Positions 1-63,493 of a DNA stretch of 63,493 nt are shown here, piece by piece. The notes under the pieces were generated by a model that saw nothing but the letters and a program-made list of their open reading frames with translations, did not search any database and was not told the DNA's origin. The position numbers and the translations under genes are program-made. The stretch is from Promethearchaeota archaeon (GTDB lineage: Archaea; Asgardarchaeota; Lokiarchaeia; Sigyniarchaeales; SOKP01): contig DAOUVJ010000001.1 in NCBI GenBank assembly GCA_030667705.1, forward strand, positions 1-63,493. Reading direction: 5' to 3'. Every line of letters begins with the position of its first letter. Positions within the stretch are counted from its first letter, which is position 1.

Positions 1-1
1 A

Positions 2-262
2 ACTTCAGGATTAGCGGCTATTGGTACCGCGGTCATCGGGGGAGCAGTTGTTGGCCCAATGGTTAGTGGAATTGTAGTAGTTGCTGCTGGAACTGCGGTA
101 GTGGGTATTGGTGGTGTTATGGTAGGAGAAGAAGTCGTAAGTTGGTACAATAGACGGGAAGATCGGAAAGATGTGGAAAGAGAAGACATGTTTAATATAA
201 AAAGAAAACAAATTAAGGATTGGTTTAACGAACAAAAACTTCAGGAAGCTTGTGTGAATTAA
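2..262 (+). CDS. 3' end of a gene for a glycine-zipper membrane protein (5' end lies outside the window)
   Basis: The frame is open from the window edge to TAA at 260-262. The translation ...GLAAIGTAVIGGAVVGPMVSGIVVVAAGTAVVGIGGVMVG... is a Gly/Val-rich hydrophobic segment followed by a charged tail. A hairpin plus T-run follows. Confidence 0.4.
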   Translation, partial: TSGLAAIGTAVIGGAVVGPMVSGIVVVAAGTAVVGIGGVMVGEEVVSWYNRREDRKDVEREDMFNIKRKQIKDWFNEQKLQEACVN

Positions 263-296
263 GAGAAGAAAGGAGAAAAAGAAAGATTAATATTTT

Positions 297-337
297 AAAA
301 AAAATTCATTTGGATAGTTTAAATGAATTTTTTTTTG
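297..337 (+). terminator. rho-independent terminator
   Basis: Perfect 11-bp stem aaaattcattt (301-311) / aaatgaatttt (321-331), flanked by an A-run and a T-run. Confidence 0.5.
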
Positions 338-413
338 TACTTTTTTTTGATTAAAATCATAAATTGGAGAACTAATAGCCTTTATTTTTTTGGAACAAAT
401 TATAAAACTATAT

Positions 414-500
414 ATGGAAAATTTAGATAAATATTTAGTACAAATTTTAAGAGCACAAAAAGATTATTCTAGAATTTGGGATTGTGGTAGTTTAAAATTT
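414..500 (+). pseudogene. footprint of the 3' end of a Hef-like homing endonuclease gene
   Basis: Translates as MENLDKYLVQILRAQKDYSRIWDCGSLKF. This matches the C-termini of the three intact paralogs (for example ...WILRAQEGYLKIWDCGSLKF). The 30-mer agaatttgggattgtggtagtttaaaattt is retained at 471-500. Confidence 0.65.
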
Positions 501-531
501 CAAATATCTAATCATCATAGGGAGATTATAA

Positions 532-3500
532 ATGGCAAAAAATATTAAACCACCCCAAGGAACTACCAGTGCAGATTCTGAGAGTCAGTTTAGAGCAAAG
601 AGAATAAACTCTCTTTCTGATCAACTATATCAAATTGAAAATCGTACAACTAAACAAACTCAGAATATTCAAAAACAAATAAAGGAAACCACGAAAGCAA
701 CCGATTCTCTTCAAAAGACAAGTGATTCAAAAGATGTCCAGGATTCGCTTCCTGAAATAAATAAAACTATTGGGAAATTAAATTATACTATTCAAGTTAT
801 GGCCGATGGTATGAAGAAAATAACCCTAAATACGGCAGAGGGAACTAAAAATGCCCTTTCACAATATGGGAAAGCAATAAGTTCAGATATTAATTTAGAT
901 AAACAAAATACAGTTGCTATGGCCCTCTCCAGAACTTCTCCCTTGTTTGGTTATTATGCTGGGAAATTCATGGAAACTGACGTCTTTAAAAATGCCACCA
1001 GTAAAATGTCGGAAAATATTAAAAAGGGAATGGGGAATGTTTGGTCAAGTGTTAAAGGAACAACCCGGGGAATTGCCGACTCTATATCAAATGCTCATAT
1101 AGGAAGAAAAGGAAAAGTAGATTATTCTGAAGAATCAGAAATTGCTTTTGGGAAAGTAAAACCCAGTGTTAAAAGTACTAAACATAGTATTTCTAAACTG
1201 GCAAGAGATTTAAATGTTCAAAAAAGATTAATGAAACCCGCATTAAAAAGTGAAGAAGTTAGTTATTCAGATTTGACTCTTACAAAGATCTCTAATGATA
1301 TTGCAGAATTAAAAGAAAGATCTGGTGATATCCCTAAATTAAGAGAAGGTGGATATGTTGAAAAAGGTGGTCTTGCTGAAATTCACCCGGCAGAAGTTGT
1401 AATGCCAATTGAAAAGATTTTAGACAGAATAGATAAAAATGCCGGACCTGAAAAAGAAAATCAATCAAAAATTGCGGCTGGAATATCTTTAATGTCTAAG
1501 AGTTTTGCTCAAGTTGAAACTTATGTAGGAGATCAAAAAAGAGAAAGAAAAGGATTAGTTTCAGATTTTGTGACTGCATTTAAAACAGCGCAAGATGATG
1601 AATCAAAAACTTGGCAAGATAGATTACTAAAAGCAATTCTTGAATTAAAAGTAGGATTAATTGGAATGACATCAAGATTAAGAATTGCTTGGCAATCCAT
1701 GCTCTTAGACCACCCGGTGATGAGGAATATTTTAATGTTTGGACAAACTCTTAAAACTGCTTTTACCGGGGGATTAAAATTTGTTTTTGGTGCTAGAGGG
1801 GGTGCAGCCAGTAGATTATCCAAAGCTCAAAGAACGTCTAATGTTTTTGATAAAATTGTCAATGTAATATCTTTGATATATATGGATTTTTTACCAAAAT
1901 TAAATGATCTTGTTAAATATTCAAAAGAATCATTAGAATTTCAAACAGGACAAGAAGCTCAGAGTTTTAAAGAACAAACATGGACAATGTTTGATAAAGT
2001 TAAAAATTATATGCAAGGAGAAAGATCAGGAACCTTATTAAAAGATAAAATTATTGATGGTTTAGTTTCTAATTTAGATTTAGACCGTGGATCTGTAGAC
2101 AGTGCTATGGGTGGAGCTAGAAATATTTTTTCAAGGGAGGCGAGAGCAGCAAGAAGAGCAGCAAGAGAGGGAACTCCGGGCCATGCAATTGGTGGAGTTA
2201 TGAGAGAAACTTCAGAAATTCTTGCTCACCGTGGAGAAATTATTCTTCCAGTTAAGAAAGTTTTTGAATTAATTAGTTCATTTTCAAAAGGAGTTTATGA
2301 AATAGTTAAAAGTATTGAGCCTATTAAATTATTAAAGAAAGCTTTAGAAGAAATGACAAAATCTATAAAAACAGTCGCTTCTAATATCTCTCGAATTTCA
2401 GTTGAGACTTTCCAAAAATCAAAAGAAAATGCTGAAGAAATATTTAAAAGAATTCAAGAATGGGATCCTATAGAAAAAACCAAAGAATTTGGAGATAAAT
2501 TTATTAAAAAACCCATTGAAGGAATGAAAGAAAGTATTACAACTACCTGGACAAAAGAATTAGAAAAAGCCAGAGAAACTAGAAGAGAAAAAATATCTAC
2601 TCGCACAAGAAGAGTCGGAGAACAAGTTAAAGATTTTACTCTTGATCCTACTAAAGGAAAAATGGGGAAAACTATAGACAAACTTTTTGAATTTAAAATG
2701 AATTATAGATTAAAAAAAGAAGATGCTTTTGATTTGAAAATGGATAAAAAGCGTTCAAAATTAACACGAAAATATGAAAGAAAAAGTGAAGGTATTACTA
2801 AAAAGTTTTTAGGTCTTTTTGATAAACATGTCGATAAATCTGAAAAATTACATAATCAAAAATTAAGAAAAGTTGAAAAATTATCTAATAGAAGAACTTC
2901 AAATTTTGAAAAGAGAATGGGTAGCATTTCTAATTTAAAAGAAAGATTGGAAGCAAGAAGAATTAAAAAACGGGAGAGAATGAGTGAAACACAAGATGCC
3001 AGAATAGTAAATGCCCAAAGAAAAATATTCTGGAAAGGACATAAAGACAGAACAGATATCCAACATAAAACACAAAAGAAAATATTTAAAGCACAAGAGA
3101 AAGCAGCCAAGGGTGTAATTGAATATCAAAAGGGGATAACAAGTAACTTTCAAAAAGGTTTTAATTTTATATTTAATAGACAAAAAGCAGCCGAAGAAAA
3201 AGAAGCAAAAAAAATTAAAAAACAAATGAAACAACAAAATAAAATTGCAAAGAAAACTGAAAAATCCATTCGAAAAGCAGATAAGATCAAAAGGAAATTA
3301 GATAAAAAACGTGATAAGTGGCAAATTAAAATATCAAAATTAAGAGCAAAAGTTGAAAGTAAACAAGCCAAACAGGGCGCCAAACTCCAAGCCAAAATTG
3401 ATTTTATTACTGCTAAGAAAAAAGCAAAAGTTGAGGCAAAATTAGCAAAAGCTAAATTTAAAGCAGAACTTCCAATGATGTTAAAGAAAGCTAAATTGGC

Positions 3501-5232
3501 TAAAATACAAGCTAAGAAAGATTTAGCAAGTATGAAAGAGAAGATTAAAGAAGAGAAATTAAAAGCAAAAGAAGAAAAAGCATCTCTTAAAGATCAAATG
3601 AAGAAAGCCAGACAAGAAGAATGGAAAGCAAGAAAAGAATCTCTTCAAGAAAGATGGAAACAATTAAGAGAATTACCAAAGAAAATGAGTGAATTTACAG
3701 ATGCTACTAAAAGAAATTGGAAATCCAGAATGGCTAATATGAAAGAGCAATTGGGGAAATTATCTAAAATTTCAAAAGCCCAATATCTTGTTGTGGATGC
3801 ATTTAAATCATTAGGAAAACGTTTAAAAAAGATGGGAAGCAAAATTTGGGGATATATAATGATGGGAGTTAGTGCTCTTGGCGCATTAATTAGCCCTTTA
3901 CTTACATCATTATCTGCAATATTAGCTCCAATTGGTGCTTTTGTAATGTGGTTAGCCAAAAGTGCAGTAGGAAAACTTATTGGAATGGGAGGGAAATTAG
4001 GAGCCGCAGGTGTTGCCGGTGTTGCAATGGCCGGGGTTGGAGCATATAAAGGAGTTAAAAAAGCTGAAGAATGGGGAACTTCTAAAACTGCTGCAGGAAT
4101 TGGTGGAGCACTGGGTGGAACTAAAAAAGGAAAAGCTGGTATTTTGGGAGGGGTTGCAAAGGGAGCCGCTTTGGGAGCAGCTGCAGGATCTATGATTCCT
4201 GTGGTTGGCACAGCAATTGGTGGAGTCGTTGGAGCAATAGCAGGCGGAATCATGGGATATGTCGGCGGAGAAAATATTGCAAAAGGAATGCAATATCTCG
4301 GAGGAAAAATTAAAAGTTTAGCAAAAGCAGTATTAAATTTTATTACATGGCCTTTCCGAATGATCAAAAAAGCTATAAGTACAGCTTTGGAGTTTTATCG
4401 AGGAAAATTAGAAAGTATTCCAATAATAGGAAGATTCTTTAGAAAGGGAAATTCTGAGGGAGCTGCTTCAGAAGAAGAAAAAAATGCTGCTCGAGCAAGA
4501 CGTAAAGAATCATTATTAGAAAGCAGGAAAGCGGCTGTAGAAAAGTTGGCGGCTGCAAAAAAGAGAGCGGCGGAACGGAAAAAAGCTATTAGAGGTTTCT
4601 TTTCCGGAGTAAAAAAGAAATTGGGATTTGCCGGAGATGCTCCAGTTTCAGCAAAAGTCCCAGAAAAAGTTAAAAAATCATTAGCTTCAAAAGTATCCGC
4701 TCCAATTACAGTTTTAGATAAAGCTCAATATGAAGGAAGAGAATGGATTTTACAAAGTGATGGGAGTTTATTAGTAGACGGAAGTCCTGCCTCAAAATCT
4801 CAAAGAAGTAAATATTTAAGTGAACAAACTAAAAGACTTAATGAAAGAATTGAATCTGGTAAATATGGAAGAAATGTTGTTCTCCGTGATAAAGAACGAA
4901 AATCAGCTTTTGAATCACAAATTAGAGATAGTGCAAATTCTCTTGTTATGGATAAAGGTAAACTTTCAAAAACTCAAGCGGCGGAAAAATTATTAGAAGG
5001 AAAATATGCAGCTGGAGAATTTGGGAAAGCAACTGGAAAAATGGCTGGTGAGATGGGGAAAAATAATGCAGCAATGGTTCACTCGACAAATGTTTTAAAT
5101 AATACCTCAACAATATTAGCAAATACTTCTTCAGCCAGTGGGGGAGGAGGTGGTGGTAATGGAGGAAATCAAGGAGGGTTTTCTAGTGGAGATAGAATGG
5201 CACAACAGGTTTTGGCTTGCGATATTTCTTAA
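532..5232 (+). CDS. putative tail tape measure protein
   Basis: 1566 aa with an AGGGAG SD 7 nt upstream. Contains a very long Lys-rich coiled-coil region and a Gly-zipper hydrophobic block (GAAGVAGVAMAGVG...GGVVGAIAGGIMGYVGG). Has two copies of a G..AE/GE(V/I)(V/I)(M/L)P motif (GGLAEIHPAEVVMPIEK; ILAHRGEIILPVKK) of the kind seen in tape measure proteins. Confidence 0.55.
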   Translation: MAKNIKPPQGTTSADSESQFRAKRINSLSDQLYQIENRTTKQTQNIQKQIKETTKATDSLQKTSDSKDVQDSLPEINKTIGKLNYTIQVMADGMKKITLNTAEGTKNALSQYGKAISSDINLDKQNTVAMALSRTSPLFGYYAGKFMETDVFKNATSKMSENIKKGMGNVWSSVKGTTRGIADSISNAHIGRKGKVDYSEESEIAFGKVKPSVKSTKHSISKLARDLNVQKRLMKPALKSEEVSYSDLTLTKISNDIAELKERSGDIPKLREGGYVEKGGLAEIHPAEVVMPIEKILDRIDKNAGPEKENQSKIAAGISLMSKSFAQVETYVGDQKRERKGLVSDFVTAFKTAQDDESKTWQDRLLKAILELKVGLIGMTSRLRIAWQSMLLDHPVMRNILMFGQTLKTAFTGGLKFVFGARGGAASRLSKAQRTSNVFDKIVNVISLIYMDFLPKLNDLVKYSKESLEFQTGQEAQSFKEQTWTMFDKVKNYMQGERSGTLLKDKIIDGLVSNLDLDRGSVDSAMGGARNIFSREARAARRAAREGTPGHAIGGVMRETSEILAHRGEIILPVKKVFELISSFSKGVYEIVKSIEPIKLLKKALEEMTKSIKTVASNISRISVETFQKSKENAEEIFKRIQEWDPIEKTKEFGDKFIKKPIEGMKESITTTWTKELEKARETRREKISTRTRRVGEQVKDFTLDPTKGKMGKTIDKLFEFKMNYRLKKEDAFDLKMDKKRSKLTRKYERKSEGITKKFLGLFDKHVDKSEKLHNQKLRKVEKLSNRRTSNFEKRMGSISNLKERLEARRIKKRERMSETQDARIVNAQRKIFWKGHKDRTDIQHKTQKKIFKAQEKAAKGVIEYQKGITSNFQKGFNFIFNRQKAAEEKEAKKIKKQMKQQNKIAKKTEKSIRKADKIKRKLDKKRDKWQIKISKLRAKVESKQAKQGAKLQAKIDFITAKKKAKVEAKLAKAKFKAELPMMLKKAKLAKIQAKKDLASMKEKIKEEKLKAKEEKASLKDQMKKARQEEWKARKESLQERWKQLRELPKKMSEFTDATKRNWKSRMANMKEQLGKLSKISKAQYLVVDAFKSLGKRLKKMGSKIWGYIMMGVSALGALISPLLTSLSAILAPIGAFVMWLAKSAVGKLIGMGGKLGAAGVAGVAMAGVGAYKGVKKAEEWGTSKTAAGIGGALGGTKKGKAGILGGVAKGAALGAAAGSMIPVVGTAIGGVVGAIAGGIMGYVGGENIAKGMQYLGGKIKSLAKAVLNFITWPFRMIKKAISTALEFYRGKLESIPIIGRFFRKGNSEGAASEEEKNAARARRKESLLESRKAAVEKLAAAKKRAAERKKAIRGFFSGVKKKLGFAGDAPVSAKVPEKVKKSLASKVSAPITVLDKAQYEGREWILQSDGSLLVDGSPASKSQRSKYLSEQTKRLNERIESGKYGRNVVLRDKERKSAFESQIRDSANSLVMDKGKLSKTQAAEKLLEGKYAAGEFGKATGKMAGEMGKNNAAMVHSTNVLNNTSTILANTSSASGGGGGGNGGNQGGFSSGDRMAQQVLACDIS

Positions 5233-5332
5233 CTTCAAAACTTTAATATTAAATAATTCTATCTAATATCTTCTATAATTCATGAAAAATATTTCTGAAT
5301 ACCAAAGGTCACTTAAAATTTAAAAACCCTTT

Positions 5333-5366
5333 AAAACCTATCATGCTTTGTTGTATGATAGGTTTT
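5333..5366. terminator. bidirectional terminator between convergent genes
   Basis: Perfect 12-bp stem aaaacctatcat (5333-5344) / atgataggtttt (5355-5366) with a 10-nt loop. T residues lie upstream and A residues downstream. It sits between the convergent stops at 5232 and 5378. Confidence 0.6.
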
Positions 5367-5377
5367 AAAATACAAGA

Positions 5378-6556
5378 CTAAAAATTTGGCATTGATGAAG
5401 ATAACTCATTAAATACTTCTGTCGATGTACTTGGAATTCTTGGCCCAGGTATATATGTTTCATCCCGGCTTAAAGATTCGTTTGAAGATCTATTATTTTT
5501 TTCTTTTTTTTTAGATTTCTCAAGTTCTAAAGATAATTGTTTAAAATCTGAACGAAGATAATGATACTCAACATTTGGTTTTTCTTCTTCTAAAACTTTT
5601 AAATAATTATTCAAAGTTGGACGATTTACAATCTCAACATCTCCTTCCTCGCAAACCATACTGCTATAAAGACTACCAAAATCTATTCTGACATCCACGA
5701 TTCCCAATCTTTGATTCCAGCCAATTTGCTGTTGATCTCCTCCTTTTATCACAGTAATGTTAGTTATTACTGCAGGATCTAAAGAAAAAACGCCCGGGCA
5801 TTTTATTTTATGAAAAAATGGCCATCTAAAAGTATTCCCATCTTTTGTAATGGGCGTGGCAAGAGTTAATAATACTGCAAGAGGTCCAATAATCGAATCT
5901 CTTGTTGCATCAAAATTTCCTGGGCAAGGATTAAATAATCTAACTGTCATTGAATAAGATGGAGAAAATCCACTATTTTTCCAAATGTTTGGAAAGTCGA
6001 CTCTGTGCCCAGCAAGCATTTTCCCAACGGTTCCTAATCCCGGTACATTTTCTAATGATTTTATTACAGTTCCCCCAGCATTTGTTAAACTTCCCATCAT
6101 ATCCAAAGCAGACCCAGTATGTCCCCCAACGTGCTTTCCAGCACCTTTTATCATTTCTGCTATTTTTGTAGTTGCACCACTTAAAGTATCACTTCCGGTC
6201 ATTTGAACCATTTCTTGAATTTTCTGTGCTCCAACGTCAGTCATTCCTTGTAAAAAAGTTTCACCATAATCATTTGAAAAACTATCGGTCGGAAAATTAT
6301 CCGCTAAAAATGCAACTTTTATTGGGTGTGTAACTTTATATCCTAAGTTTTGTAAAATACTATCATATTTTTCTGTATTTTCAGTTAGACTAAATAGAGA
6401 CATTCCAGAGGAGAAATTTGGTTCACAGGGAATAATCTCTGCTGTCGGCATAGACTCTATAACTACATGTTTTGAAACATATAAATTATTAAGCGGGGGT
6501 AAACCAAAAATTCCTTCATCTGGTTTTAATGTAATAAGACCTGCTGATTCTGGCAT
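5378..6556 (-). CDS. baseplate / tail-tube-associated protein (T4 gp48/gp54-like, tentative)
   Basis: 392 aa with a Gly/Thr-rich flexible middle. The motif RVDFPNIWKNSGFSPSYSMTVRLFNPCPG...GPLAVLLTLATP resembles my memory of tail-tube cap/initiator proteins. It lies in the baseplate module. Confidence 0.35.
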   Translation of the reverse strand: MPESAGLITLKPDEGIFGLPPLNNLYVSKHVVIESMPTAEIIPCEPNFSSGMSLFSLTENTEKYDSILQNLGYKVTHPIKVAFLADNFPTDSFSNDYGETFLQGMTDVGAQKIQEMVQMTGSDTLSGATTKIAEMIKGAGKHVGGHTGSALDMMGSLTNAGGTVIKSLENVPGLGTVGKMLAGHRVDFPNIWKNSGFSPSYSMTVRLFNPCPGNFDATRDSIIGPLAVLLTLATPITKDGNTFRWPFFHKIKCPGVFSLDPAVITNITVIKGGDQQQIGWNQRLGIVDVRIDFGSLYSSMVCEEGDVEIVNRPTLNNYLKVLEEEKPNVEYHYLRSDFKQLSLELEKSKKKEKNNRSSNESLSRDETYIPGPRIPSTSTEVFNELSSSMPNF

Positions 6557-6579
6557 AATTTTCTCTCTGGTATAATTTT

Positions 6580-8349
6580 TTAAGAATATATTTGATTAAA
6601 CTTTAGACTTCCACAATCCCAAATTCTTGTATAACCTTCTTTTTGTCTCAAAAGATATTCAGGAATATCTTTTGGTTCACTTGGTCTTTTTCTTAATCCA
6701 AATCTATGGATTCTATCTACGCCTTTTAAGTACCAATAATTTGGTTGAGTTATTTTATCTAATTCAAAACCTAATTGATAATACAAATTTCCTTGAGACC
6801 ATCTTCTATCAGCATAACTAAATATTTGATTCCATTCAAAATTCTTCTTGAAATGAGTTAATAGTTTTCTAGCAATTCCAGGTATGTGATAATTTGAATT
6901 TGAACAAAATCTATTTAGTTCCCAAACTCCTTCTTTTGCCTTTGATCCTTTTGAAATATTACCTTTTCCAAATGTCATAACTGAAACTAATTCTTCATTG
7001 TGAAATGCACCTAATTTAATTTGAGATGCATCTTTTCCTTGAATATGAAACTCTTCTAAAAACTCATTCTTAATTTTTGGATCTATTTCTTTAATTTCAC
7101 ATTTTCTTATATGGAGTCTTTTTAAATCATTATTAACATTTAAAATTTGTTTAATTCTTGATTTAACTATATCTTTTTTAAGCAACCACTCATCTTCAAA
7201 AATATGAATTAATTGAATTCCTTTTTCTTTGCATAAGTTAGTTTTTTGCAGGTGAGAATTAATTGGATCCGGTGATATTGCTTCTGAATGATAATACACG
7301 CCATTATATTCAAATGCTATTTTTCTATCCGGAATATGAATATCTAATTCTAAAAAATGATTAGTTTTTGGATTTTTAATAATATTTCTACAATTATGTT
7401 TAACTTTATCTTCTCCAATTAAATTACAAATAAATTTATAAATTTCTTTTTCAGCATTTGAAGAACCATCTTTTCTTGGATAGCATTTTGGGCAAGTATA
7501 TCCCTGTTGAATTTCGTTCCAAATTTGTCTGAATTTGTGATTGCATTTTAAACATTTCCAATTGTGTTTAAAACCAGCATCAATATATTTTTCATCTAAA
7601 AGTTCTAAATTTAAATGATTTAAATATTTAGTTAATTTCTTTGAAAATGCAATTCTTTGTTTATCCTTTTTCACTTTTTTAATCTCTTCACATTGAGAAT
7701 TATGCTCAACTCTCATAATTTTTAAATTAGTTTGTTTCATCTTTTCTTGGACTTTAGGATCTTGTCCTGCATATTTAACATTTCTAACTCTTAAATTAGT
7801 TTGTATTGATTTTTCTCTAACTTCTTTTGCTTCCATTGGATATCTAACATTTCTAACTCTTAAATTAGTTTGTATTGTCTTTTTTTGAATTTCATCGCAT
7901 TGTGATGGGTGTTTAGTATCCCAATTTTTCAATGAGGTTTGAATTTTCTTTTCTTTAATTATATCTGAATTACTTGGATTATCAACCCCAAGATTTTTTA
8001 AACAAGTTTGTTTATGAATTTCTTTAACTATATCAGCTTGCATTGCATGCTCAACATCGTAAATTTTTAAACAAGTTTCAATTTTTTTCTTTTGAATATC
8101 TGGATCACTTGTAGAGCATCTTGGAGAACAATATTTATGAAAACCTTTGGTAACAGATATAAATTTAGTATATTTTTCACATGAATCTAATTTTCCATAC
8201 ATTTCACAGATGTTATTCACTTTTCCTTTCATTAAAAATTTTGAATAATATTCTTCTTTTGTTATTCCTTTATGATTAAATTTAAGATGGCTTGCTAATC
8301 CTTTTATATTCTTTAATTCTTTTGCGCAGATTGCACATATCATTTTCAC
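6580..8349 (-). CDS. free-standing homing endonuclease, Hef-like (paralog 1)
   Basis: 589 aa. N-terminal C2H2-like finger (CAICAKELKNIKGLASHLKFNH), then tandem ~33-aa K.T.LK...V.NPS..DIIKEKK repeats. Followed by a WKCLKC...CPKC ribbon, a Vsr/PD-(D/E)xK-like LELDIHIPDRKIAFEYNGVYYHSE core, and a C-terminal YHIQG...RIWDCGSLKF domain. Confidence 0.65.
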   Translation of the reverse strand: MKMICAICAKELKNIKGLASHLKFNHKGITKEEYYSKFLMKGKVNNICEMYGKLDSCEKYTKFISVTKGFHKYCSPRCSTSDPDIQKKKIETCLKIYDVEHAMQADIVKEIHKQTCLKNLGVDNPSNSDIIKEKKIQTSLKNWDTKHPSQCDEIQKKTIQTNLRVRNVRYPMEAKEVREKSIQTNLRVRNVKYAGQDPKVQEKMKQTNLKIMRVEHNSQCEEIKKVKKDKQRIAFSKKLTKYLNHLNLELLDEKYIDAGFKHNWKCLKCNHKFRQIWNEIQQGYTCPKCYPRKDGSSNAEKEIYKFICNLIGEDKVKHNCRNIIKNPKTNHFLELDIHIPDRKIAFEYNGVYYHSEAISPDPINSHLQKTNLCKEKGIQLIHIFEDEWLLKKDIVKSRIKQILNVNNDLKRLHIRKCEIKEIDPKIKNEFLEEFHIQGKDASQIKLGAFHNEELVSVMTFGKGNISKGSKAKEGVWELNRFCSNSNYHIPGIARKLLTHFKKNFEWNQIFSYADRRWSQGNLYYQLGFELDKITQPNYWYLKGVDRIHRFGLRKRPSEPKDIPEYLLRQKEGYTRIWDCGSLKFNQIYS

Positions 8350-8358
8350 ATTCCTCTC

Positions 8359-9474
8359 TTATTTAAAACAAATTGTATTTCTGAAAACAGAAGTTAAATA
8401 ATAAGCCAAAAATAAACTAAGTAAAAATTGTGTTTGAGTTGTAAAATTACTATATCTTTCCGAATAACCAATATCTTCCATTATTTTGAGCATTAATATT
8501 TTTACTTGTTGTTTAAAATAGATTGGAGCTATTGATTTTTTAATAAACATTAAATCTCTTAAATATTTATTATAACCTTCTCCACATAAAGAATCTATAT
8601 CTGAGATTTTTTTAATAAATAAAGTAAAAATTATTCTAATATTATCTGAATATTTTATATTAGTAAGATTATTTGTAATTAAAGTAGACAAAGAACTTTT
8701 TACTTTTGTTATTTTTCTTATTTCTTCTTGAGCTTTTAAATCTATAAATTTATAAATAACGATTTTTTTTACTACTATATCTATTGCCTTTGTACTTTTT
8801 TCTGTAGAAATATGTCGTTGTTTTTCATCATCCTCAGCCGGCTCTTCAAGAGTTTTCAATCCCAATCCTTCTGCGGAAGATTTATAATAAGCTGAGGCAA
8901 AACTTTTCATACTTTGTGAAATTCGAGTTCTACTTTCTTGAATAAATTTAGAAATTTTATCTATATCATTTTCTTTTATTGGGGTTGAATAGCGACGAAT
9001 CATTTCATATGCTAAATGTACCAAAGCATTTCCAATTGTTTTTTCTCTGGAAAATAAATGAGTTTTTGTTAAAGTTTCAAGAGAATACTTAAAAACATCT
9101 TTATTACAATATTTAAATTTTTTTTTAAATAGAGATATATAATGTCTAATAATGTAAAAAATCATTAAATATCTAAATGTTAATTGATCGTTTTCTTTTA
9201 AAAGAGAGTGCATTAAAAAAATATAATAGTTAGCAATACTATCTTGAAAAAGATCAAACTTTTCTTCTTTTCTTCCTTTCCATTTCCTTTTATTAAATTC
9301 TCTAACATCTTTCGCTGAAACTTTAGTAATCTTTAAAATATCATAAAAATGTTTTTTAAAGTTCGGACAATAACACGGTTCAGATAAATCAGATATACTT
9401 TTAGCAACAACTTTAGCTAAAAGAGATCTTAATTGAGGCTTATTGATATTTGCTTTTTTTATTATTATTTCCAT
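8359..9474 (-). CDS. hypothetical protein (Lys-rich, helical)
   Basis: 371-aa ORF that abuts the upstream gene (stop 9475 / start 9474) on the same strand as the baseplate genes. No motif recognised. Confidence 0.5.
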   Translation of the reverse strand: MEIIIKKANINKPQLRSLLAKVVAKSISDLSEPCYCPNFKKHFYDILKITKVSAKDVREFNKRKWKGRKEEKFDLFQDSIANYYIFLMHSLLKENDQLTFRYLMIFYIIRHYISLFKKKFKYCNKDVFKYSLETLTKTHLFSREKTIGNALVHLAYEMIRRYSTPIKENDIDKISKFIQESRTRISQSMKSFASAYYKSSAEGLGLKTLEEPAEDDEKQRHISTEKSTKAIDIVVKKIVIYKFIDLKAQEEIRKITKVKSSLSTLITNNLTNIKYSDNIRIIFTLFIKKISDIDSLCGEGYNKYLRDLMFIKKSIAPIYFKQQVKILMLKIMEDIGYSERYSNFTTQTQFLLSLFLAYYLTSVFRNTICFK

Positions 9475-11937
9475 TTATAAATGTATCCTAATTGTGATAT
9501 TTTCTTCTTTGAAAAATATATACTCAGGGCCATATTCAAGTAATTCATTTTCTATTAAATCAGTTAATTCAAAATTAAAGAAAATATTTGTTTCTGGTTT
9601 TAATAATCTACAATGATTAACACCCTCAATAGTTTGAACTATATCAATTATTTCAGAACGATATATTGAAATATTAGACCCAAATCTACTTTCAAAAGCT
9701 TCTACTAAAGATGTTCTTATTAAATTACTTAATTCAATATTAGATCCTGAATATGTAGATTCTTTAAAAACTTCTATTTCAAATTCTAATGGGATAGAAT
9801 AATAAGATAATTGTACCCATCCTAAATTTGAATATATATATTTTTCAGATTGACTATCTACATATAATATATCATCAGTGGCTGGAATAGTTTGAGTCCA
9901 AATTGGTGTAGTCGAATCAATACATTCATATATATTATTTTTATAATCTCCTTCTTCAGTAACAATATACCGATCATTAATAGAAGGATTAGTAGGAACA
10001 CTTTCAACTATATCTAAAACAGATTCTCGATTTATAGGATTATATAACATATTTTTACAATATCCAGTAGTATTTGTAAATTTAACATTTGTAAAATCTG
10101 TTAACATTCTGGTATCTGCTAAACTCATTGAAGACATCATAACTTGAAGAACTTGAGATTCAAAAATATTTTGATCTATTTCATCATAATAATCTTTTTG
10201 AACTACAGGAATATCATATATAATAGTACTGGTTGAATCAGAAACAGTATTTGATAACATAAAATCATGAAGACTTTTTCTAAAAATAAATTCTACTGAA
10301 TATTTTCCAGTTTCTAAATCAGATGGATCTGAAATTGTAAAATAATATAATTCATTTTCTTGAGGTAGCAATGTATAAGGATCAAATTCTAATGTAAAAT
10401 CAGATGAGGTAGAATCATTCGTCATTTCATAAACTGAACCTGTGCTTGCTATTTGCATTTCACATGTACATTGATCTGAATCTGATTCTTCTGAGGCATA
10501 ATGTAATGTAAAAATTGCTTTATTATCTTCTTTACTGACTATAAAATTATTGGCAATAATATTATATAAAGAATTATAACTAGTAACTAAAGAAGGAATT
10601 TGTTCTATTTGATACATAATATATTCATAATTTGCAACTGAATTTAATAAATTTATTGTCATGTCAAAAATAGTATAATACACAATATCATCAATTGTAA
10701 TTTCAGTATTTCTGGGAATATAAGTTGTGGCTAAAGGAATAGTTAATTTTGCATTTCTTGTAGGAACTAATTCGTTTCCAAATTCAACTGGCGTATAAAT
10801 TTGAATATCATTTACTTTAACGTCAGATCTTTTAAGAACCGCTATTGAATTTGAAGAAAGTGGTGAATTTGGTATTACAACATTTATATTTTTATAATCA
10901 TCTTCTGTGACTAATCTTTTAAGAGTTGTAATTGAGGCAATCGCATTATTTCTAATTTCTTCAATAGATTCTTCATCTTTTCCATTTATAGCTGGAGAAG
11001 GATTAATTACAGAATAATCTACAATTTGAGTTGCCCCGGCAGAAGTTACAACGTAAATTCTTTCTCCAGAATTTATAGATCCTGCAATGACATTTCCCTC
11101 TACCCCCTTGGTTACATTTATAGTCGCTTTTAAAGTAGAACCCGGGGTTGGTTGAATTCCTATTAATCCATTTCCAAAATATAGTTTTTTTCCTGTATCT
11201 GTTCTCCGAGCAACATATCCTTTTATTGATTCATTTAAAAGATATAAACTCGAATATTCAGTCCAGGTAGTCCACGATGAATCATTTGGTTCTCTAAATT
11301 CAATAGTCATTGAGGATACTTTATCCGCTATAGGAATATCTTTTGTGACAAATTGATATTGTTCAAGATCTGCATCAATTTGAAATTCTTGAATAATTTC
11401 TTTATATTGTCTAAGGGGTAATATAAAATTTACATCAGAAGTACCGGGAGGATTAGTAGATGGCAAATAATATTTTTTATTTCCATCTTCTATAAGAATA
11501 GTTAATGAAGAATTATTTGTAACCGTAATTGTAGTTTTGTAATATGTAATAAATTCAATATTATCTTTTGTTTTAAATTTAAATCCTTCTGGAATTGTAA
11601 AAACTGCAGAAGAATCACTAAAACCAAGAGGCATAGTTATTAATACATTAACGGATGAATAAGATGCTTCGTAAGATTGATATCCTAAAAATGCTGATAG
11701 GTTAAACACGCTTTCCGGAAATTGAGATTTTGTGAGAAAGAATTCATTGTATACTGACGTTTGGTAAAACATTAAATTTCCAGTTAAAGTTGAAATAACA
11801 TTAATTAGGAATGTTAAAAACGATGATTTTGTAAGATCAACTCCTTCAAGTTCAAGATATGATTTAACATAATCGCTTATTTGTTCTCTAATTACATCTC
11901 TTGAAGTATTAATTTGACTGGACATTAAATTAGACAT
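9475..11937 (-). CDS. baseplate wedge protein (baseplate J / T4 gp6-like)
   Basis: 820 aa. The N-terminus (IREQISDYVKSYLELEGVDLTKSSFLTFLINVISTLTGNLMFYQTSVYNEFFLTKSQFPESVFNLSAFLGYQ) has the typical baseplate-J organisation. The gene lies downstream of the gp25-like gene. Confidence 0.6.
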   Translation of the reverse strand: MSNLMSSQINTSRDVIREQISDYVKSYLELEGVDLTKSSFLTFLINVISTLTGNLMFYQTSVYNEFFLTKSQFPESVFNLSAFLGYQSYEASYSSVNVLITMPLGFSDSSAVFTIPEGFKFKTKDNIEFITYYKTTITVTNNSSLTILIEDGNKKYYLPSTNPPGTSDVNFILPLRQYKEIIQEFQIDADLEQYQFVTKDIPIADKVSSMTIEFREPNDSSWTTWTEYSSLYLLNESIKGYVARRTDTGKKLYFGNGLIGIQPTPGSTLKATINVTKGVEGNVIAGSINSGERIYVVTSAGATQIVDYSVINPSPAINGKDEESIEEIRNNAIASITTLKRLVTEDDYKNINVVIPNSPLSSNSIAVLKRSDVKVNDIQIYTPVEFGNELVPTRNAKLTIPLATTYIPRNTEITIDDIVYYTIFDMTINLLNSVANYEYIMYQIEQIPSLVTSYNSLYNIIANNFIVSKEDNKAIFTLHYASEESDSDQCTCEMQIASTGSVYEMTNDSTSSDFTLEFDPYTLLPQENELYYFTISDPSDLETGKYSVEFIFRKSLHDFMLSNTVSDSTSTIIYDIPVVQKDYYDEIDQNIFESQVLQVMMSSMSLADTRMLTDFTNVKFTNTTGYCKNMLYNPINRESVLDIVESVPTNPSINDRYIVTEEGDYKNNIYECIDSTTPIWTQTIPATDDILYVDSQSEKYIYSNLGWVQLSYYSIPLEFEIEVFKESTYSGSNIELSNLIRTSLVEAFESRFGSNISIYRSEIIDIVQTIEGVNHCRLLKPETNIFFNFELTDLIENELLEYGPEYIFFKEENITIRIHL

Positions 11938-11968
11938 AATATTTAAATTTCTCCATATTTCTATTTAA

Positions 11969-12004
11969 AAATTTTAAACTACCACAATCCCAAATTCTAA
12001 AATA
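11969..12004 (-). pseudogene. 12-codon footprint of a Hef-like homing endonuclease 3' end
   Basis: The minus strand reads YFRIWDCGSLKF, with a stop just upstream. The 30-mer aaattttaaactaccacaatcccaaattct lies at 11969-11998. Confidence 0.6.
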
Positions 12005-12022
12005 TCATTTTTTAGTTTCTTT

Positions 12023-12670
12023 TTATTTTAAATAAAATCCAGAATTCTCATTAAATAACCCTTTTAAATTACTCCTGAGTTCTTCATTTTTACTAAGAAT
12101 TTTTGTCAGAAATTGGGAATCTTCAAGGGTATGAATAGTTTTATCATAATCGAAAAATACATATGTATTTTCTACTTGATCATCAAAACTTTCTTTATTC
12201 TCACTTTGAAAATTTTTGATATTAAGTTTCCAATATCTATGATCTGTATTGGCTGAAATTTCTATTCCTTCAACCATAAACATTGGATATACGTTATTAG
12301 TTGCTCTTAAATAAGATTGATCCAATTTGAGAGCATCTCCTGGGTATGGAGTAATTCCATAACTGCTGGGTATTACTATAGAAGTTTCATTTTCTTTATG
12401 ATATCCAGTTTCTTGCCCGTCAAAAGATGTTGAAATTATTTCAGGAAAATAAACCGGTAATAGAAGAATCTTATTTCTTTTTATTCCACTTAAATCTCCA
12501 ACTTTCTCATATGCTCCACCAAAAATATCTTCATTTTCCCATACGGTTTCTTCTACATTTAAATTATAATAGGTTACTAAATAAGCAACTCCACTTTTGG
12601 AATATACATCATATACTAATTTTTGATATTCCTGAATATAATCATAAGTTCTTGAAAATTTTTGCATCAT
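12023..12670 (-). CDS. baseplate-module structural protein (function unassigned)
   Basis: 215-aa ORF immediately upstream of the gp6-like gene. It overlaps the preceding gene by 4 nt (ATGA). Confidence 0.5.
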   Translation of the reverse strand: MMQKFSRTYDYIQEYQKLVYDVYSKSGVAYLVTYYNLNVEETVWENEDIFGGAYEKVGDLSGIKRNKILLLPVYFPEIISTSFDGQETGYHKENETSIVIPSSYGITPYPGDALKLDQSYLRATNNVYPMFMVEGIEISANTDHRYWKLNIKNFQSENKESFDDQVENTYVFFDYDKTIHTLEDSQFLTKILSKNEELRSNLKGLFNENSGFYLK

Positions 12671-13617
12671 ATTTTTCCTTGAGATCTTGCTTTTCTTTCC
12701 TTATAAGAATGCATAATTTCTTCTTTTGCTAATTTCTTTCTATAAACCATTAACATTTTGAATAACTTCTTTTTACATTTAATAGGCTTTTTAGTTCCAT
12801 TACATTTACTCAATTCTCTTTCAATAAAAGCAACTGACCATTTCGTAGCTTCATATTTACATTTTGAATAACATAGATTTTTATTTACAATATTCGTAGA
12901 TTTCTCACATCGACTTCTACATTTATAAATGTTTATATCAGAAATTTTCTTTATAGCCAAACTTAACCCAGGTATAGGAATTGTCAAACTTGATATAGCT
13001 AAACCCGTATTTACAATTTTTTGAAGTTTAGGATTTGTTTTTGTAGGAGTCTCATTTTCTTTTAACTTAAATTGTTTTGACAATTTGGCAGCATGTATCC
13101 GCTGTTTAAAATCAAGATCTAACTCAGATTTAACTAATTTCACTTTCCAAATTTTTAAAAGTTTAAAAATTTTAGTTCTACATTTTAATGGTTTTTTGCT
13201 ATATCTACATTTTTTAAGTTCACGTTCAAGAAAATCAACACAAAATTTTACAGAAGCATATTCACATTCTCTATAACATAATTGTTGATCCTTTTTGACA
13301 GTTTTAATATTTTTTAAACATTCATATCTACACTTATAATTCTGTGCATTTTTAATAGTTAAAACTATCTCTGTTAAACCGGGAATTGGTGTAACAAAAA
13401 TTGCACTCATTAATCCAACTCTAATCCACCAATCTGTCTTTTTTGAGGGATCCTTATAGGGCACTTTAATATTTGAAAAATCCTCATCGATTGACTTTTC
13501 AGATAAATTAGAAAAATAATTATACATTTTTAAATGTTCTCTAAATGACAGTCTTTTTCTAATCAAAGGAGAAGTTGATATAATTTCTAATATAAATTTA
13601 TGATTAGTTTTTATCAT
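12667..13617 (-). CDS. membrane-anchored twin-CX3C cysteine-motif protein (two modules)
   Basis: 316 aa with an internal duplication. Each half has a hydrophobic IPIPGL segment followed by C-x3-C-x11-13-C-x3-C and then KC-x8-C plus a Lys-rich helix. Confidence 0.55.
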   Translation of the reverse strand: MIKTNHKFILEIISTSPLIRKRLSFREHLKMYNYFSNLSEKSIDEDFSNIKVPYKDPSKKTDWWIRVGLMSAIFVTPIPGLTEIVLTIKNAQNYKCRYECLKNIKTVKKDQQLCYRECEYASVKFCVDFLERELKKCRYSKKPLKCRTKIFKLLKIWKVKLVKSELDLDFKQRIHAAKLSKQFKLKENETPTKTNPKLQKIVNTGLAISSLTIPIPGLSLAIKKISDINIYKCRSRCEKSTNIVNKNLCYSKCKYEATKWSVAFIERELSKCNGTKKPIKCKKKLFKMLMVYRKKLAKEEIMHSYKERKARSQGKI

Positions 13618-13628
13618 ATTTTTCCCCT

Positions 13629-14276
13629 TTAATTCTTTCTCTTTAGCTTTAACTCTTTCTTTCTGTCTTTTTCCTTTTGCTGTCTTTCTTTTTCATCATA
13701 TTTTGCTTTTACTTCTCTCATTTTAATTATTTCTTTTTGTAGTTTTTTAGCCCATTTAATATGTTGACCTCTTAAACTTTTTTCACATTTCAAAGGGTCA
13801 GGAACCATTCTACATTTTGAAATTTCTGCTCGAATATCACTAACTATATTTTTAGCAGCATTTACTTGACATTCTGCAACACAAAGTCTTTTGCGGCCGG
13901 GTGAGAATTTTTTAACACATGCTTGCCAACATGGGTCAGTAAATTTTCTAAAAAGATAATATAATACAGCAGAAAGAATTATAGTTGGGGTGGTTGGAAC
14001 CCCAAGAGATAAAACAGTTCCCCCTGCAATAGCTGAAAATGAATACTTAATAAACTTTTTAAACTTTCCTTCAAAATCTCGGATTCCTAATTCATTTAGA
14101 ATTTTACCCTCATTAAAAACATAAGAAATACTTTCTTCATATGTCATTTTGGTTATTCTTTTACATATATTCACATGTTGTTTAAATGAAACATTTTCTT
14201 TTAAAACATTACTATCAACAGCTAAATCTAATAAAGCATGTTTACACGATTGTTCTAATAATTTTTTATCAAGCAT
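13629..14276 (-). CDS. membrane-anchored twin-CX3C cysteine-motif protein (one module)
   Basis: 215 aa. A hydrophobic segment is followed by CWQAC-x11-CVAEC...KCRMVPDPLKC and a Lys-rich tail. It is a paralog of the adjacent 316-aa protein. Confidence 0.55.
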   Translation of the reverse strand: MLDKKLLEQSCKHALLDLAVDSNVLKENVSFKQHVNICKRITKMTYEESISYVFNEGKILNELGIRDFEGKFKKFIKYSFSAIAGGTVLSLGVPTTPTIILSAVLYYLFRKFTDPCWQACVKKFSPGRKRLCVAECQVNAAKNIVSDIRAEISKCRMVPDPLKCEKSLRGQHIKWAKKLQKEIIKMREVKAKYDEKERQQKEKDRKKELKLKRKN

Positions 14277-14297
14277 TTTTAAATACTCCTAAATATA

Positions 14298-14738
14298 TTA
14301 ACCTGTGAATTTAAAATATTTCGACTCATCAATTATAACCTGTAATTGATCTGTTTGTCCTTTATATTTAACTTGAATATCTATTGAAAAACCTTTTCTA
14401 TTATCCAAAAAACCAATTTGAATATTTGTTGGGGTTGCTCTATCATCATATTTTATAAGTTTTAACATAATTTCATTTTTTATTTTTTCTTTAGTTATTT
14501 CATCTGCTTGCTCAAATATCATTTTATATAAATCACAACCATATTCTGGATCATGATCATAACTTCTTGTTGGAGTCAATAAAATATTATTCCAAGAAAG
14601 AACAATAGTTTCAAAATCAATAACTTGTTTAAAATCACCGGAGGAAGAAATATTCGGAGTAAAATCAGAAATACTACCCCTTGATCCTATTACATTTTTT
14701 TTAAATCTATCAAATAAATTAGCCAAATTAACCCCCAT
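14298..14738 (-). CDS. baseplate wedge protein, GPW/gp25 family
   Basis: 146 aa. ILLTPTRSYDHDPEYGCDLYKMIFEQADEIT...IKNEIMLKLIKYDDR matches the gp25/TssE-type signature (T..G.R...P.yG..l..l.fe). Confidence 0.7.
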   Translation of the reverse strand: MGVNLANLFDRFKKNVIGSRGSISDFTPNISSSGDFKQVIDFETIVLSWNNILLTPTRSYDHDPEYGCDLYKMIFEQADEITKEKIKNEIMLKLIKYDDRATPTNIQIGFLDNRKGFSIDIQVKYKGQTDQLQVIIDESKYFKFTG

Positions 14739-14743
14739 AAAGA

Positions 14744-14784
14744 ATGCTAATCATTTTAAACCCAACATAAAAAATGATTAGCAT
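14744..14784 (-). terminator. intergenic stem-loop (terminator or processing site)
   Basis: Perfect 14-bp stem atgctaatcatttt (14744-14757) / aaaatgattagcat (14771-14784) with a 13-nt loop. It ends 5 nt before the gp25-like start codon. Confidence 0.4.
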
Positions 14785-14788
14785 AATA

Positions 14789-14920
14789 TTAAGATCCCGA
14801 CTCTTCTTTCATAATTTTTGCTCTTTCCTCTTCAAGAGAGGATTTCCATTTCAAATAATTATAAAACTTTAATACAGGCATATTAACCGCATCAATATAT
14901 GATTGTTTACTAAGTTCCAT
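14789..14920 (-). CDS. possible 43-aa micro-ORF
   Basis: MELSKQSYIDAVNMPVLKFYNYLKWKSSLEEERAKIMKEESGS. It fills an otherwise empty 230-nt gap. No clear SD. Confidence 0.2.
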   Translation of the reverse strand: MELSKQSYIDAVNMPVLKFYNYLKWKSSLEEERAKIMKEESGS

Positions 14921-14969
14921 ACAAGAAAAAATGTTTTCTGATAATATTTTTTTATACTCAGTTATTTTA

Positions 14970-15761
14970 TCATGACGAGTAGACGCTACGAAAAAAGTTT
15001 TCTACTAAATCAATAGTAGCCACCTCCTCATTCCCACAAGTTGGGCAAAAAGTTTTCATCTTTAATTCAACCCCATATTTTCCAAAATTTTCTGAATATT
15101 TATCATGAATAATTCTTTTATCTCTGGCAGGTAAAGATAAATAAGCATCCATTATATCAACTTTGTCTGAATATACAATTGGGGTTTTACTTTTTGTAAC
15201 ATCTTGCTCAAACTTTTCAATAATAAGAGTTTCTATAATTAAATCAATGGAAGAACCTGGTCTATTTGATAATTCTTTTAAAGCGGCAGTTTCATCAAAT
15301 AAAGAAGGTTGTTTAATTATTGCAACGACTCCCTTACTTATTGGAAGATTAACTTTAATTCTTTGTGATAAAACGTTGTCATGAGGATATTCACTATAAT
15401 TAAAAGTACTCGAAGCTTTAATTGTAACCGGATATTCTTTCTTACAACTGGAGCAAGTAATCTCATAATTACGAATCTCTTCATAAGTAATATGGAATAA
15501 GCCGAAAAGTAGGGAATCTCTATCTTTCAAAGTCAACAATCTCAGAAAATCATTAAAATCTTTAATCTCATCTGGTTTCTTAGCTATTGAATCATAAATA
15601 CATTTATTTAGATGATCAGTAATTTTAGCTGGAGTAATAAAACTCCCTTTCATTCTTTCCTCTTCTTGTACATTCAAAGATCTCATATTAAAATGAAATT
15701 TTGTATGAGGACAAATTACCTCATATTCTGGTAACTTCACATCAAATCCTGTAAACGGCAT
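14970..15761 (-). CDS. baseplate hub-associated protein (T4 gp26-like, tentative) with Zn-ribbon cysteines
   Basis: 263 aa with CSSC...CPTC pairs. An N-terminal F.F.MRSLNVQEEERM segment resembles gp26-type proteins from memory. The gene lies upstream of gp25. Confidence 0.35.
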   Translation of the reverse strand: MPFTGFDVKLPEYEVICPHTKFHFNMRSLNVQEEERMKGSFITPAKITDHLNKCIYDSIAKKPDEIKDFNDFLRLLTLKDRDSLLFGLFHITYEEIRNYEITCSSCKKEYPVTIKASSTFNYSEYPHDNVLSQRIKVNLPISKGVVAIIKQPSLFDETAALKELSNRPGSSIDLIIETLIIEKFEQDVTKSKTPIVYSDKVDIMDAYLSLPARDKRIIHDKYSENFGKYGVELKMKTFCPTCGNEEVATIDLVENFFRSVYSS

Positions 15762-15775
15762 AGTTCATTCTCCTT

Positions 15776-17587
15776 TCAATTATTAACCATTTTAAATTTT
15801 AAACTTCCACAATCCCAAATTCTTGCATAATCTTCTTTATATTTTAAATTCAATCTGTGAATTCTTTTGAAACTTTTTATATACCAATAGTCAGGTTTTA
15901 TAATTTGTTCTAATTCAAAACCTAATTGATAATACAAACTTCCTTGAGACCATCTTTTATCCGCATAGGAAAAGATTTTTTCCCATTTATAATTTTTCTT
16001 GAAATAATTTAATAGTTTTCCAGCAATTCCCGGAACATGGAAATTTGAATTTGAACAAAATCTATTCAATGACCAAACTTTTTCCTTATTTTTAAAAGTC
16101 ATAACTGAAATTAATTTATTGTTATAGAAAGCTCCAAGTTTAATATTAGAATTATCATATCCTTGAATGTGATAATTATCTAAGAATTTATTTTTTACTT
16201 TTGAATTTATTTCTTTAATTTTACATTCTTCTTTGTGAATTCTTGTGCCCTTATTAATATTCAAAATATGTCTAATAAGAGATTTAACAATATCTTGTTT
16301 AAATACCCACTCATCCTCAAAAATATGAATTAGTTGAATTCCTAATTTTTTGCATAAATTAGTTTTATGTAAATGATAATTTGAAACTTTAAAATTATCT
16401 AATTTACGAGATTCCTTTAAAACTTTTTCAGAATGCCAATACAATCCATTAAATTCAAAAGCTATTTTTTTATCCGGAATAAATATATCAAGTTCAAGAG
16501 GATATAATAAAGATCTATTATTCACAATTATTTTATTTTTAATTTCATCTTTTATAAAATCAGATAATTCTTTTTCTTTTGAAGAAGATCTATAATTTAT
16601 TGGCGGTCTGCATTTTGGGCAAGTAAAACCCTGTTGAATTAAATTCCAAATTTGAATAAAATGATTTCCACATTTTATGCATTTCCAATTATGTTTATGA
16701 TAACAATTCTTATATTGTTTATCAAGAAGTTCTACATTAAATGAACTTAAAATCTTTTCTAAATATTTAGTAAAAACTTTTAACTTTGTTTCTTTAATTT
16801 TGTTTTTAATTATATCACATTGAGAAGGAATTTTAGTCCCATATTTATTTAAATTAGTCTTAACAATTTTGTCTTTTATTTTTTTAGTTTTAGAAGGATT
16901 GTCAACACCATAAATTTTCACCCAAGCTTTCTTTTTATTTTCCTTAACTATATCTGAACTATTTGGACTTTCAAATCCATATTTTTTTAATGAAGTTATT
17001 TTGCCTTTTTCTCTTACTTCTTTAGATGATAATGAAGATTTCCCTCCATATTTTTCTAAATTAGTCTTTATAACATTGTTTCTAATAATTTGGGATTTCA
17101 TTGGATGAACTTCACCCCAATTTTTTAAAGATGTTTCTCTATATTTATTTTGAATAGTCTTAAGTTGTTCAGGTTTTCCATTAAAATTTTTTCTATATGT
17201 TTCACTTTTTTTCTTTTTAACAATATCAGATTTACTAGCATTGTCTACACCTAACTTTATTATACATGATTCTTTGCATTTCTCTTTCACACTGTCAGCT
17301 TGAAAAACAAATCTCGTTCCATATTTTTCTAAAGATTTTTCTTCCTTTTTCTTTTTAACAAGATTGGATTTACTAACACAACCCGGACCGCAGTATTTAG
17401 AATAACCAGTTTTTAAACCCCTATAACTGGTTATTCTAATGCAGTTTTCATTTTGACAAATTCCTTCATTTGAATCTTTTTTAAGGAACTTATCAAAATA
17501 TTCTTTGGTAGTAAAGTTATGAGTTTTAAGATGTAGAGCAAGTTTTAAAGTATTTGAAAATTCACATTTGCATATTTCACATATCAT
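15776..17587 (-). CDS. free-standing homing endonuclease, Hef-like (paralog 2)
   Basis: 603 aa with the same architecture as 6580-8349: MICEICKCEFSNTLKLALHLKTH, repeats, WKCIKC...CPKC, LELDIFIPDKKIAFEFNGLYWHSE, ...RIWDCGSLKF. Confidence 0.65.
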   Translation of the reverse strand: MICEICKCEFSNTLKLALHLKTHNFTTKEYFDKFLKKDSNEGICQNENCIRITSYRGLKTGYSKYCGPGCVSKSNLVKKKKEEKSLEKYGTRFVFQADSVKEKCKESCIIKLGVDNASKSDIVKKKKSETYRKNFNGKPEQLKTIQNKYRETSLKNWGEVHPMKSQIIRNNVIKTNLEKYGGKSSLSSKEVREKGKITSLKKYGFESPNSSDIVKENKKKAWVKIYGVDNPSKTKKIKDKIVKTNLNKYGTKIPSQCDIIKNKIKETKLKVFTKYLEKILSSFNVELLDKQYKNCYHKHNWKCIKCGNHFIQIWNLIQQGFTCPKCRPPINYRSSSKEKELSDFIKDEIKNKIIVNNRSLLYPLELDIFIPDKKIAFEFNGLYWHSEKVLKESRKLDNFKVSNYHLHKTNLCKKLGIQLIHIFEDEWVFKQDIVKSLIRHILNINKGTRIHKEECKIKEINSKVKNKFLDNYHIQGYDNSNIKLGAFYNNKLISVMTFKNKEKVWSLNRFCSNSNFHVPGIAGKLLNYFKKNYKWEKIFSYADKRWSQGSLYYQLGFELEQIIKPDYWYIKSFKRIHRLNLKYKEDYARIWDCGSLKFKMVNN

Positions 17588-17596
17588 TTTAAATCC

Positions 17597-18028
17597 TTAT
17601 TTTAGTTTCGATAATTTTTCTTCATACTTTTTTAATTTTTTAACTCCAGCAGCAATAAATATATCAAATCGTTTTATACAGTCTTGTTTTTTTGGATTTT
17701 TATCAGTACATTTGTCTGCTTTATTTTTCTTAAGGGTAGTAATATACTCTTTAAGATTACCAAGGCGCGCAGCATATCTTTTTTTCTTGTTGAGTGCAAA
17801 TGCGCCTTTTACGTCTCCTTCATCGATTTTAGTAGTAAATCGATCTTTAACAATTTCCTCTGCCTGTTCATCTAATTTGACAATACGCCCATCTAAAATA
17901 AGAGCCATCAATTGAGATTCAGACGCCTCATGTTGAATAAATTGAAGCATTTGAAGTTTTGCTGGTTTTGTCATTTTAGAATCAACAATTATTTGACCTG
18001 TTTGTAATTGTAAATCTTTTTTATCCAT
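17597..18028 (-). CDS. hypothetical protein with C-terminal KC-x9-C / Lys-rich helix
   Basis: 143-aa ORF sandwiched between two homing endonuclease genes. Its C-terminus (ADKCTDKNPKKQDCIKRF...KKLKKYEEKL) resembles the last motif of the twin-CX3C proteins. Confidence 0.45.
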   Translation of the reverse strand: MDKKDLQLQTGQIIVDSKMTKPAKLQMLQFIQHEASESQLMALILDGRIVKLDEQAEEIVKDRFTTKIDEGDVKGAFALNKKKRYAARLGNLKEYITTLKKNKADKCTDKNPKKQDCIKRFDIFIAAGVKKLKKYEEKLSKLK

Positions 18029-18053
18029 TTTTAATTTCTCCTATTTGTTTTTA

Positions 18054-19700
18054 TTAAAATATAACATTATTCTTTAAAGCATTAAATTTTAAACTTCCAC
18101 AATCCCAAATTTTAAGATATCCTTCTTGAGCCCTTAAAATCCATTCTGGAATATCTTTTGGTTCATCTTTAGTTTTTCTTAATCCGAATCTATGAATTCT
18201 ACTATAATCTTTTAAGTACCAATAATTAGGATTAGTAATATGTTCTAATTCAAATCCTAATATGGTATAAAGATTTCCTTGACTCCATCTTCTATCTGAA
18301 TATGAAAAGATTTCTTTCCATTCAAAATTCTTCTTGAAATAACTTAATAGTTTTCCAGCAATTCCTGGAATATGATAATCTGAATTTGAACAAAATCTAT
18401 TTAGTTCCCAAACTTTATCTTGGGATCTGGATCCTTTTGAAATATTTCCTTTTCCAAAAGTCATAACTGAAATTAATTTCTCATTATAAAAAGCTCCAAG
18501 TTTAATTTTAGAAGCATCTTTTCCTTGAATATGATATGTTTCTAAAAACTCATTTTTAACTTTTGGATCTATTTCTTTTATTATACATTTTCTTGCATGA
18601 ATTCTTTTATTATCATTAATATTCAAAATTTGTTTAATACGGGATTTAACTATATCTTGTTTAAACATCCATTCATCTTCAAAAATATGAATTAATTGGA
18701 TTCCTAATTTTTCACATTCAATTGTTTTATTTAAATGATAGTTTGGAGATTGTTCTGAATGCCAATAAAATCCATCATATTCAATTGCTATTTGTTTGGA
18801 TGGAATATAAATATCAATTTCCCAATTTCTATTTGTTTTTGGATTTTTAATTAAATTCCAACAATTATGTTCAACTTTATCAGACCCAATTAAATCACAA
18901 ATAAAATTATAAATCTCTTGTTCTGCAATTGAAGTTCCCATCAGTCTGGGGAAACATTTTGGACATTGATATCCTTGTTGAACACTATTATACAAATGCA
19001 CAAAAATTGTATTACAAATTTTACATTTGAATTTATAATCTATATGAGCATGCTCATATTTATTTAAAAGTATCAGATTTCTGTCTTCAAGAAATTTTTC
19101 TAATTTAAGAAAAAAGTTTTTCATATATGTATGTTTACTTTTAAGTTTAAACTTTTCAACTTTCATTGGGCTATCAACACCATATTTTTGAATGTATGTG
19201 TTTTTTAGCTTTTGTTTAATATCAGGATCATACATTGGGTGACCACCAAACTTCTCATCAAATGTCTTTTGTCTTTTTTCTTTAACCCAATCTAAACCAT
19301 AAAAGTTGTCTGTATTATATTTCTCTTTTAATGAAACTAATAATGTATCATAATGAGCAGCTTTTAAACTTCCATAATTTTTAATAGCAGTTTTCTTTTT
19401 CTTTTCTTTAACCCAATCTAATTTTGAAATATTATCAACATTATATTTTTTCTTCATAGATTCTTTTAAAACTTTATTTGTTTCTTGTGGGGTTGGACAA
19501 GGGTCATGACAATATTTTCTAAAACCTTCTTTCATATTCATATAAGTAGTTTTAGAACCACATTCTTTACATAACCCTTCTCCAGGTAATTTTATATATT
19601 TTGAATAATATTCTTGATGAGTAATTTTATGAATCTTAATATGTTTTGATAAACTATTCAAATTTTTTAATTCTTTTTCACAAATTTCACATTTAATCAT
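18054..19700 (-). CDS. free-standing homing endonuclease, Hef-like (paralog 3)
   Basis: 548 aa: MIKCEICEKELKNLNSLSKHIKIH, repeats, FKCKIC...CPKC, WEIDIYIPSKQIAIEYDGFYWHSE, ...KIWDCGSLKF. Confidence 0.65.
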   Translation of the reverse strand: MIKCEICEKELKNLNSLSKHIKIHKITHQEYYSKYIKLPGEGLCKECGSKTTYMNMKEGFRKYCHDPCPTPQETNKVLKESMKKKYNVDNISKLDWVKEKKKKTAIKNYGSLKAAHYDTLLVSLKEKYNTDNFYGLDWVKEKRQKTFDEKFGGHPMYDPDIKQKLKNTYIQKYGVDSPMKVEKFKLKSKHTYMKNFFLKLEKFLEDRNLILLNKYEHAHIDYKFKCKICNTIFVHLYNSVQQGYQCPKCFPRLMGTSIAEQEIYNFICDLIGSDKVEHNCWNLIKNPKTNRNWEIDIYIPSKQIAIEYDGFYWHSEQSPNYHLNKTIECEKLGIQLIHIFEDEWMFKQDIVKSRIKQILNINDNKRIHARKCIIKEIDPKVKNEFLETYHIQGKDASKIKLGAFYNEKLISVMTFGKGNISKGSRSQDKVWELNRFCSNSDYHIPGIAGKLLSYFKKNFEWKEIFSYSDRRWSQGNLYTILGFELEHITNPNYWYLKDYSRIHRFGLRKTKDEPKDIPEWILRAQEGYLKIWDCGSLKFNALKNNVIF

Positions 19701-19757
19701 TTAAATTCCTTTCATTTTATCTTGCTTATAAAATTCTAACTATGAGAAATTCACTTT

Positions 19758-20383
19758 CTATGCTTGTTTTGCACCATAAGCTTCAACCTTTCCCTTAGAT
19801 GCCATAAAAAGATCATTTGCAAAACTTTGACATTTATTAACAACCCAATCTTCATGCCAAACATAATCTACATTAAATTCAATCTCGACATCAAGTTTTC
19901 CAACAGTTTCCACATCTGACGTATAAAGATCTTGAGGATCTTTAGATGGGAACATGCCATCATAGCACGCGCTATACTCTATAGTCTTACAATCTGGTGC
20001 AGTTGTCCAATAATACATCATTCCGCCATAAGTTGGTTTTGAATAACCTTTTCCCGCTACTCCATCATCTAAATTTGAAACTCCAGTTCTGTAATCTCGG
20101 ATCATTTTAACCCATCCGTGCATAATGTCAAGAATAGGAGTTCTATTCATTTCTAAAAATTTAACAGATACAGTATTTCCGTAGTCTATATTACCGGGCA
20201 CAGCCCATTTCACACCACCCAAACCAGTAAATTCAACTTTATTTAACGTTCCTCCTGGGGGTGTTACACTCAAACATGTCGCAGCGAGAACTCTTTGAAT
20301 ATCCTCATTTGATGCTAATCCGCTCACTCCTTTTGTATATTTATAAAGATCTGGTGGTAATTTAGAAAACCAGATAAAATGAT
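19758..20383 (-). CDS. tail tube protein (T4 gp19-like), exon 2
   Basis: The pattern ...LAATCLSVTPPGGTLNKVEFTGLGGVKWAVPGNIDYGNTVSVKFLEMNRTPILD...YDGMFPS...DVEIEFNVDY resembles gp19-type tube proteins. The only in-frame start of the tracked ORF is a GTG at 20327 with AAGGAG directly abutting it and no spacer. The frame stays open upstream to 20410. The proposed 3' splice site follows G20384. Confidence 0.6.
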
Positions 20384-20671
20384 CAATATCTTCAATAAGA
20401 ATTGTTAATTCTTACCCGTTCAATTTCTTGAACTGCTGCATATTACTATGCAAGTTGAGACTATCTCTTTACCTTTTATTTAAATTTAATAAATAATTAG
20501 GCACTCCCCGTTTCGGCTCACTTGAGCCTACTTCCTTTCGGAATAGTCGTTGCACGTTCTCTTTTAAAAACTTTAAAAAGAGCTTCGCTCAGGATTGTCC
20601 TCAAAGAGGAGTTTCCCTGAATTAAAGGAGTTTTCATTGTAAAGTTTCCCTTACAAGGGGCATCAAATTTT
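20384..20671 (-). ncRNA. group I self-splicing intron (ORF-less, 288 nt) in the tail tube gene
   Basis: Minus-strand RNA carries four conserved-like elements: P-like AAUUCAGGGAAAC (20611-20623), Q-like ACAAUCCUGAGCG (20586-20598), R-like GUGCAACGACUAUUCC (20540-20555) and S-like AAGAGAUAGUCUC (20457-20469), with P7 formed by GACUA/UAGUC. Hairpins: GGCUC-AAGU-GAGCC; a GUAA-loop hairpin at 20436-20453; a GAAA-loop hairpin at 20418-20433. P1 pairs exon GGGU (20675-20672) with GCCC (20661-20658), including a U.G pair. P10 pairs exon 2 AUCA (20383-20380) with UGAU (20665-20662), contiguous with P1. The region is visibly G+C-richer than its surroundings. Confidence 0.7.
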
Positions 20672-20765
20672 ACCCTGAGACGTAGGGATCTGCGACCCCC
20701 AGAGTTGTTCCGCCGAACTTGCGGGTTAATATATTATCTTTTAATGCGGCAAATGAATATAGCAT
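20672..20765 (-). CDS. tail tube protein, exon 1 (31 codons plus 1 nt)
   Basis: GGAGGA SD lies 7 nt upstream of the ATG at 20765. Translation is MLYSFAALKDNILTRKFGGTTLGVADPYVSG, and the next codon would be UAA. Splicing after U20672 joins U+AU (Tyr) and continues HFIWFSKLPPDLYKYTKGVSGL..., giving a 239-aa product. Confidence 0.55.
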
Positions 20766-20766
20766 A

Positions 20767-21714
20767 TTATTTTCCTCCATTTTTATTATTAAAAATTTCT
20801 AATGATTTTTGATTATATCTCTTCTCACAAACTAATTTTGCCAACTCACCAAATGAACAAGAAGTTCCTTTTGGGTGGCATTTTTTTACATGACATTCAT
20901 GACAAACTATTAATCCATTATCTGGATCTAAAGCCATTTCTGGATGAGTTTTTTGCGGATAAATATGATGACTTCTCATATTTTCAATAGATCCACAAAT
21001 CTCACATTGATTAAATCCATATAATTTTTCATTTCTTTTATAAACTTCATCTCTCCAAATTTCAAGACCTAAAATTGGTGAACTTTTTTCTGGAATATGG
21101 CCAGCATTTATTAAATCTCGTCTAATGATTTGCTCAGCTGTTTTTCCATACAAATCACAAGTCATTTTACAATGTTCTGAACAATAAAAATAAGAACCAT
21201 CATTTCCGTCTTTATGTTCTAAACATCTTATTCTTTCTCCAATTTGAGTATGTGTTAATATAAACCATCCATTCTTTTCTTTTGAGTTTTCACAATTATG
21301 ATTTTTACAATGTCCTTGAATTTCTCCAGTTTTAATATCTTTTCTTAATTCTTCAATTTTACAAAAGAAGGGATGATTTTCTTTAAGAGATTCTATTGTT
21401 AATTTCTTAGCTTTACTCATTTTCGCTATAATTTTTTTTGCTTTGTCTTTCCCATATACTTCTAAATAATTCTTCCCTTTTTTATTTGAAATTTGACCTA
21501 TATGAGATTCGGATATTCTCTTTTTCATTTCTATAGTTCTTTTAGCTCCCATTCGTGATTGAGAGCTTTTCTTTATTAATTCAGGACAACTTTTCCAAGT
21601 TTTGGAGCAACATTTCTTTCCTCTAATTGTGACTATATAATTTGCTTGTTGTCCACACCCATATTCACATAATTGATCAGTTTCTATTCTTATCGGTTTA
21701 ATCCTCTCGTTCAT
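20767..21714 (-). CDS. free-standing HNH homing endonuclease
   Basis: 315 aa. HNH motif HHIYPQKTHPEMALDPDNGLIVCHECH; N-terminal Cys clusters; a NUMOD3-like GAKRTIEMKKRISESHIG segment. Its stop codon lies 1 nt upstream of the tube exon-1 ATG. Confidence 0.7.
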   Translation of the reverse strand: MNERIKPIRIETDQLCEYGCGQQANYIVTIRGKKCCSKTWKSCPELIKKSSQSRMGAKRTIEMKKRISESHIGQISNKKGKNYLEVYGKDKAKKIIAKMSKAKKLTIESLKENHPFFCKIEELRKDIKTGEIQGHCKNHNCENSKEKNGWFILTHTQIGERIRCLEHKDGNDGSYFYCSEHCKMTCDLYGKTAEQIIRRDLINAGHIPEKSSPILGLEIWRDEVYKRNEKLYGFNQCEICGSIENMRSHHIYPQKTHPEMALDPDNGLIVCHECHVKKCHPKGTSCSFGELAKLVCEKRYNQKSLEIFNNKNGGK

Positions 21715-21725
21715 CTTAATTTTCT

Positions 21726-21787
21726 CCTTTTGCTAAGAAAAATTTAAAACGGGTTAGGGAAACTCTAAAGCAAAAGGAAAGTTTCCC
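21726..21787 (-). promoter_or_regulatory. alternative RNA structures over the HNH ribosome-binding site
   Basis: Minus RNA forms a hairpin GGGAAACU...AGUUUCCC (21757-21764 / 21780-21787). The loop segment CCUUUUGCU (21769-21777) is complementary to AGCAAAAGG (21726-21734), which overlaps the AAGGAG SD of the HNH gene. Confidence 0.3.
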
Positions 21788-21828
21788 AAGGTCATGACTC
21801 CCTGTCCCCATTATTATTTATTCACTAA

Positions 21829-22320
21829 TTATTTATTTGTTCTCAGTTTAATTTCCTTCATTGTATCTTTCCAATTTCCTTTAAATTGTAATGCCCTATC
21901 ATCAACATATAAAACGGCTCCTAATTTTACTCCTGTAATTTGGTCAAAATATAATTTATTCTTAATAAGCCATTTTTTTAATTCTTCTGTTAATTGTTTA
22001 GTATTTGGGTTTTCCCCAGAAGCTCGAGTACTAAAAATAACTATTTCAAATCCATCTTTATGTAATTGAGTTAATGCTTCTTTTGCTCCTGATATAACAT
22101 TTTCAAGTTTTCCATTATTCCACCCATTTTTATATTGATGTAAAACTCCATCAACATCAATCATTATTCTTTTTTTCTCTTTTTTAGTAGGCATTTCTTG
22201 CTCCGGATATATAGTTTTCAAAACTGAATTCTTTTTCTTAGTATCCGGAAACGAATCCATAGGAAAAATAGATTCATCTTTCTGTATGTCTTTTAAATAA
22301 TTATCAAGAACAAATTTCAT
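21829..22320 (-). CDS. HAD-superfamily hydrolase/phosphatase
   Basis: 163 aa with motif I IMIDVDGVL, a Thr/Ser motif IVIFSTR, and a C-terminal YVDDRA acidic motif. Confidence 0.6.
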   Translation of the reverse strand: MKFVLDNYLKDIQKDESIFPMDSFPDTKKKNSVLKTIYPEQEMPTKKEKKRIMIDVDGVLHQYKNGWNNGKLENVISGAKEALTQLHKDGFEIVIFSTRASGENPNTKQLTEELKKWLIKNKLYFDQITGVKLGAVLYVDDRALQFKGNWKDTMKEIKLRTNK

Positions 22321-22382
22321 ATATAATCTCCTTTTTATTTTGTTCTAAAAATTCTGATAGATTGTTTATTATTTATAGAATG

Positions 22383-22401
22383 AATTACTATATATATTAA
22401 T
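22383..22401 (+). promoter_or_regulatory. conserved promoter-like 19-mer aattactatatatattaat
   Basis: The identical 19-mer recurs at 36722-36740, and a close variant (tactatatatatta) at 50557-50570. Each lies about 55-60 nt upstream of a plus-strand start codon. Confidence 0.4.
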
Positions 22402-22453
22402 ATCTGAGAAGGATTTATTTGTAAACCTATTTTAAATTATCAAGGGGGGTATA

Positions 22454-23332
22454 ATGAAACAATTAACAGAAAAGCAAAAAATCAAACAGGAAAATTTTTC
22501 ATACTTAAATAAAGAAGAGAAGAAATATGATAAAACGATAAAAATATATGACAGTAATGGTGAGGTAATAGATACTCTAAAATTCTCAGAAAACAAAGTA
22601 AGAGAATTTCAAAATCAAGTTAACTGGTATAAAATTTCTAAGAAGGGTCATTTAAGTGAAAATTTTATAAGGGAATTCAAAGGTGAACTTGACTGGTCCA
22701 CACTTTCTCGTTATCAAAAACTATCAATGGAGTTCATAAAGGAATTCAAAGATAAAGTTGATTGGCACGAAATCTCTTACAATCAAAAATTATCAATGTA
22801 TTTCATAAGGGAATTCCAGAATAAAGTTGATTGGGACGGAATTTCTTCTAATCAAAAACTATCAATGGAGTTCATAAAGGAATTCCAAGACAAAGTTAAT
22901 TGGAGCGCAATCTCTTACAATCAAAAGCTCCCGGAGAACTTCATAAGGGAATTCCAGAATAAAGTTGATTGGGACGGAATTTCTTCTAATCAAAAGCTCT
23001 TGGTTGAATTCATAAGGGAATTTCAGGATAAAGTTGATTGGTGTGGAATCTCTTACAATCAAATACTCTTAGAGGACTTCATAAGGGAATTCCAGAATAA
23101 AGTTGATTGGGACGGAATTTCTTCTAATCTGATAACAAAACTATCAATGCAGTTCATAAGGGAATTCGAAGATAAAGTTAATTGGATTAGAATTTCTTAT
23201 TGCCAAATGTTAACAGAAAATTTTATAAGAGAATTCAAAGATAGATTTAGTAAAAAAGGTTGGATTGGGATTTTTTCCTCTCAAATACTTTCACCTGAGT
23301 TCGTAAAAGAATTCAAAAATAGAGTTAAGTAG
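22454..23332 (+). CDS. 23-aa tandem-repeat protein (about 10 Trp-anchored repeats)
   Basis: 292 aa. The repeat unit is FIREFQ(N/D)KVDW.(G/A)IS.NQKLS.E, period 23 aa (69 nt). Two alternating subtypes produce near-identical 138-nt DNA repeats. Strong GGGGGG SD. Confidence 0.7.
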   Translation: MKQLTEKQKIKQENFSYLNKEEKKYDKTIKIYDSNGEVIDTLKFSENKVREFQNQVNWYKISKKGHLSENFIREFKGELDWSTLSRYQKLSMEFIKEFKDKVDWHEISYNQKLSMYFIREFQNKVDWDGISSNQKLSMEFIKEFQDKVNWSAISYNQKLPENFIREFQNKVDWDGISSNQKLLVEFIREFQDKVDWCGISYNQILLEDFIREFQNKVDWDGISSNLITKLSMQFIREFEDKVNWIRISYCQMLTENFIREFKDRFSKKGWIGIFSSQILSPEFVKEFKNRVK

Positions 23333-23374
23333 TGTAAAATTTCTTATGATTTATCCTTAAAGGAGAAAGTAATT

Positions 23375-23429
23375 CCAGTAAGTGGTTTCAAAATAATTCC
23401 TTTACAGAATAATTTTAACCACTTACTGG
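23375..23429 (+). terminator. long intergenic hairpin
   Basis: 13-bp perfect stem ccagtaagtggtt / aaccacttactgg with a 29-nt AT-rich loop. Confidence 0.35.
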
Positions 23430-23529
23430 GATTTAATTTAAATTAAAAAGGAGGGATAATAGAAAGAAAAATAAAGATGAAAGTATATTTTTTTAATTTA
23501 AAGTTTATAATCAAGCAAGGGGAATAATA

Positions 23530-24183
23530 ATGGAAGAGCAAAAAAATCAAACTGGAAAATTTCAAATTGAAGATGACTGGAACAAAATTTCTTATAATCA
23601 AATACTCTCAGAAAATTTCATAAGGGAATACCATGATAAAGTTGACTGGAGTGGCATTTTTTATAAACAAATACTTTCTGAGGAATTTATAAGGGAATTT
23701 CAAAATAAAGAAGACTGGCATAAAATTTTTTATTATCAAATACTCTCTGAAAATTTTATAAGGGAATTCCAGGATAAAGCTGACTGGAGAGGAATTTCTT
23801 ATTATCAAATACTCTCTGAAAATTTTATAAGGGAATTCCGGGATAAAGTTGAGTGGGTTAGAATTTCATGTACACAAATACTCTCAGAGGAATTCATAAG
23901 AGAATTCCAGGATAAAGTTAACTGGTGTGGAATTTCTTATTATCAAATACTTACAGAGAAATTTATAAGGGAATTTCAAGATAAAGTTGACTGGCACGGA
24001 ATTGTTTATAAGCAAACGATCTCAATGATCTCGAAAAAATTTATAAAAGAATTCCAAAATGAAATTAATAAAAAAGAAATTGCTTATCCCCAAATACTTA
24101 CAGAAGAATTTATAAATAAGTTCCAATATAATGGTACGGGAGATAAAATTTCATATCTTCACAACCTTCAGAGAAATTCATAA
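23530..24183 (+). CDS. 23-aa tandem-repeat protein (about 8 repeats), paralog of 22454-23332
   Basis: 217 aa with the same unit: W..ISY.QILSE(N/E)FIREF(Q/R)DKV(D/N)W. Confidence 0.7.
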   Translation: MEEQKNQTGKFQIEDDWNKISYNQILSENFIREYHDKVDWSGIFYKQILSEEFIREFQNKEDWHKIFYYQILSENFIREFQDKADWRGISYYQILSENFIREFRDKVEWVRISCTQILSEEFIREFQDKVNWCGISYYQILTEKFIREFQDKVDWHGIVYKQTISMISKKFIKEFQNEINKKEIAYPQILTEEFINKFQYNGTGDKISYLHNLQRNS

Positions 24184-24194
24184 AACAATTTTGA

Positions 24195-24240
24195 TTTTGA
24201 ACCCTGTTTTATTAATAAGGTGAAAAAATAGGGTTCAAAA
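24195..24240 (+). terminator. long intergenic hairpin
   Basis: 11-bp stem ttttgaaccct / agggttcaaaa with a 24-nt loop, downstream of the stop at 24183. Confidence 0.35.
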
Positions 24241-24337
24241 TATGAAATATGACGAATGTCCAAGGATATAAGAATCAATTTAAATCTTTTTATTTGTTTT
24301 TATAAAAGATAAATTATCTTAAAAATAAAGGAAAAAT

Positions 24338-25699
24338 ATGAAAACAACACCGGAATATATTATTGAAAAACTATGTTCAAATAATTTTGAAACTTATATT
24401 GTTGGAGGAGCTGTTCGTGATCTCTTATTGGGAATAGATCCAAAAGACGAAGACATAGTTACATCAGCAGCTCCAAGTGAAATTATTAATCTTTTTAAAA
24501 ATAAACATAGTATTAAAACAGTCGGGAAATTATTTAATGTTATTCTTATAGACAATATAGAAGTTGCAACTTTTAGAACTGATCAATATTCTGGATTATC
24601 AGATAAAAAAGTTAAAGTTGAAATAGCAAATACAATAGAAGAAGATTTAGCGAGAAGAGATTTAACCATTAATTCTCAAGCACTTTGTCATTATACAGGG
24701 GATATTATAGATCCGTATCATGGTCAAAAAGATTTAAAAAATCGTGTAATTCGGTTTGTAGGTTGTCCTGAGAAGCGAATTTTTGAAGATCCAAATCGAA
24801 TTGTTCGAGCATGCAGAATTTTAGCTTTAATAAATGGAAAATTTCATATAAACACAAAAAAGGCTCTTATAAATTTTGCTCATTTAATACCAGAATTTAT
24901 TTCTCCAGAAAGAATTAATATTGAAATAATTAAAGCTATGTCTAATCAAAAAGCATCTTTGTTTTTTGACGCTCTTCATCAAATTGGAGCTCTTGAATAT
25001 ATTTTTGAATCTTTAGATAATTGTTATGCTTATGAAAGTCATGGGCCGCATCATAGTGAATCTATAATTCAACATTGTTATATGTGTGGGGATAAACTTT
25101 CAACAAAAAAACCATTATTGAAATTAGCTGGTTATTTACATGATGTTGGAAAACCCTCAGCTTGTACTTGGAATCCTAAAACTAAAGATTTAAAATTTAA
25201 AGCACATTCTCATTTAGGTGCAGAATGTGTAAAAAAAGAATTAACAAATTTAAAATTTTCAACAAAAGAAATAGAATATATTACATCATTAGTTGATTTA
25301 CATATGAGAAGTTTTAAAACTCCAAAAGCTATTAGACGAACATTAAAATCTTTAAGCGATTATAATATCAAATGGAAAGATTTATATCAATTAAGAATAG
25401 CAGATCGACTTTCTAATTTAAAAAAGAATAAATCGGGTTTAAAGGAAAAAGTAAAAGAACAAATATTAAAAATAAGATTTGAAATTAATCGAAAAACCCC
25501 ATGTAAATTTGAAGATTTGAATATAGATGGGAATGATATTATGAGAATTACCGGTTTAAGACCATGCAGACAAATTGGAATTATTAAAGAATATTTGTTA
25601 AATTTAACAGTGGATGAGCCTGACTTAAATTCAAAAGATATGTTAGAAAAAATAACATATCAATATTTTTTAAAAAGGGAGGTAGAAAATTGGCAATAG
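24338..25699 (+). CDS. cca: tRNA nucleotidyltransferase (CCA-adding enzyme / poly(A) polymerase family) with HD domain
   Basis: 453 aa. N-terminal GGAVRDLLLGIDPKDEDIVT signature and RRDLTINS motif. A later H...HD-type segment (LAGYLHDVGK) is present. Confidence 0.8.
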   Translation: MKTTPEYIIEKLCSNNFETYIVGGAVRDLLLGIDPKDEDIVTSAAPSEIINLFKNKHSIKTVGKLFNVILIDNIEVATFRTDQYSGLSDKKVKVEIANTIEEDLARRDLTINSQALCHYTGDIIDPYHGQKDLKNRVIRFVGCPEKRIFEDPNRIVRACRILALINGKFHINTKKALINFAHLIPEFISPERINIEIIKAMSNQKASLFFDALHQIGALEYIFESLDNCYAYESHGPHHSESIIQHCYMCGDKLSTKKPLLKLAGYLHDVGKPSACTWNPKTKDLKFKAHSHLGAECVKKELTNLKFSTKEIEYITSLVDLHMRSFKTPKAIRRTLKSLSDYNIKWKDLYQLRIADRLSNLKKNKSGLKEKVKEQILKIRFEINRKTPCKFEDLNIDGNDIMRITGLRPCRQIGIIKEYLLNLTVDEPDLNSKDMLEKITYQYFLKREVENWQ

Positions 25700-25908
25700 A
25701 TGTTAATATCGAAATTGAGAGTGGATTTTTAAAAAAATGGATGAGTGTGGAAAAAATGAAAGAATGTTTAACTGAACTTGAAGATTCTGATATTCTTTAT
25801 CCTAACAGAGCTGGAGATTTAACAGTTTTTAATAATAAAGAAAATTATTTAGGATTTATTGATTTTAACAATGAGAAATTTGAAGATATTAGCCAGTTAT
25901 CAGAGTGA
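25690..25908 (+). CDS. hypothetical protein (TTG start)
   Basis: 72-aa ORF. A GGGAGG SD lies about 8 nt upstream of the TTG at 25690. It overlaps the cca stop by 10 nt. Confidence 0.4.
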   Translation: MAIDVNIEIESGFLKKWMSVEKMKECLTELEDSDILYPNRAGDLTVFNNKENYLGFIDFNNEKFEDISQLSE

Positions 25909-25939
25909 ATACATTTAAAAAAGGAGAATTAAAACTATT

Positions 25940-26140
25940 ATGATACGTGTACCTTATTTCTTTAAACAAACAAACATTAATGTTTTTCTTAAAAATGGTG
26001 AAAATTTTATGAATAAGGATGTTACTAATAATACACCACAAGGTGGGAAAAATCAAGTAACAATATCTTTTTGGCATAATGGTAAATTAAGATATTATCC
26101 AATTTCAGAAGTTTCCTATTGGGAATATAATAACATATGA
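25940..26140 (+). CDS. hypothetical protein
   Basis: 66-aa ORF. AAGGAG is present upstream but with a long spacer (about 13 nt). Confidence 0.35.
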   Translation: MIRVPYFFKQTNINVFLKNGENFMNKDVTNNTPQGGKNQVTISFWHNGKLRYYPISEVSYWEYNNI

Positions 26141-26158
26141 AAGGAGACGAAAGCAAAA

Positions 26159-26275
26159 ATGGGTATAAAATTAGAATTAGATATTTTTGAAATTATACTT
26201 GCGGCAACAATCTTTTTAGTAGGAGTGTTTAGCATTGGTATGTTAATAGGTTCTTGGATAAAGGAAATTCTATGA
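26159..26275 (+). pseudogene. truncated duplicate of the 5' part of gene 26801-27163
   Basis: The RBS/start context is shared (gaaagcaaaaatgggtat(a/g)aaattagaa). It encodes MGIKLELDIFEIIL... compared with MGMKLEVKIFGIVL... After its stop, 26281-26313 matches 26951-26983 (taagaagagaagtttttgaacaaac.caa) in another frame. Confidence 0.5.
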
Positions 26276-26358
26276 ATCAAAAATATAAGAAGAGAAGTTT
26301 TTGAACAAACCCAAATTTCCCAGAGTGAATATATTTAATTCATAAAGAGGATAAAATT

Positions 26359-26766
26359 ATGAAAAAAATTTTAAGGGAATTAGTCAGAAAAATAGAGAGT
26401 GAGAATAAGAATGGAAATATGTCAACAATATGGAATAAAGCAATGGGTGTAATTGAAACAGGTTTAAAAGAATTGCACAAAAATGTTCCTGGCCGTAGTT
26501 ATTCTCCCCATATTAATTGGAATACTGAAATAATTGAAACAAGAATTAATAATATGAGAAAAAGATCAGTTTTAAGAATAGATAATATTCAAAAAATCTT
26601 ATTATCTGAACCTAAGGAATATATAATTAACAATGATGATTTACATAATTTTATTGTTTTTGCTATAATAGAAATTAATAAAAATATTGGCAGCAATATT
26701 AACTATTTACTTTTATTAGAAGAATTGATAAAAGAGAGAATTATTGAGGGAGAAAAAGAATCATGA
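26359..26766 (+). CDS. hypothetical protein
   Basis: 135-aa ORF with an AGAGGA SD. Confidence 0.5.
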   Translation: MKKILRELVRKIESENKNGNMSTIWNKAMGVIETGLKELHKNVPGRSYSPHINWNTEIIETRINNMRKRSVLRIDNIQKILLSEPKEYIINNDDLHNFIVFAIIEINKNIGSNINYLLLLEELIKERIIEGEKES

Positions 26767-26800
26767 TTATAACAACATATGGAAGGAGGTGAAAGCAAAA

Positions 26801-27163
26801 ATGGGTATGAAATTAGAAGTGAAGATTTTTGGAATTGTACTTAGAGGGTTTATTAGAGGAGTTGCAATCTTTATAGCAATAATAGCAATAGTATTTTGTG
26901 GTGCTCTTTTAAGTTTAGGTTGGAATAAATTCTTTGAACCAAAAAAAGAAAATGTAAGAAGAGAAGTTTTTGAACAAACTCAATCTTATGTTCATGGGAA
27001 AGTTCAAGATTTAGCCAAATATCATGATGAATATAATAAATGTGATATTGAAGATAGAGAAGCTATTCGTCAACTTATAATCTTAAGATTTGCTGAGTTT
27101 GATGAATCAAAAATTACATCTGCTAACTTAAGAAATTTTTTAACAAAAACGAGGGGATATTAA
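26801..27163 (+). CDS. single-pass membrane protein
   Basis: GGAAGGAGG SD upstream of the ATG at 26801, which I prefer to the tracked 26744 start. TM segment GVAIFIAIIAIVFCGALLSLGW. Confidence 0.55.
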   Translation: MGMKLEVKIFGIVLRGFIRGVAIFIAIIAIVFCGALLSLGWNKFFEPKKENVRREVFEQTQSYVHGKVQDLAKYHDEYNKCDIEDREAIRQLIILRFAEFDESKITSANLRNFLTKTRGY

Positions 27164-27700
27164 ATGAAAAATTCTATTTTTAAGACGTCATTATTGGTTG
27201 TTTTATTTATGATAACTTTTATTATATCTGGTTGTAATGAGGAATCAACTGATTCTAAACAATCTAAACAAACCGAAAAAGCTATGGAAGAACTTAATAG
27301 ACAGGTTGGGATGCCTAATATTATTAATTTTCAACAAAAAAAGTTAATGAAATTAGTTCTCGAACTTTGTGATAAAGAAAGTATGATTTGTTATGCTTAT
27401 ATTAAAAGTGACTACAGGGGAGAACTTGTTTTTATAGGAAAATGTATTGGATTTGGTATACCGTTCTCGGCTCAATTTACGAATCCAGAAAGAATAATTC
27501 GCTGGGGCAAAAATAGCAATTCTTATGCTGGAAGTTCTCCATCAACAATGCCTCAACCAGATCCCAATGGACTTTTTATGCCAACATCATCATCAGCAAC
27601 TTGGTTAATGATGATTAATCCAGAAACAAATAAACCATCACCTGTATACTTAGAACCGGAGATTGTGGTTTCCCCATTTCCATTACATAGAACTGAATAA
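27164..27700 (+). CDS. lipoprotein
   Basis: Signal peptide with lipobox: LLVVLFMITFIISGC. Confidence 0.6.
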   Translation: MKNSIFKTSLLVVLFMITFIISGCNEESTDSKQSKQTEKAMEELNRQVGMPNIINFQQKKLMKLVLELCDKESMICYAYIKSDYRGELVFIGKCIGFGIPFSAQFTNPERIIRWGKNSNSYAGSSPSTMPQPDPNGLFMPTSSSATWLMMINPETNKPSPVYLEPEIVVSPFPLHRTE

Positions 27701-27705
27701 AATCC

Positions 27706-27751
27706 AAAACTTATCTGCTCATAAAAATTTTTATATGGGTAGATAAGTTTT
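27706..27751 (+). terminator. long imperfect hairpin
   Basis: Stem aaaacttatct / agataagtttt; the loop itself pairs further (cataaaaa/tttttat.tg). Confidence 0.35.
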
Positions 27752-27772
27752 AGAATGAAAGGAAGTGAACTT

Positions 27773-28666
27773 ATGAGTTATGTTATAAAGTTAACTAAAA
27801 AAGAATTAGTGAATCCACCTCCCCAAGTTGTCAAACAATTACAATATGAAGTTATTATGGGATCTTTTGCTTATGGGGTTTCAAGTGATATGAGCGATAT
27901 TGATTTGTATGGATTTTGTATTCCACAAAAAGATGTAATATTTCCCCACTTAAGAAAAGAAATAATTGGATTTGATAAACCTCAAAAAAGATTTGATCAA
28001 TTTCAACAACACCATATTATAGATAAATCCTGTAATCCGGTTAGAGAATATGATTTAGATATTTATAACATTGTTAAATATTTTCGTCTATGTGCAGATA
28101 ATAATCCAAATATGATAGATTCATTATTTGTTCCCATAAGATGTGTGACATATATTACTCCTATTGGAGAACTTGTTAGAGAAAATCGAAAACTTTTTCT
28201 TCATTGTGGGGCTTGGCATAAATTTAAAGGTTATGCATATTCACAGTTACATAAATTAAAAATTAAAAAACCAGATCCTAAAGGTAAAAGATTCTGGATG
28301 TATGAGAAATATGGATATGATGTGAAATTTGCATATCATGTAATTCGTTTGCTTGATGAAGTTCATCAAATTTTAACTGAGGGGGATATTGATCTTGAAA
28401 GAAATCGTGAACAATTAAAATCTGTTAGAAGAGGAGAATGGAAATTAGAAGATATTGAAGAACATTTTCAAAGAAATGAAAAAAAATTACAAAAATCATA
28501 TGATGAATGCAAACTTCCATATCGACCTGAAGAAGAGAAAATTAAAAATCTTCTTTTAAATTGTTTAGAACAACATTTTGGGAGTTTATCAAATGTCGTT
28601 CCTAAAGAAAATAAAACTAATGATTTCATACATGAATTAGAAAACTTGATTTTTGAATATAAATAA
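27773..28666 (+). CDS. Pol-beta-superfamily nucleotidyltransferase (RlaP/PF10127-like, tentative)
   Basis: MGSFAYGVSSDMSDIDLYGF matches the GS...G...SD.D NTase signature. The ATG at 27773 has a GGAAGTG SD; the tracked alternative start at 27755 has none. Confidence 0.55.
   Translation: MSYVIKLTKKELVNPPPQVVKQLQYEVIMGSFAYGVSSDMSDIDLYGFCIPQKDVIFPHLRKEIIGFDKPQKRFDQFQQHHIIDKSCNPVREYDLDIYNIVKYFRLCADNNPNMIDSLFVPIRCVTYITPIGELVRENRKLFLHCGAWHKFKGYAYSQLHKLKIKKPDPKGKRFWMYEKYGYDVKFAYHVIRLLDEVHQILTEGDIDLERNREQLKSVRRGEWKLEDIEEHFQRNEKKLQKSYDECKLPYRPEEEKIKNLLLNCLEQHFGSLSNVVPKENKTNDFIHELENLIFEYK
28628..28666 (+). repeat. direct repeat, copy 1 (3' end of the NTase gene)
   Basis: atacatgaattagaaaacttgatttttgaatataaata recurs at 29492-29530 with 1 mismatch. 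Confidence 0.8.
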
Positions 28667-28678
28667 AGGAAATTAAAA

Positions 28679-28975
28679 ATGAAAGCTTATGGAATTCCAA
28701 GAAATCAAGATGTTGCGGATCCTGATCTTGGAGATATGGCATTTTATGGTCTTGCTGCTGGAAGACTACACCCTAAATGGACTGCCAATGGGGATAGCAA
28801 AAGACGTGTTAGAAGATACTGGAAGAAAAGAGAAAGAAGAAAAGTTAGGAGAAAGACAGCTAATACTGTTCGTAAAAATATGGACATGGGCTTGGAGATC
28901 GTAAACGGAGGTGTTTATGAGAAAATATATTTTAGTAGTATTATGTGTTATACAATTGTGCGTCGGGTGTGCTAA
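28679..28975 (+). CDS. hypothetical highly basic protein
   Basis: 98-aa ORF, visibly G+C-richer than the surroundings, with an Arg/Lys-rich centre (KRRVRRYWKKRERRKVRRK). Its 3' end overlaps the next gene. Confidence 0.4.
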   Translation: MKAYGIPRNQDVADPDLGDMAFYGLAAGRLHPKWTANGDSKRRVRRYWKKRERRKVRRKTANTVRKNMDMGLEIVNGGVYEKIYFSSIMCYTIVRRVC

Positions 28976-29369
28976 TTACCCCGATAAGATACCGGCTGCG
29001 TATATATCACCATTAGTATACAAAAATTACACATGTGAAGAGCTCAGTAGAGAGTACAATAGATTAATATTGCAATGTTCAGCATTAACTATAATACAAA
29101 AGAAAGCTGCTGATCACGATTCTGCAGCGGTATGTATTGGGATAATATTTTTTCCGGTAATCCCAATGTCTGCTGATCGCGGGCATGAACTGGCACAAAT
29201 TAAAGGACAACGTAAAACTATTGAATACATAGCAATTGAAAGAAATTGTATGAAGTTAACAGAAACAATTGAAAGGATAAAGAAAGAAGAAGAAGAAGCT
29301 CTAAGAAAGATAGAAAAGGAAAGGAAAGAATGGAGGAGGATCCAGATGAGCCACGGAGAAGGGCTATAG
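28917..29369 (+). CDS. lipoprotein (lipobox-like LCVGC)
   Basis: GGAGGTG SD 6 nt upstream of the ATG at 28917 (the tracked start at 28911 is GTG). N-terminus MRKYILVVLCVIQLCVGC; coiled-coil C-terminus. Confidence 0.55.
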   Translation: MRKYILVVLCVIQLCVGCANYPDKIPAAYISPLVYKNYTCEELSREYNRLILQCSALTIIQKKAADHDSAAVCIGIIFFPVIPMSADRGHELAQIKGQRKTIEYIAIERNCMKLTETIERIKKEEEEALRKIEKERKEWRRIQMSHGEGL

Positions 29370-29491
29370 GTGTATAAGGAAGAAATGGTTATAACCAAGT
29401 GATATAACAATACAATGTCTATTATTACTTATTATAAAAAATGTTTTTGTTTGGAAAATCAATCACAATTTCTTATAACTACTGATAATTT

Positions 29492-29530
29492 TATACATGA
29501 ATTAGAAAACTTGATTTTTAAATATAAATA
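29492..29530 (+). repeat. direct repeat, copy 2 (non-coding duplicate of the NTase gene 3' end)
   Basis: See 28628-28666. Together the two copies bracket an ~825-bp G+C-richer segment. Confidence 0.8.
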
Positions 29531-29548
29531 GAAAAGGAATAAATTATT

Positions 29549-29764
29549 ATGAAAATTGAAAAAATTCTATCCCAACACCGACGCGATTTTGAAGCCATTT
29601 ATATTTGTGAACATTGTAAATCTACAGAAAAAGATTCTGGTTATGATGATCAATTTTTCCATCAAGATGTGATTCCTAAAATGAAATGCAAGAAATGTGG
29701 CAAAATATCACCTGAAAATTATAGAGCATTAACAACTAAATATCCAGAAGGAATGACTGTTTAA
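29549..29764 (+). CDS. small Zn-ribbon protein
   Basis: 71 aa with CEHC...CKKC pairs. Confidence 0.45.
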   Translation: MKIEKILSQHRRDFEAIYICEHCKSTEKDSGYDDQFFHQDVIPKMKCKKCGKISPENYRALTTKYPEGMTV

Positions 29765-29797
29765 CTAATTTTTATTTATAAAAAAGAGGATTTAAAA

Positions 29798-30166
29798 ATG
29801 AAGATTAAAAAAGACTTTGTAACCAATTCAAGTTCTACTAGTTTTTTAATTTCAAATAAAACAAAAAACAAGAAAAAACTTAAAATTAAAATAGAGATGG
29901 AATATGATTTAAATAATTTAGTTGAGAAGGAAATAACTTCTTTGGCTGAATTTTATAATTCTGATCTCTATAAAGATAAATGTTGGTTATTAACAGATAA
30001 GCAAAAAAATAAATGTATCAAAATTTTAAAAAATGAAGGAACAATATTTCATATAGAAGCAGCAGACCATTATAATGAAGATCCAATTGAAAATATGATT
30101 TATGATGATGGTCTGGAGAAATTTATAGAAAATAATCCAGATCTTGAAATCATTGTTGGAGATTAA
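29798..30166 (+). CDS. MKIKxDFVTNSSS-family protein, tandem copy 1
   Basis: 122 aa with N-terminus MKIKKDFVTNSSSTSF. Confidence 0.65.
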   Translation: MKIKKDFVTNSSSTSFLISNKTKNKKKLKIKIEMEYDLNNLVEKEITSLAEFYNSDLYKDKCWLLTDKQKNKCIKILKNEGTIFHIEAADHYNEDPIENMIYDDGLEKFIENNPDLEIIVGD

Positions 30167-30201
30167 ATAGGCTACTAATAACTAAAAAAGAGGATTTAAA
30201 A

Positions 30202-30570
30202 ATGAAGATTAAAAAAGATTTCATAACAAACTCAAGTTCTACAAATTTTATACTTGCAAATAAAACAAAAAACAAGGAAAATCCTAGAATTAAAATAGAG
30301 TTGGAATATGATTTAACTAATTTATCTGAGGATAAAATAGCTTCTTTGGATGAATTCTATAATTCTGATCTTTATAAAGATGAACATTGGTTAATGTTAA
30401 CAGATGTACAAAAAAATAAATGCATCGAAATTTTAAAAAATGAAGGAACAATATTTAATATAGAGGTATCAAATGAAAATGATGATTTAATTGAAAATGA
30501 ATTGCATGTGAATGGGCTGGCGAAATTCATAAAAAATAATCCAGATCTTGAAATCATTGCTGAAGATTAA
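30202..30570 (+). CDS. MKIKxDFVTNSSS-family protein, tandem copy 2
   Basis: 122 aa with N-terminus MKIKKDFITNSSSTNF. Confidence 0.65.
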   Translation: MKIKKDFITNSSSTNFILANKTKNKENPRIKIELEYDLTNLSEDKIASLDEFYNSDLYKDEHWLMLTDVQKNKCIEILKNEGTIFNIEVSNENDDLIENELHVNGLAKFIKNNPDLEIIAED

Positions 30571-30605
30571 ATAGGCTGCTAATAAATAAAAATGAGGATT
30601 TAAAA

Positions 30606-30971
30606 ATGAAGATTAAAAAAGATTTTGTGACCAATTCAAGTTCTACAAGTTTTATACTTGCAAATAAAACAAAACGCGAGAAAAATCTTAAAATTAAAAT
30701 AGAAATGGAATATGATTTAAATAATTTAGTCGAGATGGAAATAACTTCTTTAGCTGAATTTTATAATTCTGATCTTTATAGAGATAATTATACATCAAGT
30801 GCACAAAGAAATAAATGTATAGAAATTTTAAAAAATGGAGGGATAATATATTATATACGGGCAACAACCTATAGTGACGATAATGATCCAATTGAAAATA
30901 TGATTTATGGGAATGGTCTGGAGAAATTTATAGAAAATAATCCAGTTCTTGAAATCATTGGTGAATGTTAA
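30606..30971 (+). CDS. MKIKxDFVTNSSS-family protein, tandem copy 3
   Basis: 121 aa with N-terminus MKIKKDFVTNSSSTSF. Confidence 0.65.
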   Translation: MKIKKDFVTNSSSTSFILANKTKREKNLKIKIEMEYDLNNLVEMEITSLAEFYNSDLYRDNYTSSAQRNKCIEILKNGGIIYYIRATTYSDDNDPIENMIYGNGLEKFIENNPVLEIIGEC

Positions 30972-31016
30972 AAATAGACTATTAATGAAGAAAACGAAAA
31001 AAGGAATTATTTAAAA

Positions 31017-31085
31017 ATGGAATCTAGAATGATAAAAGATGAAAAAGAACCAAAGATAAATATCTTCTGTTCCCATGGTTTATAA
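31017..31085 (+). pseudogene. duplicated 5' stub of the radical SAM gene
   Basis: MESRMIKDEKEPKINIF... compared with the radical SAM N-terminus MEARIIKDEKTNNIIF... At the DNA level, atggaa.ctagaat.ataaaagatgaaaaa is shared with 32026-32055. Confidence 0.55.
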
Positions 31086-31163
31086 AAGAATAAAAGAGGA
31101 TTTTTAAAGAGATAGATCTGAATTAAGAAAATATAACTTTTAACTAATTTAGAAAGGGGAATT

Positions 31164-31262
31164 ATGAAAACATGTGAAAGATGTGGAAAAGAATTTGAAG
31201 GGGTAACTAATGGAAGGTATTGTAAAGAATGCAAGATGGAGTTTATGAATTTGGATTTTTAA
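31164..31262 (+). CDS. possible 32-aa Zn-ribbon micro-protein
   Basis: MKTCERCGKEFEGVTNGRYCKECKMEFMNLDF, with AAGGGGA upstream. Confidence 0.3.
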   Translation: MKTCERCGKEFEGVTNGRYCKECKMEFMNLDF

Positions 31263-31388
31263 AAGAATAAAGGAAATAACGATTATGAATAAAAGGAACC
31301 AAATATGAAATTGGAGATAGTATTAACATAGAAGCAGTCAGATGTAACAAATCATTTACTATAACTGTAGAATTATAAAAGGAGAAAA

Positions 31389-31940
31389 ATGAAAACATTT
31401 ATAACAACATTAGTAATAACATTTTTTGGAGCATTAACCATGGTCAATGCCGCTGATTTCAGAAAAAGTGATTGGGGTATGACACAAGAACAAGTTAAAA
31501 ATACAGAAACATTAGAGATAAGTTCATCGACTAACAAAGGTTTGTGGTACGAATCCAAATTACTCGATAAAAAAGTAATGGTTTGCTATAAATTTATAGA
31601 TAATAAATTGGTCAGTGGAGCCTACCTCCTGGAGGAAGAAAATACAAATAATAACCTGTTCATAGATGACTATAATAATTTCAAAGAGGCATTAACCAAG
31701 AAATATGGAGAGCCTGAAAAAGATATAACACATTGGGACAGGAATTTATTTAAAGACATGCCTTCACATTGGGGAACGGCTATAGCTCTTGGCCAGCTGA
31801 GATATATAGCATATTGGAAGACACAAGATACAGAAATAATGGTAATGTTACACGGAGACGCTTTTGAAATAGATTGTAGCATTCTTTATTCCAGTATACA
31901 CCCGCAAAAGATGACAGAAGCAGAACTTGATGCTCTGTGA
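31389..31940 (+). CDS. secreted protein (signal peptide)
   Basis: MKTFITTLVITFFGALTMVNA-AD; AAGGAG SD. Visibly G+C-richer than the neighbouring genes. Confidence 0.55.
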   Translation: MKTFITTLVITFFGALTMVNAADFRKSDWGMTQEQVKNTETLEISSSTNKGLWYESKLLDKKVMVCYKFIDNKLVSGAYLLEEENTNNNLFIDDYNNFKEALTKKYGEPEKDITHWDRNLFKDMPSHWGTAIALGQLRYIAYWKTQDTEIMVMLHGDAFEIDCSILYSSIHPQKMTEAELDAL

Positions 31941-32025
31941 ACCTAAATAATTTAGTGATTTACTGGGAAAGTCGCAACTTTATAAACAATATGTAAGGCT
32001 GAAAAACATCAAAGAAAGGAATCAA

Positions 32026-33063
32026 ATGGAAGCTAGAATAATAAAAGATGAAAAAACAAATAATATAATTTTTGGGTATTTTGATAAAATATTTAAAAAT
32101 GATAATTACGAATTATTATTTAATACAAAAACTGGAGTGGAAGTTCTGCAGGAAATTATTGGAAACGATGATCCATTTATGACAGAACTTCCAACTATGT
32201 TAGATTGTGGAATTATGGGACACTGTAAAAACAATTGTGAATTTTGTTATCAGGGAGATAAATATCAAGAAAATATGAAATTAGAAGATTTTAAACAAAT
32301 TATTGATGAGTTAAAATATCATACAAATCAAGTAGCATTGGGAGGAAGGGGGAATCCAGAAGACCATGAAAATTTTGAAGAAATATTGAAATATTCAAGA
32401 GAGAGTGGGGTGGTTCCTAATTATACTTCAGCTGGAAATAATATCACTCCAGAAATAGTAAAAATTTCAAAAAAATATTGTGGAGCCGTTGCAATTTCAT
32501 TTTATGATAAACCCTTCACATATAAAGCTTTAGATATGTTTATTAATGGAGGAGTTAAAACTAATATTCATTTAATATATTCTTCAATGAGTCATGATTT
32601 AGCAATGAGAATTTTGAATGGTGAAGATGTTTGGAATAATAAAATTAATTTAGAAAAATTAAATGCTATAGTATTTCTTCTTTTTAAACCAAAAGGGAAA
32701 GGTGCTAATCTTCCAGAATGGTTTCCTTCAAAAAATCAAATAAAAGAATTTGGTGAATTAATAGGAAATGCAAAGACTAAATTTAAAATTGGAGCAGATT
32801 CATGTCTTATAAATCATGTTTTAAAATTTGCAAATTTTAGTGAGCAACAAAGAATGTCAGTCGACACTTGTGAATCTGGAAGAATGTCAGTATATATAAC
32901 TCCAGATATGAAACTTGTTCCATGTTCATTTGCTGATCATGATAAATATGGCCGGGATATTAAAAATCATAAAATCAAAGAAGTTTGGCATAATTCAGAA
33001 CCTTTTCAAAAATTTAGAGAAATATTAAAAAAGAATGCAGATTGCTGCCCTGCATTATATTAA
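32026..33063 (+). CDS. radical SAM enzyme with C-terminal SPASM/twitch-like Cys cluster
   Basis: 345 aa. CX3CX2C at GHCKNNCEFCYQG. C-terminal CESGRMSVYITPDMKLVPC...DCCP cysteines. Confidence 0.7.
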   Translation: MEARIIKDEKTNNIIFGYFDKIFKNDNYELLFNTKTGVEVLQEIIGNDDPFMTELPTMLDCGIMGHCKNNCEFCYQGDKYQENMKLEDFKQIIDELKYHTNQVALGGRGNPEDHENFEEILKYSRESGVVPNYTSAGNNITPEIVKISKKYCGAVAISFYDKPFTYKALDMFINGGVKTNIHLIYSSMSHDLAMRILNGEDVWNNKINLEKLNAIVFLLFKPKGKGANLPEWFPSKNQIKEFGELIGNAKTKFKIGADSCLINHVLKFANFSEQQRMSVDTCESGRMSVYITPDMKLVPCSFADHDKYGRDIKNHKIKEVWHNSEPFQKFREILKKNADCCPALY

Positions 33064-33095
33064 AAGATTAATCCTATAAAAAAGGATATTAGAAA

Positions 33096-33677
33096 ATGAA
33101 AATTAAAACAGATTTTGTGACAAATAGCTCAAGCACAAATTATATAATAAGTGAAGAATATTCATCCGGAGATCCATACAGTCCAGTAGATCAAAACTTT
33201 ACATATTTAAATTTCAAAAATATAACCAACAATTTCATAAATACAGTAGAATCTATTTTACCTACTAGGAACTTTTCAGAATTGAATATACATTCAATAA
33301 AAGAAGATGACGTTATAATTTGTTTATTTGGTAGTGTGGAAAAATTAGAATTTGAATCTGCAGTATTTTCTAATTATAATTTCATATTTAAATTAGACAG
33401 GTTTTTAAGTTTTTATTCTACATATACTACATTCCAAAATATAATCGATGTAGAATTTGCCATGAATAGATTAGTTTCTAAATTTTTTAAAAAAGTGTTT
33501 TCGGTTGAAAATATTTCTTTATTGATGCATTCAAGAAAAGTTACTGATTTTTCTGGAGATGGGTGGAATAGTGGAGATCCATGTTTTGGTCATTATGGGG
33601 AAACATCAATATGTCAAGAAGCCGTAAATATACTAGAAAAATCATCATTACATAAAGGAGAATTTATTAGAAAATGA
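33096..33677 (+). CDS. MKIKxDFVTNSSS-family protein, divergent member 4
   Basis: 193 aa with N-terminus MKIKTDFVTNSSSTNY. The rest is unrelated by eye to members 1-3. Confidence 0.6.
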   Translation: MKIKTDFVTNSSSTNYIISEEYSSGDPYSPVDQNFTYLNFKNITNNFINTVESILPTRNFSELNIHSIKEDDVIICLFGSVEKLEFESAVFSNYNFIFKLDRFLSFYSTYTTFQNIIDVEFAMNRLVSKFFKKVFSVENISLLMHSRKVTDFSGDGWNSGDPCFGHYGETSICQEAVNILEKSSLHKGEFIRK

Positions 33678-34195
33678 AAATTAAAACAGATTTTGTAACA
33701 AATAGTTCAAGCACAAATTATATGTTTATTTTTAAAGGAAATACAAAAGAAGAATTGTATACAATATTAAAAAAATATTCTGACTCTTTTAATCTTGAAC
33801 ATGAAGATTATGATAAAACAAAATCTAATATTACAGTGAAGGATATCATAGATTCAATTGAAGAATGTATTGACCAGATCCTACCAGATTATGTAGTAAG
33901 TGTAAAAATTAAGCCAATTGATATTCTAATTGAAAAAATTAGAAAAATTAAAAAATCATATGAGAACCATGATGATAATGATTGGTATGACGAAATTATT
34001 ATGCGATATTTAAAATTATATGATTCAACTAAAACTGCAAAGAAAATTGGTTTAAATTCTTATTTGGAAATTGAATTTGGAGATAATGATGGACATATAT
34101 GTGGCGGAAGAATTGGAGATACAATGGACTATGAGGGGAGGCATATTCGCTTAAGTAATGATGAAATTATGCTATTAACAGATGGGATGAGATAA
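33674..34195 (+). CDS. MKIKxDFVTNSSS-family protein, divergent member 5
   Basis: 173 aa with N-terminus MKIKTDFVTNSSSTNY. It overlaps the previous gene by ATGA. Confidence 0.6.
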   Translation: MKIKTDFVTNSSSTNYMFIFKGNTKEELYTILKKYSDSFNLEHEDYDKTKSNITVKDIIDSIEECIDQILPDYVVSVKIKPIDILIEKIRKIKKSYENHDDNDWYDEIIMRYLKLYDSTKTAKKIGLNSYLEIEFGDNDGHICGGRIGDTMDYEGRHIRLSNDEIMLLTDGMR

Positions 34196-34225
34196 CAATT
34201 TTTGAAAAGGAGAATTTATAATATA

Positions 34226-34624
34226 ATGAAAATTAAAATGGATTTTGTGACAAATAGTTCTTCATGTTCTTTTGTATTCTTAGGTTTTGAAATGAAAAAG
34301 AGTGATATGTCATTTCGTGATCTAATTAAAAAAATATTTCCATTAAAAAATTTCAAAGAATATAAAGAAAATGAATATGAAGAACTATTTTATGAGTTAG
34401 TTTATGATCAAAAGGATTTTGATATTTTATATGATCAAGAAGATGGAAGCATATCAGATGATATTTGTTTAATTGGATATGAGCTTCTGACTATCTCTGA
34501 TGAGGATTGGAGTTATAATGAAGTTCCAATTTTAGATTATATTGAAAAAGTTAAAATACTTCGAACAAAATTTGAAGGAAATCAGAGTCTTATTAAAATT
34601 TATGGATCAATGAGAATGTGTTAA
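34226..34624 (+). CDS. MKIKxDFVTNSSS-family protein, divergent member 6
   Basis: The ATG at 34226 is preceded by AAAGGAG (the tracked 34202 start is TTG). N-terminus MKIKMDFVTNSSSCSF. Confidence 0.6.
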   Translation: MKIKMDFVTNSSSCSFVFLGFEMKKSDMSFRDLIKKIFPLKNFKEYKENEYEELFYELVYDQKDFDILYDQEDGSISDDICLIGYELLTISDEDWSYNEVPILDYIEKVKILRTKFEGNQSLIKIYGSMRMC

Positions 34625-34648
34625 CAATTTTTAAAAGGGAAAAAGAAT

Positions 34649-34879
34649 ATGAAAAAGCTGGACGAATTAATTGTAGTAATAATAGGAATTCTTGTTGGAG
34701 TTTTAATCTTAACAATTGGAGCATATTACGTTCATAAAGATTTTCAAATATCACAATCTATAAAAAATGGGAAGAATCCTGTCTCGATAGGCATAGCATT
34801 TGATAATTCTTATGCTAACCATGAAAAAATGATTTATCTCTTAAAAGAAAAATTCGAAGAGTCAAATAATTCTAAATAG
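34649..34879 (+). CDS. small single-pass membrane protein
   Basis: 76 aa with TM segment LIVVIIGILVGVLILTIGAYYV. Confidence 0.5.
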   Translation: MKKLDELIVVIIGILVGVLILTIGAYYVHKDFQISQSIKNGKNPVSIGIAFDNSYANHEKMIYLLKEKFEESNNSK

Positions 34880-34893
34880 AGATGAGATTATAT

Positions 34894-34945
34894 ATTTAGA
34901 CATCCTTTATAAAATACGAACTATTAAAATGAAGGATGTCTAAAT
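34894..34945 (+). terminator. long hairpin ending the radical-SAM cluster
   Basis: 14-bp perfect stem atttagacatcctt / aaggatgtctaaat with a 24-nt loop. Confidence 0.45.
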
Positions 34946-34998
34946 ATTATGAAAAGGAGATAAAAATATAATTCATGTGTTAGATTTTGGAGGATTTT

Positions 34999-35199
34999 AT
35001 GGGAGCAGAATCGGCAAGATTATATAACTATAACCAGGCAAAACAGGTTGTTGACAGTTTAGGAAGGATTATTAGCAGAATTAATAAAAAACATACTCCA
35101 ACCTGGATGAGAAAAGAACTGGAGTATGCTTATCATAAAACACAATGTATACAACAAGAACATGAAAGGATAATGCTTAGTTTTGGTGAAAAAATATAA
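34999..35199 (+). CDS. hypothetical protein
   Basis: A GGAGG SD precedes the ATG at 34999 (the tracked start at 34987 is TTG). Confidence 0.45.
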   Translation: MGAESARLYNYNQAKQVVDSLGRIISRINKKHTPTWMRKELEYAYHKTQCIQQEHERIMLSFGEKI

Positions 35200-35221
35200 C
35201 CAGTATATTTCAGGAGATAAA

Positions 35222-35434
35222 ATGCAAATCGAAATCTCAGATCAACATATTAAAAATTTGGCAAAGGTTAATAATCTGAAAATAAATGATATGAATAAGT
35301 TGCAAAAATATTTCAAATTTAAAGCAGGTGATGAAGCACAAGAAAATGGAGCAACTTATTTATGTATTTTTATAGAGCAATTGTTACGCTTGGCTTATGA
35401 AGATGATGCAGGAGTTGAACTAATAGAAATATAA
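35222..35434 (+). CDS. hypothetical protein
   Basis: CAGGAG SD before the ATG at 35222. N-terminus MQIEISDQHIKNL... Confidence 0.45.
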   Translation: MQIEISDQHIKNLAKVNNLKINDMNKLQKYFKFKAGDEAQENGATYLCIFIEQLLRLAYEDDAGVELIEI

Positions 35435-35506
35435 AAGCCGTGATAGATGAACTAAATAAGCATAGTCATTATTCGTTATAATGTTTGAGATTTGAAGGAG
35501 AAAAAG

Positions 35507-35968
35507 ATGGCAATAGAAAAGATATATATTGATAAAACACTTTCTGTTAAACAAATCGAACAAAAATATAGTATCCATCTCCGTACATCTTATAGAGTCA
35601 AAAAAAGAGGTTACATAATAAAAAAAACAAAAACGATTAACATTTCAAGAAAAGATTTTGACTATAATAAAGCAAAAAAAGCATCTGCATATACTTATTT
35701 TTATAAAATTAAACAGATTGTCCCGTGCCATTTTTTGTCATTAAACAATTTTTACGATGATTTACAACAAGAGGGGATTATTAGATGTTTTGAATTATCT
35801 GGAGAAACCAGAAAGGATAAAAACAATAATAAGTTTGGTTACTATTGCAAGATTGCTGAATATGCCATGTATAGTTTTTTAAAAAAAGTTCATATGCTCG
35901 GAAGTTATAATAACAAAACCGTAAGTTTTGAAGAAAATATCTCAGGACATGGAATTTACGAAATCTAA
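35507..35968 (+). CDS. putative DNA-binding / sigma-like transcription factor (tentative)
   Basis: GAAGGAG SD before the ATG at 35507. Has an N-terminal HTH-like segment (LSVKQIEQKYSIHLRTSYRVKKRG). The segment DDLQQEGIIRCFEL...FGYYCKIAEYAMYSFLKK is reminiscent of sigma-70 region 2. Confidence 0.3.
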   Translation: MAIEKIYIDKTLSVKQIEQKYSIHLRTSYRVKKRGYIIKKTKTINISRKDFDYNKAKKASAYTYFYKIKQIVPCHFLSLNNFYDDLQQEGIIRCFELSGETRKDKNNNKFGYYCKIAEYAMYSFLKKVHMLGSYNNKTVSFEENISGHGIYEI

Positions 35969-36036
35969 CCGTTTAGGCCAATTAATAATTATATAAAAGA
36001 GAAAAATAATTAATAAAAACTAGTGGGGAAATCTAA

Positions 36037-36237
36037 ATGAACAAATGTCCAGTATGTGGTAAAATGTGGGAACCATGTTATTTGTGCAGGCAAGGTGAAA
36101 GACATCAGAAATGTGTTTATGATTCAATGTGCCATGATTGTATAATGGAAGAAAAATATGGTTCCCAAGAATCAGATAATACAACAATAGTACCGAATAG
36201 TGTTTTAAAAGTGATTTTGAAAAATAATTCAGATTGA
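36037..36237 (+). CDS. Cys-rich small protein
   Basis: 66 aa with CPVC...CYLC...C...CHDC. Confidence 0.45.
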   Translation: MNKCPVCGKMWEPCYLCRQGERHQKCVYDSMCHDCIMEEKYGSQESDNTTIVPNSVLKVILKNNSD

Positions 36238-36268
36238 GATATATTTTTTATATTGAAAGGAGATAAAA

Positions 36269-36463
36269 ATGTACGACAAAATTCAAAGAACAGAAGTGTG
36301 TGATGGCAAATATACTCATGTTTTTGATGAACAAACTGGAAGACAATATGTAGAACGATATGGTGAAAAGTGGCGCGATTTAGCCGGGGATGGTTTTATT
36401 TTGGCTTTATGTCAGCGCATTTGGGAACTTGAAAAACGCCCAGGATATGCGGATGATACATAA
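36269..36463 (+). CDS. hypothetical protein
   Basis: 64 aa with a strong AAGGAG SD. Confidence 0.5.
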   Translation: MYDKIQRTEVCDGKYTHVFDEQTGRQYVERYGEKWRDLAGDGFILALCQRIWELEKRPGYADDT

Positions 36464-36501
36464 TTATAACACATTATGATCATTAAATTGGGAGACAAAA
36501 A

Positions 36502-36693
36502 ATGAAAAATTATGAAGTAAGTATAGAAACGGAAACAGTCGGGGAAAAAGAATTGACATATTTATATGTTTTTCATCAAGGTAATCATTATAAAACTGGG
36601 GTAAAAATTGACGATCCAATAATTGAAATCCCATTGATAATAGAAACACTGGTTCGTCATTTGGTTAAATGTGCCCAATCGAAAAAGACATAA
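36502..36693 (+). CDS. hypothetical protein
   Basis: 63 aa with a GGGAG SD. Confidence 0.45.
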   Translation: MKNYEVSIETETVGEKELTYLYVFHQGNHYKTGVKIDDPIIEIPLIIETLVRHLVKCAQSKKT

Positions 36694-36721
36694 ATTTCAT
36701 AATATTTTCATGTTAAAAATC

Positions 36722-36740
36722 AATTACTATATATATTAAT
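36722..36740 (+). promoter_or_regulatory. conserved promoter-like 19-mer aattactatatatattaat
   Basis: Identical to 22383-22401. It ends 54 nt upstream of the ATG at 36795. Confidence 0.4.
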
Positions 36741-36794
36741 TTATAGAAAGAAATATTTATTAACTTATTAATTTTAAGGATTAAGGAGAGAAAA

Positions 36795-36977
36795 ATGCAA
36801 AATTTTATTTGTGTAGATAGAAACGGTAAGGAAACAATATTAACAAAAGAAATAGCAGATTTTTGGTTTGAACATGGATTGGAAACAATTCGTAATCTGA
36901 AACCAGATGCTTTTGAAATTATATCAAAAGTAAATGGTGGGGCACATAATGGCGGATTTGATATAGTCTCCAACTAA
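36795..36977 (+). CDS. hypothetical protein
   Basis: 60 aa with a TAAGGAG SD. I prefer it to the overlapping antisense ORF 36713-36973. Confidence 0.45.
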   Translation: MQNFICVDRNGKETILTKEIADFWFEHGLETIRNLKPDAFEIISKVNGGAHNGGFDIVSN

Positions 36978-37003
36978 CAAAAAGGGGAATATTGAACAAA
37001 GAG

Positions 37004-37032
37004 AAAGAGATTTAATTTAGATCTCTTTTTTT
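37004..37032 (+). terminator. rho-independent terminator ending the plus-strand block
   Basis: Stem aaagagat / atctcttt with a 9-nt loop, followed by TTTT. Confidence 0.55.
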
Positions 37033-37050
37033 GTTAATTTTTTGTTTAAA

Positions 37051-37224
37051 AAATTTTAAACTTCCACAATCCCAAATTCTTAAGTATCCTTCTCCAGGTT
37101 TTCGAAGAAATTTATCGTAATAGAATTTGATATTTGTTTTGCAAGAAGATTTTGGATAATTTAGGTGGGAAACTAAACCTTGGGAAGTTTTGAATTGTCT
37201 ATTACATATAAGGCAGGTGAGTAT
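37051..37224 (-). pseudogene. miniaturised Hef-like homing endonuclease relic (N-terminal finger fused to the last 10 codons; ATG mutated to ATA)
   Basis: The minus strand has AAGGAG, 6 nt, then ATA, then LTCLICNRQFKTSQGLVSHLNYPKSSCKTNIKFYYDKFLRKPGEGY joined directly to LRIWDCGSLKF. This is 58 in-frame codons, so about 500 internal codons are missing relative to the intact paralogs. Confidence 0.65.
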
Positions 37225-37250
37225 ATTTTTCTCCTTAACTGAAAAATTAA

Positions 37251-37324
37251 AATAAAATATGGAGTTAGAAAGATTGCTAAGGAATCTCTCAAAGGGAGCT
37301 ACCCTCTGTCCTCCATATTTTATT
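37251..37324 (-). terminator. 74-nt structured element downstream of the sheath gene
   Basis: 14-bp closing stem aataaaatatggag / ctccatattttatt around a 46-nt G+C-richer interior with two short hairpins (agatt..aatct; aggg-agcta-ccct). Confidence 0.35.
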
Positions 37325-37337
37325 CGGGGGTTAAAAG

Positions 37338-39272
37338 TTATTTAATAAAGAAGTTCAATTCGATTTTTTCTAAAATTCTCACTGGCGTAAGGGTAATGTC
37401 CACTGCACATGTCTTTCGTTTTTTCATATAATCTGTGCTATACACACTCACTTCATAAGAATCTAATCCTCTTCTCTGTTTAATATTCTCCAAAAATTCA
37501 ACTATTTCTCCATTTATCAGATCCCAAGTAATAGAATCATTTTGTTCAAATGGAAAAAATTTACAGAAATTACTTATTGCTTTTTGACAATATAAAACTA
37601 ATCTTACAATGTTTAAATCCTGAAGAGCACTCGGTTTAGCTTGAGCAGTCAATTGCCCCCAAAGTGTATTGCCCTCAAGGAATTTTACTATTGGATTTAA
37701 TTGTTTCAGATACATACTATCTCTTTCACCTATTTTTGGACTATATCTCAATTCTTTAATAGAATCAATCGCTCCCCGAGTAAAACCAGCCGCAGCATAC
37801 CAAATCTCACCCACTGCATCATTTCTCGGTAACAAATAAGCCATATGGTAACATGGAGAAAACCATACATCTTGTCCAGTAAATGTATCATAAACTTTAT
37901 TATAAGATTCATAAAGAGCAACAAAATAATTATTAAAATTATGAGTATTTAATCTTGCGTCATATGCAAGAGTAAAAGATGCATTATCTCCATTATCCAA
38001 AATTCCTACACAATCTCTTCTGGTTGTAACTAAAGTATTAATTGAAGTTTTTACGTCGGTTGGATATCCACAATCAAATACTAAATTAAAATTAAGAAAT
38101 TCAGTATCTAAAATACTATCATCAATATTTCCTGCATATCCGCTACTAAGAAGCTGAGTGGCTATCGTAGTATTAAGACTTCCATCTGCATTTTTTAATT
38201 CTCCATCTGAACCTTTTTTCAATGGAGCCGGTTCTGAAATAACAAAAGGTTGAGAAATATTTGCAAAGTTCTTTTTAATAGTATAAACTATATCTGTAGA
38301 ATCTTCATCAAATAAAGAAACGCTATCATTCCAACCCCTTGATGTCAATGATCTATCTTGATAAACTGCACAAGATTCATTATCATCTCCGGAAGAAATT
38401 CCCAGCCATCCCCAAATTTTATTTCCTGTTCCGTCAACGGCAGTAATTACATATCTGGCAGATCCTAAAGATTGTTCCCAATCAGTAAAAACTTGTTTAT
38501 TATCTGTAATTAAAGCGGTCGCTCCATCTTTATCAAGTGAAATTGTTCCAATATTTTTATCAAAAACTTTAACAGCAATATCATATCCGTCAGACCAATC
38601 TTCATTTGTTTTTGACATATCTGCTCTGAGAACAGAAGAATATGAATTTAAAATATATTCAATAAAAAGTGAATCTCCGGCAGTGTCAACCGCATTTGGA
38701 TCAAAAGAAACATCAAAAGATTCTATAATAACATCATCTCCATCACTTTGTTTTTCATAGATATCTATCACATATACAGAGCTTATCATTGGGTTAGAGT
38801 ATTCTGATAATCTAACACCAATATTATTATAATATTCTCCCCTTCCAATTGGATATAAGAAACACAGAGCTTCAGAATTTGATGTAATATCTGAATCAAT
38901 TTCTACTTTTGTATTTATATCATCAACATAAGTAATAGAGATTGTTGCAGTCGAGTCAACAGTTTCGGCAGCATCTATTCTTATATTAGAAAAAGATGCA
39001 TTATCTGGAAGACAACGCATAAAGAAAGCAGAGCCGCTTTCTCCGAGGAAATTGTACATAGAATATAATCCCTGGCCATAGTTTTTGCCGTAATGGGAAA
39101 TATTAGGTTCTCCCCATTTTGAAATTAAATCTGATCTTCCCCCAACAAACATTAATTCATTATCGGGACCTTTCTCAGTCAATGCACATACAAGTCCGGT
39201 ACTTGCAGGAACAGCTTGTAAATAAGTACTGAGGTCTATAATTTTAACGTAAACACCTGGTGAAATAGCCAT
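37338..39272 (-). CDS. tail sheath protein (T4 gp18-like)
   Basis: 644 aa. N-terminus MAISPGVYVKIIDLS...GLVCALTEKGPDNELMFVGGRSDLISKWGEP, and C-terminus ...LNPIVKFLEGNTLWGQLT...LNIVRLVLY; both are typical of contractile sheath proteins. AAGGAG SD. Confidence 0.8.
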   Translation of the reverse strand: MAISPGVYVKIIDLSTYLQAVPASTGLVCALTEKGPDNELMFVGGRSDLISKWGEPNISHYGKNYGQGLYSMYNFLGESGSAFFMRCLPDNASFSNIRIDAAETVDSTATISITYVDDINTKVEIDSDITSNSEALCFLYPIGRGEYYNNIGVRLSEYSNPMISSVYVIDIYEKQSDGDDVIIESFDVSFDPNAVDTAGDSLFIEYILNSYSSVLRADMSKTNEDWSDGYDIAVKVFDKNIGTISLDKDGATALITDNKQVFTDWEQSLGSARYVITAVDGTGNKIWGWLGISSGDDNESCAVYQDRSLTSRGWNDSVSLFDEDSTDIVYTIKKNFANISQPFVISEPAPLKKGSDGELKNADGSLNTTIATQLLSSGYAGNIDDSILDTEFLNFNLVFDCGYPTDVKTSINTLVTTRRDCVGILDNGDNASFTLAYDARLNTHNFNNYFVALYESYNKVYDTFTGQDVWFSPCYHMAYLLPRNDAVGEIWYAAAGFTRGAIDSIKELRYSPKIGERDSMYLKQLNPIVKFLEGNTLWGQLTAQAKPSALQDLNIVRLVLYCQKAISNFCKFFPFEQNDSITWDLINGEIVEFLENIKQRRGLDSYEVSVYSTDYMKKRKTCAVDITLTPVRILEKIELNFFIK

Positions 39273-39382
39273 AGTTTCTCCTTTTTAAATTTTTTAATTC
39301 TCTAATTTGATTATTTCTCTATGAATAAAATCACCTTTCTTTTCAATCTCTATATTATCCATTTTAAAGAACCGCGCCTAGT

Positions 39383-39462
39383 ATATCTTTTGGTTCATTT
39401 GATCTTTTCTTAAATCTATGGAAACCTTTTAAGTACCAATAATTTGTTCTAATTCAAATCCT
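39383..39462 (-). pseudogene. heavily deleted footprint of a Hef-like homing endonuclease C-terminal region
   Basis: Aligns by eye, with several deletions, to 18141-18260 of paralog 3 (atatcttttggttcat...cttttcttaa...atctatg...ccttttaagtaccaataatt...tgttctaattcaaatcct). Confidence 0.5.
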
Positions 39463-39465
39463 GCA

Positions 39466-40146
39466 CTAAAAATATAAATACCATATGAAAACAATCCCTC
39501 TCGCAGAAGTTTTAACAATTGAAGTAAATGTCACTCGGGAAAATAGATGAAAATTTTCTGCTCCCGGACTATAAGCTGGCTCATCACTTTCTGCTGTATA
39601 TAATCCTGCTTCAGATATTTGAAATCCATTTGCATCCCCGGCACCAATAGTTGTGGTAACTTTCAAAACAATCCAAGAATTATCATTGGCAATATCCGTT
39701 TCATATGTAATTGAATCAAGTGGGTGTTTATAATAAGCATCTATTCTCCAATCTCCACATGTCGAATCTGTGGCACTTATTGCAATATCATTTCCCAACT
39801 CAGTATCTAGATTGGTTGGGGGTAATGGATTAAAGGGATCTCCTTCCGCAACTCCTCCATTACCTAATCCCAACCAATAAAGATGATCATTTATACCTGA
39901 GGCTACATTTGGATTATTTATATTTGTTAATAATTGTGCAAGAGTTTCTCTTCCTAAATAAACAACGAGATTTGATTTTTCAATTATCTTCTTTTTATTA
40001 TTTTCTAAAACTTCATATATTTCAACAAATCCTTCAGGTTTTCTTGTATTACTATCAATTTTACAATTAGAATCCCCAAGGCATTTATTTCCATATTGAT
40101 CTTCTATTCGTATTAATAAATCCTTCAAATCTTTTTGTTTATCCAT
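39466..40146 (-). CDS. virion structural protein (function unassigned)
   Basis: 226 aa immediately upstream of the sheath gene. The C-terminal ISEAGLY...FSRVTF..IVKT motif is of a kind I associate with tail or fibre proteins. Confidence 0.4.
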   Translation of the reverse strand: MDKQKDLKDLLIRIEDQYGNKCLGDSNCKIDSNTRKPEGFVEIYEVLENNKKKIIEKSNLVVYLGRETLAQLLTNINNPNVASGINDHLYWLGLGNGGVAEGDPFNPLPPTNLDTELGNDIAISATDSTCGDWRIDAYYKHPLDSITYETDIANDNSWIVLKVTTTIGAGDANGFQISEAGLYTAESDEPAYSPGAENFHLFSRVTFTSIVKTSARGIVFIWYLYF

Positions 40147-40206
40147 TTTTTCCTCTTTATATGAATTTTATATTTTGTTCTTAAGATTAAAACATATTAG
40201 TTTATT

Positions 40207-40467
40207 CTAAATGTGATTCTCTTTATTAGCTTTTGATTTTTCTTTATTTAAATTATGAGCATGATAAATAACATCTAAATGTTTAATATAAGATTGAACA
40301 TTTTCTGCTCGCATTCTATAACAAATTTCTCCAGTTATATATGGAAAGTTTCTATAGGAAGAAAATGGATTAGGTGGCCATTTTTCATAATATTCTTTTA
40401 TGACATGTTTATGTTCACAAACTGGTTTTTCTTTTTCAAATTCAGTTTTTATACCCATTGATTTCAT
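40207..40467 (-). CDS. hypothetical protein
   Basis: 86-aa ORF on the same strand as the structural genes. Confidence 0.4.
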   Translation of the reverse strand: MKSMGIKTEFEKEKPVCEHKHVIKEYYEKWPPNPFSSYRNFPYITGEICYRMRAENVQSYIKHLDVIYHAHNLNKEKSKANKENHI

Positions 40468-40491
40468 CTCCTATGATAATCTTGAATTTTA

Positions 40492-42135
40492 TTATAAATT
40501 AAATCCTGTTGGGACTGGATAAATGAAAGAACTGTCTCCAAAATTTCCAGTTATTGAATTCCAATTATCATAATCCACTATAATTTCACATTCGTCAGTT
40601 ATTGCCCCAATATCATAATAAGATCCACAATCATAAGTATCTCTTCTTGATCCCATACATGAAGAAATCGAATCTGGGCATGGCCAACTACAATTTTCTG
40701 CAGAAGTTGAATCTAACAAATCTCCATCAGACTCTACAAAATCAACAATTGTATGATGAATTCTCTCATCAACTATTTCTCCTACTCTTACAGATTCTGA
40801 TAAAGGGTTATCAAATTCAAATAATTCAACACTTTTCATTCTTGCGCGATATGGTTTAAAGAAATTAACGACTTCTTTAATTTCTTCAATAAAAGTAAAT
40901 AGACCAAAAATAACATATGAAATATTTATATAGGATAAATTAATTTGAAGTTTTATCCAATCTCCTAAATCAATTAATAGAGATATAACTAAATCTAAAT
41001 CATTTGAATCAAAAGAATAAGTCAGATGATCATATAATTCTAAATTTATTTCTTTTAAAATAACTCCCGCAGTATTTTCATTTTTCAAAAAATTAGTAGA
41101 TTCTGATCTTGTAAATAAATTATAAAATTCAGCTAATTTTAATTCTCTTTCATCTCTTGTTTTTGGTGACAAAGAAGTTAAATTATTATAATCTTCAATT
41201 ATGTCACTATAATCAGTTTTTGTTCCATTATAACATGAGAAAATATTTATTGGACTTATTCCAGTCGTATATATTTTATTAAAAATATAAACACATGATA
41301 AATATAATTCTAATAAAGAACATGTTTTTCCAAAAGTTGAAATAGGAGCATTTTGATTTGTAATAGTTCCTGTATTAATAAATTCTAAATATTGATCTTG
41401 GATTACTCTTGAAATAATAGTTAAAGAACCATTAATTTCTCTAAAATTATAAACTGGCCGAATAGCAAAATATGGAGTTCTTGAAGGTAAATTAATTTTA
41501 TTATTTAAATTTAATTGGAGAACTTGGCTTTCAGTTAACATCCAATGAGGATCATTAAGAATCATTTCATCAAAATCAAGTATATAATCATCTTTATATT
41601 TAGTTGAGGATATTGTTTGTTTTCCCCTAAATATTACTTTATTTAAAGATTCTCTTTCAAGCCAAAATTCATATAAATCTACTTTTGTTAATCCATAATA
41701 ACTTAAAATTTCAATTATTGATCTTGGAGTTCCTTTTATTTTATATAAATTAACTAAATCTAAAAATAAATTTACTTTGTTTTGATTAACTGAATATTTA
41801 GATGATACCAGAGAAATCTTATTTGAAGAATAAAGATATCCAAAACTTCTAAAAAGTTCATCTAAATGTGAATCGGGCATAGAATGGGGATCAGATATTT
41901 GAGATTGTAAAGAAGTTATTGTTTTATGAGAGGCATACCAATCAATTAAAAAATCTTTGAATCTTAAATAATCATCTGTATTAAATGAATTTTGATTAAT
42001 AGTATTATTAAAGAATTCAATTGTTTTTCCTTTTTCTGATTTTGCTAATGATTCAATAACTTCGGTGATATCCGGAACAGGTTCTTCCCCTTTTAAAGTA
42101 TCAAATATTTTCCAAAGATCATCTATTGTGAACAT
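40492..42135 (-). CDS. hypothetical structural protein
   Basis: 547-aa ORF in the structural gene string. No motif recognised. Confidence 0.45.
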   Translation of the reverse strand: MFTIDDLWKIFDTLKGEEPVPDITEVIESLAKSEKGKTIEFFNNTINQNSFNTDDYLRFKDFLIDWYASHKTITSLQSQISDPHSMPDSHLDELFRSFGYLYSSNKISLVSSKYSVNQNKVNLFLDLVNLYKIKGTPRSIIEILSYYGLTKVDLYEFWLERESLNKVIFRGKQTISSTKYKDDYILDFDEMILNDPHWMLTESQVLQLNLNNKINLPSRTPYFAIRPVYNFREINGSLTIISRVIQDQYLEFINTGTITNQNAPISTFGKTCSLLELYLSCVYIFNKIYTTGISPINIFSCYNGTKTDYSDIIEDYNNLTSLSPKTRDERELKLAEFYNLFTRSESTNFLKNENTAGVILKEINLELYDHLTYSFDSNDLDLVISLLIDLGDWIKLQINLSYINISYVIFGLFTFIEEIKEVVNFFKPYRARMKSVELFEFDNPLSESVRVGEIVDERIHHTIVDFVESDGDLLDSTSAENCSWPCPDSISSCMGSRRDTYDCGSYYDIGAITDECEIIVDYDNWNSITGNFGDSSFIYPVPTGFNL

Positions 42136-42171
42136 ATTTTAAATTTTCCCCTGAAGTTATTTTATAAAACT

Positions 42172-43545
42172 TTAAATAAATCTAATTGAGAAAGCTTCTC
42201 CAGTTCCTGCTTCTGGATCCCCACCATTTTGCCAAACTCCATTTTTAGAAAACCAAACTTTTTTATTAACTAAATCTAAAGCAATTCCTATATAATCTCC
42301 GGTTGTAAATGAATCTCCATAAGATTGAGAAATCCCGTTATTCATTTTATTCCCAGTGTTCCCAATGTAAACATAAGAATTAATGTCAGACCCCGCTTGT
42401 ACTCCTTCTAATAGTGAAAATTCATCTGATATTCCTATTATTGGATTTCCACATACATTTTGATTTATTTTTACTTCCCAATACCATTTTTGCCCTGACA
42501 TTTCTATTGTATTTCTGACTGCATCATTACTATCAAAAATTGTTTGATGAGCGGTTAAATTACCAACCATCAATTCTATATTAGGACTTTTATCATAAGG
42601 ATTCCAAGTATTTATATCCCAAGAACTTGAAAATGAACTTGAGCTAAAACTTGATGATGAACTTGAAAAAGATGAAGAACTCGAGCTAAAACTTGATGAT
42701 GAACTTGAGAAAGATGAGGAAGAACTTGCCCATATTTCATTTACTTCGGAGGTGCCAATAAGATCACATCCACCAAAAGCCAAAGCCGCAGCAGACGACC
42801 CACATCCAGCTAATCCATATCTTGGAATAATTAAAGAATTTGTAGTTGACCAAGAAGTTCCATTCCAAATCTCAGTTTTTGCAAATCCTACAGGATCACC
42901 ACCAAAAGACAGGGCGCTAGAAGTTGATCCGCAACCAGCGAATGTATGTTTTCCATTAATTAAAGAATTTGTGGTTGCCCAAGAAGATCCATTCCAAATC
43001 TCAGTTTCTGAAAAATATAATCCTCCATCATATCCACCAAAAGATAATGCAGCAGAAATTATCCCACAACCAGCTAATCCAAATCTTGCTATTGGTAAAG
43101 AATTTGTGGTTGCCCAAGAAGTTCCATTCCAAATCTCGGTTGATGAAAGATACAATACTCCATCAAATCCACCAAAAGATAATGCAGCAGAAATTGACCC
43201 ACACCCGGCTGGATTTGAATTTATAATATTTAAAGAACTAGTTGTCGACCAAGAAGTTCCATTCCAAATCTCAGTAATGTTTACTGGTATTATATTATCA
43301 GTGGATCCGCCGAAAGATAATGCTGCAGAAATTGACCCACACCCAGCTAATCCAAATCTTGCTATTGTTAAAGAATTTGTGGTTGCCCAAGAAGATCCAT
43401 TCCAAATCTCTGTGATAACACTAGGAATAAAATCTCCAATGGAAGGTAGACCCCCAAAAGCCAGAGCATCAGAAATTGTTCCACAACCACCGAGTTCCCA
43501 TTTTGGAGTATTTAAAGGACTTGTAGTTACCCATACCCAGCTCAT
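42172..43545 (-). CDS. six-bladed Kelch-like beta-propeller / poly-Ser linker / SPRY-domain protein
   Basis: Six ~45-aa repeats of TEIWNGSSWATTNSL....GLAGCGS.SAALSFGG. Next comes SSSSSFSSSSSSF... (about 35 aa). The C-terminus GQKWYWEVKIN...GISD...GDYIGIALDLVNKKVWFSKNG is an SPRY/B30.2 signature. Confidence 0.7.
   Translation of the reverse strand: MSWVWVTTSPLNTPKWELGGCGTISDALAFGGLPSIGDFIPSVITEIWNGSSWATTNSLTIARFGLAGCGSISAALSFGGSTDNIIPVNITEIWNGTSWSTTSSLNIINSNPAGCGSISAALSFGGFDGVLYLSSTEIWNGTSWATTNSLPIARFGLAGCGIISAALSFGGYDGGLYFSETEIWNGSSWATTNSLINGKHTFAGCGSTSSALSFGGDPVGFAKTEIWNGTSWSTTNSLIIPRYGLAGCGSSAAALAFGGCDLIGTSEVNEIWASSSSSFSSSSSSFSSSSSSFSSSSSSFSSSSFSSSWDINTWNPYDKSPNIELMVGNLTAHQTIFDSNDAVRNTIEMSGQKWYWEVKINQNVCGNPIIGISDEFSLLEGVQAGSDINSYVYIGNTGNKMNNGISQSYGDSFTTGDYIGIALDLVNKKVWFSKNGVWQNGGDPEAGTGEAFSIRFI
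42620..42727 (-). repeat. coding tandem repeat (poly-Ser/Phe linker)
   Basis: Imperfect repeats of gaacttgagctaaaacttgatgatgaacttga, the antisense of AGT/TCA Ser codons. Confidence 0.7.
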
Positions 43546-43605
43546 TATTAATTATTTCTCCAAAATATTTCTATCATAATAAAACTCCTATAAATATTAA
43601 TTTTT

Positions 43606-45108
43606 TTAAATTGCATAATCATCTCGATATTTCTCTAAAATTTTATTATCTTGAACAATATCTGAATGTCCATAAAATATTCCTTTATCTTTATCAACAT
43701 GAATACATTGAATTCCTGTATCTAAAATTGTCTCAACCGGGGTTTCAACATTTCTTATTTGTTGGCTTATATATGTATCTTCTGTTACTTGGATTTTTCC
43801 TTTTACAAAAATTTCTTTATACCAAGGAGGATTAATTTTTCTAAAAATTTCTGTTTTGAATAATGTACAACCTGAGCACATTACCAATACATCATCAAAA
43901 GTTTCCCCAATTTCAAAATTTACTCTATCTGGTCTGTTTTTATCATCTTCTATCATGGAACAAGATTCTAAAGGAAAATATTTCCTATAATAAAATCCTG
44001 ATGCTACATCATATCCATTTTTAAGATGATTCATTAATGTGACCAAAGTATTTTTAGGAATAATTAAATCATCGTCAATAAAAAATAAATATTCAAATTG
44101 ATCTTTAATAGCTTTTTCAACTATAAAATTTCTTGCATCAGCAACAGGAAATCCAAAAGGTTCTTCTGCCATTGCTGACATTCCTGCTGGGATTTGTAAT
44201 AAATGTAAATTACTTGCATTTCTATCTTCTTTTAATCTATGTGGAGTTCCGACTAAAACTTTATTAGTTGCTCTTTTAAAAAATTCTGAAACTACTTTTT
44301 CACTTTTTAACATTTCATCTTCATCTTTATATTCTTTACTACATGTATCATTTGGCCCTGGTCTTTCTAAAACTTTATGCCCAGGTTCCGGTAAAATTCT
44401 TTTTGTATTATCAGGATCATTTTCTAAAACTTTATTGTCCATAGAAAGTCTTGACATTAATTCTTTATTATCTGGATGCTCAGAAAAGTTCTTATAATGA
44501 GAAACTACATTTTCTCTGGCTTCACTATCTACTATATTTAAATTTTCCATTCTTAATTTATATCTTTTTAAATATCTTTCTGGATGATGAAGACCAAAAT
44601 CTTCTGACCCATGTTTTAATTGGGGTTCTAATTTTTGAATTATTTCTTCCCATTCCATAACTTCTCTCATTCTTTCTTTGGCAGTTTTCTTTTGAAGAAT
44701 ATCTCCAAATTTATTTTGTTCAATTTCTATTTTTTTCTTTTTAATTTTAGCTAAGATTTTTTTCTCTTGATATTTTTTATTATCGTTAGTATCTAATAAG
44801 TTTTCTTCTAATTCTTCAATCTCTGCTTCCATTAGTTCACGATCAGCTTCATGTTTTCCATTTTCAAAACTTAAAGTAATTAATTCTTGTAATTGTACAA
44901 TTTGTTCTCCAATTGCTTGCCAATATTTTGAATCTGGAGTTGGGTGGATATCCTTATTTAAAACTGAAGCTTCCATTTCAAATTTTGATCTAAAGATTGA
45001 TCTTGTCTTAAGTCTTTTTTCAAAATTTTCTTTATGTTCTTTTAAAAATTCATAATCAGATTTATTTATTAATCCTGTAGTTTTTAATACATTTAATTCT
45101 TTATTCAT
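43606..45108 (-). CDS. coiled-coil protein with C-terminal GT2-like glycosyltransferase domain
   Basis: 500 aa. The C-terminal half carries FFIDDDLIIPKNTLVTLMNHL (DxD), GFYYRKY, CSGCTLFK and TEDTYISQQ, a typical GT-A/GT2 pattern. Confidence 0.6.
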   Translation of the reverse strand: MNKELNVLKTTGLINKSDYEFLKEHKENFEKRLKTRSIFRSKFEMEASVLNKDIHPTPDSKYWQAIGEQIVQLQELITLSFENGKHEADRELMEAEIEELEENLLDTNDNKKYQEKKILAKIKKKKIEIEQNKFGDILQKKTAKERMREVMEWEEIIQKLEPQLKHGSEDFGLHHPERYLKRYKLRMENLNIVDSEARENVVSHYKNFSEHPDNKELMSRLSMDNKVLENDPDNTKRILPEPGHKVLERPGPNDTCSKEYKDEDEMLKSEKVVSEFFKRATNKVLVGTPHRLKEDRNASNLHLLQIPAGMSAMAEEPFGFPVADARNFIVEKAIKDQFEYLFFIDDDLIIPKNTLVTLMNHLKNGYDVASGFYYRKYFPLESCSMIEDDKNRPDRVNFEIGETFDDVLVMCSGCTLFKTEIFRKINPPWYKEIFVKGKIQVTEDTYISQQIRNVETPVETILDTGIQCIHVDKDKGIFYGHSDIVQDNKILEKYRDDYAI

Positions 45109-45155
45109 GTTTTTGGTTTTCCTTTCTTAAAAGTTTGATTTTAAAGTTTTTAAAT

Positions 45156-46283
45156 TTAAGATTCACTTTGATAAATAGATGCAATAGCATAATATTTTGT
45201 AGGAATTTTAGCAGATGAACTTGAGCTAAAACTCGACGATGAACTTGATGATGAACTTGAGCTAAAACTCGACGATGAACTTGAGAAAGATGATGATGAA
45301 CTTGATGAAGAACTTGAGCTAAAACTAGATGAAGAACTCGATGAAGAACTTGAGCTAAAACTAGATGAAGAACTTGAGAATGATGAAGAACTTGAGCTAA
45401 AACTAGATGAAGATGATGAACTTGAGAATGAGGAAGAACTTGAACTTGAGCTAAAACTCGACGATGAACTTGAGAATGAGGAAGAACTTGAGCTAAAACT
45501 TGACCAAAACTCAGTTTCCGATATCAAATCTCCTGACCCAAAAGAATCTTCTCCACCAAAACATAATGCTGCGGTAGAAGTTCCACAACCAGCTGCGGTT
45601 GTTCTTGCTTGAGATAAAGAATTTGTGGTCGCCCAAACAGATCCATCCCAAATCTCAGTTGGGAGAAGTCCCCCACTAAAACATAATGCAGCAGAAACTG
45701 TCCCACAACCAGAACAATGAGGTCTATTAGAAATTACTGCAAGTGTAGTCGCCCAAACAGATCCATTCCAAATTTCACTATTTAAAGTTACATTATATCC
45801 ACCAAAAATAAAAGAATTTGAACTATTTCCTGCTATTCCAAAATAATATCTTACTGGGTCGATTGAATTACTCGTGGTCGCCCAAGAAGATCCATTCCAA
45901 ATCTCAGTTGAATTGTTTGTTCCTGCCACACATAATGCAGCAGAAATTGTCCCACATAATCCTGCAGCCCATCTGCCAGTTATATTTAGAGAACTTGTAG
46001 TTGCCCAAGAAGATCCATTCCAAATCTCAGTTGAATAAAGAGATTCACCGCCTGCACATAATGCATCTGAAATCGTTCCACAACCACTTGGTCCATATTT
46101 TGTTTCATTTAAAGAATTTGTAATCGCCCAAACATCTCCGCCCCAAATCTCAGTTATATCAGAATGAATAGCTGCAGTGGAATCTTCACCCCCAAAAGAT
46201 AATGCGTCAGAAATCGTTCCGCAACCGGCTAATGCTAATCTTGGTACATTTAAAGGACTTGTAGTTCTCCATACCCAGCTCAT
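45156..46283 (-). CDS. six-bladed Kelch-like beta-propeller with ~100-aa poly-Ser (SSSSSSF)n tail
   Basis: The N-terminus MSWVWRTTSPLN and the TEIWNGSSWATT...GCGT.SAAL.FGG repeats are paralogous to 42172-43545. A long S/F low-complexity region follows, ending AKIPTKYYAIASIYQSES. Confidence 0.7.
   Translation of the reverse strand: MSWVWRTTSPLNVPRLALAGCGTISDALSFGGEDSTAAIHSDITEIWGGDVWAITNSLNETKYGPSGCGTISDALCAGGESLYSTEIWNGSSWATTSSLNITGRWAAGLCGTISAALCVAGTNNSTEIWNGSSWATTSNSIDPVRYYFGIAGNSSNSFIFGGYNVTLNSEIWNGSVWATTLAVISNRPHCSGCGTVSAALCFSGGLLPTEIWDGSVWATTNSLSQARTTAAGCGTSTAALCFGGEDSFGSGDLISETEFWSSFSSSSSSFSSSSSSFSSSSSSSSFSSSSSSSSFSSSSSSFSSSSSSFSSSSSSSSSSSFSSSSSSSSSSSFSSSSSSFSSSSSSSSSSSFSSSSSAKIPTKYYAIASIYQSES
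45213..45503 (-). repeat. coding tandem repeat (poly-Ser/Phe)
   Basis: About 290 nt of degenerate gaacttgagctaaaact(c/a)ga(c/t)ga(t/a)ga units. Confidence 0.75.
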
Positions 46284-46390
46284 TATTAATTACTTCCCCA
46301 ACAAATTATAGAATATATTTTTAAATTCTTCATTATTAAATCTCCTTTTTATATTTGTTCCATATATAATCTAAGTCAAGTGACAAAAAA

Positions 46391-46990
46391 TTAAACTCCT
46401 CTTATTGAAATTGTTGTAAATATTTCATCAGAAACCAAAGACTCATACATATTTTCTAATATATTATCAAATGAAGATATTAATATTTGATTATCATAAT
46501 TAGAAGTTCTCCCATATATCTTTAATTCTAAATATAGAAATATTAATTTTGCTAAATTAGAAGATATGTTTGAATATGAAGCATATAAAACATTATCTAC
46601 AAAACTGATTTCAATTGAATCAATAATTGTGACAGAAGTTGAGTCTTGTCTATATTGTAATAATGCATTTAATAATACTAAATCTTCATCATTTAAATTA
46701 AAAGAATTATCTCCAGTTTCTGCACATTTATAATATTTCCCTGCACTTGGATATATTAACATTCTAGTTTTAACAATATTAGGCCAAGAATATCTATTTG
46801 TATCTTCATTATATTTATAATAATATTCAGAGTAAGAATAACTTTCATTAAATAAAAGTTCTATGAAAGATTTAGGAGGAAGATATATATCATTAATTTC
46901 AGTCGGAATTGTAATTTGGTTTTTATTAACACTTGAATTTTTTACAAATCTATTAAACCAAGAATTTAATTCCGGTATTAAATTTGTCAT
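46391..46990 (-). CDS. hypothetical protein
   Basis: 199-aa ORF between the propeller gene and the large glycosyltransferase gene. Confidence 0.45.
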   Translation of the reverse strand: MTNLIPELNSWFNRFVKNSSVNKNQITIPTEINDIYLPPKSFIELLFNESYSYSEYYYKYNEDTNRYSWPNIVKTRMLIYPSAGKYYKCAETGDNSFNLNDEDLVLLNALLQYRQDSTSVTIIDSIEISFVDNVLYASYSNISSNLAKLIFLYLELKIYGRTSNYDNQILISSFDNILENMYESLVSDEIFTTISIRGV

Positions 46991-47162
46991 TTGATTATAT
47001 CCTCTCTAAATTTTAATTTTATTCTGTTTTTATATATTTGTTCTTGGTTTTTATCTCAAAAGGATAAAATATCTAAATCTAATTTGTTATATAGGGATAT
47101 TTTTCAATTCCCAATTCTTTTTAAAATACAAAAGATCCCAAGGGAAAACTTGTATTGAATTT

Positions 47163-49865
47163 TTAGATAATTCCTCCTTCCACCCAGTTCTCTTTTCTAA
47201 ATTCAGAAAATGCTCGTTCTTTTGCATTCTCTCCTTTTTCTTTTAATATTTTTGGATTTATTATCATTCTTATAATTTCATAATAATCTTCAATTTCATT
47301 GCATCTCCAACCAGTTGAATTTGTTACTCGTTCTTTTGCACCAAAAGCATTATCACATATACAAGGTAATCCGCAAGCCATTGCTTCAAGTATTACTCTT
47401 GGGCCAGCATCAGAATATCCCTCTGGAAGATTATACCAAAAACAATTTCCTTTACTTAAAAATTTAGGAACTGATATTTCATTTCTTTTATAGATGTTAA
47501 ATCTATATATATCATTATATGATTTATCATTAAAAAAAGATGAGTCAATAAAACTGGGTGCTGGCATAAATGAAAATTCTACATCATCTTTAATTTTTAT
47601 AATATGTTTAACTATTTCATTAAAATCTTTTTTATATTTTGCATCACCTTGAGAAGAATGTCTGACTAATTTTAATGATCCTGAATAATCTATTTTGACT
47701 TTAAAAAATGGATCTAAATCAACTGGAGGAGCAAGAACTTGAGTATTAGCTTTTGGTATTCTATTTAAAAATTCATGCTCTTTTTCCCTATTCAAAAATA
47801 TATATTTATCCCAATTTTTTGTCCATTCAGTTTTTCCTGCCCAACCCAATTGATAATTTAATATCATTACTTTCTTTTTAGTATTTAAATTATACATATT
47901 TGAATATTGTTCTTGGTTATAATTCCAAATTGTATCCGAACAATAAAGTACTGTTAGTTCTGAATTATTTTTAAGATCCATCCAATCAATAACTGAAAGA
48001 TTATCTCTAAGACCTTCTAAATTTTTTAAATATTCTCCACAAATATTTCCAGTTGGTAATAATTCAATATGATAATTTTTATCAATTAACATTTTCATTA
48101 TTTCAATAGAAGATCTTTCACTACCACCAAATCCCCTACAAGTTGTAATCATTCTAACTATTGGTTTGATATTATTAATTTTATATGATATATTTTTCTT
48201 TCGCCATAAATGACATCTATGACCACCTTTTGAAATTAATTCGTATTCTCCATTTTTCAAATATTTATCCTGCCATTTTTGTTCCCATTCTCTTCCTGCA
48301 TCATGCATTATTATGAACTTAGATTTTTCTGATGCTATTTTTGTTGAGAATTCTCTGTTAATTCCATTGGCAGGACCATCTATAAAACTAAAATCAAAAT
48401 CTTCTAATTCTTGATTAATAACTTTTCCACCCCATTTGAATATTTCAACTTTTTTATTAACTAATTTTTTTACTTTATTAATATATTCATCTTTAGTTTC
48501 AAACGATTTTATTTTATCAACTTTATTCATCATTAATAAAGTACTTAATCCGCAACCAAATTCAAGAACATTTCTAATATTATATTTAGTAATTATACCT
48601 TCAATAAAAATCCAATCCTCATTTGTAATAGATGATCCTCCAAATGTATAACCAAACATTTCAATTTGAGGTTTATCTATTTTCTTATTATCAAATGATT
48701 TATTAATATGTATTTTTGAATCAGGAATTATGTTCTTAAAAAACTTATTTTCAACTTTTATTCCATATTCCAATCTTCCCCCTTTATAATATTTTCTAAT
48801 TGCCTCAATGACTTCTTCTGGTTCAATTATATCTACACATTTTGGAATTTTATTTTTTTGATTTAAACACCCATCAATTTTACATTTCCAGCAAGAATTT
48901 AGTTCTGCACATTTTAAAGTTCCATTTGTAGATAAATATTGATGTCCTGCATATTGTGTAAACCATTGTGGTTCACGAGCCCCAGCTACTACACAACAAG
49001 GATTATTAAATGCAGCCGATAAATGCATATGAGCAGAAACTAATCCGACTGATCCCTGAGCATGAAGAAATATTTTAAATAAATCTCGAATTCCAGTTTT
49101 AGGATCTTCAGTTTTTCCAATAAAATCTATTACGTTTTTTAAATGAGGATATGGATGATTTTTTAATCCCAATTGGACAAATTGAATTTCTGGTAATGAA
49201 TCTATTACTTTTTGCCATTTTTCAATTGGATACATTTTTGATGTCCACCCAGGTTCACCCCCAACTATAATTACCCAGTAAGGACCACTTATTAAAGGTT
49301 TACTATTATATTCCTTCTCTGATAACCATATGTCCGGATAAATATTTCCTTGAGGAATATGGAGGTCTAATTTGTTCTCAGTATCTATTCTAAAAGCATT
49401 ACACATGTGGAGATTCCATCTATTAGATTTATTAGTTAAAAATCCAGGACCAACTTTTAGAATTAATTCTTCTTCGGTTAAACTAAAATCTATATAAGGA
49501 TTATTATCCCATATATGAGAAGCCGTAGTTTTTACTCCAATTTGAGTATTAGGAAATTCCTTTTTAAAATCTCTTATTAAACAAGTCATAGTTAAAATAT
49601 CCCCAATACATTGCCTATTATGAAAAATTATTTTTTTAGGAACTTCTTTATTATTACTATGATTATAATTTCTACTATTATGATTTCTATGATTATCTAA
49701 ATCTTCAGTTAATATTTCAAATATCTCTTTTTCTGGGATAACATGATGAATATGATTATCCTCAAATAAAATAGACATTAAAATATCTTTAGGTTTTTTC
49801 TCAATAATTTCAGATTGATTTTCCAGATCTTTTATTTCTTTACTTATAAATTCTTTTATATTCAT
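47163..49865 (-). CDS. tri-domain enzyme: GT9 (heptosyltransferase-like), class I SAM methyltransferase, GT4-like glycosyltransferase
   Basis: 900 aa. The N-terminal part (CIGDILTMTCLIRDFKKEFPNTQIG...GGEPGWTSKMYPIEKWQKVI...GSVGLVSAHMHLSAAFNNPCCVVAG) is GT9-like. The middle (VLEFGCGLSTLLMM...FSFIDGP) is MTase motif I / post-I. The C-terminus (GPRVILEAMACGLPCICDN..GAKERV.NSTGW) is a GT-B/GT4 signature. Confidence 0.65.
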   Translation of the reverse strand: MNIKEFISKEIKDLENQSEIIEKKPKDILMSILFEDNHIHHVIPEKEIFEILTEDLDNHRNHNSRNYNHSNNKEVPKKIIFHNRQCIGDILTMTCLIRDFKKEFPNTQIGVKTTASHIWDNNPYIDFSLTEEELILKVGPGFLTNKSNRWNLHMCNAFRIDTENKLDLHIPQGNIYPDIWLSEKEYNSKPLISGPYWVIIVGGEPGWTSKMYPIEKWQKVIDSLPEIQFVQLGLKNHPYPHLKNVIDFIGKTEDPKTGIRDLFKIFLHAQGSVGLVSAHMHLSAAFNNPCCVVAGAREPQWFTQYAGHQYLSTNGTLKCAELNSCWKCKIDGCLNQKNKIPKCVDIIEPEEVIEAIRKYYKGGRLEYGIKVENKFFKNIIPDSKIHINKSFDNKKIDKPQIEMFGYTFGGSSITNEDWIFIEGIITKYNIRNVLEFGCGLSTLLMMNKVDKIKSFETKDEYINKVKKLVNKKVEIFKWGGKVINQELEDFDFSFIDGPANGINREFSTKIASEKSKFIIMHDAGREWEQKWQDKYLKNGEYELISKGGHRCHLWRKKNISYKINNIKPIVRMITTCRGFGGSERSSIEIMKMLIDKNYHIELLPTGNICGEYLKNLEGLRDNLSVIDWMDLKNNSELTVLYCSDTIWNYNQEQYSNMYNLNTKKKVMILNYQLGWAGKTEWTKNWDKYIFLNREKEHEFLNRIPKANTQVLAPPVDLDPFFKVKIDYSGSLKLVRHSSQGDAKYKKDFNEIVKHIIKIKDDVEFSFMPAPSFIDSSFFNDKSYNDIYRFNIYKRNEISVPKFLSKGNCFWYNLPEGYSDAGPRVILEAMACGLPCICDNAFGAKERVTNSTGWRCNEIEDYYEIIRMIINPKILKEKGENAKERAFSEFRKENWVEGGII

Positions 49866-49901
49866 TTACTAATTATCCTTTCTTTTCTTTTAAAAAATTT
49901 T

Positions 49902-50486
49902 CTATTTTTGATCAATAATTTTGATTAAATTATTTGTAGATTGCATATCAAGAATGTGTATAAATAAAACTTCTGGTGGAAAATCTTTAAAATTAAATTT
50001 ATTTCTATCTCCAATTTCTGTGGCCCAGCGCCCGGCATGGTAGCGGGCCATTTTTTCCATAATACAAAATTCTTCCTCACTTAATAACTTTAAAAAAGTA
50101 GATTTATTTTCAATTATAACATCTGCAATTTGTTTATCATGAGTTGAGTCTGTATGTTTTCTAGAAGAAAATTCTCCATATTTAAAAGTGTCATGTAAAC
50201 TAATAGCAAATAAAATCATATCAGCTTTCGATGTATTTTTTTGAATATTAAATATGGGCAATAATTTTATAGATGAATATAATAATTCAAAAGTATGATG
50301 AGCATTTGTAGGAACACTTCCATCTTCTTTTAAATGATATTTCCCAGTTGAAGAAGTAGGATTATTCCAAGCATCTGGTAAAATTGTTTTAATACCAATC
50401 CATAATTTATATCCGCGTTCAGACATATTTTCTTTTAAAATTTTATCTATTTCTATTTCATAATTCATTATTAAAAATCCTTTCAT
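49902..50486 (-). CDS. HD-domain phosphohydrolase-like protein
   Basis: 194 aa with NAHHTFELL...ISLHDTFKYG...HD..., an H..HD..D pattern. Confidence 0.45.
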   Translation of the reverse strand: MKGFLIMNYEIEIDKILKENMSERGYKLWIGIKTILPDAWNNPTSSTGKYHLKEDGSVPTNAHHTFELLYSSIKLLPIFNIQKNTSKADMILFAISLHDTFKYGEFSSRKHTDSTHDKQIADVIIENKSTFLKLLSEEEFCIMEKMARYHAGRWATEIGDRNKFNFKDFPPEVLFIHILDMQSTNNLIKIIDQK

Positions 50487-50556
50487 ATTTGTTTAAAAAT
50501 TTATGTTTCATTAATTCTTCCTTTTATGTTTGTTTAAAAATCAGGGATAAAGTAAA

Positions 50557-50570
50557 CTACTATATATATT
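50557..50570 (+). promoter_or_regulatory. promoter-like motif tactatatatatta (variant of the 19-mer)
   Basis: Lies in a divergent intergenic region and ends 59 nt upstream of the ATG at 50630. Confidence 0.35.
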
Positions 50571-50629
50571 ATTAAATGAGAATAGAGAAATCCATTTTAA
50601 GACTTTAATTAAGAAGGGAGAACTTAAAA

Positions 50630-50803
50630 ATGTTAAATATAAATCTTGCGAAAGAAAAGGTTATTTTCATAGGTATGCAGTATCATTGGGATGGTCATTT
50701 AATGTTCCCTTTGGTTAACGTAATATCAACAATGAGTTCAGTGGCTTACAATGATCAAAAACATATAATCGTAAATACTAAAGATTATGAAAAATGTCTT
50801 TGA
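50630..50803 (+). CDS. hypothetical 57-aa protein (below the ORF-track cutoff)
   Basis: AAGGGAG SD. Translation MLNINLAKEKVIFIGMQYHWDGHLMFPLVNVISTMSSVAYNDQKHIIVNTKDYEKCL. Confidence 0.4.
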   Translation: MLNINLAKEKVIFIGMQYHWDGHLMFPLVNVISTMSSVAYNDQKHIIVNTKDYEKCL

Positions 50804-50816
50804 AGGGGTATTAAAA

Positions 50817-51014
50817 ATGACTAAATATTGTGAATGTGGAAGAGTATTGGGCACTGGAGAAAAAATGTGTCCACCGTGCAATTTGACAAAACATCATAAC
50901 CAATTGAAAAATTATGGTATAGTATTAGCGTTAATATTAGCACCATTAACTACGTATTTTATATTTGAAAATTGGGAAACTCTATTTAATATATGTTCTA
51001 TATGTTCTATGTGA
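50817..51014 (+). CDS. Zn-ribbon plus C-terminal TM small protein
   Basis: The ATG at 50817 (MTKYCECG...CPPC) has a GAAGGGG SD. TM segment GIVLALILAPLTTYFIF. Confidence 0.45.
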   Translation: MTKYCECGRVLGTGEKMCPPCNLTKHHNQLKNYGIVLALILAPLTTYFIFENWETLFNICSICSM

Positions 51015-51081
51015 ATATCAAAAATATAGGGATTTGGAATTCCCCTATATTTTTAGTTAAATTGTTATATGAAAGGAAAAC

Positions 51082-51252
51082 ATGAATAGTTTTATAGAAC
51101 AAACAGCACAAGATTATGATTTAGATATATCCGCAGTATCTCATTTATATAGATTATATTGGCCCGATATTTTTTATGATAAATTGGAAGAATTAAAGGA
51201 AATTGTAAAGATATCACATAACCAATCTCCACCCAAGAAAAGTGAAACATAA
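51082..51252 (+). CDS. hypothetical 56-aa protein (below the ORF-track cutoff)
   Basis: GAAAGGA SD. N-terminus MNSFIEQTAQDYDLDISAVSHLYRLYWPDIFYDKLEELKEIV... Confidence 0.35.
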   Translation: MNSFIEQTAQDYDLDISAVSHLYRLYWPDIFYDKLEELKEIVKISHNQSPPKKSET

Positions 51253-51313
51253 CTATTCAAATTTCTAAAGAACTTTTAAATTAACTAAATAGTTTATATA
51301 CTTAGGAGGTAAT

Positions 51314-51583
51314 ATGATTGATAATATAAGTACAAAAGATTTGCAGGCAGAATTGAATCGTCGACAAAAAGCCAAACAAGAATCATTAAAACCAAAGAAA
51401 CTTTCAGAACCAAATATTGCCCCACTTCAAAAAATGTGCCAAGAGTATATAGATGCAATAGATACAAAAGATCCAAGAGATGGTTTGGACTATGATGATT
51501 TTAAACAATATATTTTTGAATGTGCGGTGGAAACAGTTTTTGGTAAAGATGTGTGGGAATTTATTAACTCAAAAAATCAATAG
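51314..51583 (+). CDS. hypothetical protein, tandem paralog A1
   Basis: 89 aa with an AGGAGG SD. Shares M.DNISTKDLQAELNRRQ...IDTKDPRD...YIFECA.ETVFGKDVWEFIN with the next gene. Confidence 0.55.
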   Translation: MIDNISTKDLQAELNRRQKAKQESLKPKKLSEPNIAPLQKMCQEYIDAIDTKDPRDGLDYDDFKQYIFECAVETVFGKDVWEFINSKNQ

Positions 51584-51591
51584 GAGTCAAT

Positions 51592-51846
51592 ATGTTTGAT
51601 AATATAAGTACAAAAGATTTGCAGGCAGAATTGAATCGTCGACAAGAAACCAAACCAAAGAAACTTTCATGTCCGAATATTATCCCACTTCAAAAAATGT
51701 GCCAAGATTATATAAATTTAATAGATACAAAAGATCCAAGAGATAATTTGAACTATGATGATTTTACAGAATATATTTTTGAATGTGCAATGGAAACAGT
51801 TTTTGGTAAAGATGTATGGGAATTTATTAACTTAAAAGAGCAATAG
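51592..51846 (+). CDS. hypothetical protein, tandem paralog A2
   Basis: 84 aa, highly similar to 51314-51583. Confidence 0.55.
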   Translation: MFDNISTKDLQAELNRRQETKPKKLSCPNIIPLQKMCQDYINLIDTKDPRDNLNYDDFTEYIFECAMETVFGKDVWEFINLKEQ

Positions 51847-51867
51847 ATTGTAGGAGAATAATTTATA

Positions 51868-52209
51868 ATGCATAAATCTATTTATGAGCAACTTAGAGAT
51901 GCAGATTTGGATATTCAAAAACAAAATCCTGTTACTTGGAAAGATATTAGTCATAATCAAACGAAAGGAATAATTAAGAATAAACGAAAAATTTATATTG
52001 TTACATGTATTGATAAAATCACAAAAGTATCTCATCAATCTTTTTTTGATTTTGATGAAGCCCTTAAAAGTGCAAAGTCTTTAGTAGAAAAGAATTGCCA
52101 TAATAAAGAAGAAATTAAAAAAATTAAAATTAAAGGATATCTTTATTATGTAATTTATTCAAGTGAAGGAGATTGTGTTTTTTTAGCAGAATACTCATTT
52201 GGAGATTAA
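51868..52209 (+). CDS. hypothetical protein, tandem paralog B1
   Basis: 113 aa. Its C-terminal ~75 aa (KIYIVTCIDK...FDFDEALKSAKSLVEKNCHNKEEI...) are similar to the next gene. Confidence 0.5.
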   Translation: MHKSIYEQLRDADLDIQKQNPVTWKDISHNQTKGIIKNKRKIYIVTCIDKITKVSHQSFFDFDEALKSAKSLVEKNCHNKEEIKKIKIKGYLYYVIYSSEGDCVFLAEYSFGD

Positions 52210-52239
52210 AAATATCTATCAAAAAAGGAAGGAGAAATA

Positions 52240-52647
52240 ATGGGACAGAAACCCTATTTGACTGATAATTATGGAAAACGTTTGAAAAGCTATGCTGCAA
52301 TGAGTAAGGCTGCTGCCTCAAGCTCTGCTGCAATAAGTAAGGCTGCTGCAAATCTTAAATCAGCTGCCGGTAAACTCGCATCTGCCTCCAGTATCATTGA
52401 TCGTTATTTTTCAAATGACCCGGTAAAAATTTATATTGTTTTATGTTATGATAAGAATACATTCATAATGAAACCTTTTTTTGTTTTTGATGCGGCTCTT
52501 AGATATGCAAGATTTTTAGTTAGGGAGAATTGTCGTAATGAAAAAGAAATATTTGAAAACAATAAAAATGAAGAATATCTTTATTTTTCATCTTATTCTT
52601 CTAAAGGAGATTCTGTTTGGATAACTAAGCACATTGTTGAAAATTAA
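52240..52647 (+). CDS. hypothetical protein, tandem paralog B2 with Ala/Ser-rich insert
   Basis: 135 aa. An AAMSKAAASSSAAISKAAANLKSAAGKLASASS low-complexity stretch precedes KIYIVLCYDK...FDAALRYARFLVRENCRNEKEI... Confidence 0.5.
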   Translation: MGQKPYLTDNYGKRLKSYAAMSKAAASSSAAISKAAANLKSAAGKLASASSIIDRYFSNDPVKIYIVLCYDKNTFIMKPFFVFDAALRYARFLVRENCRNEKEIFENNKNEEYLYFSSYSSKGDSVWITKHIVEN

Positions 52648-52674
52648 AAATATCTCCCAAAAAGGAAAAGAAAA

Positions 52675-52947
52675 ATGTGTAATTGTTGGTTAGGAATATT
52701 GAATAGTTATAATCAAGTACCTGAAAATCATCTTGAACTTAATTCTTATATTAATAAATTAAAAGTTATGTCAATGGAGTCGATAAATTTATCAAAAACA
52801 AGCAAACAATTCAAACCAATATTAGCTAAAGATTTTATAGATAGAAGAAAAGGATTTTCCATTTTGTTTAACTTTTGTCCATTATGTGGGGAAAAAATTA
52901 ATTGGAAAAAATTGAGAAAAGAACTTAATGTTTTAAATGTGTTGTAG
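52675..52947 (+). CDS. hypothetical protein with terminal Cys pairs
   Basis: 90 aa with CNC... and CPLCGEKINW. Confidence 0.4.
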   Translation: MCNCWLGILNSYNQVPENHLELNSYINKLKVMSMESINLSKTSKQFKPILAKDFIDRRKGFSILFNFCPLCGEKINWKKLRKELNVLNVL

Positions 52948-53485
52948 AAGCATGAGTTATATTAATAAATGAATTTTCTAAACCTCCATATTGGTTAGTT
53001 GAGGGTAAATTTAATGCCCGGAATCAATAGTCACATCTATATCATAATCCCTTGAGAACAGCTAAGTATTTATATGGTGTACGAAGGGGAAGTTTCTTTT
53101 GATTCTGTATATTTTTACATAAATTTCATAAAATTAGTTGTACTTTTTTTCAATCTTTGGTTGGAGAATCCGGCTTTTTCGGTGCATTTTATAAAAAATA
53201 TACACAGAAGGAACTTTTCTTTTTGTTGTTTGTAATATTTTACGATGAACTATTTGTAGACGGAGTCTTTAGTGGCAGCAAGGGGCGAGGAAGAGTCTAG
53301 TTGTCTTGAGAACTAATATTCGACGCGAATTTTTATATTATATAAAATACACAGGAAGATTTATAATATGCTAATAAAACTTTCAAAGTTCATTAATATA
53401 AATAGTGAAGAAGTTACAATAATATTGAATATACCACCAACATTTTTAAAACACATGTCAACCAAATTTTAATTTCAAATTATGT

Positions 53486-53518
53486 AAAGTATGCGAGGGG
53501 TTTAACCCTTCATATTTT
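53486..53518 (+). terminator. plus-strand terminator
   Basis: Stem gagggg-tttaa-cccttc (one G.U pair in the plus-sense RNA) followed by atattttt. Confidence 0.4.
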
Positions 53519-53531
53519 TGTACAAAATTTT

Positions 53532-54050
53532 TTAAAAAGCTATTATTAATGCAGCAATAAAAGAACCAATTGTGATAAATGAAAACATTCCTTTATTAAT
53601 TGTATTGTCAACTTTATGTGAATGTTTTTCATATCTATAAGCATTTTCTGAATCTACCCATAATTGTTTATATGAGTCAACTTTTATTCTTTCTAAAATT
53701 ATAAATTCTTTAAATGAATTTATGATATTAATATTAGAATTAATTAATGTTTCTTGATATTCTAATAATTCTTTATATGTGGTTTTGATTTTAAGCTGAG
53801 CTACATATTTTGCATATTCTTTTTTTGTAAGTAAAAGATATTGTGCTTCGTCCGGAGAAACTTTATTAAAATCTTTATCTACCCATATATGTATTGGTTT
53901 CTCCGGTTGAATAATAGAAGATAAATCTAATACATATACTGGAGTTTTTTCAAATTTAATTGGAGGAACTTCTTTTGGAGTAAATTGAGACGGAGCACAA
54001 CCAATATTAAATAAGAATAAGATACATATAATAATTAGCAAGTTTTTCAT
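53532..54050 (-). CDS. lipoprotein with C-terminal TM anchor (unimolecular-spanin-like architecture)
   Basis: 172 aa. N-terminus MKNLLIIICILFLFNIGC (lipobox-like). C-terminus GMFSFITIGSFIAALIIAF. Confidence 0.35.
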   Translation of the reverse strand: MKNLLIIICILFLFNIGCAPSQFTPKEVPPIKFEKTPVYVLDLSSIIQPEKPIHIWVDKDFNKVSPDEAQYLLLTKKEYAKYVAQLKIKTTYKELLEYQETLINSNINIINSFKEFIILERIKVDSYKQLWVDSENAYRYEKHSHKVDNTINKGMFSFITIGSFIAALIIAF

Positions 54051-54180
54051 TTAGATTCCTTTCGGATTAAAGTTTAAATGGATACTCAGGACAAAGCATA
54101 TACGGTTTAAATCAATGTTATGTTATTGAATAACCCCATATATAGGGAACTAATTTAAACCCCTTAAAGTTGTTGGTTAT

Positions 54181-55926
54181 TTAAAAATTTTTATTATCTA
54201 TATAAGAATTTAAATCTTTCATTTCTTCTTCCAAACTGTTTATTTTTGATTTAATTGTAATAACACATGATTGTTTTTCTGTTTTCTCTAATTTATCACA
54301 AAAAGAAAGAACTTTCTTTAAATCAATTATCCTCTCTTTAACTCCTTTTAGTTCAAATTTCTTCATACATATTATAGTATTTTTTCCCATTTTTTCTTTT
54401 CTACAAAAACTTGCAGCTTTTCCCATTAATCTTTGATAAGCTTTATAACTTGCAAAAATGAAAGTAGCAGATACGACAACTGAGGTTAATGCAATTAAGG
54501 CCCCTGAGAGAGCTGGGCTTATATTAGCAGCTTTTGCAAGATTGGATGCCCCATATATTTTACTTAAAATATTCTTAACAGCAACACTTGGATCAAATGT
54601 AAAAATCTTCTGTATAAATTGAGCCCATTGAGGTTCTTTAATACCACCTGAATTACTAAATGCTTGATTTCCAGGATCTAACCCTGTGTCTTTATATTGT
54701 CTATATCTTTCTTTTGCATTATTAAATGCGGTTCCTGCATCAGTATATGCATTTTTAGTTTTTTCATTCTCTTTTTCCAAATGAGCTTTCATAGCATTAG
54801 CCATATTTTTCTTGGCTTGTTTCATAAGTTTTTCAAGTTCACTTAATGTATTCGGGTTAATCTTACTCTCAGATAAAAATAATTGATTTGTAAATAAGGA
54901 ACTATTTAAAATAGTTTCTAAAAGAATTCCTGTAGTTATTCCTTTTGTAGAAATAAAAGATTCATCTATTCCTATAAAATCAGTATTCAAACTTATATTT
55001 AAAATCTCAATAAGATCTTCATAATTCTCATTATCATGCTCTGGAAATTTCCCCTCAACAACAAAATGTAATATCTCATAATCTGAAGCTTGATTTAAAA
55101 TAAAATCTTTAGATTCAATTGTGGTTACTAATGAAACTAAATTTTCCCTAAGAGAAGATATAAATATAAGAGTATCAATATATTTAATATTTGTATCATT
55201 TGATTCTATTATAGATTTTTGTTTAATTTGTTTATCATAATATTTCCAATTATTTAATTTAACTCCCAAGTAAATACCAAAAATAAATTTTCCTAAAGTA
55301 ACTAAAACTGAAAGAATTATAGCGGATAAAATAATTAAAACTCCACTACCCCCTAAAACACTTGAGAAAAGAGAACCGAACAAAAGTATAATAGGTAATA
55401 TAAGTTCAATCGAATTTAACGTTTTATTTGTTGCACTATCATAACTCATTATTTCTGTTTGAATATCAACGAGTTTTCTTTCTGTTTTTGTAATAAGTTT
55501 AACTATAATAGGGCCTGGAAGAGCTAATATACTACTTATTAATATTGCAATTATGTCCACAGGAATCAGTTTTGTTTGTTTCATTTGTATGTAACGAAAA
55601 CCCAAAAAAACTGATAATAATATAGTTAAAAAATTAGCTTGTGTATAATCACATAAATCAAGTATTTCTTTTTTAAATCTTGACTCATCAAATCCTCCGC
55701 CTTTAGTAGAATTTTTTAGGGCCAATTGAACCTTTTTATAATTTTCAGATTTTTGAATTTCTTTAATTTTTTTCTTGGCTTCTGGTTTATTTTTTCCAGA
55801 TGGTTTGAATTTAGAAAGAATTTGTTTAAAATCCCGAACAATATTTCCAGAATCTTTATTTTCTAATATAGTAAAATTTTCTGTGTTTAAATTATTTAGA
55901 TATGTGTTTAATGTATCATATTCCAT
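54181..55926 (-). CDS. large polytopic membrane protein
   Basis: 581 aa with several hydrophobic segments (aa ~95-230 and ~480-500). The C-terminal Cys pairs (C-x12-C ... C-x10-C) plus a Lys-rich helix loosely recall the twin-CX3C family. Confidence 0.45.
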   Translation of the reverse strand: MEYDTLNTYLNNLNTENFTILENKDSGNIVRDFKQILSKFKPSGKNKPEAKKKIKEIQKSENYKKVQLALKNSTKGGGFDESRFKKEILDLCDYTQANFLTILLSVFLGFRYIQMKQTKLIPVDIIAILISSILALPGPIIVKLITKTERKLVDIQTEIMSYDSATNKTLNSIELILPIILLFGSLFSSVLGGSGVLIILSAIILSVLVTLGKFIFGIYLGVKLNNWKYYDKQIKQKSIIESNDTNIKYIDTLIFISSLRENLVSLVTTIESKDFILNQASDYEILHFVVEGKFPEHDNENYEDLIEILNISLNTDFIGIDESFISTKGITTGILLETILNSSLFTNQLFLSESKINPNTLSELEKLMKQAKKNMANAMKAHLEKENEKTKNAYTDAGTAFNNAKERYRQYKDTGLDPGNQAFSNSGGIKEPQWAQFIQKIFTFDPSVAVKNILSKIYGASNLAKAANISPALSGALIALTSVVVSATFIFASYKAYQRLMGKAASFCRKEKMGKNTIICMKKFELKGVKERIIDLKKVLSFCDKLEKTEKQSCVITIKSKINSLEEEMKDLNSYIDNKNF

Positions 55927-55947
55927 TTTAATTATCCTCCAATAATA

Positions 55948-56271
55948 TTACCATAATAAGTTTCCCTCTTTTAATAATTCAGAAAACTTATTATCAGAAC
56001 TTAAAATTTCAACTATTTTTTTGTTTGTTTCTTTTTTAATTTCTTTAATTTTAACTTTCATTTCTTCTGAAAGTTTTTCATTTTCCTCTATGCTTTTTAA
56101 TATAGAAATCTGTTCTTTCTCAATATCATTAATTTTTTCTTTTTTAAATTTCTGAGTTATAGAATGAGCAATATCTTTCACATTACTTTTATTTCCTAAA
56201 AATTGAGAAACAAAATAAGATATAGCAGCTACTGAACCGCATCCTAAAAATCCTAAAAGTACAGTATTCAT
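55948..56271 (-). CDS. N-terminally anchored coiled-coil membrane protein
   Basis: 107 aa. TM segment MNTVLLGFLGCGSVAAISYFV, followed by a Lys/Glu-rich helix. Confidence 0.45.
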   Translation of the reverse strand: MNTVLLGFLGCGSVAAISYFVSQFLGNKSNVKDIAHSITQKFKKEKINDIEKEQISILKSIEENEKLSEEMKVKIKEIKKETNKKIVEILSSDNKFSELLKEGNLLW

Positions 56272-56328
56272 ATTAATTTTCCTTTGTTTTAGTTTAATAA
56301 ATTCTAATGTTCATAATTTTCCTTTCAC

Positions 56329-56571
56329 TTAGGCTTTTAAATCTTTTGAATCATCATCTGATTTTACTTTAGCAATTTTAAATCCTTCCCTTAATGCATA
56401 AACGGTTGAAATAACCCCTCCATTGACAGCAGCCCATTCTCCGCCAGTCATTAAATTTAACATAACTAATTTTGTTGAAGTTATTAATAATGCTGCAATA
56501 GTTAAAACTTTAACTGAGATAAAAATTTCAATTATTTTTTTTCCTGTATCTGCCCAAAATTTTTTGTCCAT
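56329..56571 (-). CDS. two-TM small membrane protein (holin-like)
   Basis: 80 aa with two hydrophobic segments and a charged C-terminus (KVKSDDDSKDLKA). Confidence 0.35.
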   Translation of the reverse strand: MDKKFWADTGKKIIEIFISVKVLTIAALLITSTKLVMLNLMTGGEWAAVNGGVISTVYALREGFKIAKVKSDDDSKDLKA

Positions 56572-56591
56572 TTTTTTTATTATCCTTTCTT

Positions 56592-56751
56592 TTATATTTT
56601 ATGGTTTTCATATAAGGAAATATGTATGATCTCTATTTTTGAAATTCAAAACTTATAACTTATTGAAATTATTCATAGTGAGATTTTACAAAAATACAAA
56701 ATCAATACATATTTCTATATATGAGGTTCTCAAAATAACATTTTTAAAAAA
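56592..56751 (-). repeat. ~150-bp intergenic element, copy 1
   Basis: Near-identical to 58610-58769 and 60444-60591. Contains tttgaaattcaaa (a near-palindrome) and, in minus sense, TTGAGAAC-N4-ATATATAG. Confidence 0.8.
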
Positions 56752-58561
56752 TTAATTGAGGATCTGCAATATTTCCAGCAGAACCGATTTTATTCGTAAA
56801 GTGCCCAGCCACCCATGTTTTATTCATTCCGCATAAATACATCTCAATATCACTAGAGGCCGCAGTACTCGATAATGCGGGTACATCTCCAACACCGGCC
56901 CCATAAATAAATGAACTAAATTTAGTTTTGAATTTACTATTTGCTACAACCGTGAATTCAACTGCAGGCTGCCCACTGGCACCCATTAATCTACTATATT
57001 CTATTATTGTCTCAGGCTCGTCAGAGTTAACTTGTAGAGCGCTCAGGCCAGCAGGGGCCATATAATTTGAATTATTAATACTTATTAAAGCTCCCGCACC
57101 TGAGGTCAGTAAAATGCTAAATTCGGAATCATCATTACACCCATGCAAATGAAATTCTGAACCATCCCCATTTATCTCTATAATTCCACCTATTATGTTT
57201 TTTACCCTTGACAATGCTACTATTTGATTTAATCCTAATTCTGCAATATCACCAGTAAAATATAATGACCAAGCTCTTTGGCCATCAATTGTAATATTCT
57301 TTTCACCGATTATTATTATTTCTGCAAGACCAGTTAGATCTTCGCTTAATTCTATGACTCCTTCACCCGAAGCGGGAATACTATCTATTGCATCCTGAAG
57401 TGACAAATATGAATCCGGAGCTCGTGGGGTAACATATTTCTTTACCCCGGGTGTATGTATTTTACCCGACAGGCCATTTTGTTGTGTATTTTCAATATAC
57501 GTCTGAGCAGTTACTTCCACGTCAGCTATTATATCTGCTTCCCCTACAGGGATAAGTGACGAGTCTCCTAATTTGAAGGTTGAACCTATCATACTGAACA
57601 ATGCTGGATTCTTTTTGAAATGTATACCATTTTGAATTACACATGAAATTATGCTTATTTCCCCAGTCGTATCAAAAACATTTCTGTGGGCATAACCATA
57701 CATATTACTATCTGACGGTCTGAACGACCAATCACCCCCAATGTTTACATTACCATTAATTCTTGAGTTACTATGTTGAAAATTACCCCAACCCGTATGC
57801 GTACTGGTCAAAACGGGCGTATTAGACATTGCACAGGAATTCCTCAATGTCAGATTTCGGTTTCCTACAAGATCGTTTCCCTCAAGTCTGAATCCTCCAT
57901 AAAGATTATTTGCAAATCTGCAATTACTAAACCCTGCATAGCATGAACTATTCCTCTCAGTGAAACTACCATATTTGAAATAACATTTCTGAAAATTAGC
58001 ATTTGGTATTTTACCATAAGTCCCAGTGGGATCTGTTATTATATTAATTCCAAAAATTTCGTAACTTTCATCTTCATTGGATCTTAGAGGATAACTGGAT
58101 TCACCAGTCCCTGGATTGTAAAGTGTAACAGATGATCTTCCTGCTGTCGCATCCATCCCACTGACCTGTCCGACAATCCACATGCCGGGATAACTATGTA
58201 TTTGTTCGTTATAAAGTCCAGGAGCAACTTTAATCACAACAGCATCTGATGAACTTATTGGTGAATATTCAGCATAAGCCCAATCAATCGCACTCTGAAT
58301 TGTAGAGAATCTATGATTTGCCGTACTTTCAACAAAAGTAGGACTGACAAATGCTAAACGATCATAATCTACAATTGATTCAGCCATAAGACTCCAAGTG
58401 GCAGCTCCGGCAGAAACTTCGGTTAATATAAATGAATCATTAGTTGTTGAATTAACCCAAATTGTTGGTATAGGAAAATTATCATCCAAAACAGTCGGGT
58501 CAATAGTTTTTACAGTATAATAAACTCCAGGGGTTGATTGTGGTTTAGTACGAAGAGCCAT
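56744..58561 (-). CDS. right-handed beta-helix (pectate-lyase-fold-like) tail spike/fibre protein
   Basis: 605 aa. RFSTIQSAIDWAY...VVIKVAPGLYNEQI and YLSLQDAIDSIP.SGEGVIEL resemble N-caps of beta-helix enzymes. Gly/Asn/Ser-rich repeats follow. Confidence 0.45.
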   Translation of the reverse strand: MALRTKPQSTPGVYYTVKTIDPTVLDDNFPIPTIWVNSTTNDSFILTEVSAGAATWSLMAESIVDYDRLAFVSPTFVESTANHRFSTIQSAIDWAYAEYSPISSSDAVVIKVAPGLYNEQIHSYPGMWIVGQVSGMDATAGRSSVTLYNPGTGESSYPLRSNEDESYEIFGINIITDPTGTYGKIPNANFQKCYFKYGSFTERNSSCYAGFSNCRFANNLYGGFRLEGNDLVGNRNLTLRNSCAMSNTPVLTSTHTGWGNFQHSNSRINGNVNIGGDWSFRPSDSNMYGYAHRNVFDTTGEISIISCVIQNGIHFKKNPALFSMIGSTFKLGDSSLIPVGEADIIADVEVTAQTYIENTQQNGLSGKIHTPGVKKYVTPRAPDSYLSLQDAIDSIPASGEGVIELSEDLTGLAEIIIIGEKNITIDGQRAWSLYFTGDIAELGLNQIVALSRVKNIIGGIIEINGDGSEFHLHGCNDDSEFSILLTSGAGALISINNSNYMAPAGLSALQVNSDEPETIIEYSRLMGASGQPAVEFTVVANSKFKTKFSSFIYGAGVGDVPALSSTAASSDIEMYLCGMNKTWVAGHFTNKIGSAGNIADPQLIF

Positions 58562-58609
58562 TTTTAATTCTCCTTATAATGTGATAGAACTATTTAAAAT
58601 TTAAAGTTA

Positions 58610-58769
58610 ATATTTTTATGGATTTCATAGGGGAAATATGTATGATTGTTATTTTTGAAATTCAAAACTTATAACCTATTGAAATTATTCATAGTGGGAT
58701 TTTACAAAAATACAAAATCAATACATATTTCTATATATGGGGTTTACAAAATAACATTTTTAAAAAAAT
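58610..58769 (-). repeat. ~150-bp intergenic element, copy 2
   Basis: See copy 1. It lies upstream of the start at 58561. Confidence 0.8.
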
Positions 58770-58806
58770 AAAATTAAAAATGTTTCATTGTATTAAAATT
58801 ATCTAT

Positions 58807-58935
58807 TTAGACATATCTATTTAAAGCAATGTATATTCCATTTTCATCAAATAAATCATAATCGTAAACATAATAATAATATTTAATATTATTTGAATAT
58901 TTTTTTAAAAATTTAATTTCAACTTTTTTTGGCAT
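58807..58935 (-). CDS. possible 42-aa micro-protein
   Basis: AAGGGA SD. Translation MPKKVEIKFLKKYSNNIKYYYYVYDYDLFDENGIYIALNRYV. Confidence 0.3.
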   Translation of the reverse strand: MPKKVEIKFLKKYSNNIKYYYYVYDYDLFDENGIYIALNRYV

Positions 58936-58962
58936 TTTTAATCCCTTTCATTTCCTCTATTA

Positions 58963-59295
58963 TTAATGACCTTGTTTGCGATAAGGTATATTAAAATTAA
59001 ATTTTTTAGACCAAGAACTACAAGTTCCTACATGATTTATTGATCTCGATTGTACTTTATAATTTCCTTTAATTAAACTATCTATATTATACCATAATCT
59101 AACATTTCCATTATTAAGAGTTTGTAATGGAGCATTATATATTTCTCCATTAAGAATTACTTCATATTTTACTATACTTTTATCAGATTGGGGAACACAG
59201 GTTAAATGTAAGGCTAAACTTGATCCTGTAAATACAAAAGATATTATAAATATTAACAGGCATAATTTATAGTATTTCATTTTTATATATCCCAT
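58963..59295 (-). CDS. secreted Ig/FN3-like small protein
   Basis: 110 aa with a signal-like N-terminus (LCLLIFIISFVFTGSSLA) and a beta-rich remainder. Confidence 0.45.
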   Translation of the reverse strand: MGYIKMKYYKLCLLIFIISFVFTGSSLALHLTCVPQSDKSIVKYEVILNGEIYNAPLQTLNNGNVRLWYNIDSLIKGNYKVQSRSINHVGTCSSWSKKFNFNIPYRKQGH

Positions 59296-59367
59296 TTTAA
59301 TTTAATGGAAGGGAATTTGTCCAAAATAAAATTAGTTATTTCTTATATGGCAAATTCCCTAATTGTG

Positions 59368-59733
59368 CTAATTTGTAATAGACAAACCTATAGGTTCAGA
59401 TGGTGACGTTGTATCAATAATTGAAGTGACTTCATTAGATGGACCTGACTCATTCCCGTGATTATCAAAACAAGTGACAACCCAAAAATATTCTCCGTCG
59501 CTAATATTTGTTAACGTAATAGTCTCAGCACCTGCTAATGTTGAGCTAACAGAATTACCTTCTCCAAAAAGATAAGATCCTGATATTTTAGATTGGTATA
59601 ATCTATAACCAGCAACATCAGATTCAATATTTGGTTCCCATTCAAATGTTTTTGTATCTCCAGCATATCCCATCATTGAAAATAATACAAAACAAACTAC
59701 CATAAAAAATATTTCCCATTTACGTTTTAGCAT
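59368..59733 (-). CDS. secreted fibronectin type III domain protein
   Basis: 121 aa with a signal-like N-terminus. WEPNIESDVAGYRLYQS......GEYFWVVTCFDNHGNESGPSNEV is a classic FN3 pattern. Confidence 0.55.
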   Translation of the reverse strand: MLKRKWEIFFMVVCFVLFSMMGYAGDTKTFEWEPNIESDVAGYRLYQSKISGSYLFGEGNSVSSTLAGAETITLTNISDGEYFWVVTCFDNHGNESGPSNEVTSIIDTTSPSEPIGLSITN

Positions 59734-59766
59734 AATTTATTTCTCCTTTCTAATAATTAGATAAAA

Positions 59767-59834
59767 TTTATTTAAATTATAAAACTTTTCATATTTCTAT
59801 ATATGAGAGGTTCTCAAAATAACATTTTTAAAAA
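59767..59834 (-). repeat. ~150-bp intergenic element, copy 3 (internally deleted)
   Basis: Retains both ends (tatttaaattataaaactttt ... catatttctatatatgagaggttctcaaaataacatttttaaaaaa) but lacks the central ~95 bp. Confidence 0.7.
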
Positions 59835-59837
59835 AGT

Positions 59838-60407
59838 TTATGTCATTCTTGTTTTTCTAATAGTTATACTTGGGCATAATGCTGAATATTCAGTAATAGG
59901 TTTCTCTTTCATTGCTCTTTTTTTATCTTTAGAATTAACCCAAGTATAATCTCTCCCCATAGGATTAATTGAATATTCTTTATTTCCAAAGTATATACTA
60001 ATTATAGTTCCAATTCCTACACTAATAAAGAAAGAAGGAATAAATTTAGGAAGTCTTAATACAAAACTATGTAATGCATACCAAGGATTATATATTCTAT
60101 ATTTATGCCAATCAGGATTTAAATGATTTATTTTTAATGCTAATTCTTTTCCAAAAACAGTTTTCCATTTATCTTTTGGAATATCCTTAATACATTTTTT
60201 ATTAAACCAAAAATCTTTCTTCCAAAAATATCCCATTGGCCTAATAATATTACCGAAACATATATCAAATTTAAAACCAAATCCTTTTCTTTCTAATTTA
60301 GGTAATTTATTAATATCACAATTATCAAACCAAATGCCAGGAATATATTTTCCAAAATGAGAAACATTAGTTCCTATAATAAAACTAAAACCTATTATAT
60401 CTTTCAT
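59838..60407 (-). CDS. hypothetical protein (Trp/Lys/Phe-rich)
   Basis: 189-aa ORF flanked by copies of the intergenic element. Confidence 0.45.
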   Translation of the reverse strand: MKDIIGFSFIIGTNVSHFGKYIPGIWFDNCDINKLPKLERKGFGFKFDICFGNIIRPMGYFWKKDFWFNKKCIKDIPKDKWKTVFGKELALKINHLNPDWHKYRIYNPWYALHSFVLRLPKFIPSFFISVGIGTIISIYFGNKEYSINPMGRDYTWVNSKDKKRAMKEKPITEYSALCPSITIRKTRMT

Positions 60408-60443
60408 AGTATAATCCTTTCATTTTTTATTTAAATTATAAAA

Positions 60444-60591
60444 CTTTTATAGGGGCAAATATGTATGATCTCTATTTTTGAAATTCAAAACTTATAACCT
60501 ATTGAAATTATTCATACCCGGATTTAACAAAAGTTCAAAATCAATACATATTCGTATATTGGAGGTTTACAAAATAGTATTTTTAAAAAAT
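60444..60591 (-). repeat. ~150-bp intergenic element, copy 4
   Basis: See copy 1. It lies upstream of the start at 60407. Confidence 0.8.
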
Positions 60592-60597
60592 ATTTCA

Positions 60598-61251
60598 TCA
60601 GTTTTTATATTCCATAAATCCCTGATATAAACTTATGGTATTTGTTGCTTTGGCTGTGCCCCATTGAGCGGTTACAGTCACATCCATATTAATCGTAGTA
60701 TCTATATTTGCCACCCCTACAACCACAACTGAGATATCATCTATTGATAAATCAATATGTATTGCTCTTGAGCCAGAACCACCAATTGTTCTCTGGCAAG
60801 CATTAGCTTTTAAATGCCAATGATCTCCAGATAATGCTTTCGTAGCCGGAGTTAGGATAACTTTTTCCACTCCACCCACTTTAATTCGGAGTGTAATTTG
60901 ATCATCTGGGGAAGCAGAACCGTCATTAGAAACAATCCCATCAGCATGAAATTTGAACATATTTCCGGCAACTAAACTATTAGCCGGCATTAAACCCGTC
61001 CACATAGTGGTTTCAACCGCAGTATTTGCCACGGTTACAGTTTCCAATACTATGTCAGATGTTCGGTCGATGGCTTTTCTTACACTTTTATTTGTAATAT
61101 GAAGTTTATTATTATGAAATTCTAATGCTCCTGTTTCTGGTGTAGTTAATGCTATACCAGTTTCAAATTTTAAAGGCGGTTTTATTGCCGTACCTGCTTT
61201 TAAATGTGCAAAACTATTTATGTTATCTGATACAATATTACCAGTTTTCAT
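60598..61251 (-). CDS. tail fibre / receptor-binding-like protein
   Basis: 217 aa. LTTPETGALEFHNNKLHIT resembles the P..G.lEfd...ly.T motif seen in fibre proteins. The remainder is beta-rich. Visibly higher G+C. Confidence 0.4.
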   Translation of the reverse strand: MKTGNIVSDNINSFAHLKAGTAIKPPLKFETGIALTTPETGALEFHNNKLHITNKSVRKAIDRTSDIVLETVTVANTAVETTMWTGLMPANSLVAGNMFKFHADGIVSNDGSASPDDQITLRIKVGGVEKVILTPATKALSGDHWHLKANACQRTIGGSGSRAIHIDLSIDDISVVVVGVANIDTTINMDVTVTAQWGTAKATNTISLYQGFMEYKN

Positions 61252-61338
61252 AACTACACCTCCAAAATATCTTCGATCACAGGATTTAATATAAGCTCTT
61301 CTTTTTTAGCCGGTTCTTCATTTGGCATTTTAATCTCC

Positions 61339-62625
61339 TTATAAATTATATAATCCACGACATATCAATTCGTGCTTCCAAACGTCTTCTGCTGACCATT
61401 CCACGGCATCAAGACCGATATGTGCCATGTCATACTTGATAAACTGTTCAGGCGTTCCAGAACTGCTCGTTCTTGCTCCGATAAATACCGATGCGGTTAA
61501 GTTTTCCATTGCTACATATGAGCCACTATTAATTACTGTAACTGCTACTTCAACACCATCAATATAAAATGAAACTCCATTTCCAGCCGTCGCACCTCCT
61601 ACACCTGAGTAAGTTGCTACAAATGTATGCCATCCATTGCTTAATGCATTTGTTATGTTGACTGCACTCGTTACAACCACACTATTGTCATGTAATCTCA
61701 AATATATTATTTTATTGAATATATATATGTCATATTCGCGTTGTTCTGAACCGGTAGTGTTGACCGTTTTAGACATAAGCTGATACGCTCCAATATCTAC
61801 AATCTCGATTAATCCAAACACCGTGAATGGCGAATCATTACTACCATCCCCAAAACTGAAATCATTAGAATCACCTAAGTCAATATACGCATCTGTACCA
61901 TTTGGGTCAAGCGCCCAACCTGAGCCTTTATTAATTCTATCAGCACTTGCCCATGTGCCCATATATTGGCCGTCATGAGCTTTCATTGAGATGTCCGCAA
62001 GGGTAGGAGTTATTACAACAGTATCGAAGAGCATCGTCCCTACTGTTGTAGTGTTTTTATACATTAAAAACACAAAAGTTCCGGTCGTAGGAGCTGTAAC
62101 AGTTCCACTAAATTTTACCCATGCAGCAGAAGAAGTACCGGAAACCGCACTAGAGATTACTGCTGCACCAGGCGATGCCCCAGTTCCAGTATAAAAAGCA
62201 ACTCTCCATGCTTCATTACCAGAACTACCACTTTTCACATATCCTGTAATAGTATATGACTTGCCTGCAATCATTGAATATCCAGCACTTTGTCCAAAGA
62301 ATGATGTGTCTACTTCTGTTCTTGTAACTTCAAGACAATTGCCAGTAACCCCACCAGCAATACTTGCAAATGTGCATCTATTCGCTGTCCATCCAGCAGT
62401 ATCACTATCAAAACCGCCATTCACGGCCATATCACTCAAAGGTGATTCACAAAGCATATTCAAAAATCTTGCATCTGTCATTAATCCGAGTATTTGAGAG
62501 CTGGCCAGGTTGACCATTTGGTTTGAGAAACTTGCGCCTGTTAGGTCTCCTGTTAGGTCTGCATCTGTAAAATTGCCGTCGTCAAATGTGCCTGTATCAC
62601 CTACATAACTTGTTTTACTTGCCAT
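61339..62625 (-). CDS. fibre protein with CBM4/9-like and LamG/ConA-like lectin domains
   Basis: 428 aa. NGGFDSDTAGWTANRCTFASIAGGVTGNCLEV is CBM-like. The C-terminus (SPFTVFGLIEI...YDIYI...IYLRLHD...WHTFVATYSG...VSFYIDGVEV) is LamG-like. Confidence 0.5.
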   Translation of the reverse strand: MASKTSYVGDTGTFDDGNFTDADLTGDLTGASFSNQMVNLASSQILGLMTDARFLNMLCESPLSDMAVNGGFDSDTAGWTANRCTFASIAGGVTGNCLEVTRTEVDTSFFGQSAGYSMIAGKSYTITGYVKSGSSGNEAWRVAFYTGTGASPGAAVISSAVSGTSSAAWVKFSGTVTAPTTGTFVFLMYKNTTTVGTMLFDTVVITPTLADISMKAHDGQYMGTWASADRINKGSGWALDPNGTDAYIDLGDSNDFSFGDGSNDSPFTVFGLIEIVDIGAYQLMSKTVNTTGSEQREYDIYIFNKIIYLRLHDNSVVVTSAVNITNALSNGWHTFVATYSGVGGATAGNGVSFYIDGVEVAVTVINSGSYVAMENLTASVFIGARTSSSGTPEQFIKYDMAHIGLDAVEWSAEDVWKHELICRGLYNL

Positions 62626-62626
62626 G

Positions 62627-62911
62627 TTAAATCTCCTCCTCTATGGGTACCTCTTCGATTATAGGATTTAATATTAATTCCTCTTCATTTGAGAGTTCTT
62701 CAAATGGTTGCTCTTCTGCATTTTTAAAACAATATCTATTTAAGGCTATGAGATTATTATCATTATCATAAAGATCAAATATATAAAAGCTTCCACCTAT
62801 ATCTGTTTTGTTTCCTTTAACTTCTGCTTTGGTTGCTATTTTACCAAGAATAGTATAATTAGCTTTGCACGTTTTATTTATATTGTTCTTTTTTTCTATT
62901 CCATTTGTCAT
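62627..62911 (-). CDS. hypothetical protein
   Basis: 94-aa ORF tightly packed between fibre genes. Confidence 0.4.
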   Translation of the reverse strand: MTNGIEKKNNINKTCKANYTILGKIATKAEVKGNKTDIGGSFYIFDLYDNDNNLIALNRYCFKNAEEQPFEELSNEEELILNPIIEEVPIEEEI

Positions 62912-62917
62912 TTTAAA

Positions 62918-63493
62918 TTATCCCCTTTCCATAAATAAAGTTGCAATAATTGAAGTACCCACTCCCCATAAACTTGACCCGTCATCATCATTTAAATAAA
63001 GACTTTGTACAGCACTCATTGAAAATGTTTTTTGAATGATTACGGTTGTGATTGAACTTGCTTCAATTACTTGATTTGCAAATACATCTGACGTTCCTGA
63101 AGTTGTGCCGAGATCTATAGTACTTGCCGTTCCACCAGATTCTACAAAAATGATTTTGGTTAACTCATAACCTATTGGTATAATTGAAGTCCAAGTTGTA
63201 TCTCCAGTAATAGCCGTACTATGCTTAAATTTTTCAATATGATTTTGAGGTAAGTTTGTTGGGATTGCTCCAGAAACGGTCCCATTCAAATTGTTCCCAC
63301 TATTGTCAAGCCATTGATTATTTCCTATTCCTGGTTGCTCAAGTTGGAGAACACATCCGATCTGAGTTAATTCCAACGTAGTAATATCCACGGTTGAACT
63401 TGAAACTGTACACCTAAGCCTTAATTCGCCAAGATATTCACATGTAAATTCAATAGTTTCATCAAAAGTACCACTAAGTCCATCATATATTAT
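62918..63493 (-). CDS. fibre-module protein, 5' end outside the window
   Basis: The tracked start at 63391 is GTG, but the frame stays open to the window edge (IIYDGLSGTFDETIEFTCEYLGELRLRCTVSSSTVDITTLE...). Confidence 0.45.
   Translation of the reverse strand: MIYDGLSGTFDETIEFTCEYLGELRLRCTVSSSTVDITTLELTQIGCVLQLEQPGIGNNQWLDNSGNNLNGTVSGAIPTNLPQNHIEKFKHSTAITGDTTWTSIIPIGYELTKIIFVESGGTASTIDLGTTSGTSDVFANQVIEASSITTVIIQKTFSMSAVQSLYLNDDDGSSLWGVGTSIIATLFMERG

What the first reader, a model, noticed from the sequence alone, without database searches (positions are those of the whole stretch)
29549..34879. Radical SAM (SPASM/twitch-like) gene embedded among six paralogs sharing an invariant N-terminal MKIKxDF(V/I)TNSSS motif: candidate phage protein/peptide-modification system
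Seen in the sequence: six same-strand ORFs (29798, 30202, 30606, 33096, 33674, 34226) all begin M-K-I-K-x-D-F-(V/I)-T-N-S-S-S-(T/C)-(S/N)-(F/Y). The first three (121-122 aa) form an exact 404-bp-period tandem array and are similar along their whole length. The last three (132-193 aa) keep only the 16-residue N-terminus and diverge completely afterwards, so selection appears to act on the motif itself. Between the two trios lies a radical SAM gene with CX3CX2C (GHCKNNCEFCYQG) and a C-terminal Cys cluster (CESG...LVPC...CCP). A Zn-ribbon ORF precedes the array, and a TM micro-protein plus a strong hairpin close it. Spacing is tight, with an ATGA overlap at 33674. Established knowledge: SPASM/twitch radical SAM enzymes typically modify peptides or proteins encoded next to them, and multi-copy precursor genes with a conserved recognition region and variable remainder are the hallmark of such loci. 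Inference: the Ser-rich N-terminal motif may be the recognition or modification site. The substrate size (121-193 aa) and the N-terminal, near-start-codon position of the conserved block do not match any RiPP class I know. The context is a phage accessory block. It could therefore be an undescribed system, for example diversified modified effector or anti-defence proteins.
Basis: partly seen in the sequence, partly recalled or inferred. Interest (0 to 1): 0.85.

Follow-up and report, generated by a model that had tools for sequence, protein, structure and literature searches.

The report
Radical SAM enzyme with N-terminally tagged proteins
A phage radical SAM enzyme sits among six proteins that share only an invariant 13-16-residue N-terminal tag, and the same uncharacterised enzyme-plus-tagged-protein pair recurs in hundreds of phages and, next to a STAND NTPase, in defence islands of many bacterial phyla.

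Summary
Six + strand genes start MKIKxDF[VI]TNSSS and flank a radical SAM gene (32026-33063).

Tools show this is a widespread, unannotated module, not a local oddity.
- 53 of 80 phage loci found through the enzyme carry 1-7 tagged genes, nearly all on the same strand just downstream.
- 55 of 64 loci found through the tag alone carry the enzyme. Seven of the nine exceptions are truncated contigs.
- In about 40 of 50 loci from diverse bacterial phyla, a ~135-aa tagged gene lies directly upstream of the enzyme. The operon also holds a STAND-like NTPase and an untagged paralog, and sits among defence genes.

The 288 tagged proteins held fall into 53 BLAST-unrelated clusters. None matches Pfam, NCBIfam or PADLOC. 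The enzyme's nearest structures are peptide and protein maturases (SuiB, CteB, SkfB, anSME).

Best reading: the enzyme recognises, and probably modifies, the tag. This resembles RiPP maturation but acts on folded proteins. The chemistry is unknown. About a third of the enzyme-seeded phage loci have no tagged gene nearby.

Verdict: new variant of a known kind, high interest.

The parts
29798..30166 (+). Tagged protein, 122 aa, copy 1 of the tandem trio. Phage counterpart of the bacterial ~135-aa core partner.
   Evidence: Starts MKIKKDFVTNSSSTSF. Lies in the 404-bp tandem array. Residues 21+ of its cluster align with the bacterial core family (hhalign 49%, E 1.7e-4; co-linear alignment A5).
30202..30570 (+). 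Tagged protein, 122 aa, copy 2 of the tandem trio.
   Evidence: Starts MKIKKDFITNSSSTNF. 70% identical to copy 1.
30606..30971 (+). Tagged protein, 121 aa, copy 3 of the tandem trio.
   Evidence: Starts MKIKKDFVTNSSSTSF. 74% identical to copy 1.
32026..33063 (+). Radical SAM enzyme, 345 aa. It has an N-terminal five-strand beta domain, a CX3CX2C core and a truncated SPASM (twitch-like) C-terminus with one auxiliary-cluster set of cysteines (C260, C282, C300, C341).
   Evidence: Pfam Radical_SAM and SPASM above threshold. 998 homologs, the top 120 at least 50% identical. Cys pattern compared with full-SPASM homologs. AF2 pLDDT 93.4. Foldseek best hits are SuiB, CteB, TigE, SkfB, anSME and PqqE.
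33096..33677 (+). Tagged protein, 193 aa. BLAST singleton among held loci. Shares a GDGWNSGDP-type Gly/Asp motif with a 194-232-aa tagged cluster.
   Evidence: Starts MKIKTDFVTNSSSTNY. Singleton in clustering. Motif comparison.
33674..34195 (+). Tagged protein, 173 aa. Member of a conserved full-length family with a second invariant block FGDNDG...MDYEGR. Fold unmatched.
   Evidence: 35 homolog clusters with 82-100% coverage (34 of them at least 97%). AF2 pLDDT 89 with residues 1-9 below 50. No PDB or BFVD match.
34226..34624 (+). Tagged protein, 132 aa. Member of a family that usually ends in ...R(M/L/T)C.
   Evidence: Starts MKIKMDFVTNSSSCSF. 7-member cluster, 6 of which end in Cys. Ortholog in L001.

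Best explanation
The locus is the phage form of a widespread two-component protein-maturation module. It consists of a radical SAM enzyme of the SPASM/twitch peptide-maturase type and one or more client proteins.

Each client starts, from Met1, with the tag MK-x-[KR]-x-D-F-[VI]-T-N-S-S-S. Proposed mechanism:
- The exposed N-terminal tail (MKxKxDFV) docks on the enzyme, plausibly on its family-specific N-terminal beta domain.
- The invariant polar stretch T-N-S-S-S is placed at the SAM/[4Fe-4S] site.
- The 5'-deoxyadenosyl radical then abstracts a hydrogen to oxidise or cross-link a residue of the tag.

One enzyme thus serves many unrelated protein bodies, much as one RiPP maturase serves many precursors with a shared leader.

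In bacteria the module has a single client and sits in a STAND-NTPase operon in defence islands. It may therefore mature an immune effector. Phages carry the enzyme with 0-7 diversified clients, six in this window.

Shown: the gene linkage in both directions and in several genomic contexts; the modularity of the tag; and the enzyme's structural class.

Inferred: docking, covalent modification, and any role in defence or counter-defence.
For: Linkage from the enzyme side: 53 of 80 IMG/VR loci seeded with the enzyme carry tagged ORFs, nearly all on the same strand just downstream, with the nearest usually starting 10-500 nt after the enzyme's stop.

Linkage from the tag side: 55 of 64 new IMG/VR loci seeded only with a 22-residue tag profile carry the enzyme upstream on the same strand. 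Seven of the nine exceptions are contig-truncated.

Independent genomic contexts:
- A T4-like synteny of RlaP, enzyme and tail sheath.
- Phage loci with no sheath gene nearby: a clade with the tag variant MKIR and an enzyme only 37-45% identical, plus L006 and similar loci whose enzyme is 51-54% identical and whose tag reads MKxK.
- Bacterial chromosomes.
- L200, where a membrane protein gene, the enzyme and a 479-aa tagged protein lie together.

Bacterial form: in about 40 of 50 loci from Clostridia, Bacteroidales, Sulfurimonas, Nitrospiraceae, Planctomycetia, Omnitrophota, Tissierella and others, the tagged gene overlaps or abuts the enzyme gene.

Modularity of the tag:
- 288 distinct tagged proteins form 53 BLAST clusters. 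Profile comparison of residues 21+ finds almost no relation between clusters.
- The bacterial operon encodes an untagged paralog of the tagged body (hhalign 97%, E 1.2e-10). It keeps strand 1 but lacks MKIKxDFVTNSSS.

The tag always starts at Met1. Its serine codons switch between TCN and AGY. It is modelled as unstructured (pLDDT below 50 for residues 1-9) in an otherwise confident model.

Enzyme class:
- PDB profile hits are SuiB and SkfB.
- Foldseek ranks SuiB (E 2e-13, TM 0.64-0.68), CteB, TigE, SkfB, anSME and PqqE ahead of BtrN, viperin and DesII.
- The N-terminal domain motif F[ND]xxxGxxxR..[DE]PF..PxLD is conserved in every clade.

Precedent: the HXS antiphage system, in which the radical SAM enzymes HxsB and HxsC mature the protein effector HxsA (PMC13128918).
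Against: No modification has been observed; everything rests on gene neighbourhood and fold class.

27 of 80 enzyme-seeded phage loci have no tagged gene within the DNA held (up to 10 kb each side); in the 20 inspected the enzyme gene is followed by the convergent sheath gene, directly or after one to three untagged ORFs. The enzyme must then have another substrate, or distant clients.

A few tagged arrays (L137, L138, L158) have no enzyme gene within 10 kb.

No PqqD-type RRE domain was detected by Pfam.

Eight of 53 clusters, including the two largest phage ones, share a second motif G[DE]x[DEN]G near the C-terminus, against 1.2% of control ORFs. In those families the TNSSS loop could be part of a ligand or active site rather than a pure tag.

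The conserved region sits at the extreme N-terminus of folded 90-230-aa proteins. No known RiPP class looks like this.
Confidence: 0.5

Rival explanations
1. Docking-adaptor model. The tag is a non-covalent handle that binds the radical SAM enzyme, as an F-box binds Skp1. The variable bodies recruit different targets (host or phage proteins, nucleic acids or metabolites) for radical chemistry. The tag itself is not modified.
For: The linkage evidence is the same as for the best explanation. Bodies are extremely diverse but each is conserved within its family, as expected for target-recognition modules. The enzyme persists without adjacent clients in a third of the enzyme-seeded phage loci. The tagged/untagged paralog pair in bacteria could be a heterodimeric adaptor.
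Against: No adaptor-dependent radical SAM enzyme is known (own knowledge). The invariant part of the tag is the small polar run T-N-S-S-S, which looks more like a reaction site than a binding epitope. The nearest structural relatives all modify the peptide they bind.
Confidence: 0.2
2. Same-pathway protein family. The tagged proteins are divergent members of one small fold. In that fold the TNSSS loop after the N-terminal tail, together with an acidic G-D-x-D-G loop, forms a ligand- or metal-binding or catalytic site. They act on, or bind, a small molecule made by the radical SAM enzyme.
For: A second motif G[DE]x[DEN]G lies about 30 residues from the C-terminus in 8 of 53 clusters, against 1.2% of control ORFs. 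The 173-aa family has many invariant polar residues (N10, S11-13, T14, D137, N138, D152, Y153, R156). The bacterial core and the window trio share an acidic SD[ND][DE] loop.
Against: 45 of 53 clusters lack the second motif. Profile comparisons find no common body. The untagged paralog keeps the body but drops exactly the tag. Residues 1-9 are not packed in the model. The enzyme ranks with peptide and protein maturases rather than small-molecule enzymes.
Confidence: 0.12
3. Capsid-targeting sequence. As with T4 internal proteins IPI, IPII and IPIII, the shared N-terminus directs diverse small proteins into the prohead for injection. The neighbouring radical SAM gene is incidental.
For: The window is a myovirus with T4-type baseplate and sheath genes. 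T4 IPs start MKTYQEFIAE and MKTFKEFTSTTTPVS, which resembles MKIKKDFVTNSSS at M1, K2, [ED]6 and F7, followed by a Ser/Thr-rich run. Copy number is hypervariable, like T4 IP loci (T4 comparison from own knowledge).
Against: The identical tag occurs in bacterial chromosomal operons with a STAND NTPase and no virion genes. The tag tracks the enzyme across contexts that lack structural genes. There is no (L/I)xE prohead-protease site after the tag. The tag runs straight into strand 1 of the fold.
Confidence: 0.03
4. No functional link. Tagged genes and the enzyme are neighbours only through inherited synteny in one phage lineage or a shared insertion hot spot.
For: Most enzyme-seeded loci belong to one clade with the order RlaP, enzyme, sheath. 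A third of them lack tagged genes.
Against: The adjacency is kept when the surroundings change completely: the MKIR clade, L006, bacterial operons in many phyla, and L200. It also holds down to 31-38% enzyme identity.
Confidence: 0.02

Closest known systems
RiPP radical SAM/SPASM-twitch maturases with leader-bearing precursors (SuiB-SuiA streptide, CteB, SkfB, PqqE, MftC). The one-enzyme-many-precursors logic of prochlorosins is cited from own knowledge.
   Same: The enzyme has the same architecture: a radical SAM core plus a C-terminal auxiliary-cluster domain. These are its best structural and profile matches. A conserved recognition segment is shared by several adjacent substrate genes with variable remainders.
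   Different: The clients are folded proteins of 90-230 aa (one of 479 aa), not short peptides. The conserved segment is the first 13-16 residues starting at Met1, and it may be both handle and reaction site. No RRE (PqqD) domain was detected. No protease or exporter is encoded nearby. All NCBIfam maturase models score far below their cut-offs.
Radical SAM/SPASM enzymes that mature whole proteins: anaerobic sulfatase-maturing enzyme (Ser/Cys to formylglycine) and QhpD (thioether links in QhpC)
   Same: A SPASM-type enzyme acts on a specific short motif near the N-terminus of a protein. anSME is among the top Foldseek hits. A serine-rich target is plausible.
   Different: The sulfatase motif (C/S)xPxR is absent. 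The clients are not sulfatases or amine dehydrogenase subunits. The window enzyme has only one auxiliary-cluster set of cysteines.
HXS antiphage system (HxsB/HxsC radical SAM enzymes maturing the effector HxsA; PMC13128918)
   Same: It is a bacterial defence-context operon in which a radical SAM enzyme matures a protein effector, including processing at the N-terminus.
   Different: HXS has two radical SAM enzymes, HxsD, and His-Xaa-Ser repeats. Here there is one enzyme and a Met1-anchored TNSSS tag, with a STAND NTPase and an untagged paralog in bacteria. The window enzyme scores 17.5 bits on HxsC against a cut-off of 267.9.
T4 internal proteins with capsid-targeting sequence
   Same: Diverse small phage proteins in variable arrays share an MK...[ED]F N-terminus.
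   Different: The tag is far more invariant, is linked to a radical SAM enzyme, lacks the protease site, and occurs in bacterial operons.
Avs/STAND (NLR-like) antiphage systems
   Same: The bacterial form of the module lies in an operon led by a 690-844-aa STAND-type NTPase (PADLOC Avs2 2e-24; faint Pfam NPHP3_N/nSTAND3). It sits beside Avs1, McrBC and restriction-modification genes.
   Different: The NTPase lacks the N-terminal effector region of the Avs2 profile; the match starts at profile position 267. None of the phage loci fetched, nor the window, encodes the NTPase. No defence activity has been tested.

Membership tests
Radical SAM superfamily (PF04055) | CX3CX2C (or variant) motif binding the SAM-cleaving [4Fe-4S] cluster within a partial TIM barrel | tested here: met
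   C67-x3-C71-x2-C74, invariant in 40 homologs. Pfam 30.9 bits against a cut-off of 29.5. The AF2 model shows alternating beta/alpha core elements.
SPASM domain (PF13186 / TIGR04085) | Seven-Cys pattern CX9-15GX4C ... CX2CX5CX3C ... C binding two auxiliary clusters | tested here: inconclusive
   Pfam SPASM scores 27.5 bits against 21.5. However, the window enzyme ends at ...CCPALY and keeps only C260, C282, C300 and C341, so it is twitch-like with one cluster. Bacterial and MKIR-clade homologs carry the full CX2CX5CX3C...C set.
RiPP precursor/maturase systems | Short precursor peptide with a leader recognised by an RRE (PqqD-like) domain and a separate core that is modified and released | tested here: not met
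   The clients are 121-193-aa proteins, and the one modelled (173 aa) folds confidently. No PqqD/RRE hit was found in the enzyme; it has a five-strand N-terminal beta domain instead. No protease or transporter gene is in the block.
Anaerobic sulfatase-maturing enzyme system | Substrate motif (C/S)-x-(P/A)-x-R in a sulfatase; enzyme with two auxiliary clusters | tested here: not met
   No such motif is present in any of the six clients. No anSME model appears among the NCBIfam hits. The enzyme has a single auxiliary-cluster Cys set.
His-Xaa-Ser (HXS) system | Paired radical SAM enzymes HxsB and HxsC, HxsD, and an HxsA effector with HxS repeats | tested here: not met
   HxsC model scores 17.5 bits against a cut-off of 267.9. 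There is only one radical SAM gene and no HxS repeats.
Non-peptide radical SAM families (QueE, NrdG, viperin, MoaA, BioB) | Score above the curated family cut-off | tested here: not met
   NrdG 15.1 bits against 126; viperin 21.1 against 180; BioB 14.1 against 225; QueE is not listed. By Foldseek these families rank below the peptide maturases.
T4-type capsid-targeting sequence proteins | N-terminal CTS followed by an (L/I)xE prohead-protease site; restricted to virions | tested here: not met
   The resemblance is limited to M1, K2, [ED]6 and F7. There is no LxE site after the tag. The tag is present in bacterial chromosomal operons. Virion packaging cannot be tested here.
Avs/STAND defence system | STAND NTPase sensor gene in the locus | tested here: not met
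   tblastn with three bacterial NTPases finds nothing in the window or in any of the phage loci fetched. The NTPase is present only in the bacterial form of the module.
Tagged-protein/radical SAM module described here (no published name found) | Enzyme with the N-terminal F[ND]xxxG...[DE]PF...PxLD domain, plus at least one adjacent same-strand gene starting MKx[KR]xDF[VI]TNSSS | tested here: met
   The window has both features. The same pair occurs in 53 of 80, 55 of 64 and about 40 of 50 loci in the three scans.

The most novel reading that the evidence does not exclude
The Met1-anchored tag MKx[KR]xDF[VI]TNSSS is the substrate of a previously undescribed radical SAM protein modification, either oxidation or cross-linking of the Thr/Asn/Ser run. 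The cross-link might reach the conserved C-terminal His, Trp, Tyr or Cys residue that many families carry.

In bacteria this modification would arm the effector of a new STAND-NTPase immune system. Phages would have captured the enzyme and expanded the tag onto dozens of unrelated protein bodies as diversified effectors or counter-defence proteins.
Probability: 0.35. Interest if true: 0.9.

Novelty: new variant of a known kind. Interest (0 to 1): 0.8.

Why it matters
If the enzyme does modify the tag, this is a new class of radical SAM protein maturation. A 13-residue N-terminal tag would be portable across more than 50 unrelated folded proteins. That is of interest for enzymology and as a possible protein-engineering handle.

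The bacterial form is a candidate, unnamed antiphage system: a conserved operon of STAND NTPase, untagged paralog, tagged protein and radical SAM enzyme. It lies in defence islands across many phyla and matches no PADLOC, Pfam or NCBIfam family. It follows the recently shown HXS principle of a radical-SAM-matured protein effector.

The phage expansions, up to seven clients per locus, suggest the module is used in phage-host or phage-phage conflict.

The finding turns a set of hypothetical proteins into a directly testable enzyme-substrate hypothesis.

Tried and rejected
- DNA similarity of the block to GenBank phages: only the Zn-ribbon ORF matched.
- tblastn of the 173-aa and 167-aa clients against 50,697 phage records: no match. 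A 31-residue tag query gave only chance hits, probably because of low-complexity masking.
- First IMG/VR scan with the single enzyme sequence: nothing. It succeeded only with an alignment.
- Fold searches of the 173-aa model against PDB and BFVD: nothing below E = 0.1.
- Pfam, NCBIfam and PADLOC on clients: no family. PHROGs gave only phrog_7397, function unknown.
- Literature searches for TNSSS with radical SAM, radical SAM with STAND/SPASM/anti-phage, nSTAND3, and phage-encoded RiPP: no description of this module.
- RB16/RB43-type coliphage radical SAM (30% identical, phrog_7293): no tagged neighbours in RB16, so not the same module.
- Capsid-targeting-sequence idea: rejected because of the bacterial distribution.
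- The idea that bacterial operon gene 'A' is related to the clients: rejected.
- Terminator scan: no canonical terminator on the + strand at the end of the block.
- A complex model of enzyme plus tag could not be run with the tools available.

Full report
**1. Observation**

The six + strand ORFs are present exactly as described, and each begins MKIK[KTM]DF[VI]TNSSS[TC][SN][FY]. Their coordinates are 29798-30166, 30202-30570, 30606-30971, 33096-33677, 33674-34195 and 34226-34624. A regular-expression scan of all six frames finds the motif nowhere else in the window.

The first three genes are a 404-bp tandem array of 3.0 copies with 82% matches. Their proteins are 70-74% identical.

The NSSS serines are encoded TCA-AGT-TCT in the trio. 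In the other three genes they are AGC-TCA-AGC, AGT-TCA-AGC and AGT-TCT-TCA. Conservation is therefore at the protein level and is not a shared DNA cassette.

The gene at 32026-33063 passes Pfam's thresholds for Radical_SAM and SPASM and has C67-x3-C71-x2-C74.

- the Zn-ribbon ORF 29549-29764, matching phrog_14808;
- a 76-aa TM ORF at 34649-34879;
- a 19-nt-arm hairpin at 34892-34947.

Homologs of the two flanking ORFs do not travel with the module in the related loci: the TM ORF has none, and the Zn-ribbon ORF has one, about 8.5 kb from the enzyme in L123.

The window is a myovirus fragment. It encodes a tail sheath (37338-39272, minus strand), a baseplate wedge protein, a tRNA nucleotidyltransferase and an RlaP-type nucleotidyltransferase.

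**2. The enzyme**

It belongs to a large, well-conserved and unnamed family: 998 hits, with the best 120 at least 50% identical. Every curated NCBIfam model scores far below its cut-off, including NirJ2, MftC, PqqE, HxsC, viperin and NrdG. PHROGs gives phrog_7293, function unknown.

A profile of 40 homologs finds only SuiB and SkfB among solved structures, at E of about 3-5e-4.

An AlphaFold2 model (pLDDT 93.4) shows a five-strand N-terminal beta domain (residues 2-43), the radical SAM core and a C-terminal helical/hairpin domain.

Foldseek ranks the peptide and protein maturases first:
- SuiB: E 2e-13, TM 0.64-0.68
- then CteB, TigE, SkfB, anSME and PqqE
- BtrN, viperin, DesII and BlsE come lower.

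The window enzyme and its T4-like clade are truncated. They end at ...CCPALY and keep four conserved cysteines (C260, C282, C300, C341), enough for one auxiliary cluster. Bacterial homologs and a second phage clade keep the full SPASM CX2CX5CX3C...C set. The N-terminal domain motif F[ND]xxxGxxxR...[DE]PF...PxLD is conserved in all clades.

**3. The tagged proteins**

None of the six, nor 41 representatives from related loci, matches any Pfam, NCBIfam or PADLOC family. Seven of the 41 hit phrog_7397, function unknown.

The 173-aa protein has 35 homolog clusters, 34 of them covering at least 97% of it. They share the N-terminal block DFVTNSSSTxFxFxFKG and a second invariant block FGDNDG..GG..G..MDYEGR. 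Its model is confident (pLDDT 89) except for residues 1-9, which fall below 50. It has no structural neighbour in PDB or BFVD.

Across all loci fetched I collected 288 distinct tagged proteins. After removing the first 20 residues they fall into 53 BLAST clusters. Profile-profile comparison of nine clusters detects only one related pair.

The tag always starts at Met1. K2, [KR]4, D6, F7 and F/Y16 are nearly invariant, although the search pattern fixed only part of the motif.

Two further regularities emerged:
- The very last residue is W, Y, H or C in 19 of 53 clusters, against 13% of control ORFs (p = 3e-5). The largest cluster (70 members) always ends in His. The bacterial core ends in Trp in 34 of 39 members.
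- A G[DE]x[DEN]G motif about 30 residues from the C-terminus occurs in 8 of 53 clusters, against 1.2% of controls.

**4. Linkage of tag and enzyme**

Seeding IMG/VR with the enzyme alignment gave 80 loci (49-63% identity). Of these, 53 carry 1-7 tagged genes, nearly all on the same strand just downstream.

Seeding with a 22-residue tag profile gave 64 new loci. Of these, 55 carry the enzyme upstream on the same strand. Seven of the nine exceptions are cut by a contig end. Two (L137, L138) are genuine within 10 kb each side.

The association survives changes of surroundings:
- Most loci share the order tRNA nucleotidyltransferase, RlaP, enzyme, (clients), then a convergent sheath gene.
- A clade with the tag variant MKIR and an enzyme only 37-45% identical has 3-7 clients and no sheath gene nearby.
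- L006 sits among topoisomerase, ligase and helicase genes.

The counter-observation is that 27 of the 80 enzyme-seeded loci have no tagged gene. In the 20 of these I inspected, the enzyme gene is followed by the convergent sheath gene, either directly or after one to three untagged ORFs. In some, the ORF that follows resembles the body of a tagged family but lacks the tag (E about 1e-3).

**5. Bacteria**

A scan of one genome per GTDB species with the tag profile returned 50 loci from many phyla. They include chromosomal contigs of 2.8-6.4 Mb and the isolate Tissierella praeacuta DSM 18095. In about 40 of them a ~135-aa gene starting MKIKxDFVTNSSST[SCN]F lies immediately upstream of, often overlapping, a full-SPASM homolog of the enzyme that is 31-38% identical.

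This family is large: 1078 clusters at E up to 10, with all named members called 'hypothetical'. It is the counterpart of the window's 122-aa trio (hhalign on residues 21+ gives E 1.7e-4, and the alignment is co-linear).

The pair is part of a conserved operon. A 690-844-aa STAND-type NTPase comes first (PADLOC Avs2 2e-24, missing the N-terminal effector region of that profile; faint NPHP3_N/nSTAND3). An unrelated ~131-aa protein follows, sometimes fused to the NTPase. Then comes a ~130-140-aa protein 'B', then the tagged protein, then the enzyme.

'B' is an untagged paralog of the tagged protein's body (hhalign 97%, E 1.2e-10). It keeps strand 1 but has unrelated residues in place of MKIKxDFVTNSSS.

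All five neighbourhoods inspected contain defence or mobile-element genes:
- Avs1a/Avs1b;
- PLD-SNF2 plus an MmeI-type methyltransferase;
- McrB/McrC plus an AAA_15/21 ATPase;
- Eco57I/N6_Mtase with three integrases;
- HATPase_c_3 with trypsin, and SMEK/CTD10/MC6.

None of the phage loci fetched, nor the window, encodes the NTPase, 'A' or 'B'.

**6. Interpretation**

Three things are shown:
- There is a two-way, cross-context, cross-domain gene linkage between one radical SAM subfamily and a Met1-anchored 13-16-residue tag.
- The tag is modular: it appears on unrelated bodies, and tagged and untagged paralogs exist.
- The enzyme belongs structurally with peptide and protein maturases.

The inference is that the tail MKxKxDFV docks on the enzyme and the invariant TNSSS run is the site of radical chemistry. 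Precedents for radical SAM action on whole proteins are anSME and QhpD (own knowledge) and the HXS antiphage system (PMC13128918). Kaur et al. (PMC7159879) describe other radical SAM/SPASM-plus-peptide modules attached to NTP-dependent conflict systems, but with a different peptide motif (FxSxx).

I put the maturation model at 0.5. The rivals are:
- a non-covalent adaptor model (0.2);
- a same-pathway ligand-binding family (0.12);
- a T4-style capsid-targeting sequence (0.03), which has a real resemblance to IPI (MKTFKEFTSTTTP) but is contradicted by the bacterial operons;
- mere synteny (0.02).

**7. Novelty and verdict**

I found no family model and no paper for either component or for the bacterial operon. 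The logic of one maturase serving several tagged substrates is known. Four things are new: the client type, the position and invariance of the tag, the phage expansions, and the STAND-operon context. I therefore rate it a new variant of a known kind, with interest 0.8.

Its interpretation is partly supported: the coupling is strong, but the chemistry and biological role are untested, and the system is not confined to phages.

Noticed in passing
window 28616-28665 and 29481-29530: A 50-nt direct repeat (92% identical) duplicates the 3' end of the RlaP-like gene and brackets an 865-bp insert carrying ORFs 28679-28975 and 28911-29369. In the close relative L001 the RlaP gene is followed directly by the 122-aa tagged gene. 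This looks like an insertion with target duplication or a recombination scar.
   Followed up: partly
window 29549-29764: The 71-aa Zn-ribbon ORF (phrog_14808, E 1e-34) is 68-76% identical at the DNA level to hypothetical genes of Streptococcus thermophilus/oralis phages and Yersinia phage phiR1-RT. That is an unusually wide host spread for a small gene. It is not linked to the module.
   Followed up: partly
tagged proteins of all loci (e.g. window 34226-34624 ends ...MRMC; L022 3136-3639 ends ...ISHH): The last residue of tagged proteins is enriched in His, Trp, Tyr and Cys: 19 of 53 clusters against 13% of controls (p = 3e-5). The largest cluster always ends in His and the bacterial core usually ends in Trp. 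This could mark a partner residue for a cross-link to the tag.
   Followed up: partly
L188 9576-10004; L203 7605-7997; L206 7603-8004: The bacterial operon gene immediately upstream of the tagged gene is an untagged paralog of the tagged protein's body (hhalign 97%, E 1.2e-10).
   Followed up: yes
L188 7387-11457; L203 5116-9441; L210 6069-10423; L212 6132-10435: A conserved bacterial operon (STAND-type NTPase, small proteins, tagged protein, radical SAM/SPASM enzyme) lies in defence-island surroundings. It is a candidate unnamed antiphage system. PADLOC recognises only a weak Avs2-like NTPase core.
   Followed up: partly
L099, L121, L143, L200, L156 (radical SAM genes): The cluster-binding Cys motif has non-canonical spacing in the MKIR phage clade and some bacterial homologs (for example C-AHGKSGL-C-IKSGVE-C). 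The window enzyme and the STAND-operon homologs have CX3CX2C.
   Followed up: no
L200 8044-11440: In a Tepidanaerobacteraceae MAG the enzyme is preceded by a 294-aa multi-pass membrane protein and followed by a 479-aa tagged protein that is coiled-coil and Gly/Ala/Lys-rich. No NTPase is present. This is a third architecture of the module.
   Followed up: no
L007 (Escherichia phage RB16 90403-91557) and 171 other Pseudotevenvirus-like records: A 30%-identical radical SAM gene (phrog_7293) is conserved in RB16/RB43/Miro-type coliphages. In RB16, the one record inspected, there are no tagged neighbours. Its substrate is unknown.
   Followed up: partly
window 31164-31262 and 31389-31940: Two genes lie between the trio and the enzyme: a 32-aa CxxC...CxxC micro-ORF and a 183-aa protein with an N-terminal signal-like hydrophobic segment. 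The 183-aa gene is absent from the related loci, so it is probably unrelated cargo; the micro-ORF was not compared.
   Followed up: no
window 15776-17587 (-): A 603-aa HNH/homing-endonuclease-like gene (phrog_3339, E 8e-108) is embedded in the baseplate/tail gene region.
   Followed up: no
L005 11098-11529; L048, L058, L034, L064 (first ORF after the enzyme): In some loci that have the enzyme but no tagged genes, the ORF just downstream weakly resembles the body of a tagged family (E about 1e-3) but starts without the tag. This suggests tag loss or gain.
   Followed up: partly

What the first reader, a model, noticed from the sequence alone, without database searches (positions are those of the whole stretch)
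42172..49865. Virion glycosylation-like island: Kelch-propeller proteins with (SSSSSSF)n linkers, a SPRY domain, and three glycosyltransferase domains plus a methyltransferase
Seen in the sequence: two paralogous structural-module proteins (42172-43545 and 45156-46283) start MSWVW.TTSPLN and contain six TEIWNGSSWATT...GCG..SAAL.FGG blades. Both continue into poly-Ser tracts punctuated by Phe, about 35 aa in one and about 100 aa in the other, encoded by degenerate tandem DNA repeats. The first ends in an SPRY/B30.2-type domain (GQKWYWEVKI...GDYIGIALDL...FSKNG). Interleaved with them are a GT2-like enzyme (DxD FFIDDDL) carrying a 300-aa coiled-coil N-terminus, and a 900-aa fusion of GT9-like, SAM-methyltransferase (VLEFGCGLS) and GT4-like (EAMACGLPCI) domains. 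Established knowledge: Ser/Thr-rich linkers are classical O-glycosylation targets, and phage-encoded glycosyltransferases that decorate capsid or tail proteins have been described in some mycobacteriophages (from memory). Inference: this phage may O-glycosylate, and possibly methylate the sugars on, its own propeller/SPRY fibre proteins. Kelch plus SPRY in a phage tail module, and a GT9-MTase-GT4 fusion, both look unusual to me.
Basis: partly seen in the sequence, partly recalled or inferred. Interest (0 to 1): 0.8.

Follow-up and report, generated by a model that had tools for sequence, protein, structure and literature searches.

The report
Phage poly-serine glycosylation module
An uncultured tailed phage encodes two propeller-shaped fibre-like proteins with long runs of serine next to sugar-adding enzymes, and comparison with about 100 related contigs shows that such serine runs travel with one of these enzymes, so these phages probably coat their particles in a sugar "fur".

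Summary
All genes lie on the minus strand: two paralogous six-bladed Kelch-type propeller proteins with Ser/Phe tracts of 35 and 97 aa, one ending in SPRY; a GT-A enzyme; and a 900-aa GT9-like/SAM-methyltransferase/GT4 fusion ("E").

E is not a one-off. It has 328 clusters (at 50% identity) in metagenomes, none among 50,697 isolated-phage records, and only 4 MAG contigs among 185,579 cellular genomes.

Poly-Ser ORFs lie within 10 kb of E in 27 of 50 loci, against 0 of 29 control loci (p = 2e-7). They fall into 28 unrelated protein families, including tail fibre, baseplate J, tail proteins and lectin-like domains.

A reverse search from one poly-Ser family found 20 of 20 loci with the tail. Thirteen had an E-family gene 1–3 kb downstream; in eight the hit covers only the GT9-like domain.

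That domain keeps the catalytic Asp and Lys of the serine O-heptosyltransferase TibC, and three of TibC's four iron-finger cysteines.

The propellers themselves are local cargo. Their closest relative lacks them, and about 120 homologues lack Ser tracts.

Best reading: virion proteins are O-glycosylated on portable poly-Ser tags. This is inferred, not shown. The arrangement is widespread and I found no description of it in the literature.

The parts
47163..49865 (-). Protein E, 900 aa: three-domain enzyme (GT9/BAHT-like GT-B, SAM methyltransferase, GT4 GT-B). It is the conserved core of the system.
   Evidence: Pfam GT9 and GT1 above cut-off. More than 120 full-length homologues at 45-55% identity. 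328 clusters at E<=1e-30. AF2 mean pLDDT 82.7; three domains read from that model plus the Pfam and profile hits. Foldseek.
48771..49643 (-). E residues ~75-365: GT9-like GT-B domain with invariant D89 (CIGDILT) and K210, proposed to start Ser O-glycosylation.
   Evidence: Pfam GT9. hhalign to TibC over E 166-359, E = 1.2e-3, with TibC K230 aligned to E K210. TibC D110 motif GTLGDLL compared with E CIGDILT by eye. TibC is the first GT9-type Foldseek hit. This domain occurs alone beside poly-Ser genes in 8 loci.
48837..48911 (-). Cys cluster C319/C325/C328/C333/C343 inside the GT9-like C-lobe: putative metal finger.
   Evidence: C319, C325, C333 and C343 are invariant in 30 sequences. C319, C333 and C343 align with TibC iron-finger C342, C358 and C370 (PMC4358343).
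48198..48653 (-). E residues ~405-556: class I SAM-dependent methyltransferase-like domain.
   Evidence: Invariant F436 G437 G439 L440 S441, plus D496 G497 P498. PDB profile hits: 2yvl, TrmR 8k1f, YrrM 5zw3. Alternating strand/helix Rossmann-type pattern in the AF2 model. No Pfam hit.
47166..48161 (-). E residues ~569-900: GT4-type GT-B glycosyltransferase domain.
   Evidence: Pfam Glycos_transf_1 in 28 of 30 family members. Foldseek BshA, PglA, PimB' at E = 9e-13 to 1e-10.
46391..46990 (-). Protein D, 199 aa, unknown function. Conserved neighbour of B in the closest relative.
   Evidence: No Pfam, PHROG or NCBIfam hit. 80% identical in L086, directly upstream of B.
45156..46283 (-). Protein C, 375 aa: six-bladed Kelch-type propeller, 97-aa poly-Ser/Phe tract, 18-aa tail.
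   Evidence: phrog_27227 at 6.8e-21.
45213..45503 (-). Poly-Ser/Phe tract of C (residues 261-357): proposed O-glycosylation acceptor.
   Evidence: Tandem repeats. All six Ser codons used.
43606..45108 (-). Protein B, 500 aa: N-terminal helical domain, disordered linker, C-terminal GT-A glycosyltransferase.
   Evidence: Pfam GT2. 106 homologues. AF2 pLDDT 88. Foldseek best hit STIV A197 (E = 2e-9, TM 0.72), then COLGALT1.
44539..45096 (-). B residues ~5-190: conserved helical hairpin domain (motif HPTPDSKYWQAIGEQ) that travels with propeller genes.
   Evidence: In IMG/VR loci L060-L079 only this region of B matches; where the ORF was read (L068) it is a free-standing 227-aa protein. A propeller gene lies within ~2 kb in 20 of 29 loci and within 10 kb in 23 of 29 (example L068).
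42172..43545 (-). Protein A, 457 aa: six-bladed Kelch-type propeller, 35-aa (SSSSSSF)n linker, SPRY domain.
42622..42726 (-). Poly-Ser/Phe linker of A (residues 274-308).
42232..42489 (-). SPRY domain of A (residues 353-438): lectin-like putative binding module.
   Evidence: Pfam SPRY 1.6e-13. SPRY homologues in pelagiphages and cyanophages.
37338..42135 (-). Structural context downstream of A: protein G (40492-42135), protein H (39466-40146, PHROG 'virion structural protein') and the tail sheath (37338-39272).
   Evidence: G and H are conserved in L086, and H and the sheath in L002.

Best explanation
The island is the local form of a phage system that glycosylates the phage's own virion proteins.

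The conserved engine is protein E. Its GT9/BAHT-like domain is proposed to transfer the first sugar onto serine hydroxyls of homopolymeric Ser tracts. Its GT4 domain would extend the glycan, and its SAM-methyltransferase domain would methylate a sugar. The product would be a dense, mucin-like bottlebrush.

The Ser tract acts as a portable acceptor tag. In different phages it is attached to unrelated surface proteins. Here it sits on two Kelch-type propeller proteins that were inserted on either side of gene B. One of them also carries a SPRY lectin-like head.

Protein B is a second enzyme, a GT-A glycosyltransferase. Its N-terminal helical domain is the usual genomic partner of propeller-fibre genes, so it probably docks on, or helps assemble or modify, the propeller proteins.

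Shown: domain identities, family sizes, gene-neighbourhood associations, and conserved catalytic and Cys residues.
Inferred: that the Ser tracts are the acceptor, the order of the reactions, the sugar, and that these proteins are in the virion.
For: 1. Poly-Ser ORFs (at least 25 residues inside tracts with at least 70% Ser) lie within 10 kb of an E homologue in 27 of 50 loci. None occurs in 29 control loci that carry B and propeller genes but no E (473 kb). Fisher p = 1.8e-7. Both long MAG loci carrying E also have them.
2. The E loci span GC 0.28-0.60. The 44 poly-Ser proteins fall into 28 sequence-unrelated clusters, so the tract was acquired many times.
3. Their globular parts include a tail fibre, Baseplate_J, tail proteins (phrog_1101 and phrog_1082), LamG and F5/8-type-C domains.
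4. Reverse test: starting from one poly-Ser protein family, 20 of 20 loci carry the tail and 13 of 20 have an E-family gene 1.2-3.4 kb downstream. Five of the seven without it run out of sequence. In 8 loci the hit covers only the GT9-like domain (E residues ~72-367).
5. In L035 the gene order is portal, major capsid protein, poly-Ser protein, dTDP-glucose 4,6-dehydratase, DegT aminotransferase, E. A sugar pathway is therefore embedded in a head module.
6. E's GT9-like domain: TibC is the first GT9-type Foldseek hit (E = 1.4e-8). hhalign aligns TibC K230 with E K210, and iron-finger C342/C358/C370 with invariant E C319/C333/C343. The catalytic Asp motif is shared. TibC glycosylates Ser but not Thr.
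7. E is virtually confined to viral contigs: 4 MAG contigs among 185,579 species genomes.
8. The window's only two poly-Ser ORFs lie within 5 kb of E, between it and the tail sheath.
9. Tract length differs between close relatives: 68 vs 188 aa in L042/L043 and 121 vs 109 aa in L022/L028.
Against: There is no biochemical, glycoproteomic or virion evidence.

23 of 50 E loci show no poly-Ser ORF within 10 kb. Several of these, including the relative L002, carry sugar-modifying genes instead.

The loci are not phylogenetically independent, and some are near-duplicates (L004/L005/L008, L017/L018, L022/L028, L042/L043).

The control set is one other gene neighbourhood, not a random sample of phages.

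Poly-Ser linkers exist in bacterial enzymes as plain flexible spacers (my own knowledge).

The TibC alignment is weak (hhalign probability 19%). One of TibC's four Cys does not align. E lacks TibC's N-terminal beta-barrel. E's HLSAAF motif resembles LPS heptosyltransferases, as judged by eye. I could not confirm that the Foldseek TibC hit maps to the N-terminal domain.

No sugar-nucleotide genes were found in the window.

The closest relative has B without propeller neighbours. One B homologue sits among nucleotide-metabolism genes.
Confidence: 0.55

Rival explanations
1. The Ser tracts are simply flexible, protease-tolerant linkers or spacers that are fashionable in this group of phages. The glycosyltransferases act on something else. 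The co-occurrence reflects shared ancestry, or genomic clustering of accessory genes, rather than an enzyme-substrate relationship.
For: 23 of 50 E loci have no poly-Ser ORF nearby. The propeller family works without Ser tracts in about 120 homologues. Punctuating residues (F, L, I, C, R, W) are mostly single-nucleotide neighbours of Ser codons, which fits neutral drift amplified by repeat duplication (inferred). Poly-Ser linkers are known in secreted bacterial carbohydrate-active enzymes (my own knowledge).
Against: The tract has been added independently to 28 unrelated protein families, but only where E is nearby. The association holds in myovirus-like and podovirus-like contigs and from 28% to 60% GC. 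The GT9-like domain alone stays linked to a poly-Ser gene. A nucleotide-sugar pathway sits between the poly-Ser gene and E inside a head module.
Confidence: 0.22
2. E and B remodel the host cell surface (LPS core, O-antigen or capsule) during infection, for example for superinfection exclusion or to stop progeny adsorbing to lysed cells, as other phage-encoded glycosyltransferases do.
For: GT9 and GT4 are classical LPS and polysaccharide families. NCBIfam gives weak hits to RfaQ, RfaC and heptosyltransferases I and III. JGI annotators named homologues 'ADP-heptose:LPS heptosyltransferase'. Relatives carry CmcI-type methyltransferases, DegT and epimerase genes typical of O-antigen pathways.
Against: All NCBIfam scores are about 10-fold below the family cut-offs. 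E is essentially absent from cellular genomes. It lies in structural modules beside sheath, baseplate or capsid genes. This rival does not explain the poly-Ser association.
Confidence: 0.1
3. The enzymes hypermodify phage DNA by glycosylating and methylating hydroxymethylated bases.
For: Phage GT-A and GT-B enzymes that put mono- or di-heptose and other sugars on 5hmC are known (bioRxiv 10.1101/2023.12.21.572611). In some relatives E lies near gp32, HU, an HD protein and a dNMP kinase. One B homologue neighbours thymidylate-synthase-like, dCMP deaminase and RNR genes. B has a faint TAGT hit (E = 0.097).
Against: The known DNA GT-B enzymes resemble T4 beta-glucosyltransferase and sit beside C5-MT, 5mYOX or ThyS genes. 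No T4 beta-GT appears among E's top 50 Foldseek hits. No such base-modifying gene was found among the window ORFs scanned. This rival does not explain the poly-Ser link or B's link to propeller genes.
Confidence: 0.06

Closest known systems
Bacterial autotransporter heptosyltransferases (BAHT: TibC, AAH)
   Same: GT9-type GT-B fold. Catalytic Asp in an (I/L)GD(I/L)L motif. The phosphate-binding Lys aligns with an invariant Lys of E. A Cys-rich finger is inserted at the same place in the C-lobe, with three of its four Cys aligned. TibC hyperglycosylates many serines, not threonines, of a repetitive protein in the cytoplasm.
   Different: E lacks the N-terminal beta-barrel and has different Cys spacing. 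Its HLSAAF motif looks like that of LPS heptosyltransferases. It is fused to a methyltransferase and a GT4 domain. It is phage-encoded. The presumed acceptor is a disordered homopolymer, not a beta-helix. The donor sugar is unknown; relatives encode a 4-amino-4,6-dideoxyhexose-type pathway rather than a heptose pathway.
Mycobacteriophage virion glycosylation (Freeman et al. 2023, as summarised in PMC12619734)
   Same: Phage-encoded glycosyltransferases decorate the phage's own structural proteins. The glycans sit on terminal extensions of capsid and tail-tube subunits.
   Different: No detectable homology: E and B have no tblastn match in 50,697 phage records. Here the acceptor would be long homopolymeric Ser tracts on fibre, baseplate and decoration-type proteins. 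The enzymes are GT9-like/MTase/GT4 and helical-domain/GT-A fusions.
Chlorovirus PBCV-1 A064R (GT-GT-methyltransferase)
   Same: A single viral polypeptide with two glycosyltransferase domains and a class I SAM methyltransferase. It builds and methylates the glycan of the virus's own capsid protein (PMC9614988).
   Different: A eukaryotic giant virus. The glycan is N-linked. The folds (GT-A and a novel GT) and the domain order differ. No homology was shown.
Serine-rich repeat glycoproteins (SRRPs) of Gram-positive bacteria with GtfA/GtfB
   Same: Very long Ser-rich repeats are densely O-glycosylated in the cytoplasm by dedicated GT4-type enzymes encoded next to the substrate gene, giving fibrillar surface adhesins (PMC6973325).
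   Different: SRRP repeats are Ser-X dipeptide-like rather than near-pure poly-Ser. SRRPs need an accessory Sec export system. They are cellular, not viral. No GT9 or methyltransferase fusion is involved.
STIV A197 and other viral GT-A enzymes (for protein B)
   Same: B's C-terminal domain is a GT-A fold with a DxD motif. Its closest solved structure is the archaeal-virus glycosyltransferase A197 (E = 2e-9, TM 0.72).
   Different: B carries a 190-aa helical domain that is the conserved neighbour of Kelch-type propeller genes. No substrate is known for either enzyme.

Membership tests
Kelch beta-propeller superfamily (proteins A, C) | Six ~45-aa repeats homologous to Kelch blades | tested here: met
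   A family profile (A3) hits six-bladed Kelch structures (SAKe 7e-18; KLHL2, KLHL3, KLHL12 and KEAP1 at 1e-15 to 1e-11) over about 240 residues. Six GCG...FGG / EIWNG.SW units are seen in the sequence.
Kelch beta-propeller superfamily (proteins A, C) | Scores above Pfam Kelch gathering thresholds | tested here: not met
   Best is PF24681 at 20.4 bits against a 50-bit cut-off. C has no Pfam hit. Only 1 of 29 family members hits a Kelch model at E<=0.01.
SPRY domain (protein A C-terminus) | Pfam SPRY above gathering threshold | tested here: met
   51.2 bits against a 26.3-bit cut-off, E = 1.6e-13, residues 353-438.
CAZy GT9 / heptosyltransferase fold (E N-terminal domain) | Pfam Glyco_transf_9 above threshold, with conserved catalytic Asp and phosphate-binding Lys | tested here: met
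   27.5 bits against a 22-bit cut-off. 10 of 30 members hit GT9. D89 and K210 are invariant. K210 aligns to TibC K230.
CAZy GT9 / heptosyltransferase fold (E N-terminal domain) | Uses ADP-heptose as donor | not testable with these tools
   No ADP-heptose genes were found in the window. Relatives encode a 4,6-dehydratase and a DegT aminotransferase instead.
BAHT family (TibC/AAH) | Cys4 iron-finger insertion in the C-lobe | tested here: inconclusive
   Three of the four TibC ligands (C342, C358, C370) align with invariant E C319, C333, C343. The fourth would have to be C325 or C328. hhalign E = 1.2e-3 with probability only 19%. Metal binding was not tested.
BAHT family (TibC/AAH) | N-terminal flattened beta-barrel domain | tested here: not met
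   In the AF2 model, E residues 1-75 are two helices and two short strands. TibC has a 97-residue beta-barrel.
BAHT family (TibC/AAH) | Acts on serines of an autotransporter beta-helix; dodecameric ring | not testable with these tools
   No autotransporter is present. The proposed acceptor is a poly-Ser tract. The oligomeric state is unknown.
Class I SAM-dependent methyltransferase (E middle domain) | Rossmann fold with a glycine-rich SAM motif | tested here: inconclusive
   Invariant EFGxGLS and DGP motifs. PDB profile hits to TrmI-like and YrrM/TrmR O-methyltransferases at E = 8.5e-4 to 0.3. Alternating strand/helix pattern in the AF2 model. No Pfam hit in any of 30 members.
CAZy GT4 / Glycos_transf_1 (E C-terminal domain) | GT-B fold with the GT1-family C-terminal signature | tested here: met
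   Pfam 27.5 bits against a 26.4-bit cut-off, and 28 of 30 members hit. Foldseek BshA at 9e-13, TM 0.61-0.64 normalised to the target.
GT-A / GT2 (protein B C-terminal domain) | GT-A fold with a DxD motif | tested here: met
   Pfam GT2 29.2 bits against a 23.3-bit cut-off. D346 and D347 are invariant. Foldseek A197 at E = 2e-9.
Mycobacteriophage virion-glycosylation system | Homologous glycosyltransferases | tested here: not met
   No tblastn match of E or B in the GenBank phage collection, which I assume includes the mycobacteriophages.
Mycobacteriophage virion-glycosylation system | Glycans demonstrated on virion proteins | not testable with these tools
   There is no isolate and no proteomics.
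SRRP / GtfAB / accessory-Sec system | Accessory SecA2/Y2 export genes and a GtfA-GtfB pair | tested here: not met
   None was found among the window ORFs scanned with Pfam.

The most novel reading that the evidence does not exclude
Homopolymeric serine tracts are a portable 'glyco-tag'. Any virion surface protein (fibre, baseplate, capsid decoration, lectin head) can acquire one. A phage-specific GT9/BAHT-like enzyme then recognises and processively coats it, alone or fused to a methyltransferase and a GT4 domain. The result would be mucin-like bottlebrush filaments: a virus-built glycocalyx on tailed phages, found from podovirus-like contigs of about 40 kb to phage contigs of more than 200 kb, and so far invisible because no cultured phage carries it.
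Probability: 0.4. Interest if true: 0.85.

Novelty: new variant of a known kind. Interest (0 to 1): 0.74.

Why it matters
Virion glycosylation by phage-encoded enzymes has so far been shown only in a few mycobacteriophages. This finding points to a much wider and mechanistically different version.

Three things would follow if it is real:
- It supplies a defined acceptor (poly-Ser) and a defined candidate initiating enzyme, which makes the idea directly testable in E. coli.
- Mucin-like coats on phage particles would affect adsorption, sticking to mucus and particles, grazing and decay in aquatic systems, and antibody or receptor shielding.
- A short genetically encodable tag plus a soluble cytoplasmic glycosyltransferase would be a useful glyco-engineering tool.

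It also gives a function to several large families of 'hypothetical' metagenomic proteins: the E family, the B N-terminal domain, and the Kelch-type phage propellers.

Tried and rejected
Searches that led nowhere:
- Looking up the window's own E protein in the contig index found no record.
- The search for related loci with E alone produced no matching pattern. It worked once I used the alignment A1.
I replaced it with the reverse test through a poly-Ser protein family.
- phmmer of E's N-terminal domain and the B profile against PDB sequences gave nothing. I obtained TibC from the ETEC H10407 chromosome instead and compared it by hhalign.
- The Freeman 2023 paper is not held, so I cite it only through PMC12619734.
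- Literature searches for poly-serine or serine-rich phage proteins together with glycosyltransferases found nothing relevant.
- I could not decide whether the window belongs to the 'moraphage' lineage.

Ideas considered and rejected:
- The plus-strand ORF 42752-43579, and the open antisense frame of the Ser tracts (ELELKLDDEL repeats), as real genes. The minus-strand frames carry the domain homology on both sides of the tracts.
- The conserved N-G-S/T in each propeller blade as an N-glycosylation sequon. Homologues often have D in place of N, which fits a structural turn.
- B's N-terminus as a generic coiled coil. It is a conserved domain with invariant residues.

Full report
WHAT IS THERE

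The region holds five co-directional minus-strand genes between an HD-like gene (49902-50486) and a structural block. That block comprises G (40492-42135), H (39466-40146, a PHROG 'virion structural protein') and the tail sheath (37338-39272). The sheath resembles those of jumbo myoviruses such as AR9, PBS1 and phiR1-37 at 27-30% identity. Elsewhere the window carries baseplate genes (T4_baseplate, gp25, a wedge subunit) and a tape-measure-like protein. This is an AT-rich (about 28% GC) uncultured contractile-tailed phage. The window is a complete 63,493-bp NCBI contig.

Proteins A and C are paralogues, 53% identical over the propeller, with six blades each.
- A family profile matches solved six-bladed Kelch propellers at 7e-18 to 1e-11.
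- Individual sequences miss Pfam's Kelch thresholds.
- A continues through a 35-aa (SSSSSSF)n linker into a bona fide SPRY domain (1.6e-13).
- C ends in a 97-aa Ser/Phe tract.
- The tracts are encoded by degenerate tandem repeats and use all six Ser codons from both boxes. The amino acid is what is conserved.

Protein B has a C-terminal GT-A domain.
- Pfam GT2 scores above threshold and the DD is invariant.
- Its nearest structure is the archaeal-virus glycosyltransferase A197, followed by collagen galactosyltransferase.

Protein E reads as three domains on the AF2 model (pLDDT 82.7) taken together with the Pfam and profile hits.
- GT9-like GT-B domain, residues ~75-365.
- Rossmann-type methyltransferase-like domain, ~405-556. 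It has an invariant EFGxGLS motif and weak PDB profile hits to O-methyltransferases.
- GT4 GT-B domain, ~569-900, with Foldseek hits at 9e-13.

WHAT IS NOT UNUSUAL

- The propeller family has 283 hits in the large protein database. Most are 320-450-aa metagenomic proteins with a short N-terminal anchor and a C-terminal propeller.
- SPRY domains are frequent in pelagiphages and cyanophages.
- E has more than 120 full-length homologues at 45-55% identity, some interrupted by inteins, and 328 clusters (50% identity) at E<=1e-30.
- Neither E nor B has any match in 50,697 deposited phage genomes.
- E occurs in only four MAG contigs among 185,579 species genomes.

These are therefore large, virus-restricted families that have not been characterised.

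THE KEY RESULT

I fetched 50 loci around E homologues and asked what travels with E.
- The propeller, D, F and G do not.
- Long Ser tracts do. ORFs with 25 to more than 1,000 residues of near-pure Ser, punctuated by single F, L, I, V, R, C or K residues, lie within 10 kb of E in 27 of 50 loci, mostly on E's strand.
- Both long MAG loci also have them.
- The control was 29 loci fetched through protein B's family. They hold many propeller genes but no E, and none has such an ORF. Fisher p = 1.8e-7.
- The E loci span 28-60% GC, so base composition is not the cause.
- The 44 poly-Ser proteins fall into 28 sequence-unrelated clusters.
- Their globular parts include a tail fibre, Baseplate_J, tail proteins of phrog_1101 and phrog_1082, LamG, F5/8-type-C and SPRY-like domains, beta-helices and other propellers.

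The tract has thus been added repeatedly to different virion-surface proteins.

REVERSE TEST

I started from one such family: a ~175-aa domain followed by a poly-Ser tail.
- All 20 IMG/VR loci found carry a 96-202-aa Ser tail.
- 13 of 20 have an E-family gene 1.2-3.4 kb downstream. Five of the other seven run out of sequence.
- In eight loci the hit covers only E residues ~72-367, the GT9-like domain.
- In L035, a podovirus-like 41-kb contig, the order is portal, major capsid protein, poly-Ser protein, dTDP-glucose 4,6-dehydratase, DegT aminotransferase, E.

A sugar pathway and its presumed acceptor are therefore embedded in a head module. The poly-Ser gene sits where decoration proteins usually sit.

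MECHANISTIC CLUE

TibC is the Ser-specific protein O-heptosyltransferase that hyperglycosylates autotransporters in the cytoplasm.
- TibC is the first GT9-type structure in E's Foldseek list (E = 1.4e-8).
- hhalign of the E family against TibC (fetched) aligns E 166-359 with TibC 195-386.
- TibC's phosphate-binding K230 falls on invariant E K210.
- Three of TibC's four iron-finger cysteines (C342, C358, C370; PMC4358343) fall on invariant E C319, C333 and C343.
- The catalytic Asp motif is shared: GTLGDLL in TibC against CIGDILT in E (by eye).

The match is weak (probability 19%). E lacks TibC's beta-barrel. One motif looks more like that of LPS heptosyltransferases. I therefore say E 'works like' a BAHT, not that it is a member of the family.

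THE PROPELLERS AND PROTEIN B

B's N-terminal ~190 residues form a conserved helical hairpin.
- In loci L060-L079 only this part of B matches, with no GT domain. Where I read the ORF (L068) it is a free-standing 227-aa protein.
- A Kelch-type propeller gene lies within about 2 kb in 20 of 29 loci, and within 10 kb in 23 of 29.
- A 23.8-kb contig shows the same interleaving as the window: propeller, B, propeller, propeller. It also has a methyltransferase and a 1,222-aa multi-GT protein nearby.
- The closest relative of the island (L086; D 80%, B 74%, G 79%, H 78% identical) has the order D-B-G-H with no propeller genes.

A and C are therefore recent insertions on either side of B. They are the only members of their family seen with Ser tracts, and they occur in a genome that has E.

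INTERPRETATION

The best-supported model is virion-protein O-glycosylation on portable poly-Ser tags (confidence about 0.55).
- The GT9/BAHT-like domain of E starts the glycan.
- The GT4 domain extends it.
- The methyltransferase domain methylates it. This architecture parallels chlorovirus A064R.
- B is a second, propeller-associated glycosyltransferase or assembly factor.

Rivals:
- Ser tracts are plain linkers with unrelated enzymes nearby (0.22).
- The enzymes remodel the host envelope (0.10).
- The enzymes glycosylate phage DNA (0.06).

None of the rivals explains the repeated, cross-lineage coupling of Ser tracts with the GT9-like gene.

LIMITS

- Only 10 kb on each side of each gene was examined.
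- The loci are not phylogenetically independent.
- The control is a single alternative neighbourhood.
- The window itself has no sugar-nucleotide genes.
- Nothing is known experimentally.

NOVELTY

Phage virion glycosylation is known in mycobacteriophages (cited in PMC12619734). Ser-rich glycoproteins and BAHTs are known in bacteria. I found no report of poly-Ser virion proteins coupled to a GT9-like/MTase/GT4 enzyme in phages. I rate this a new variant of a known kind, of high interest because it is widespread and directly testable.

Noticed in passing
window 6580-8349, 15776-17587, 18054-19700 (all minus strand): Three paralogous 550-600-aa genes are interspersed in the baseplate module. They match PHROG 'homing/HNH endonuclease' families at about 1e-108 and Pfam DUF7487, with zinc-finger and Mom-like/REase pieces. 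They look like selfish endonuclease genes that have multiplied inside structural operons. A similar repeat-rich ORF sits at the end of L086.
   Followed up: partly
window 29798-30166, 30202-30570, 30606-30971 (plus strand): Three tandem paralogues of 121-122 aa, all starting MKIKKDF(V/I)TNSSST, with no assigned function.
   Followed up: no
window 51314-51583 and 51592-51846; 51868-52209 and 52240-52647 (plus strand): Two further pairs of adjacent small paralogues. One pair shares M(I/F)DNISTKDLQAELNRRQ...; the other shares a C-terminal KIYIV.C.DK... motif. Together with the triplet above, this suggests local gene duplication is frequent in this genome.
   Followed up: no
window 24338-25699, 27755-28666, 32026-33063 (plus strand): A CCA-adding/poly(A)-polymerase-family enzyme with an HD domain, an RlaP-family nucleotidyltransferase and a radical-SAM/SPASM protein. 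The set looks like RNA repair or modification. The CCA-type enzyme and the radical-SAM gene recur in relative L002.
   Followed up: partly
window 44539-45096 (B N-terminal domain); loci L060-L079: A ~190-aa helical-hairpin domain (motif HPTPDSKYWQAIGEQ) is the near-constant genomic neighbour of Kelch-type propeller fibre genes in diverse phage contigs. In those loci only this part of B matches, without the glycosyltransferase. It may be a fibre chaperone or adaptor family. It has no PDB sequence match.
   Followed up: partly
L035 5450-12787 (also L089): A podovirus-like 41-kb contig has a head-module cassette: major capsid protein, poly-Ser-tailed protein, dTDP-glucose 4,6-dehydratase, DegT aminotransferase, E homologue. 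This suggests a 4-amino-4,6-dideoxyhexose glycan on a capsid decoration protein.
   Followed up: yes
P0227, P0240 (E homologues); L001 2483-4705: Some E homologues are interrupted by inteins (Intein_splicing and LAGLIDADG Pfam domains). Inteins usually sit in highly conserved, essential proteins. Another intein-containing gene lies 5 kb from E in L001.
   Followed up: no
L014 3-4904 and 13508-21196: Extreme cases: one ORF with more than 1,280 consecutive residues of near-pure Ser, and a 2,563-aa protein in which six Ser tracts (29-338 aa) alternate with F5/8-type-C, LamG and SPRY-like domains.
   Followed up: partly
window 42622-42726 and 45213-45503, plus strand: The reverse-complement frame of both Ser tracts is open and would encode acidic ELELKLDDEL-type repeats. 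The plus-strand ORF 42752-43579 shadows the propeller repeats. I judged these to be shadow ORFs, since the domain homology is all on the minus strand.
   Followed up: yes
window 61339-62625 (minus strand): A 428-aa protein with a CBM_4_9 carbohydrate-binding domain (E = 1.3e-5), another candidate glycan-binding structural protein.
   Followed up: no
L088 148-12410: A 60%-identical B homologue lies among thymidylate-synthase-like, RNR, dCMP deaminase, QueC, polysaccharide pyruvyl-transferase and SIS (GmhA-like) genes. B's genomic context is therefore not always structural.
   Followed up: no
P0182, P0197; L080, L081: E homologues are deposited under archaeal MAG names (Heimdallarchaeaceae, Aenigmatarchaeota, Woesearchaeota). 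These are probably viral contigs binned by composition, but an archaeal host is not excluded.
   Followed up: no
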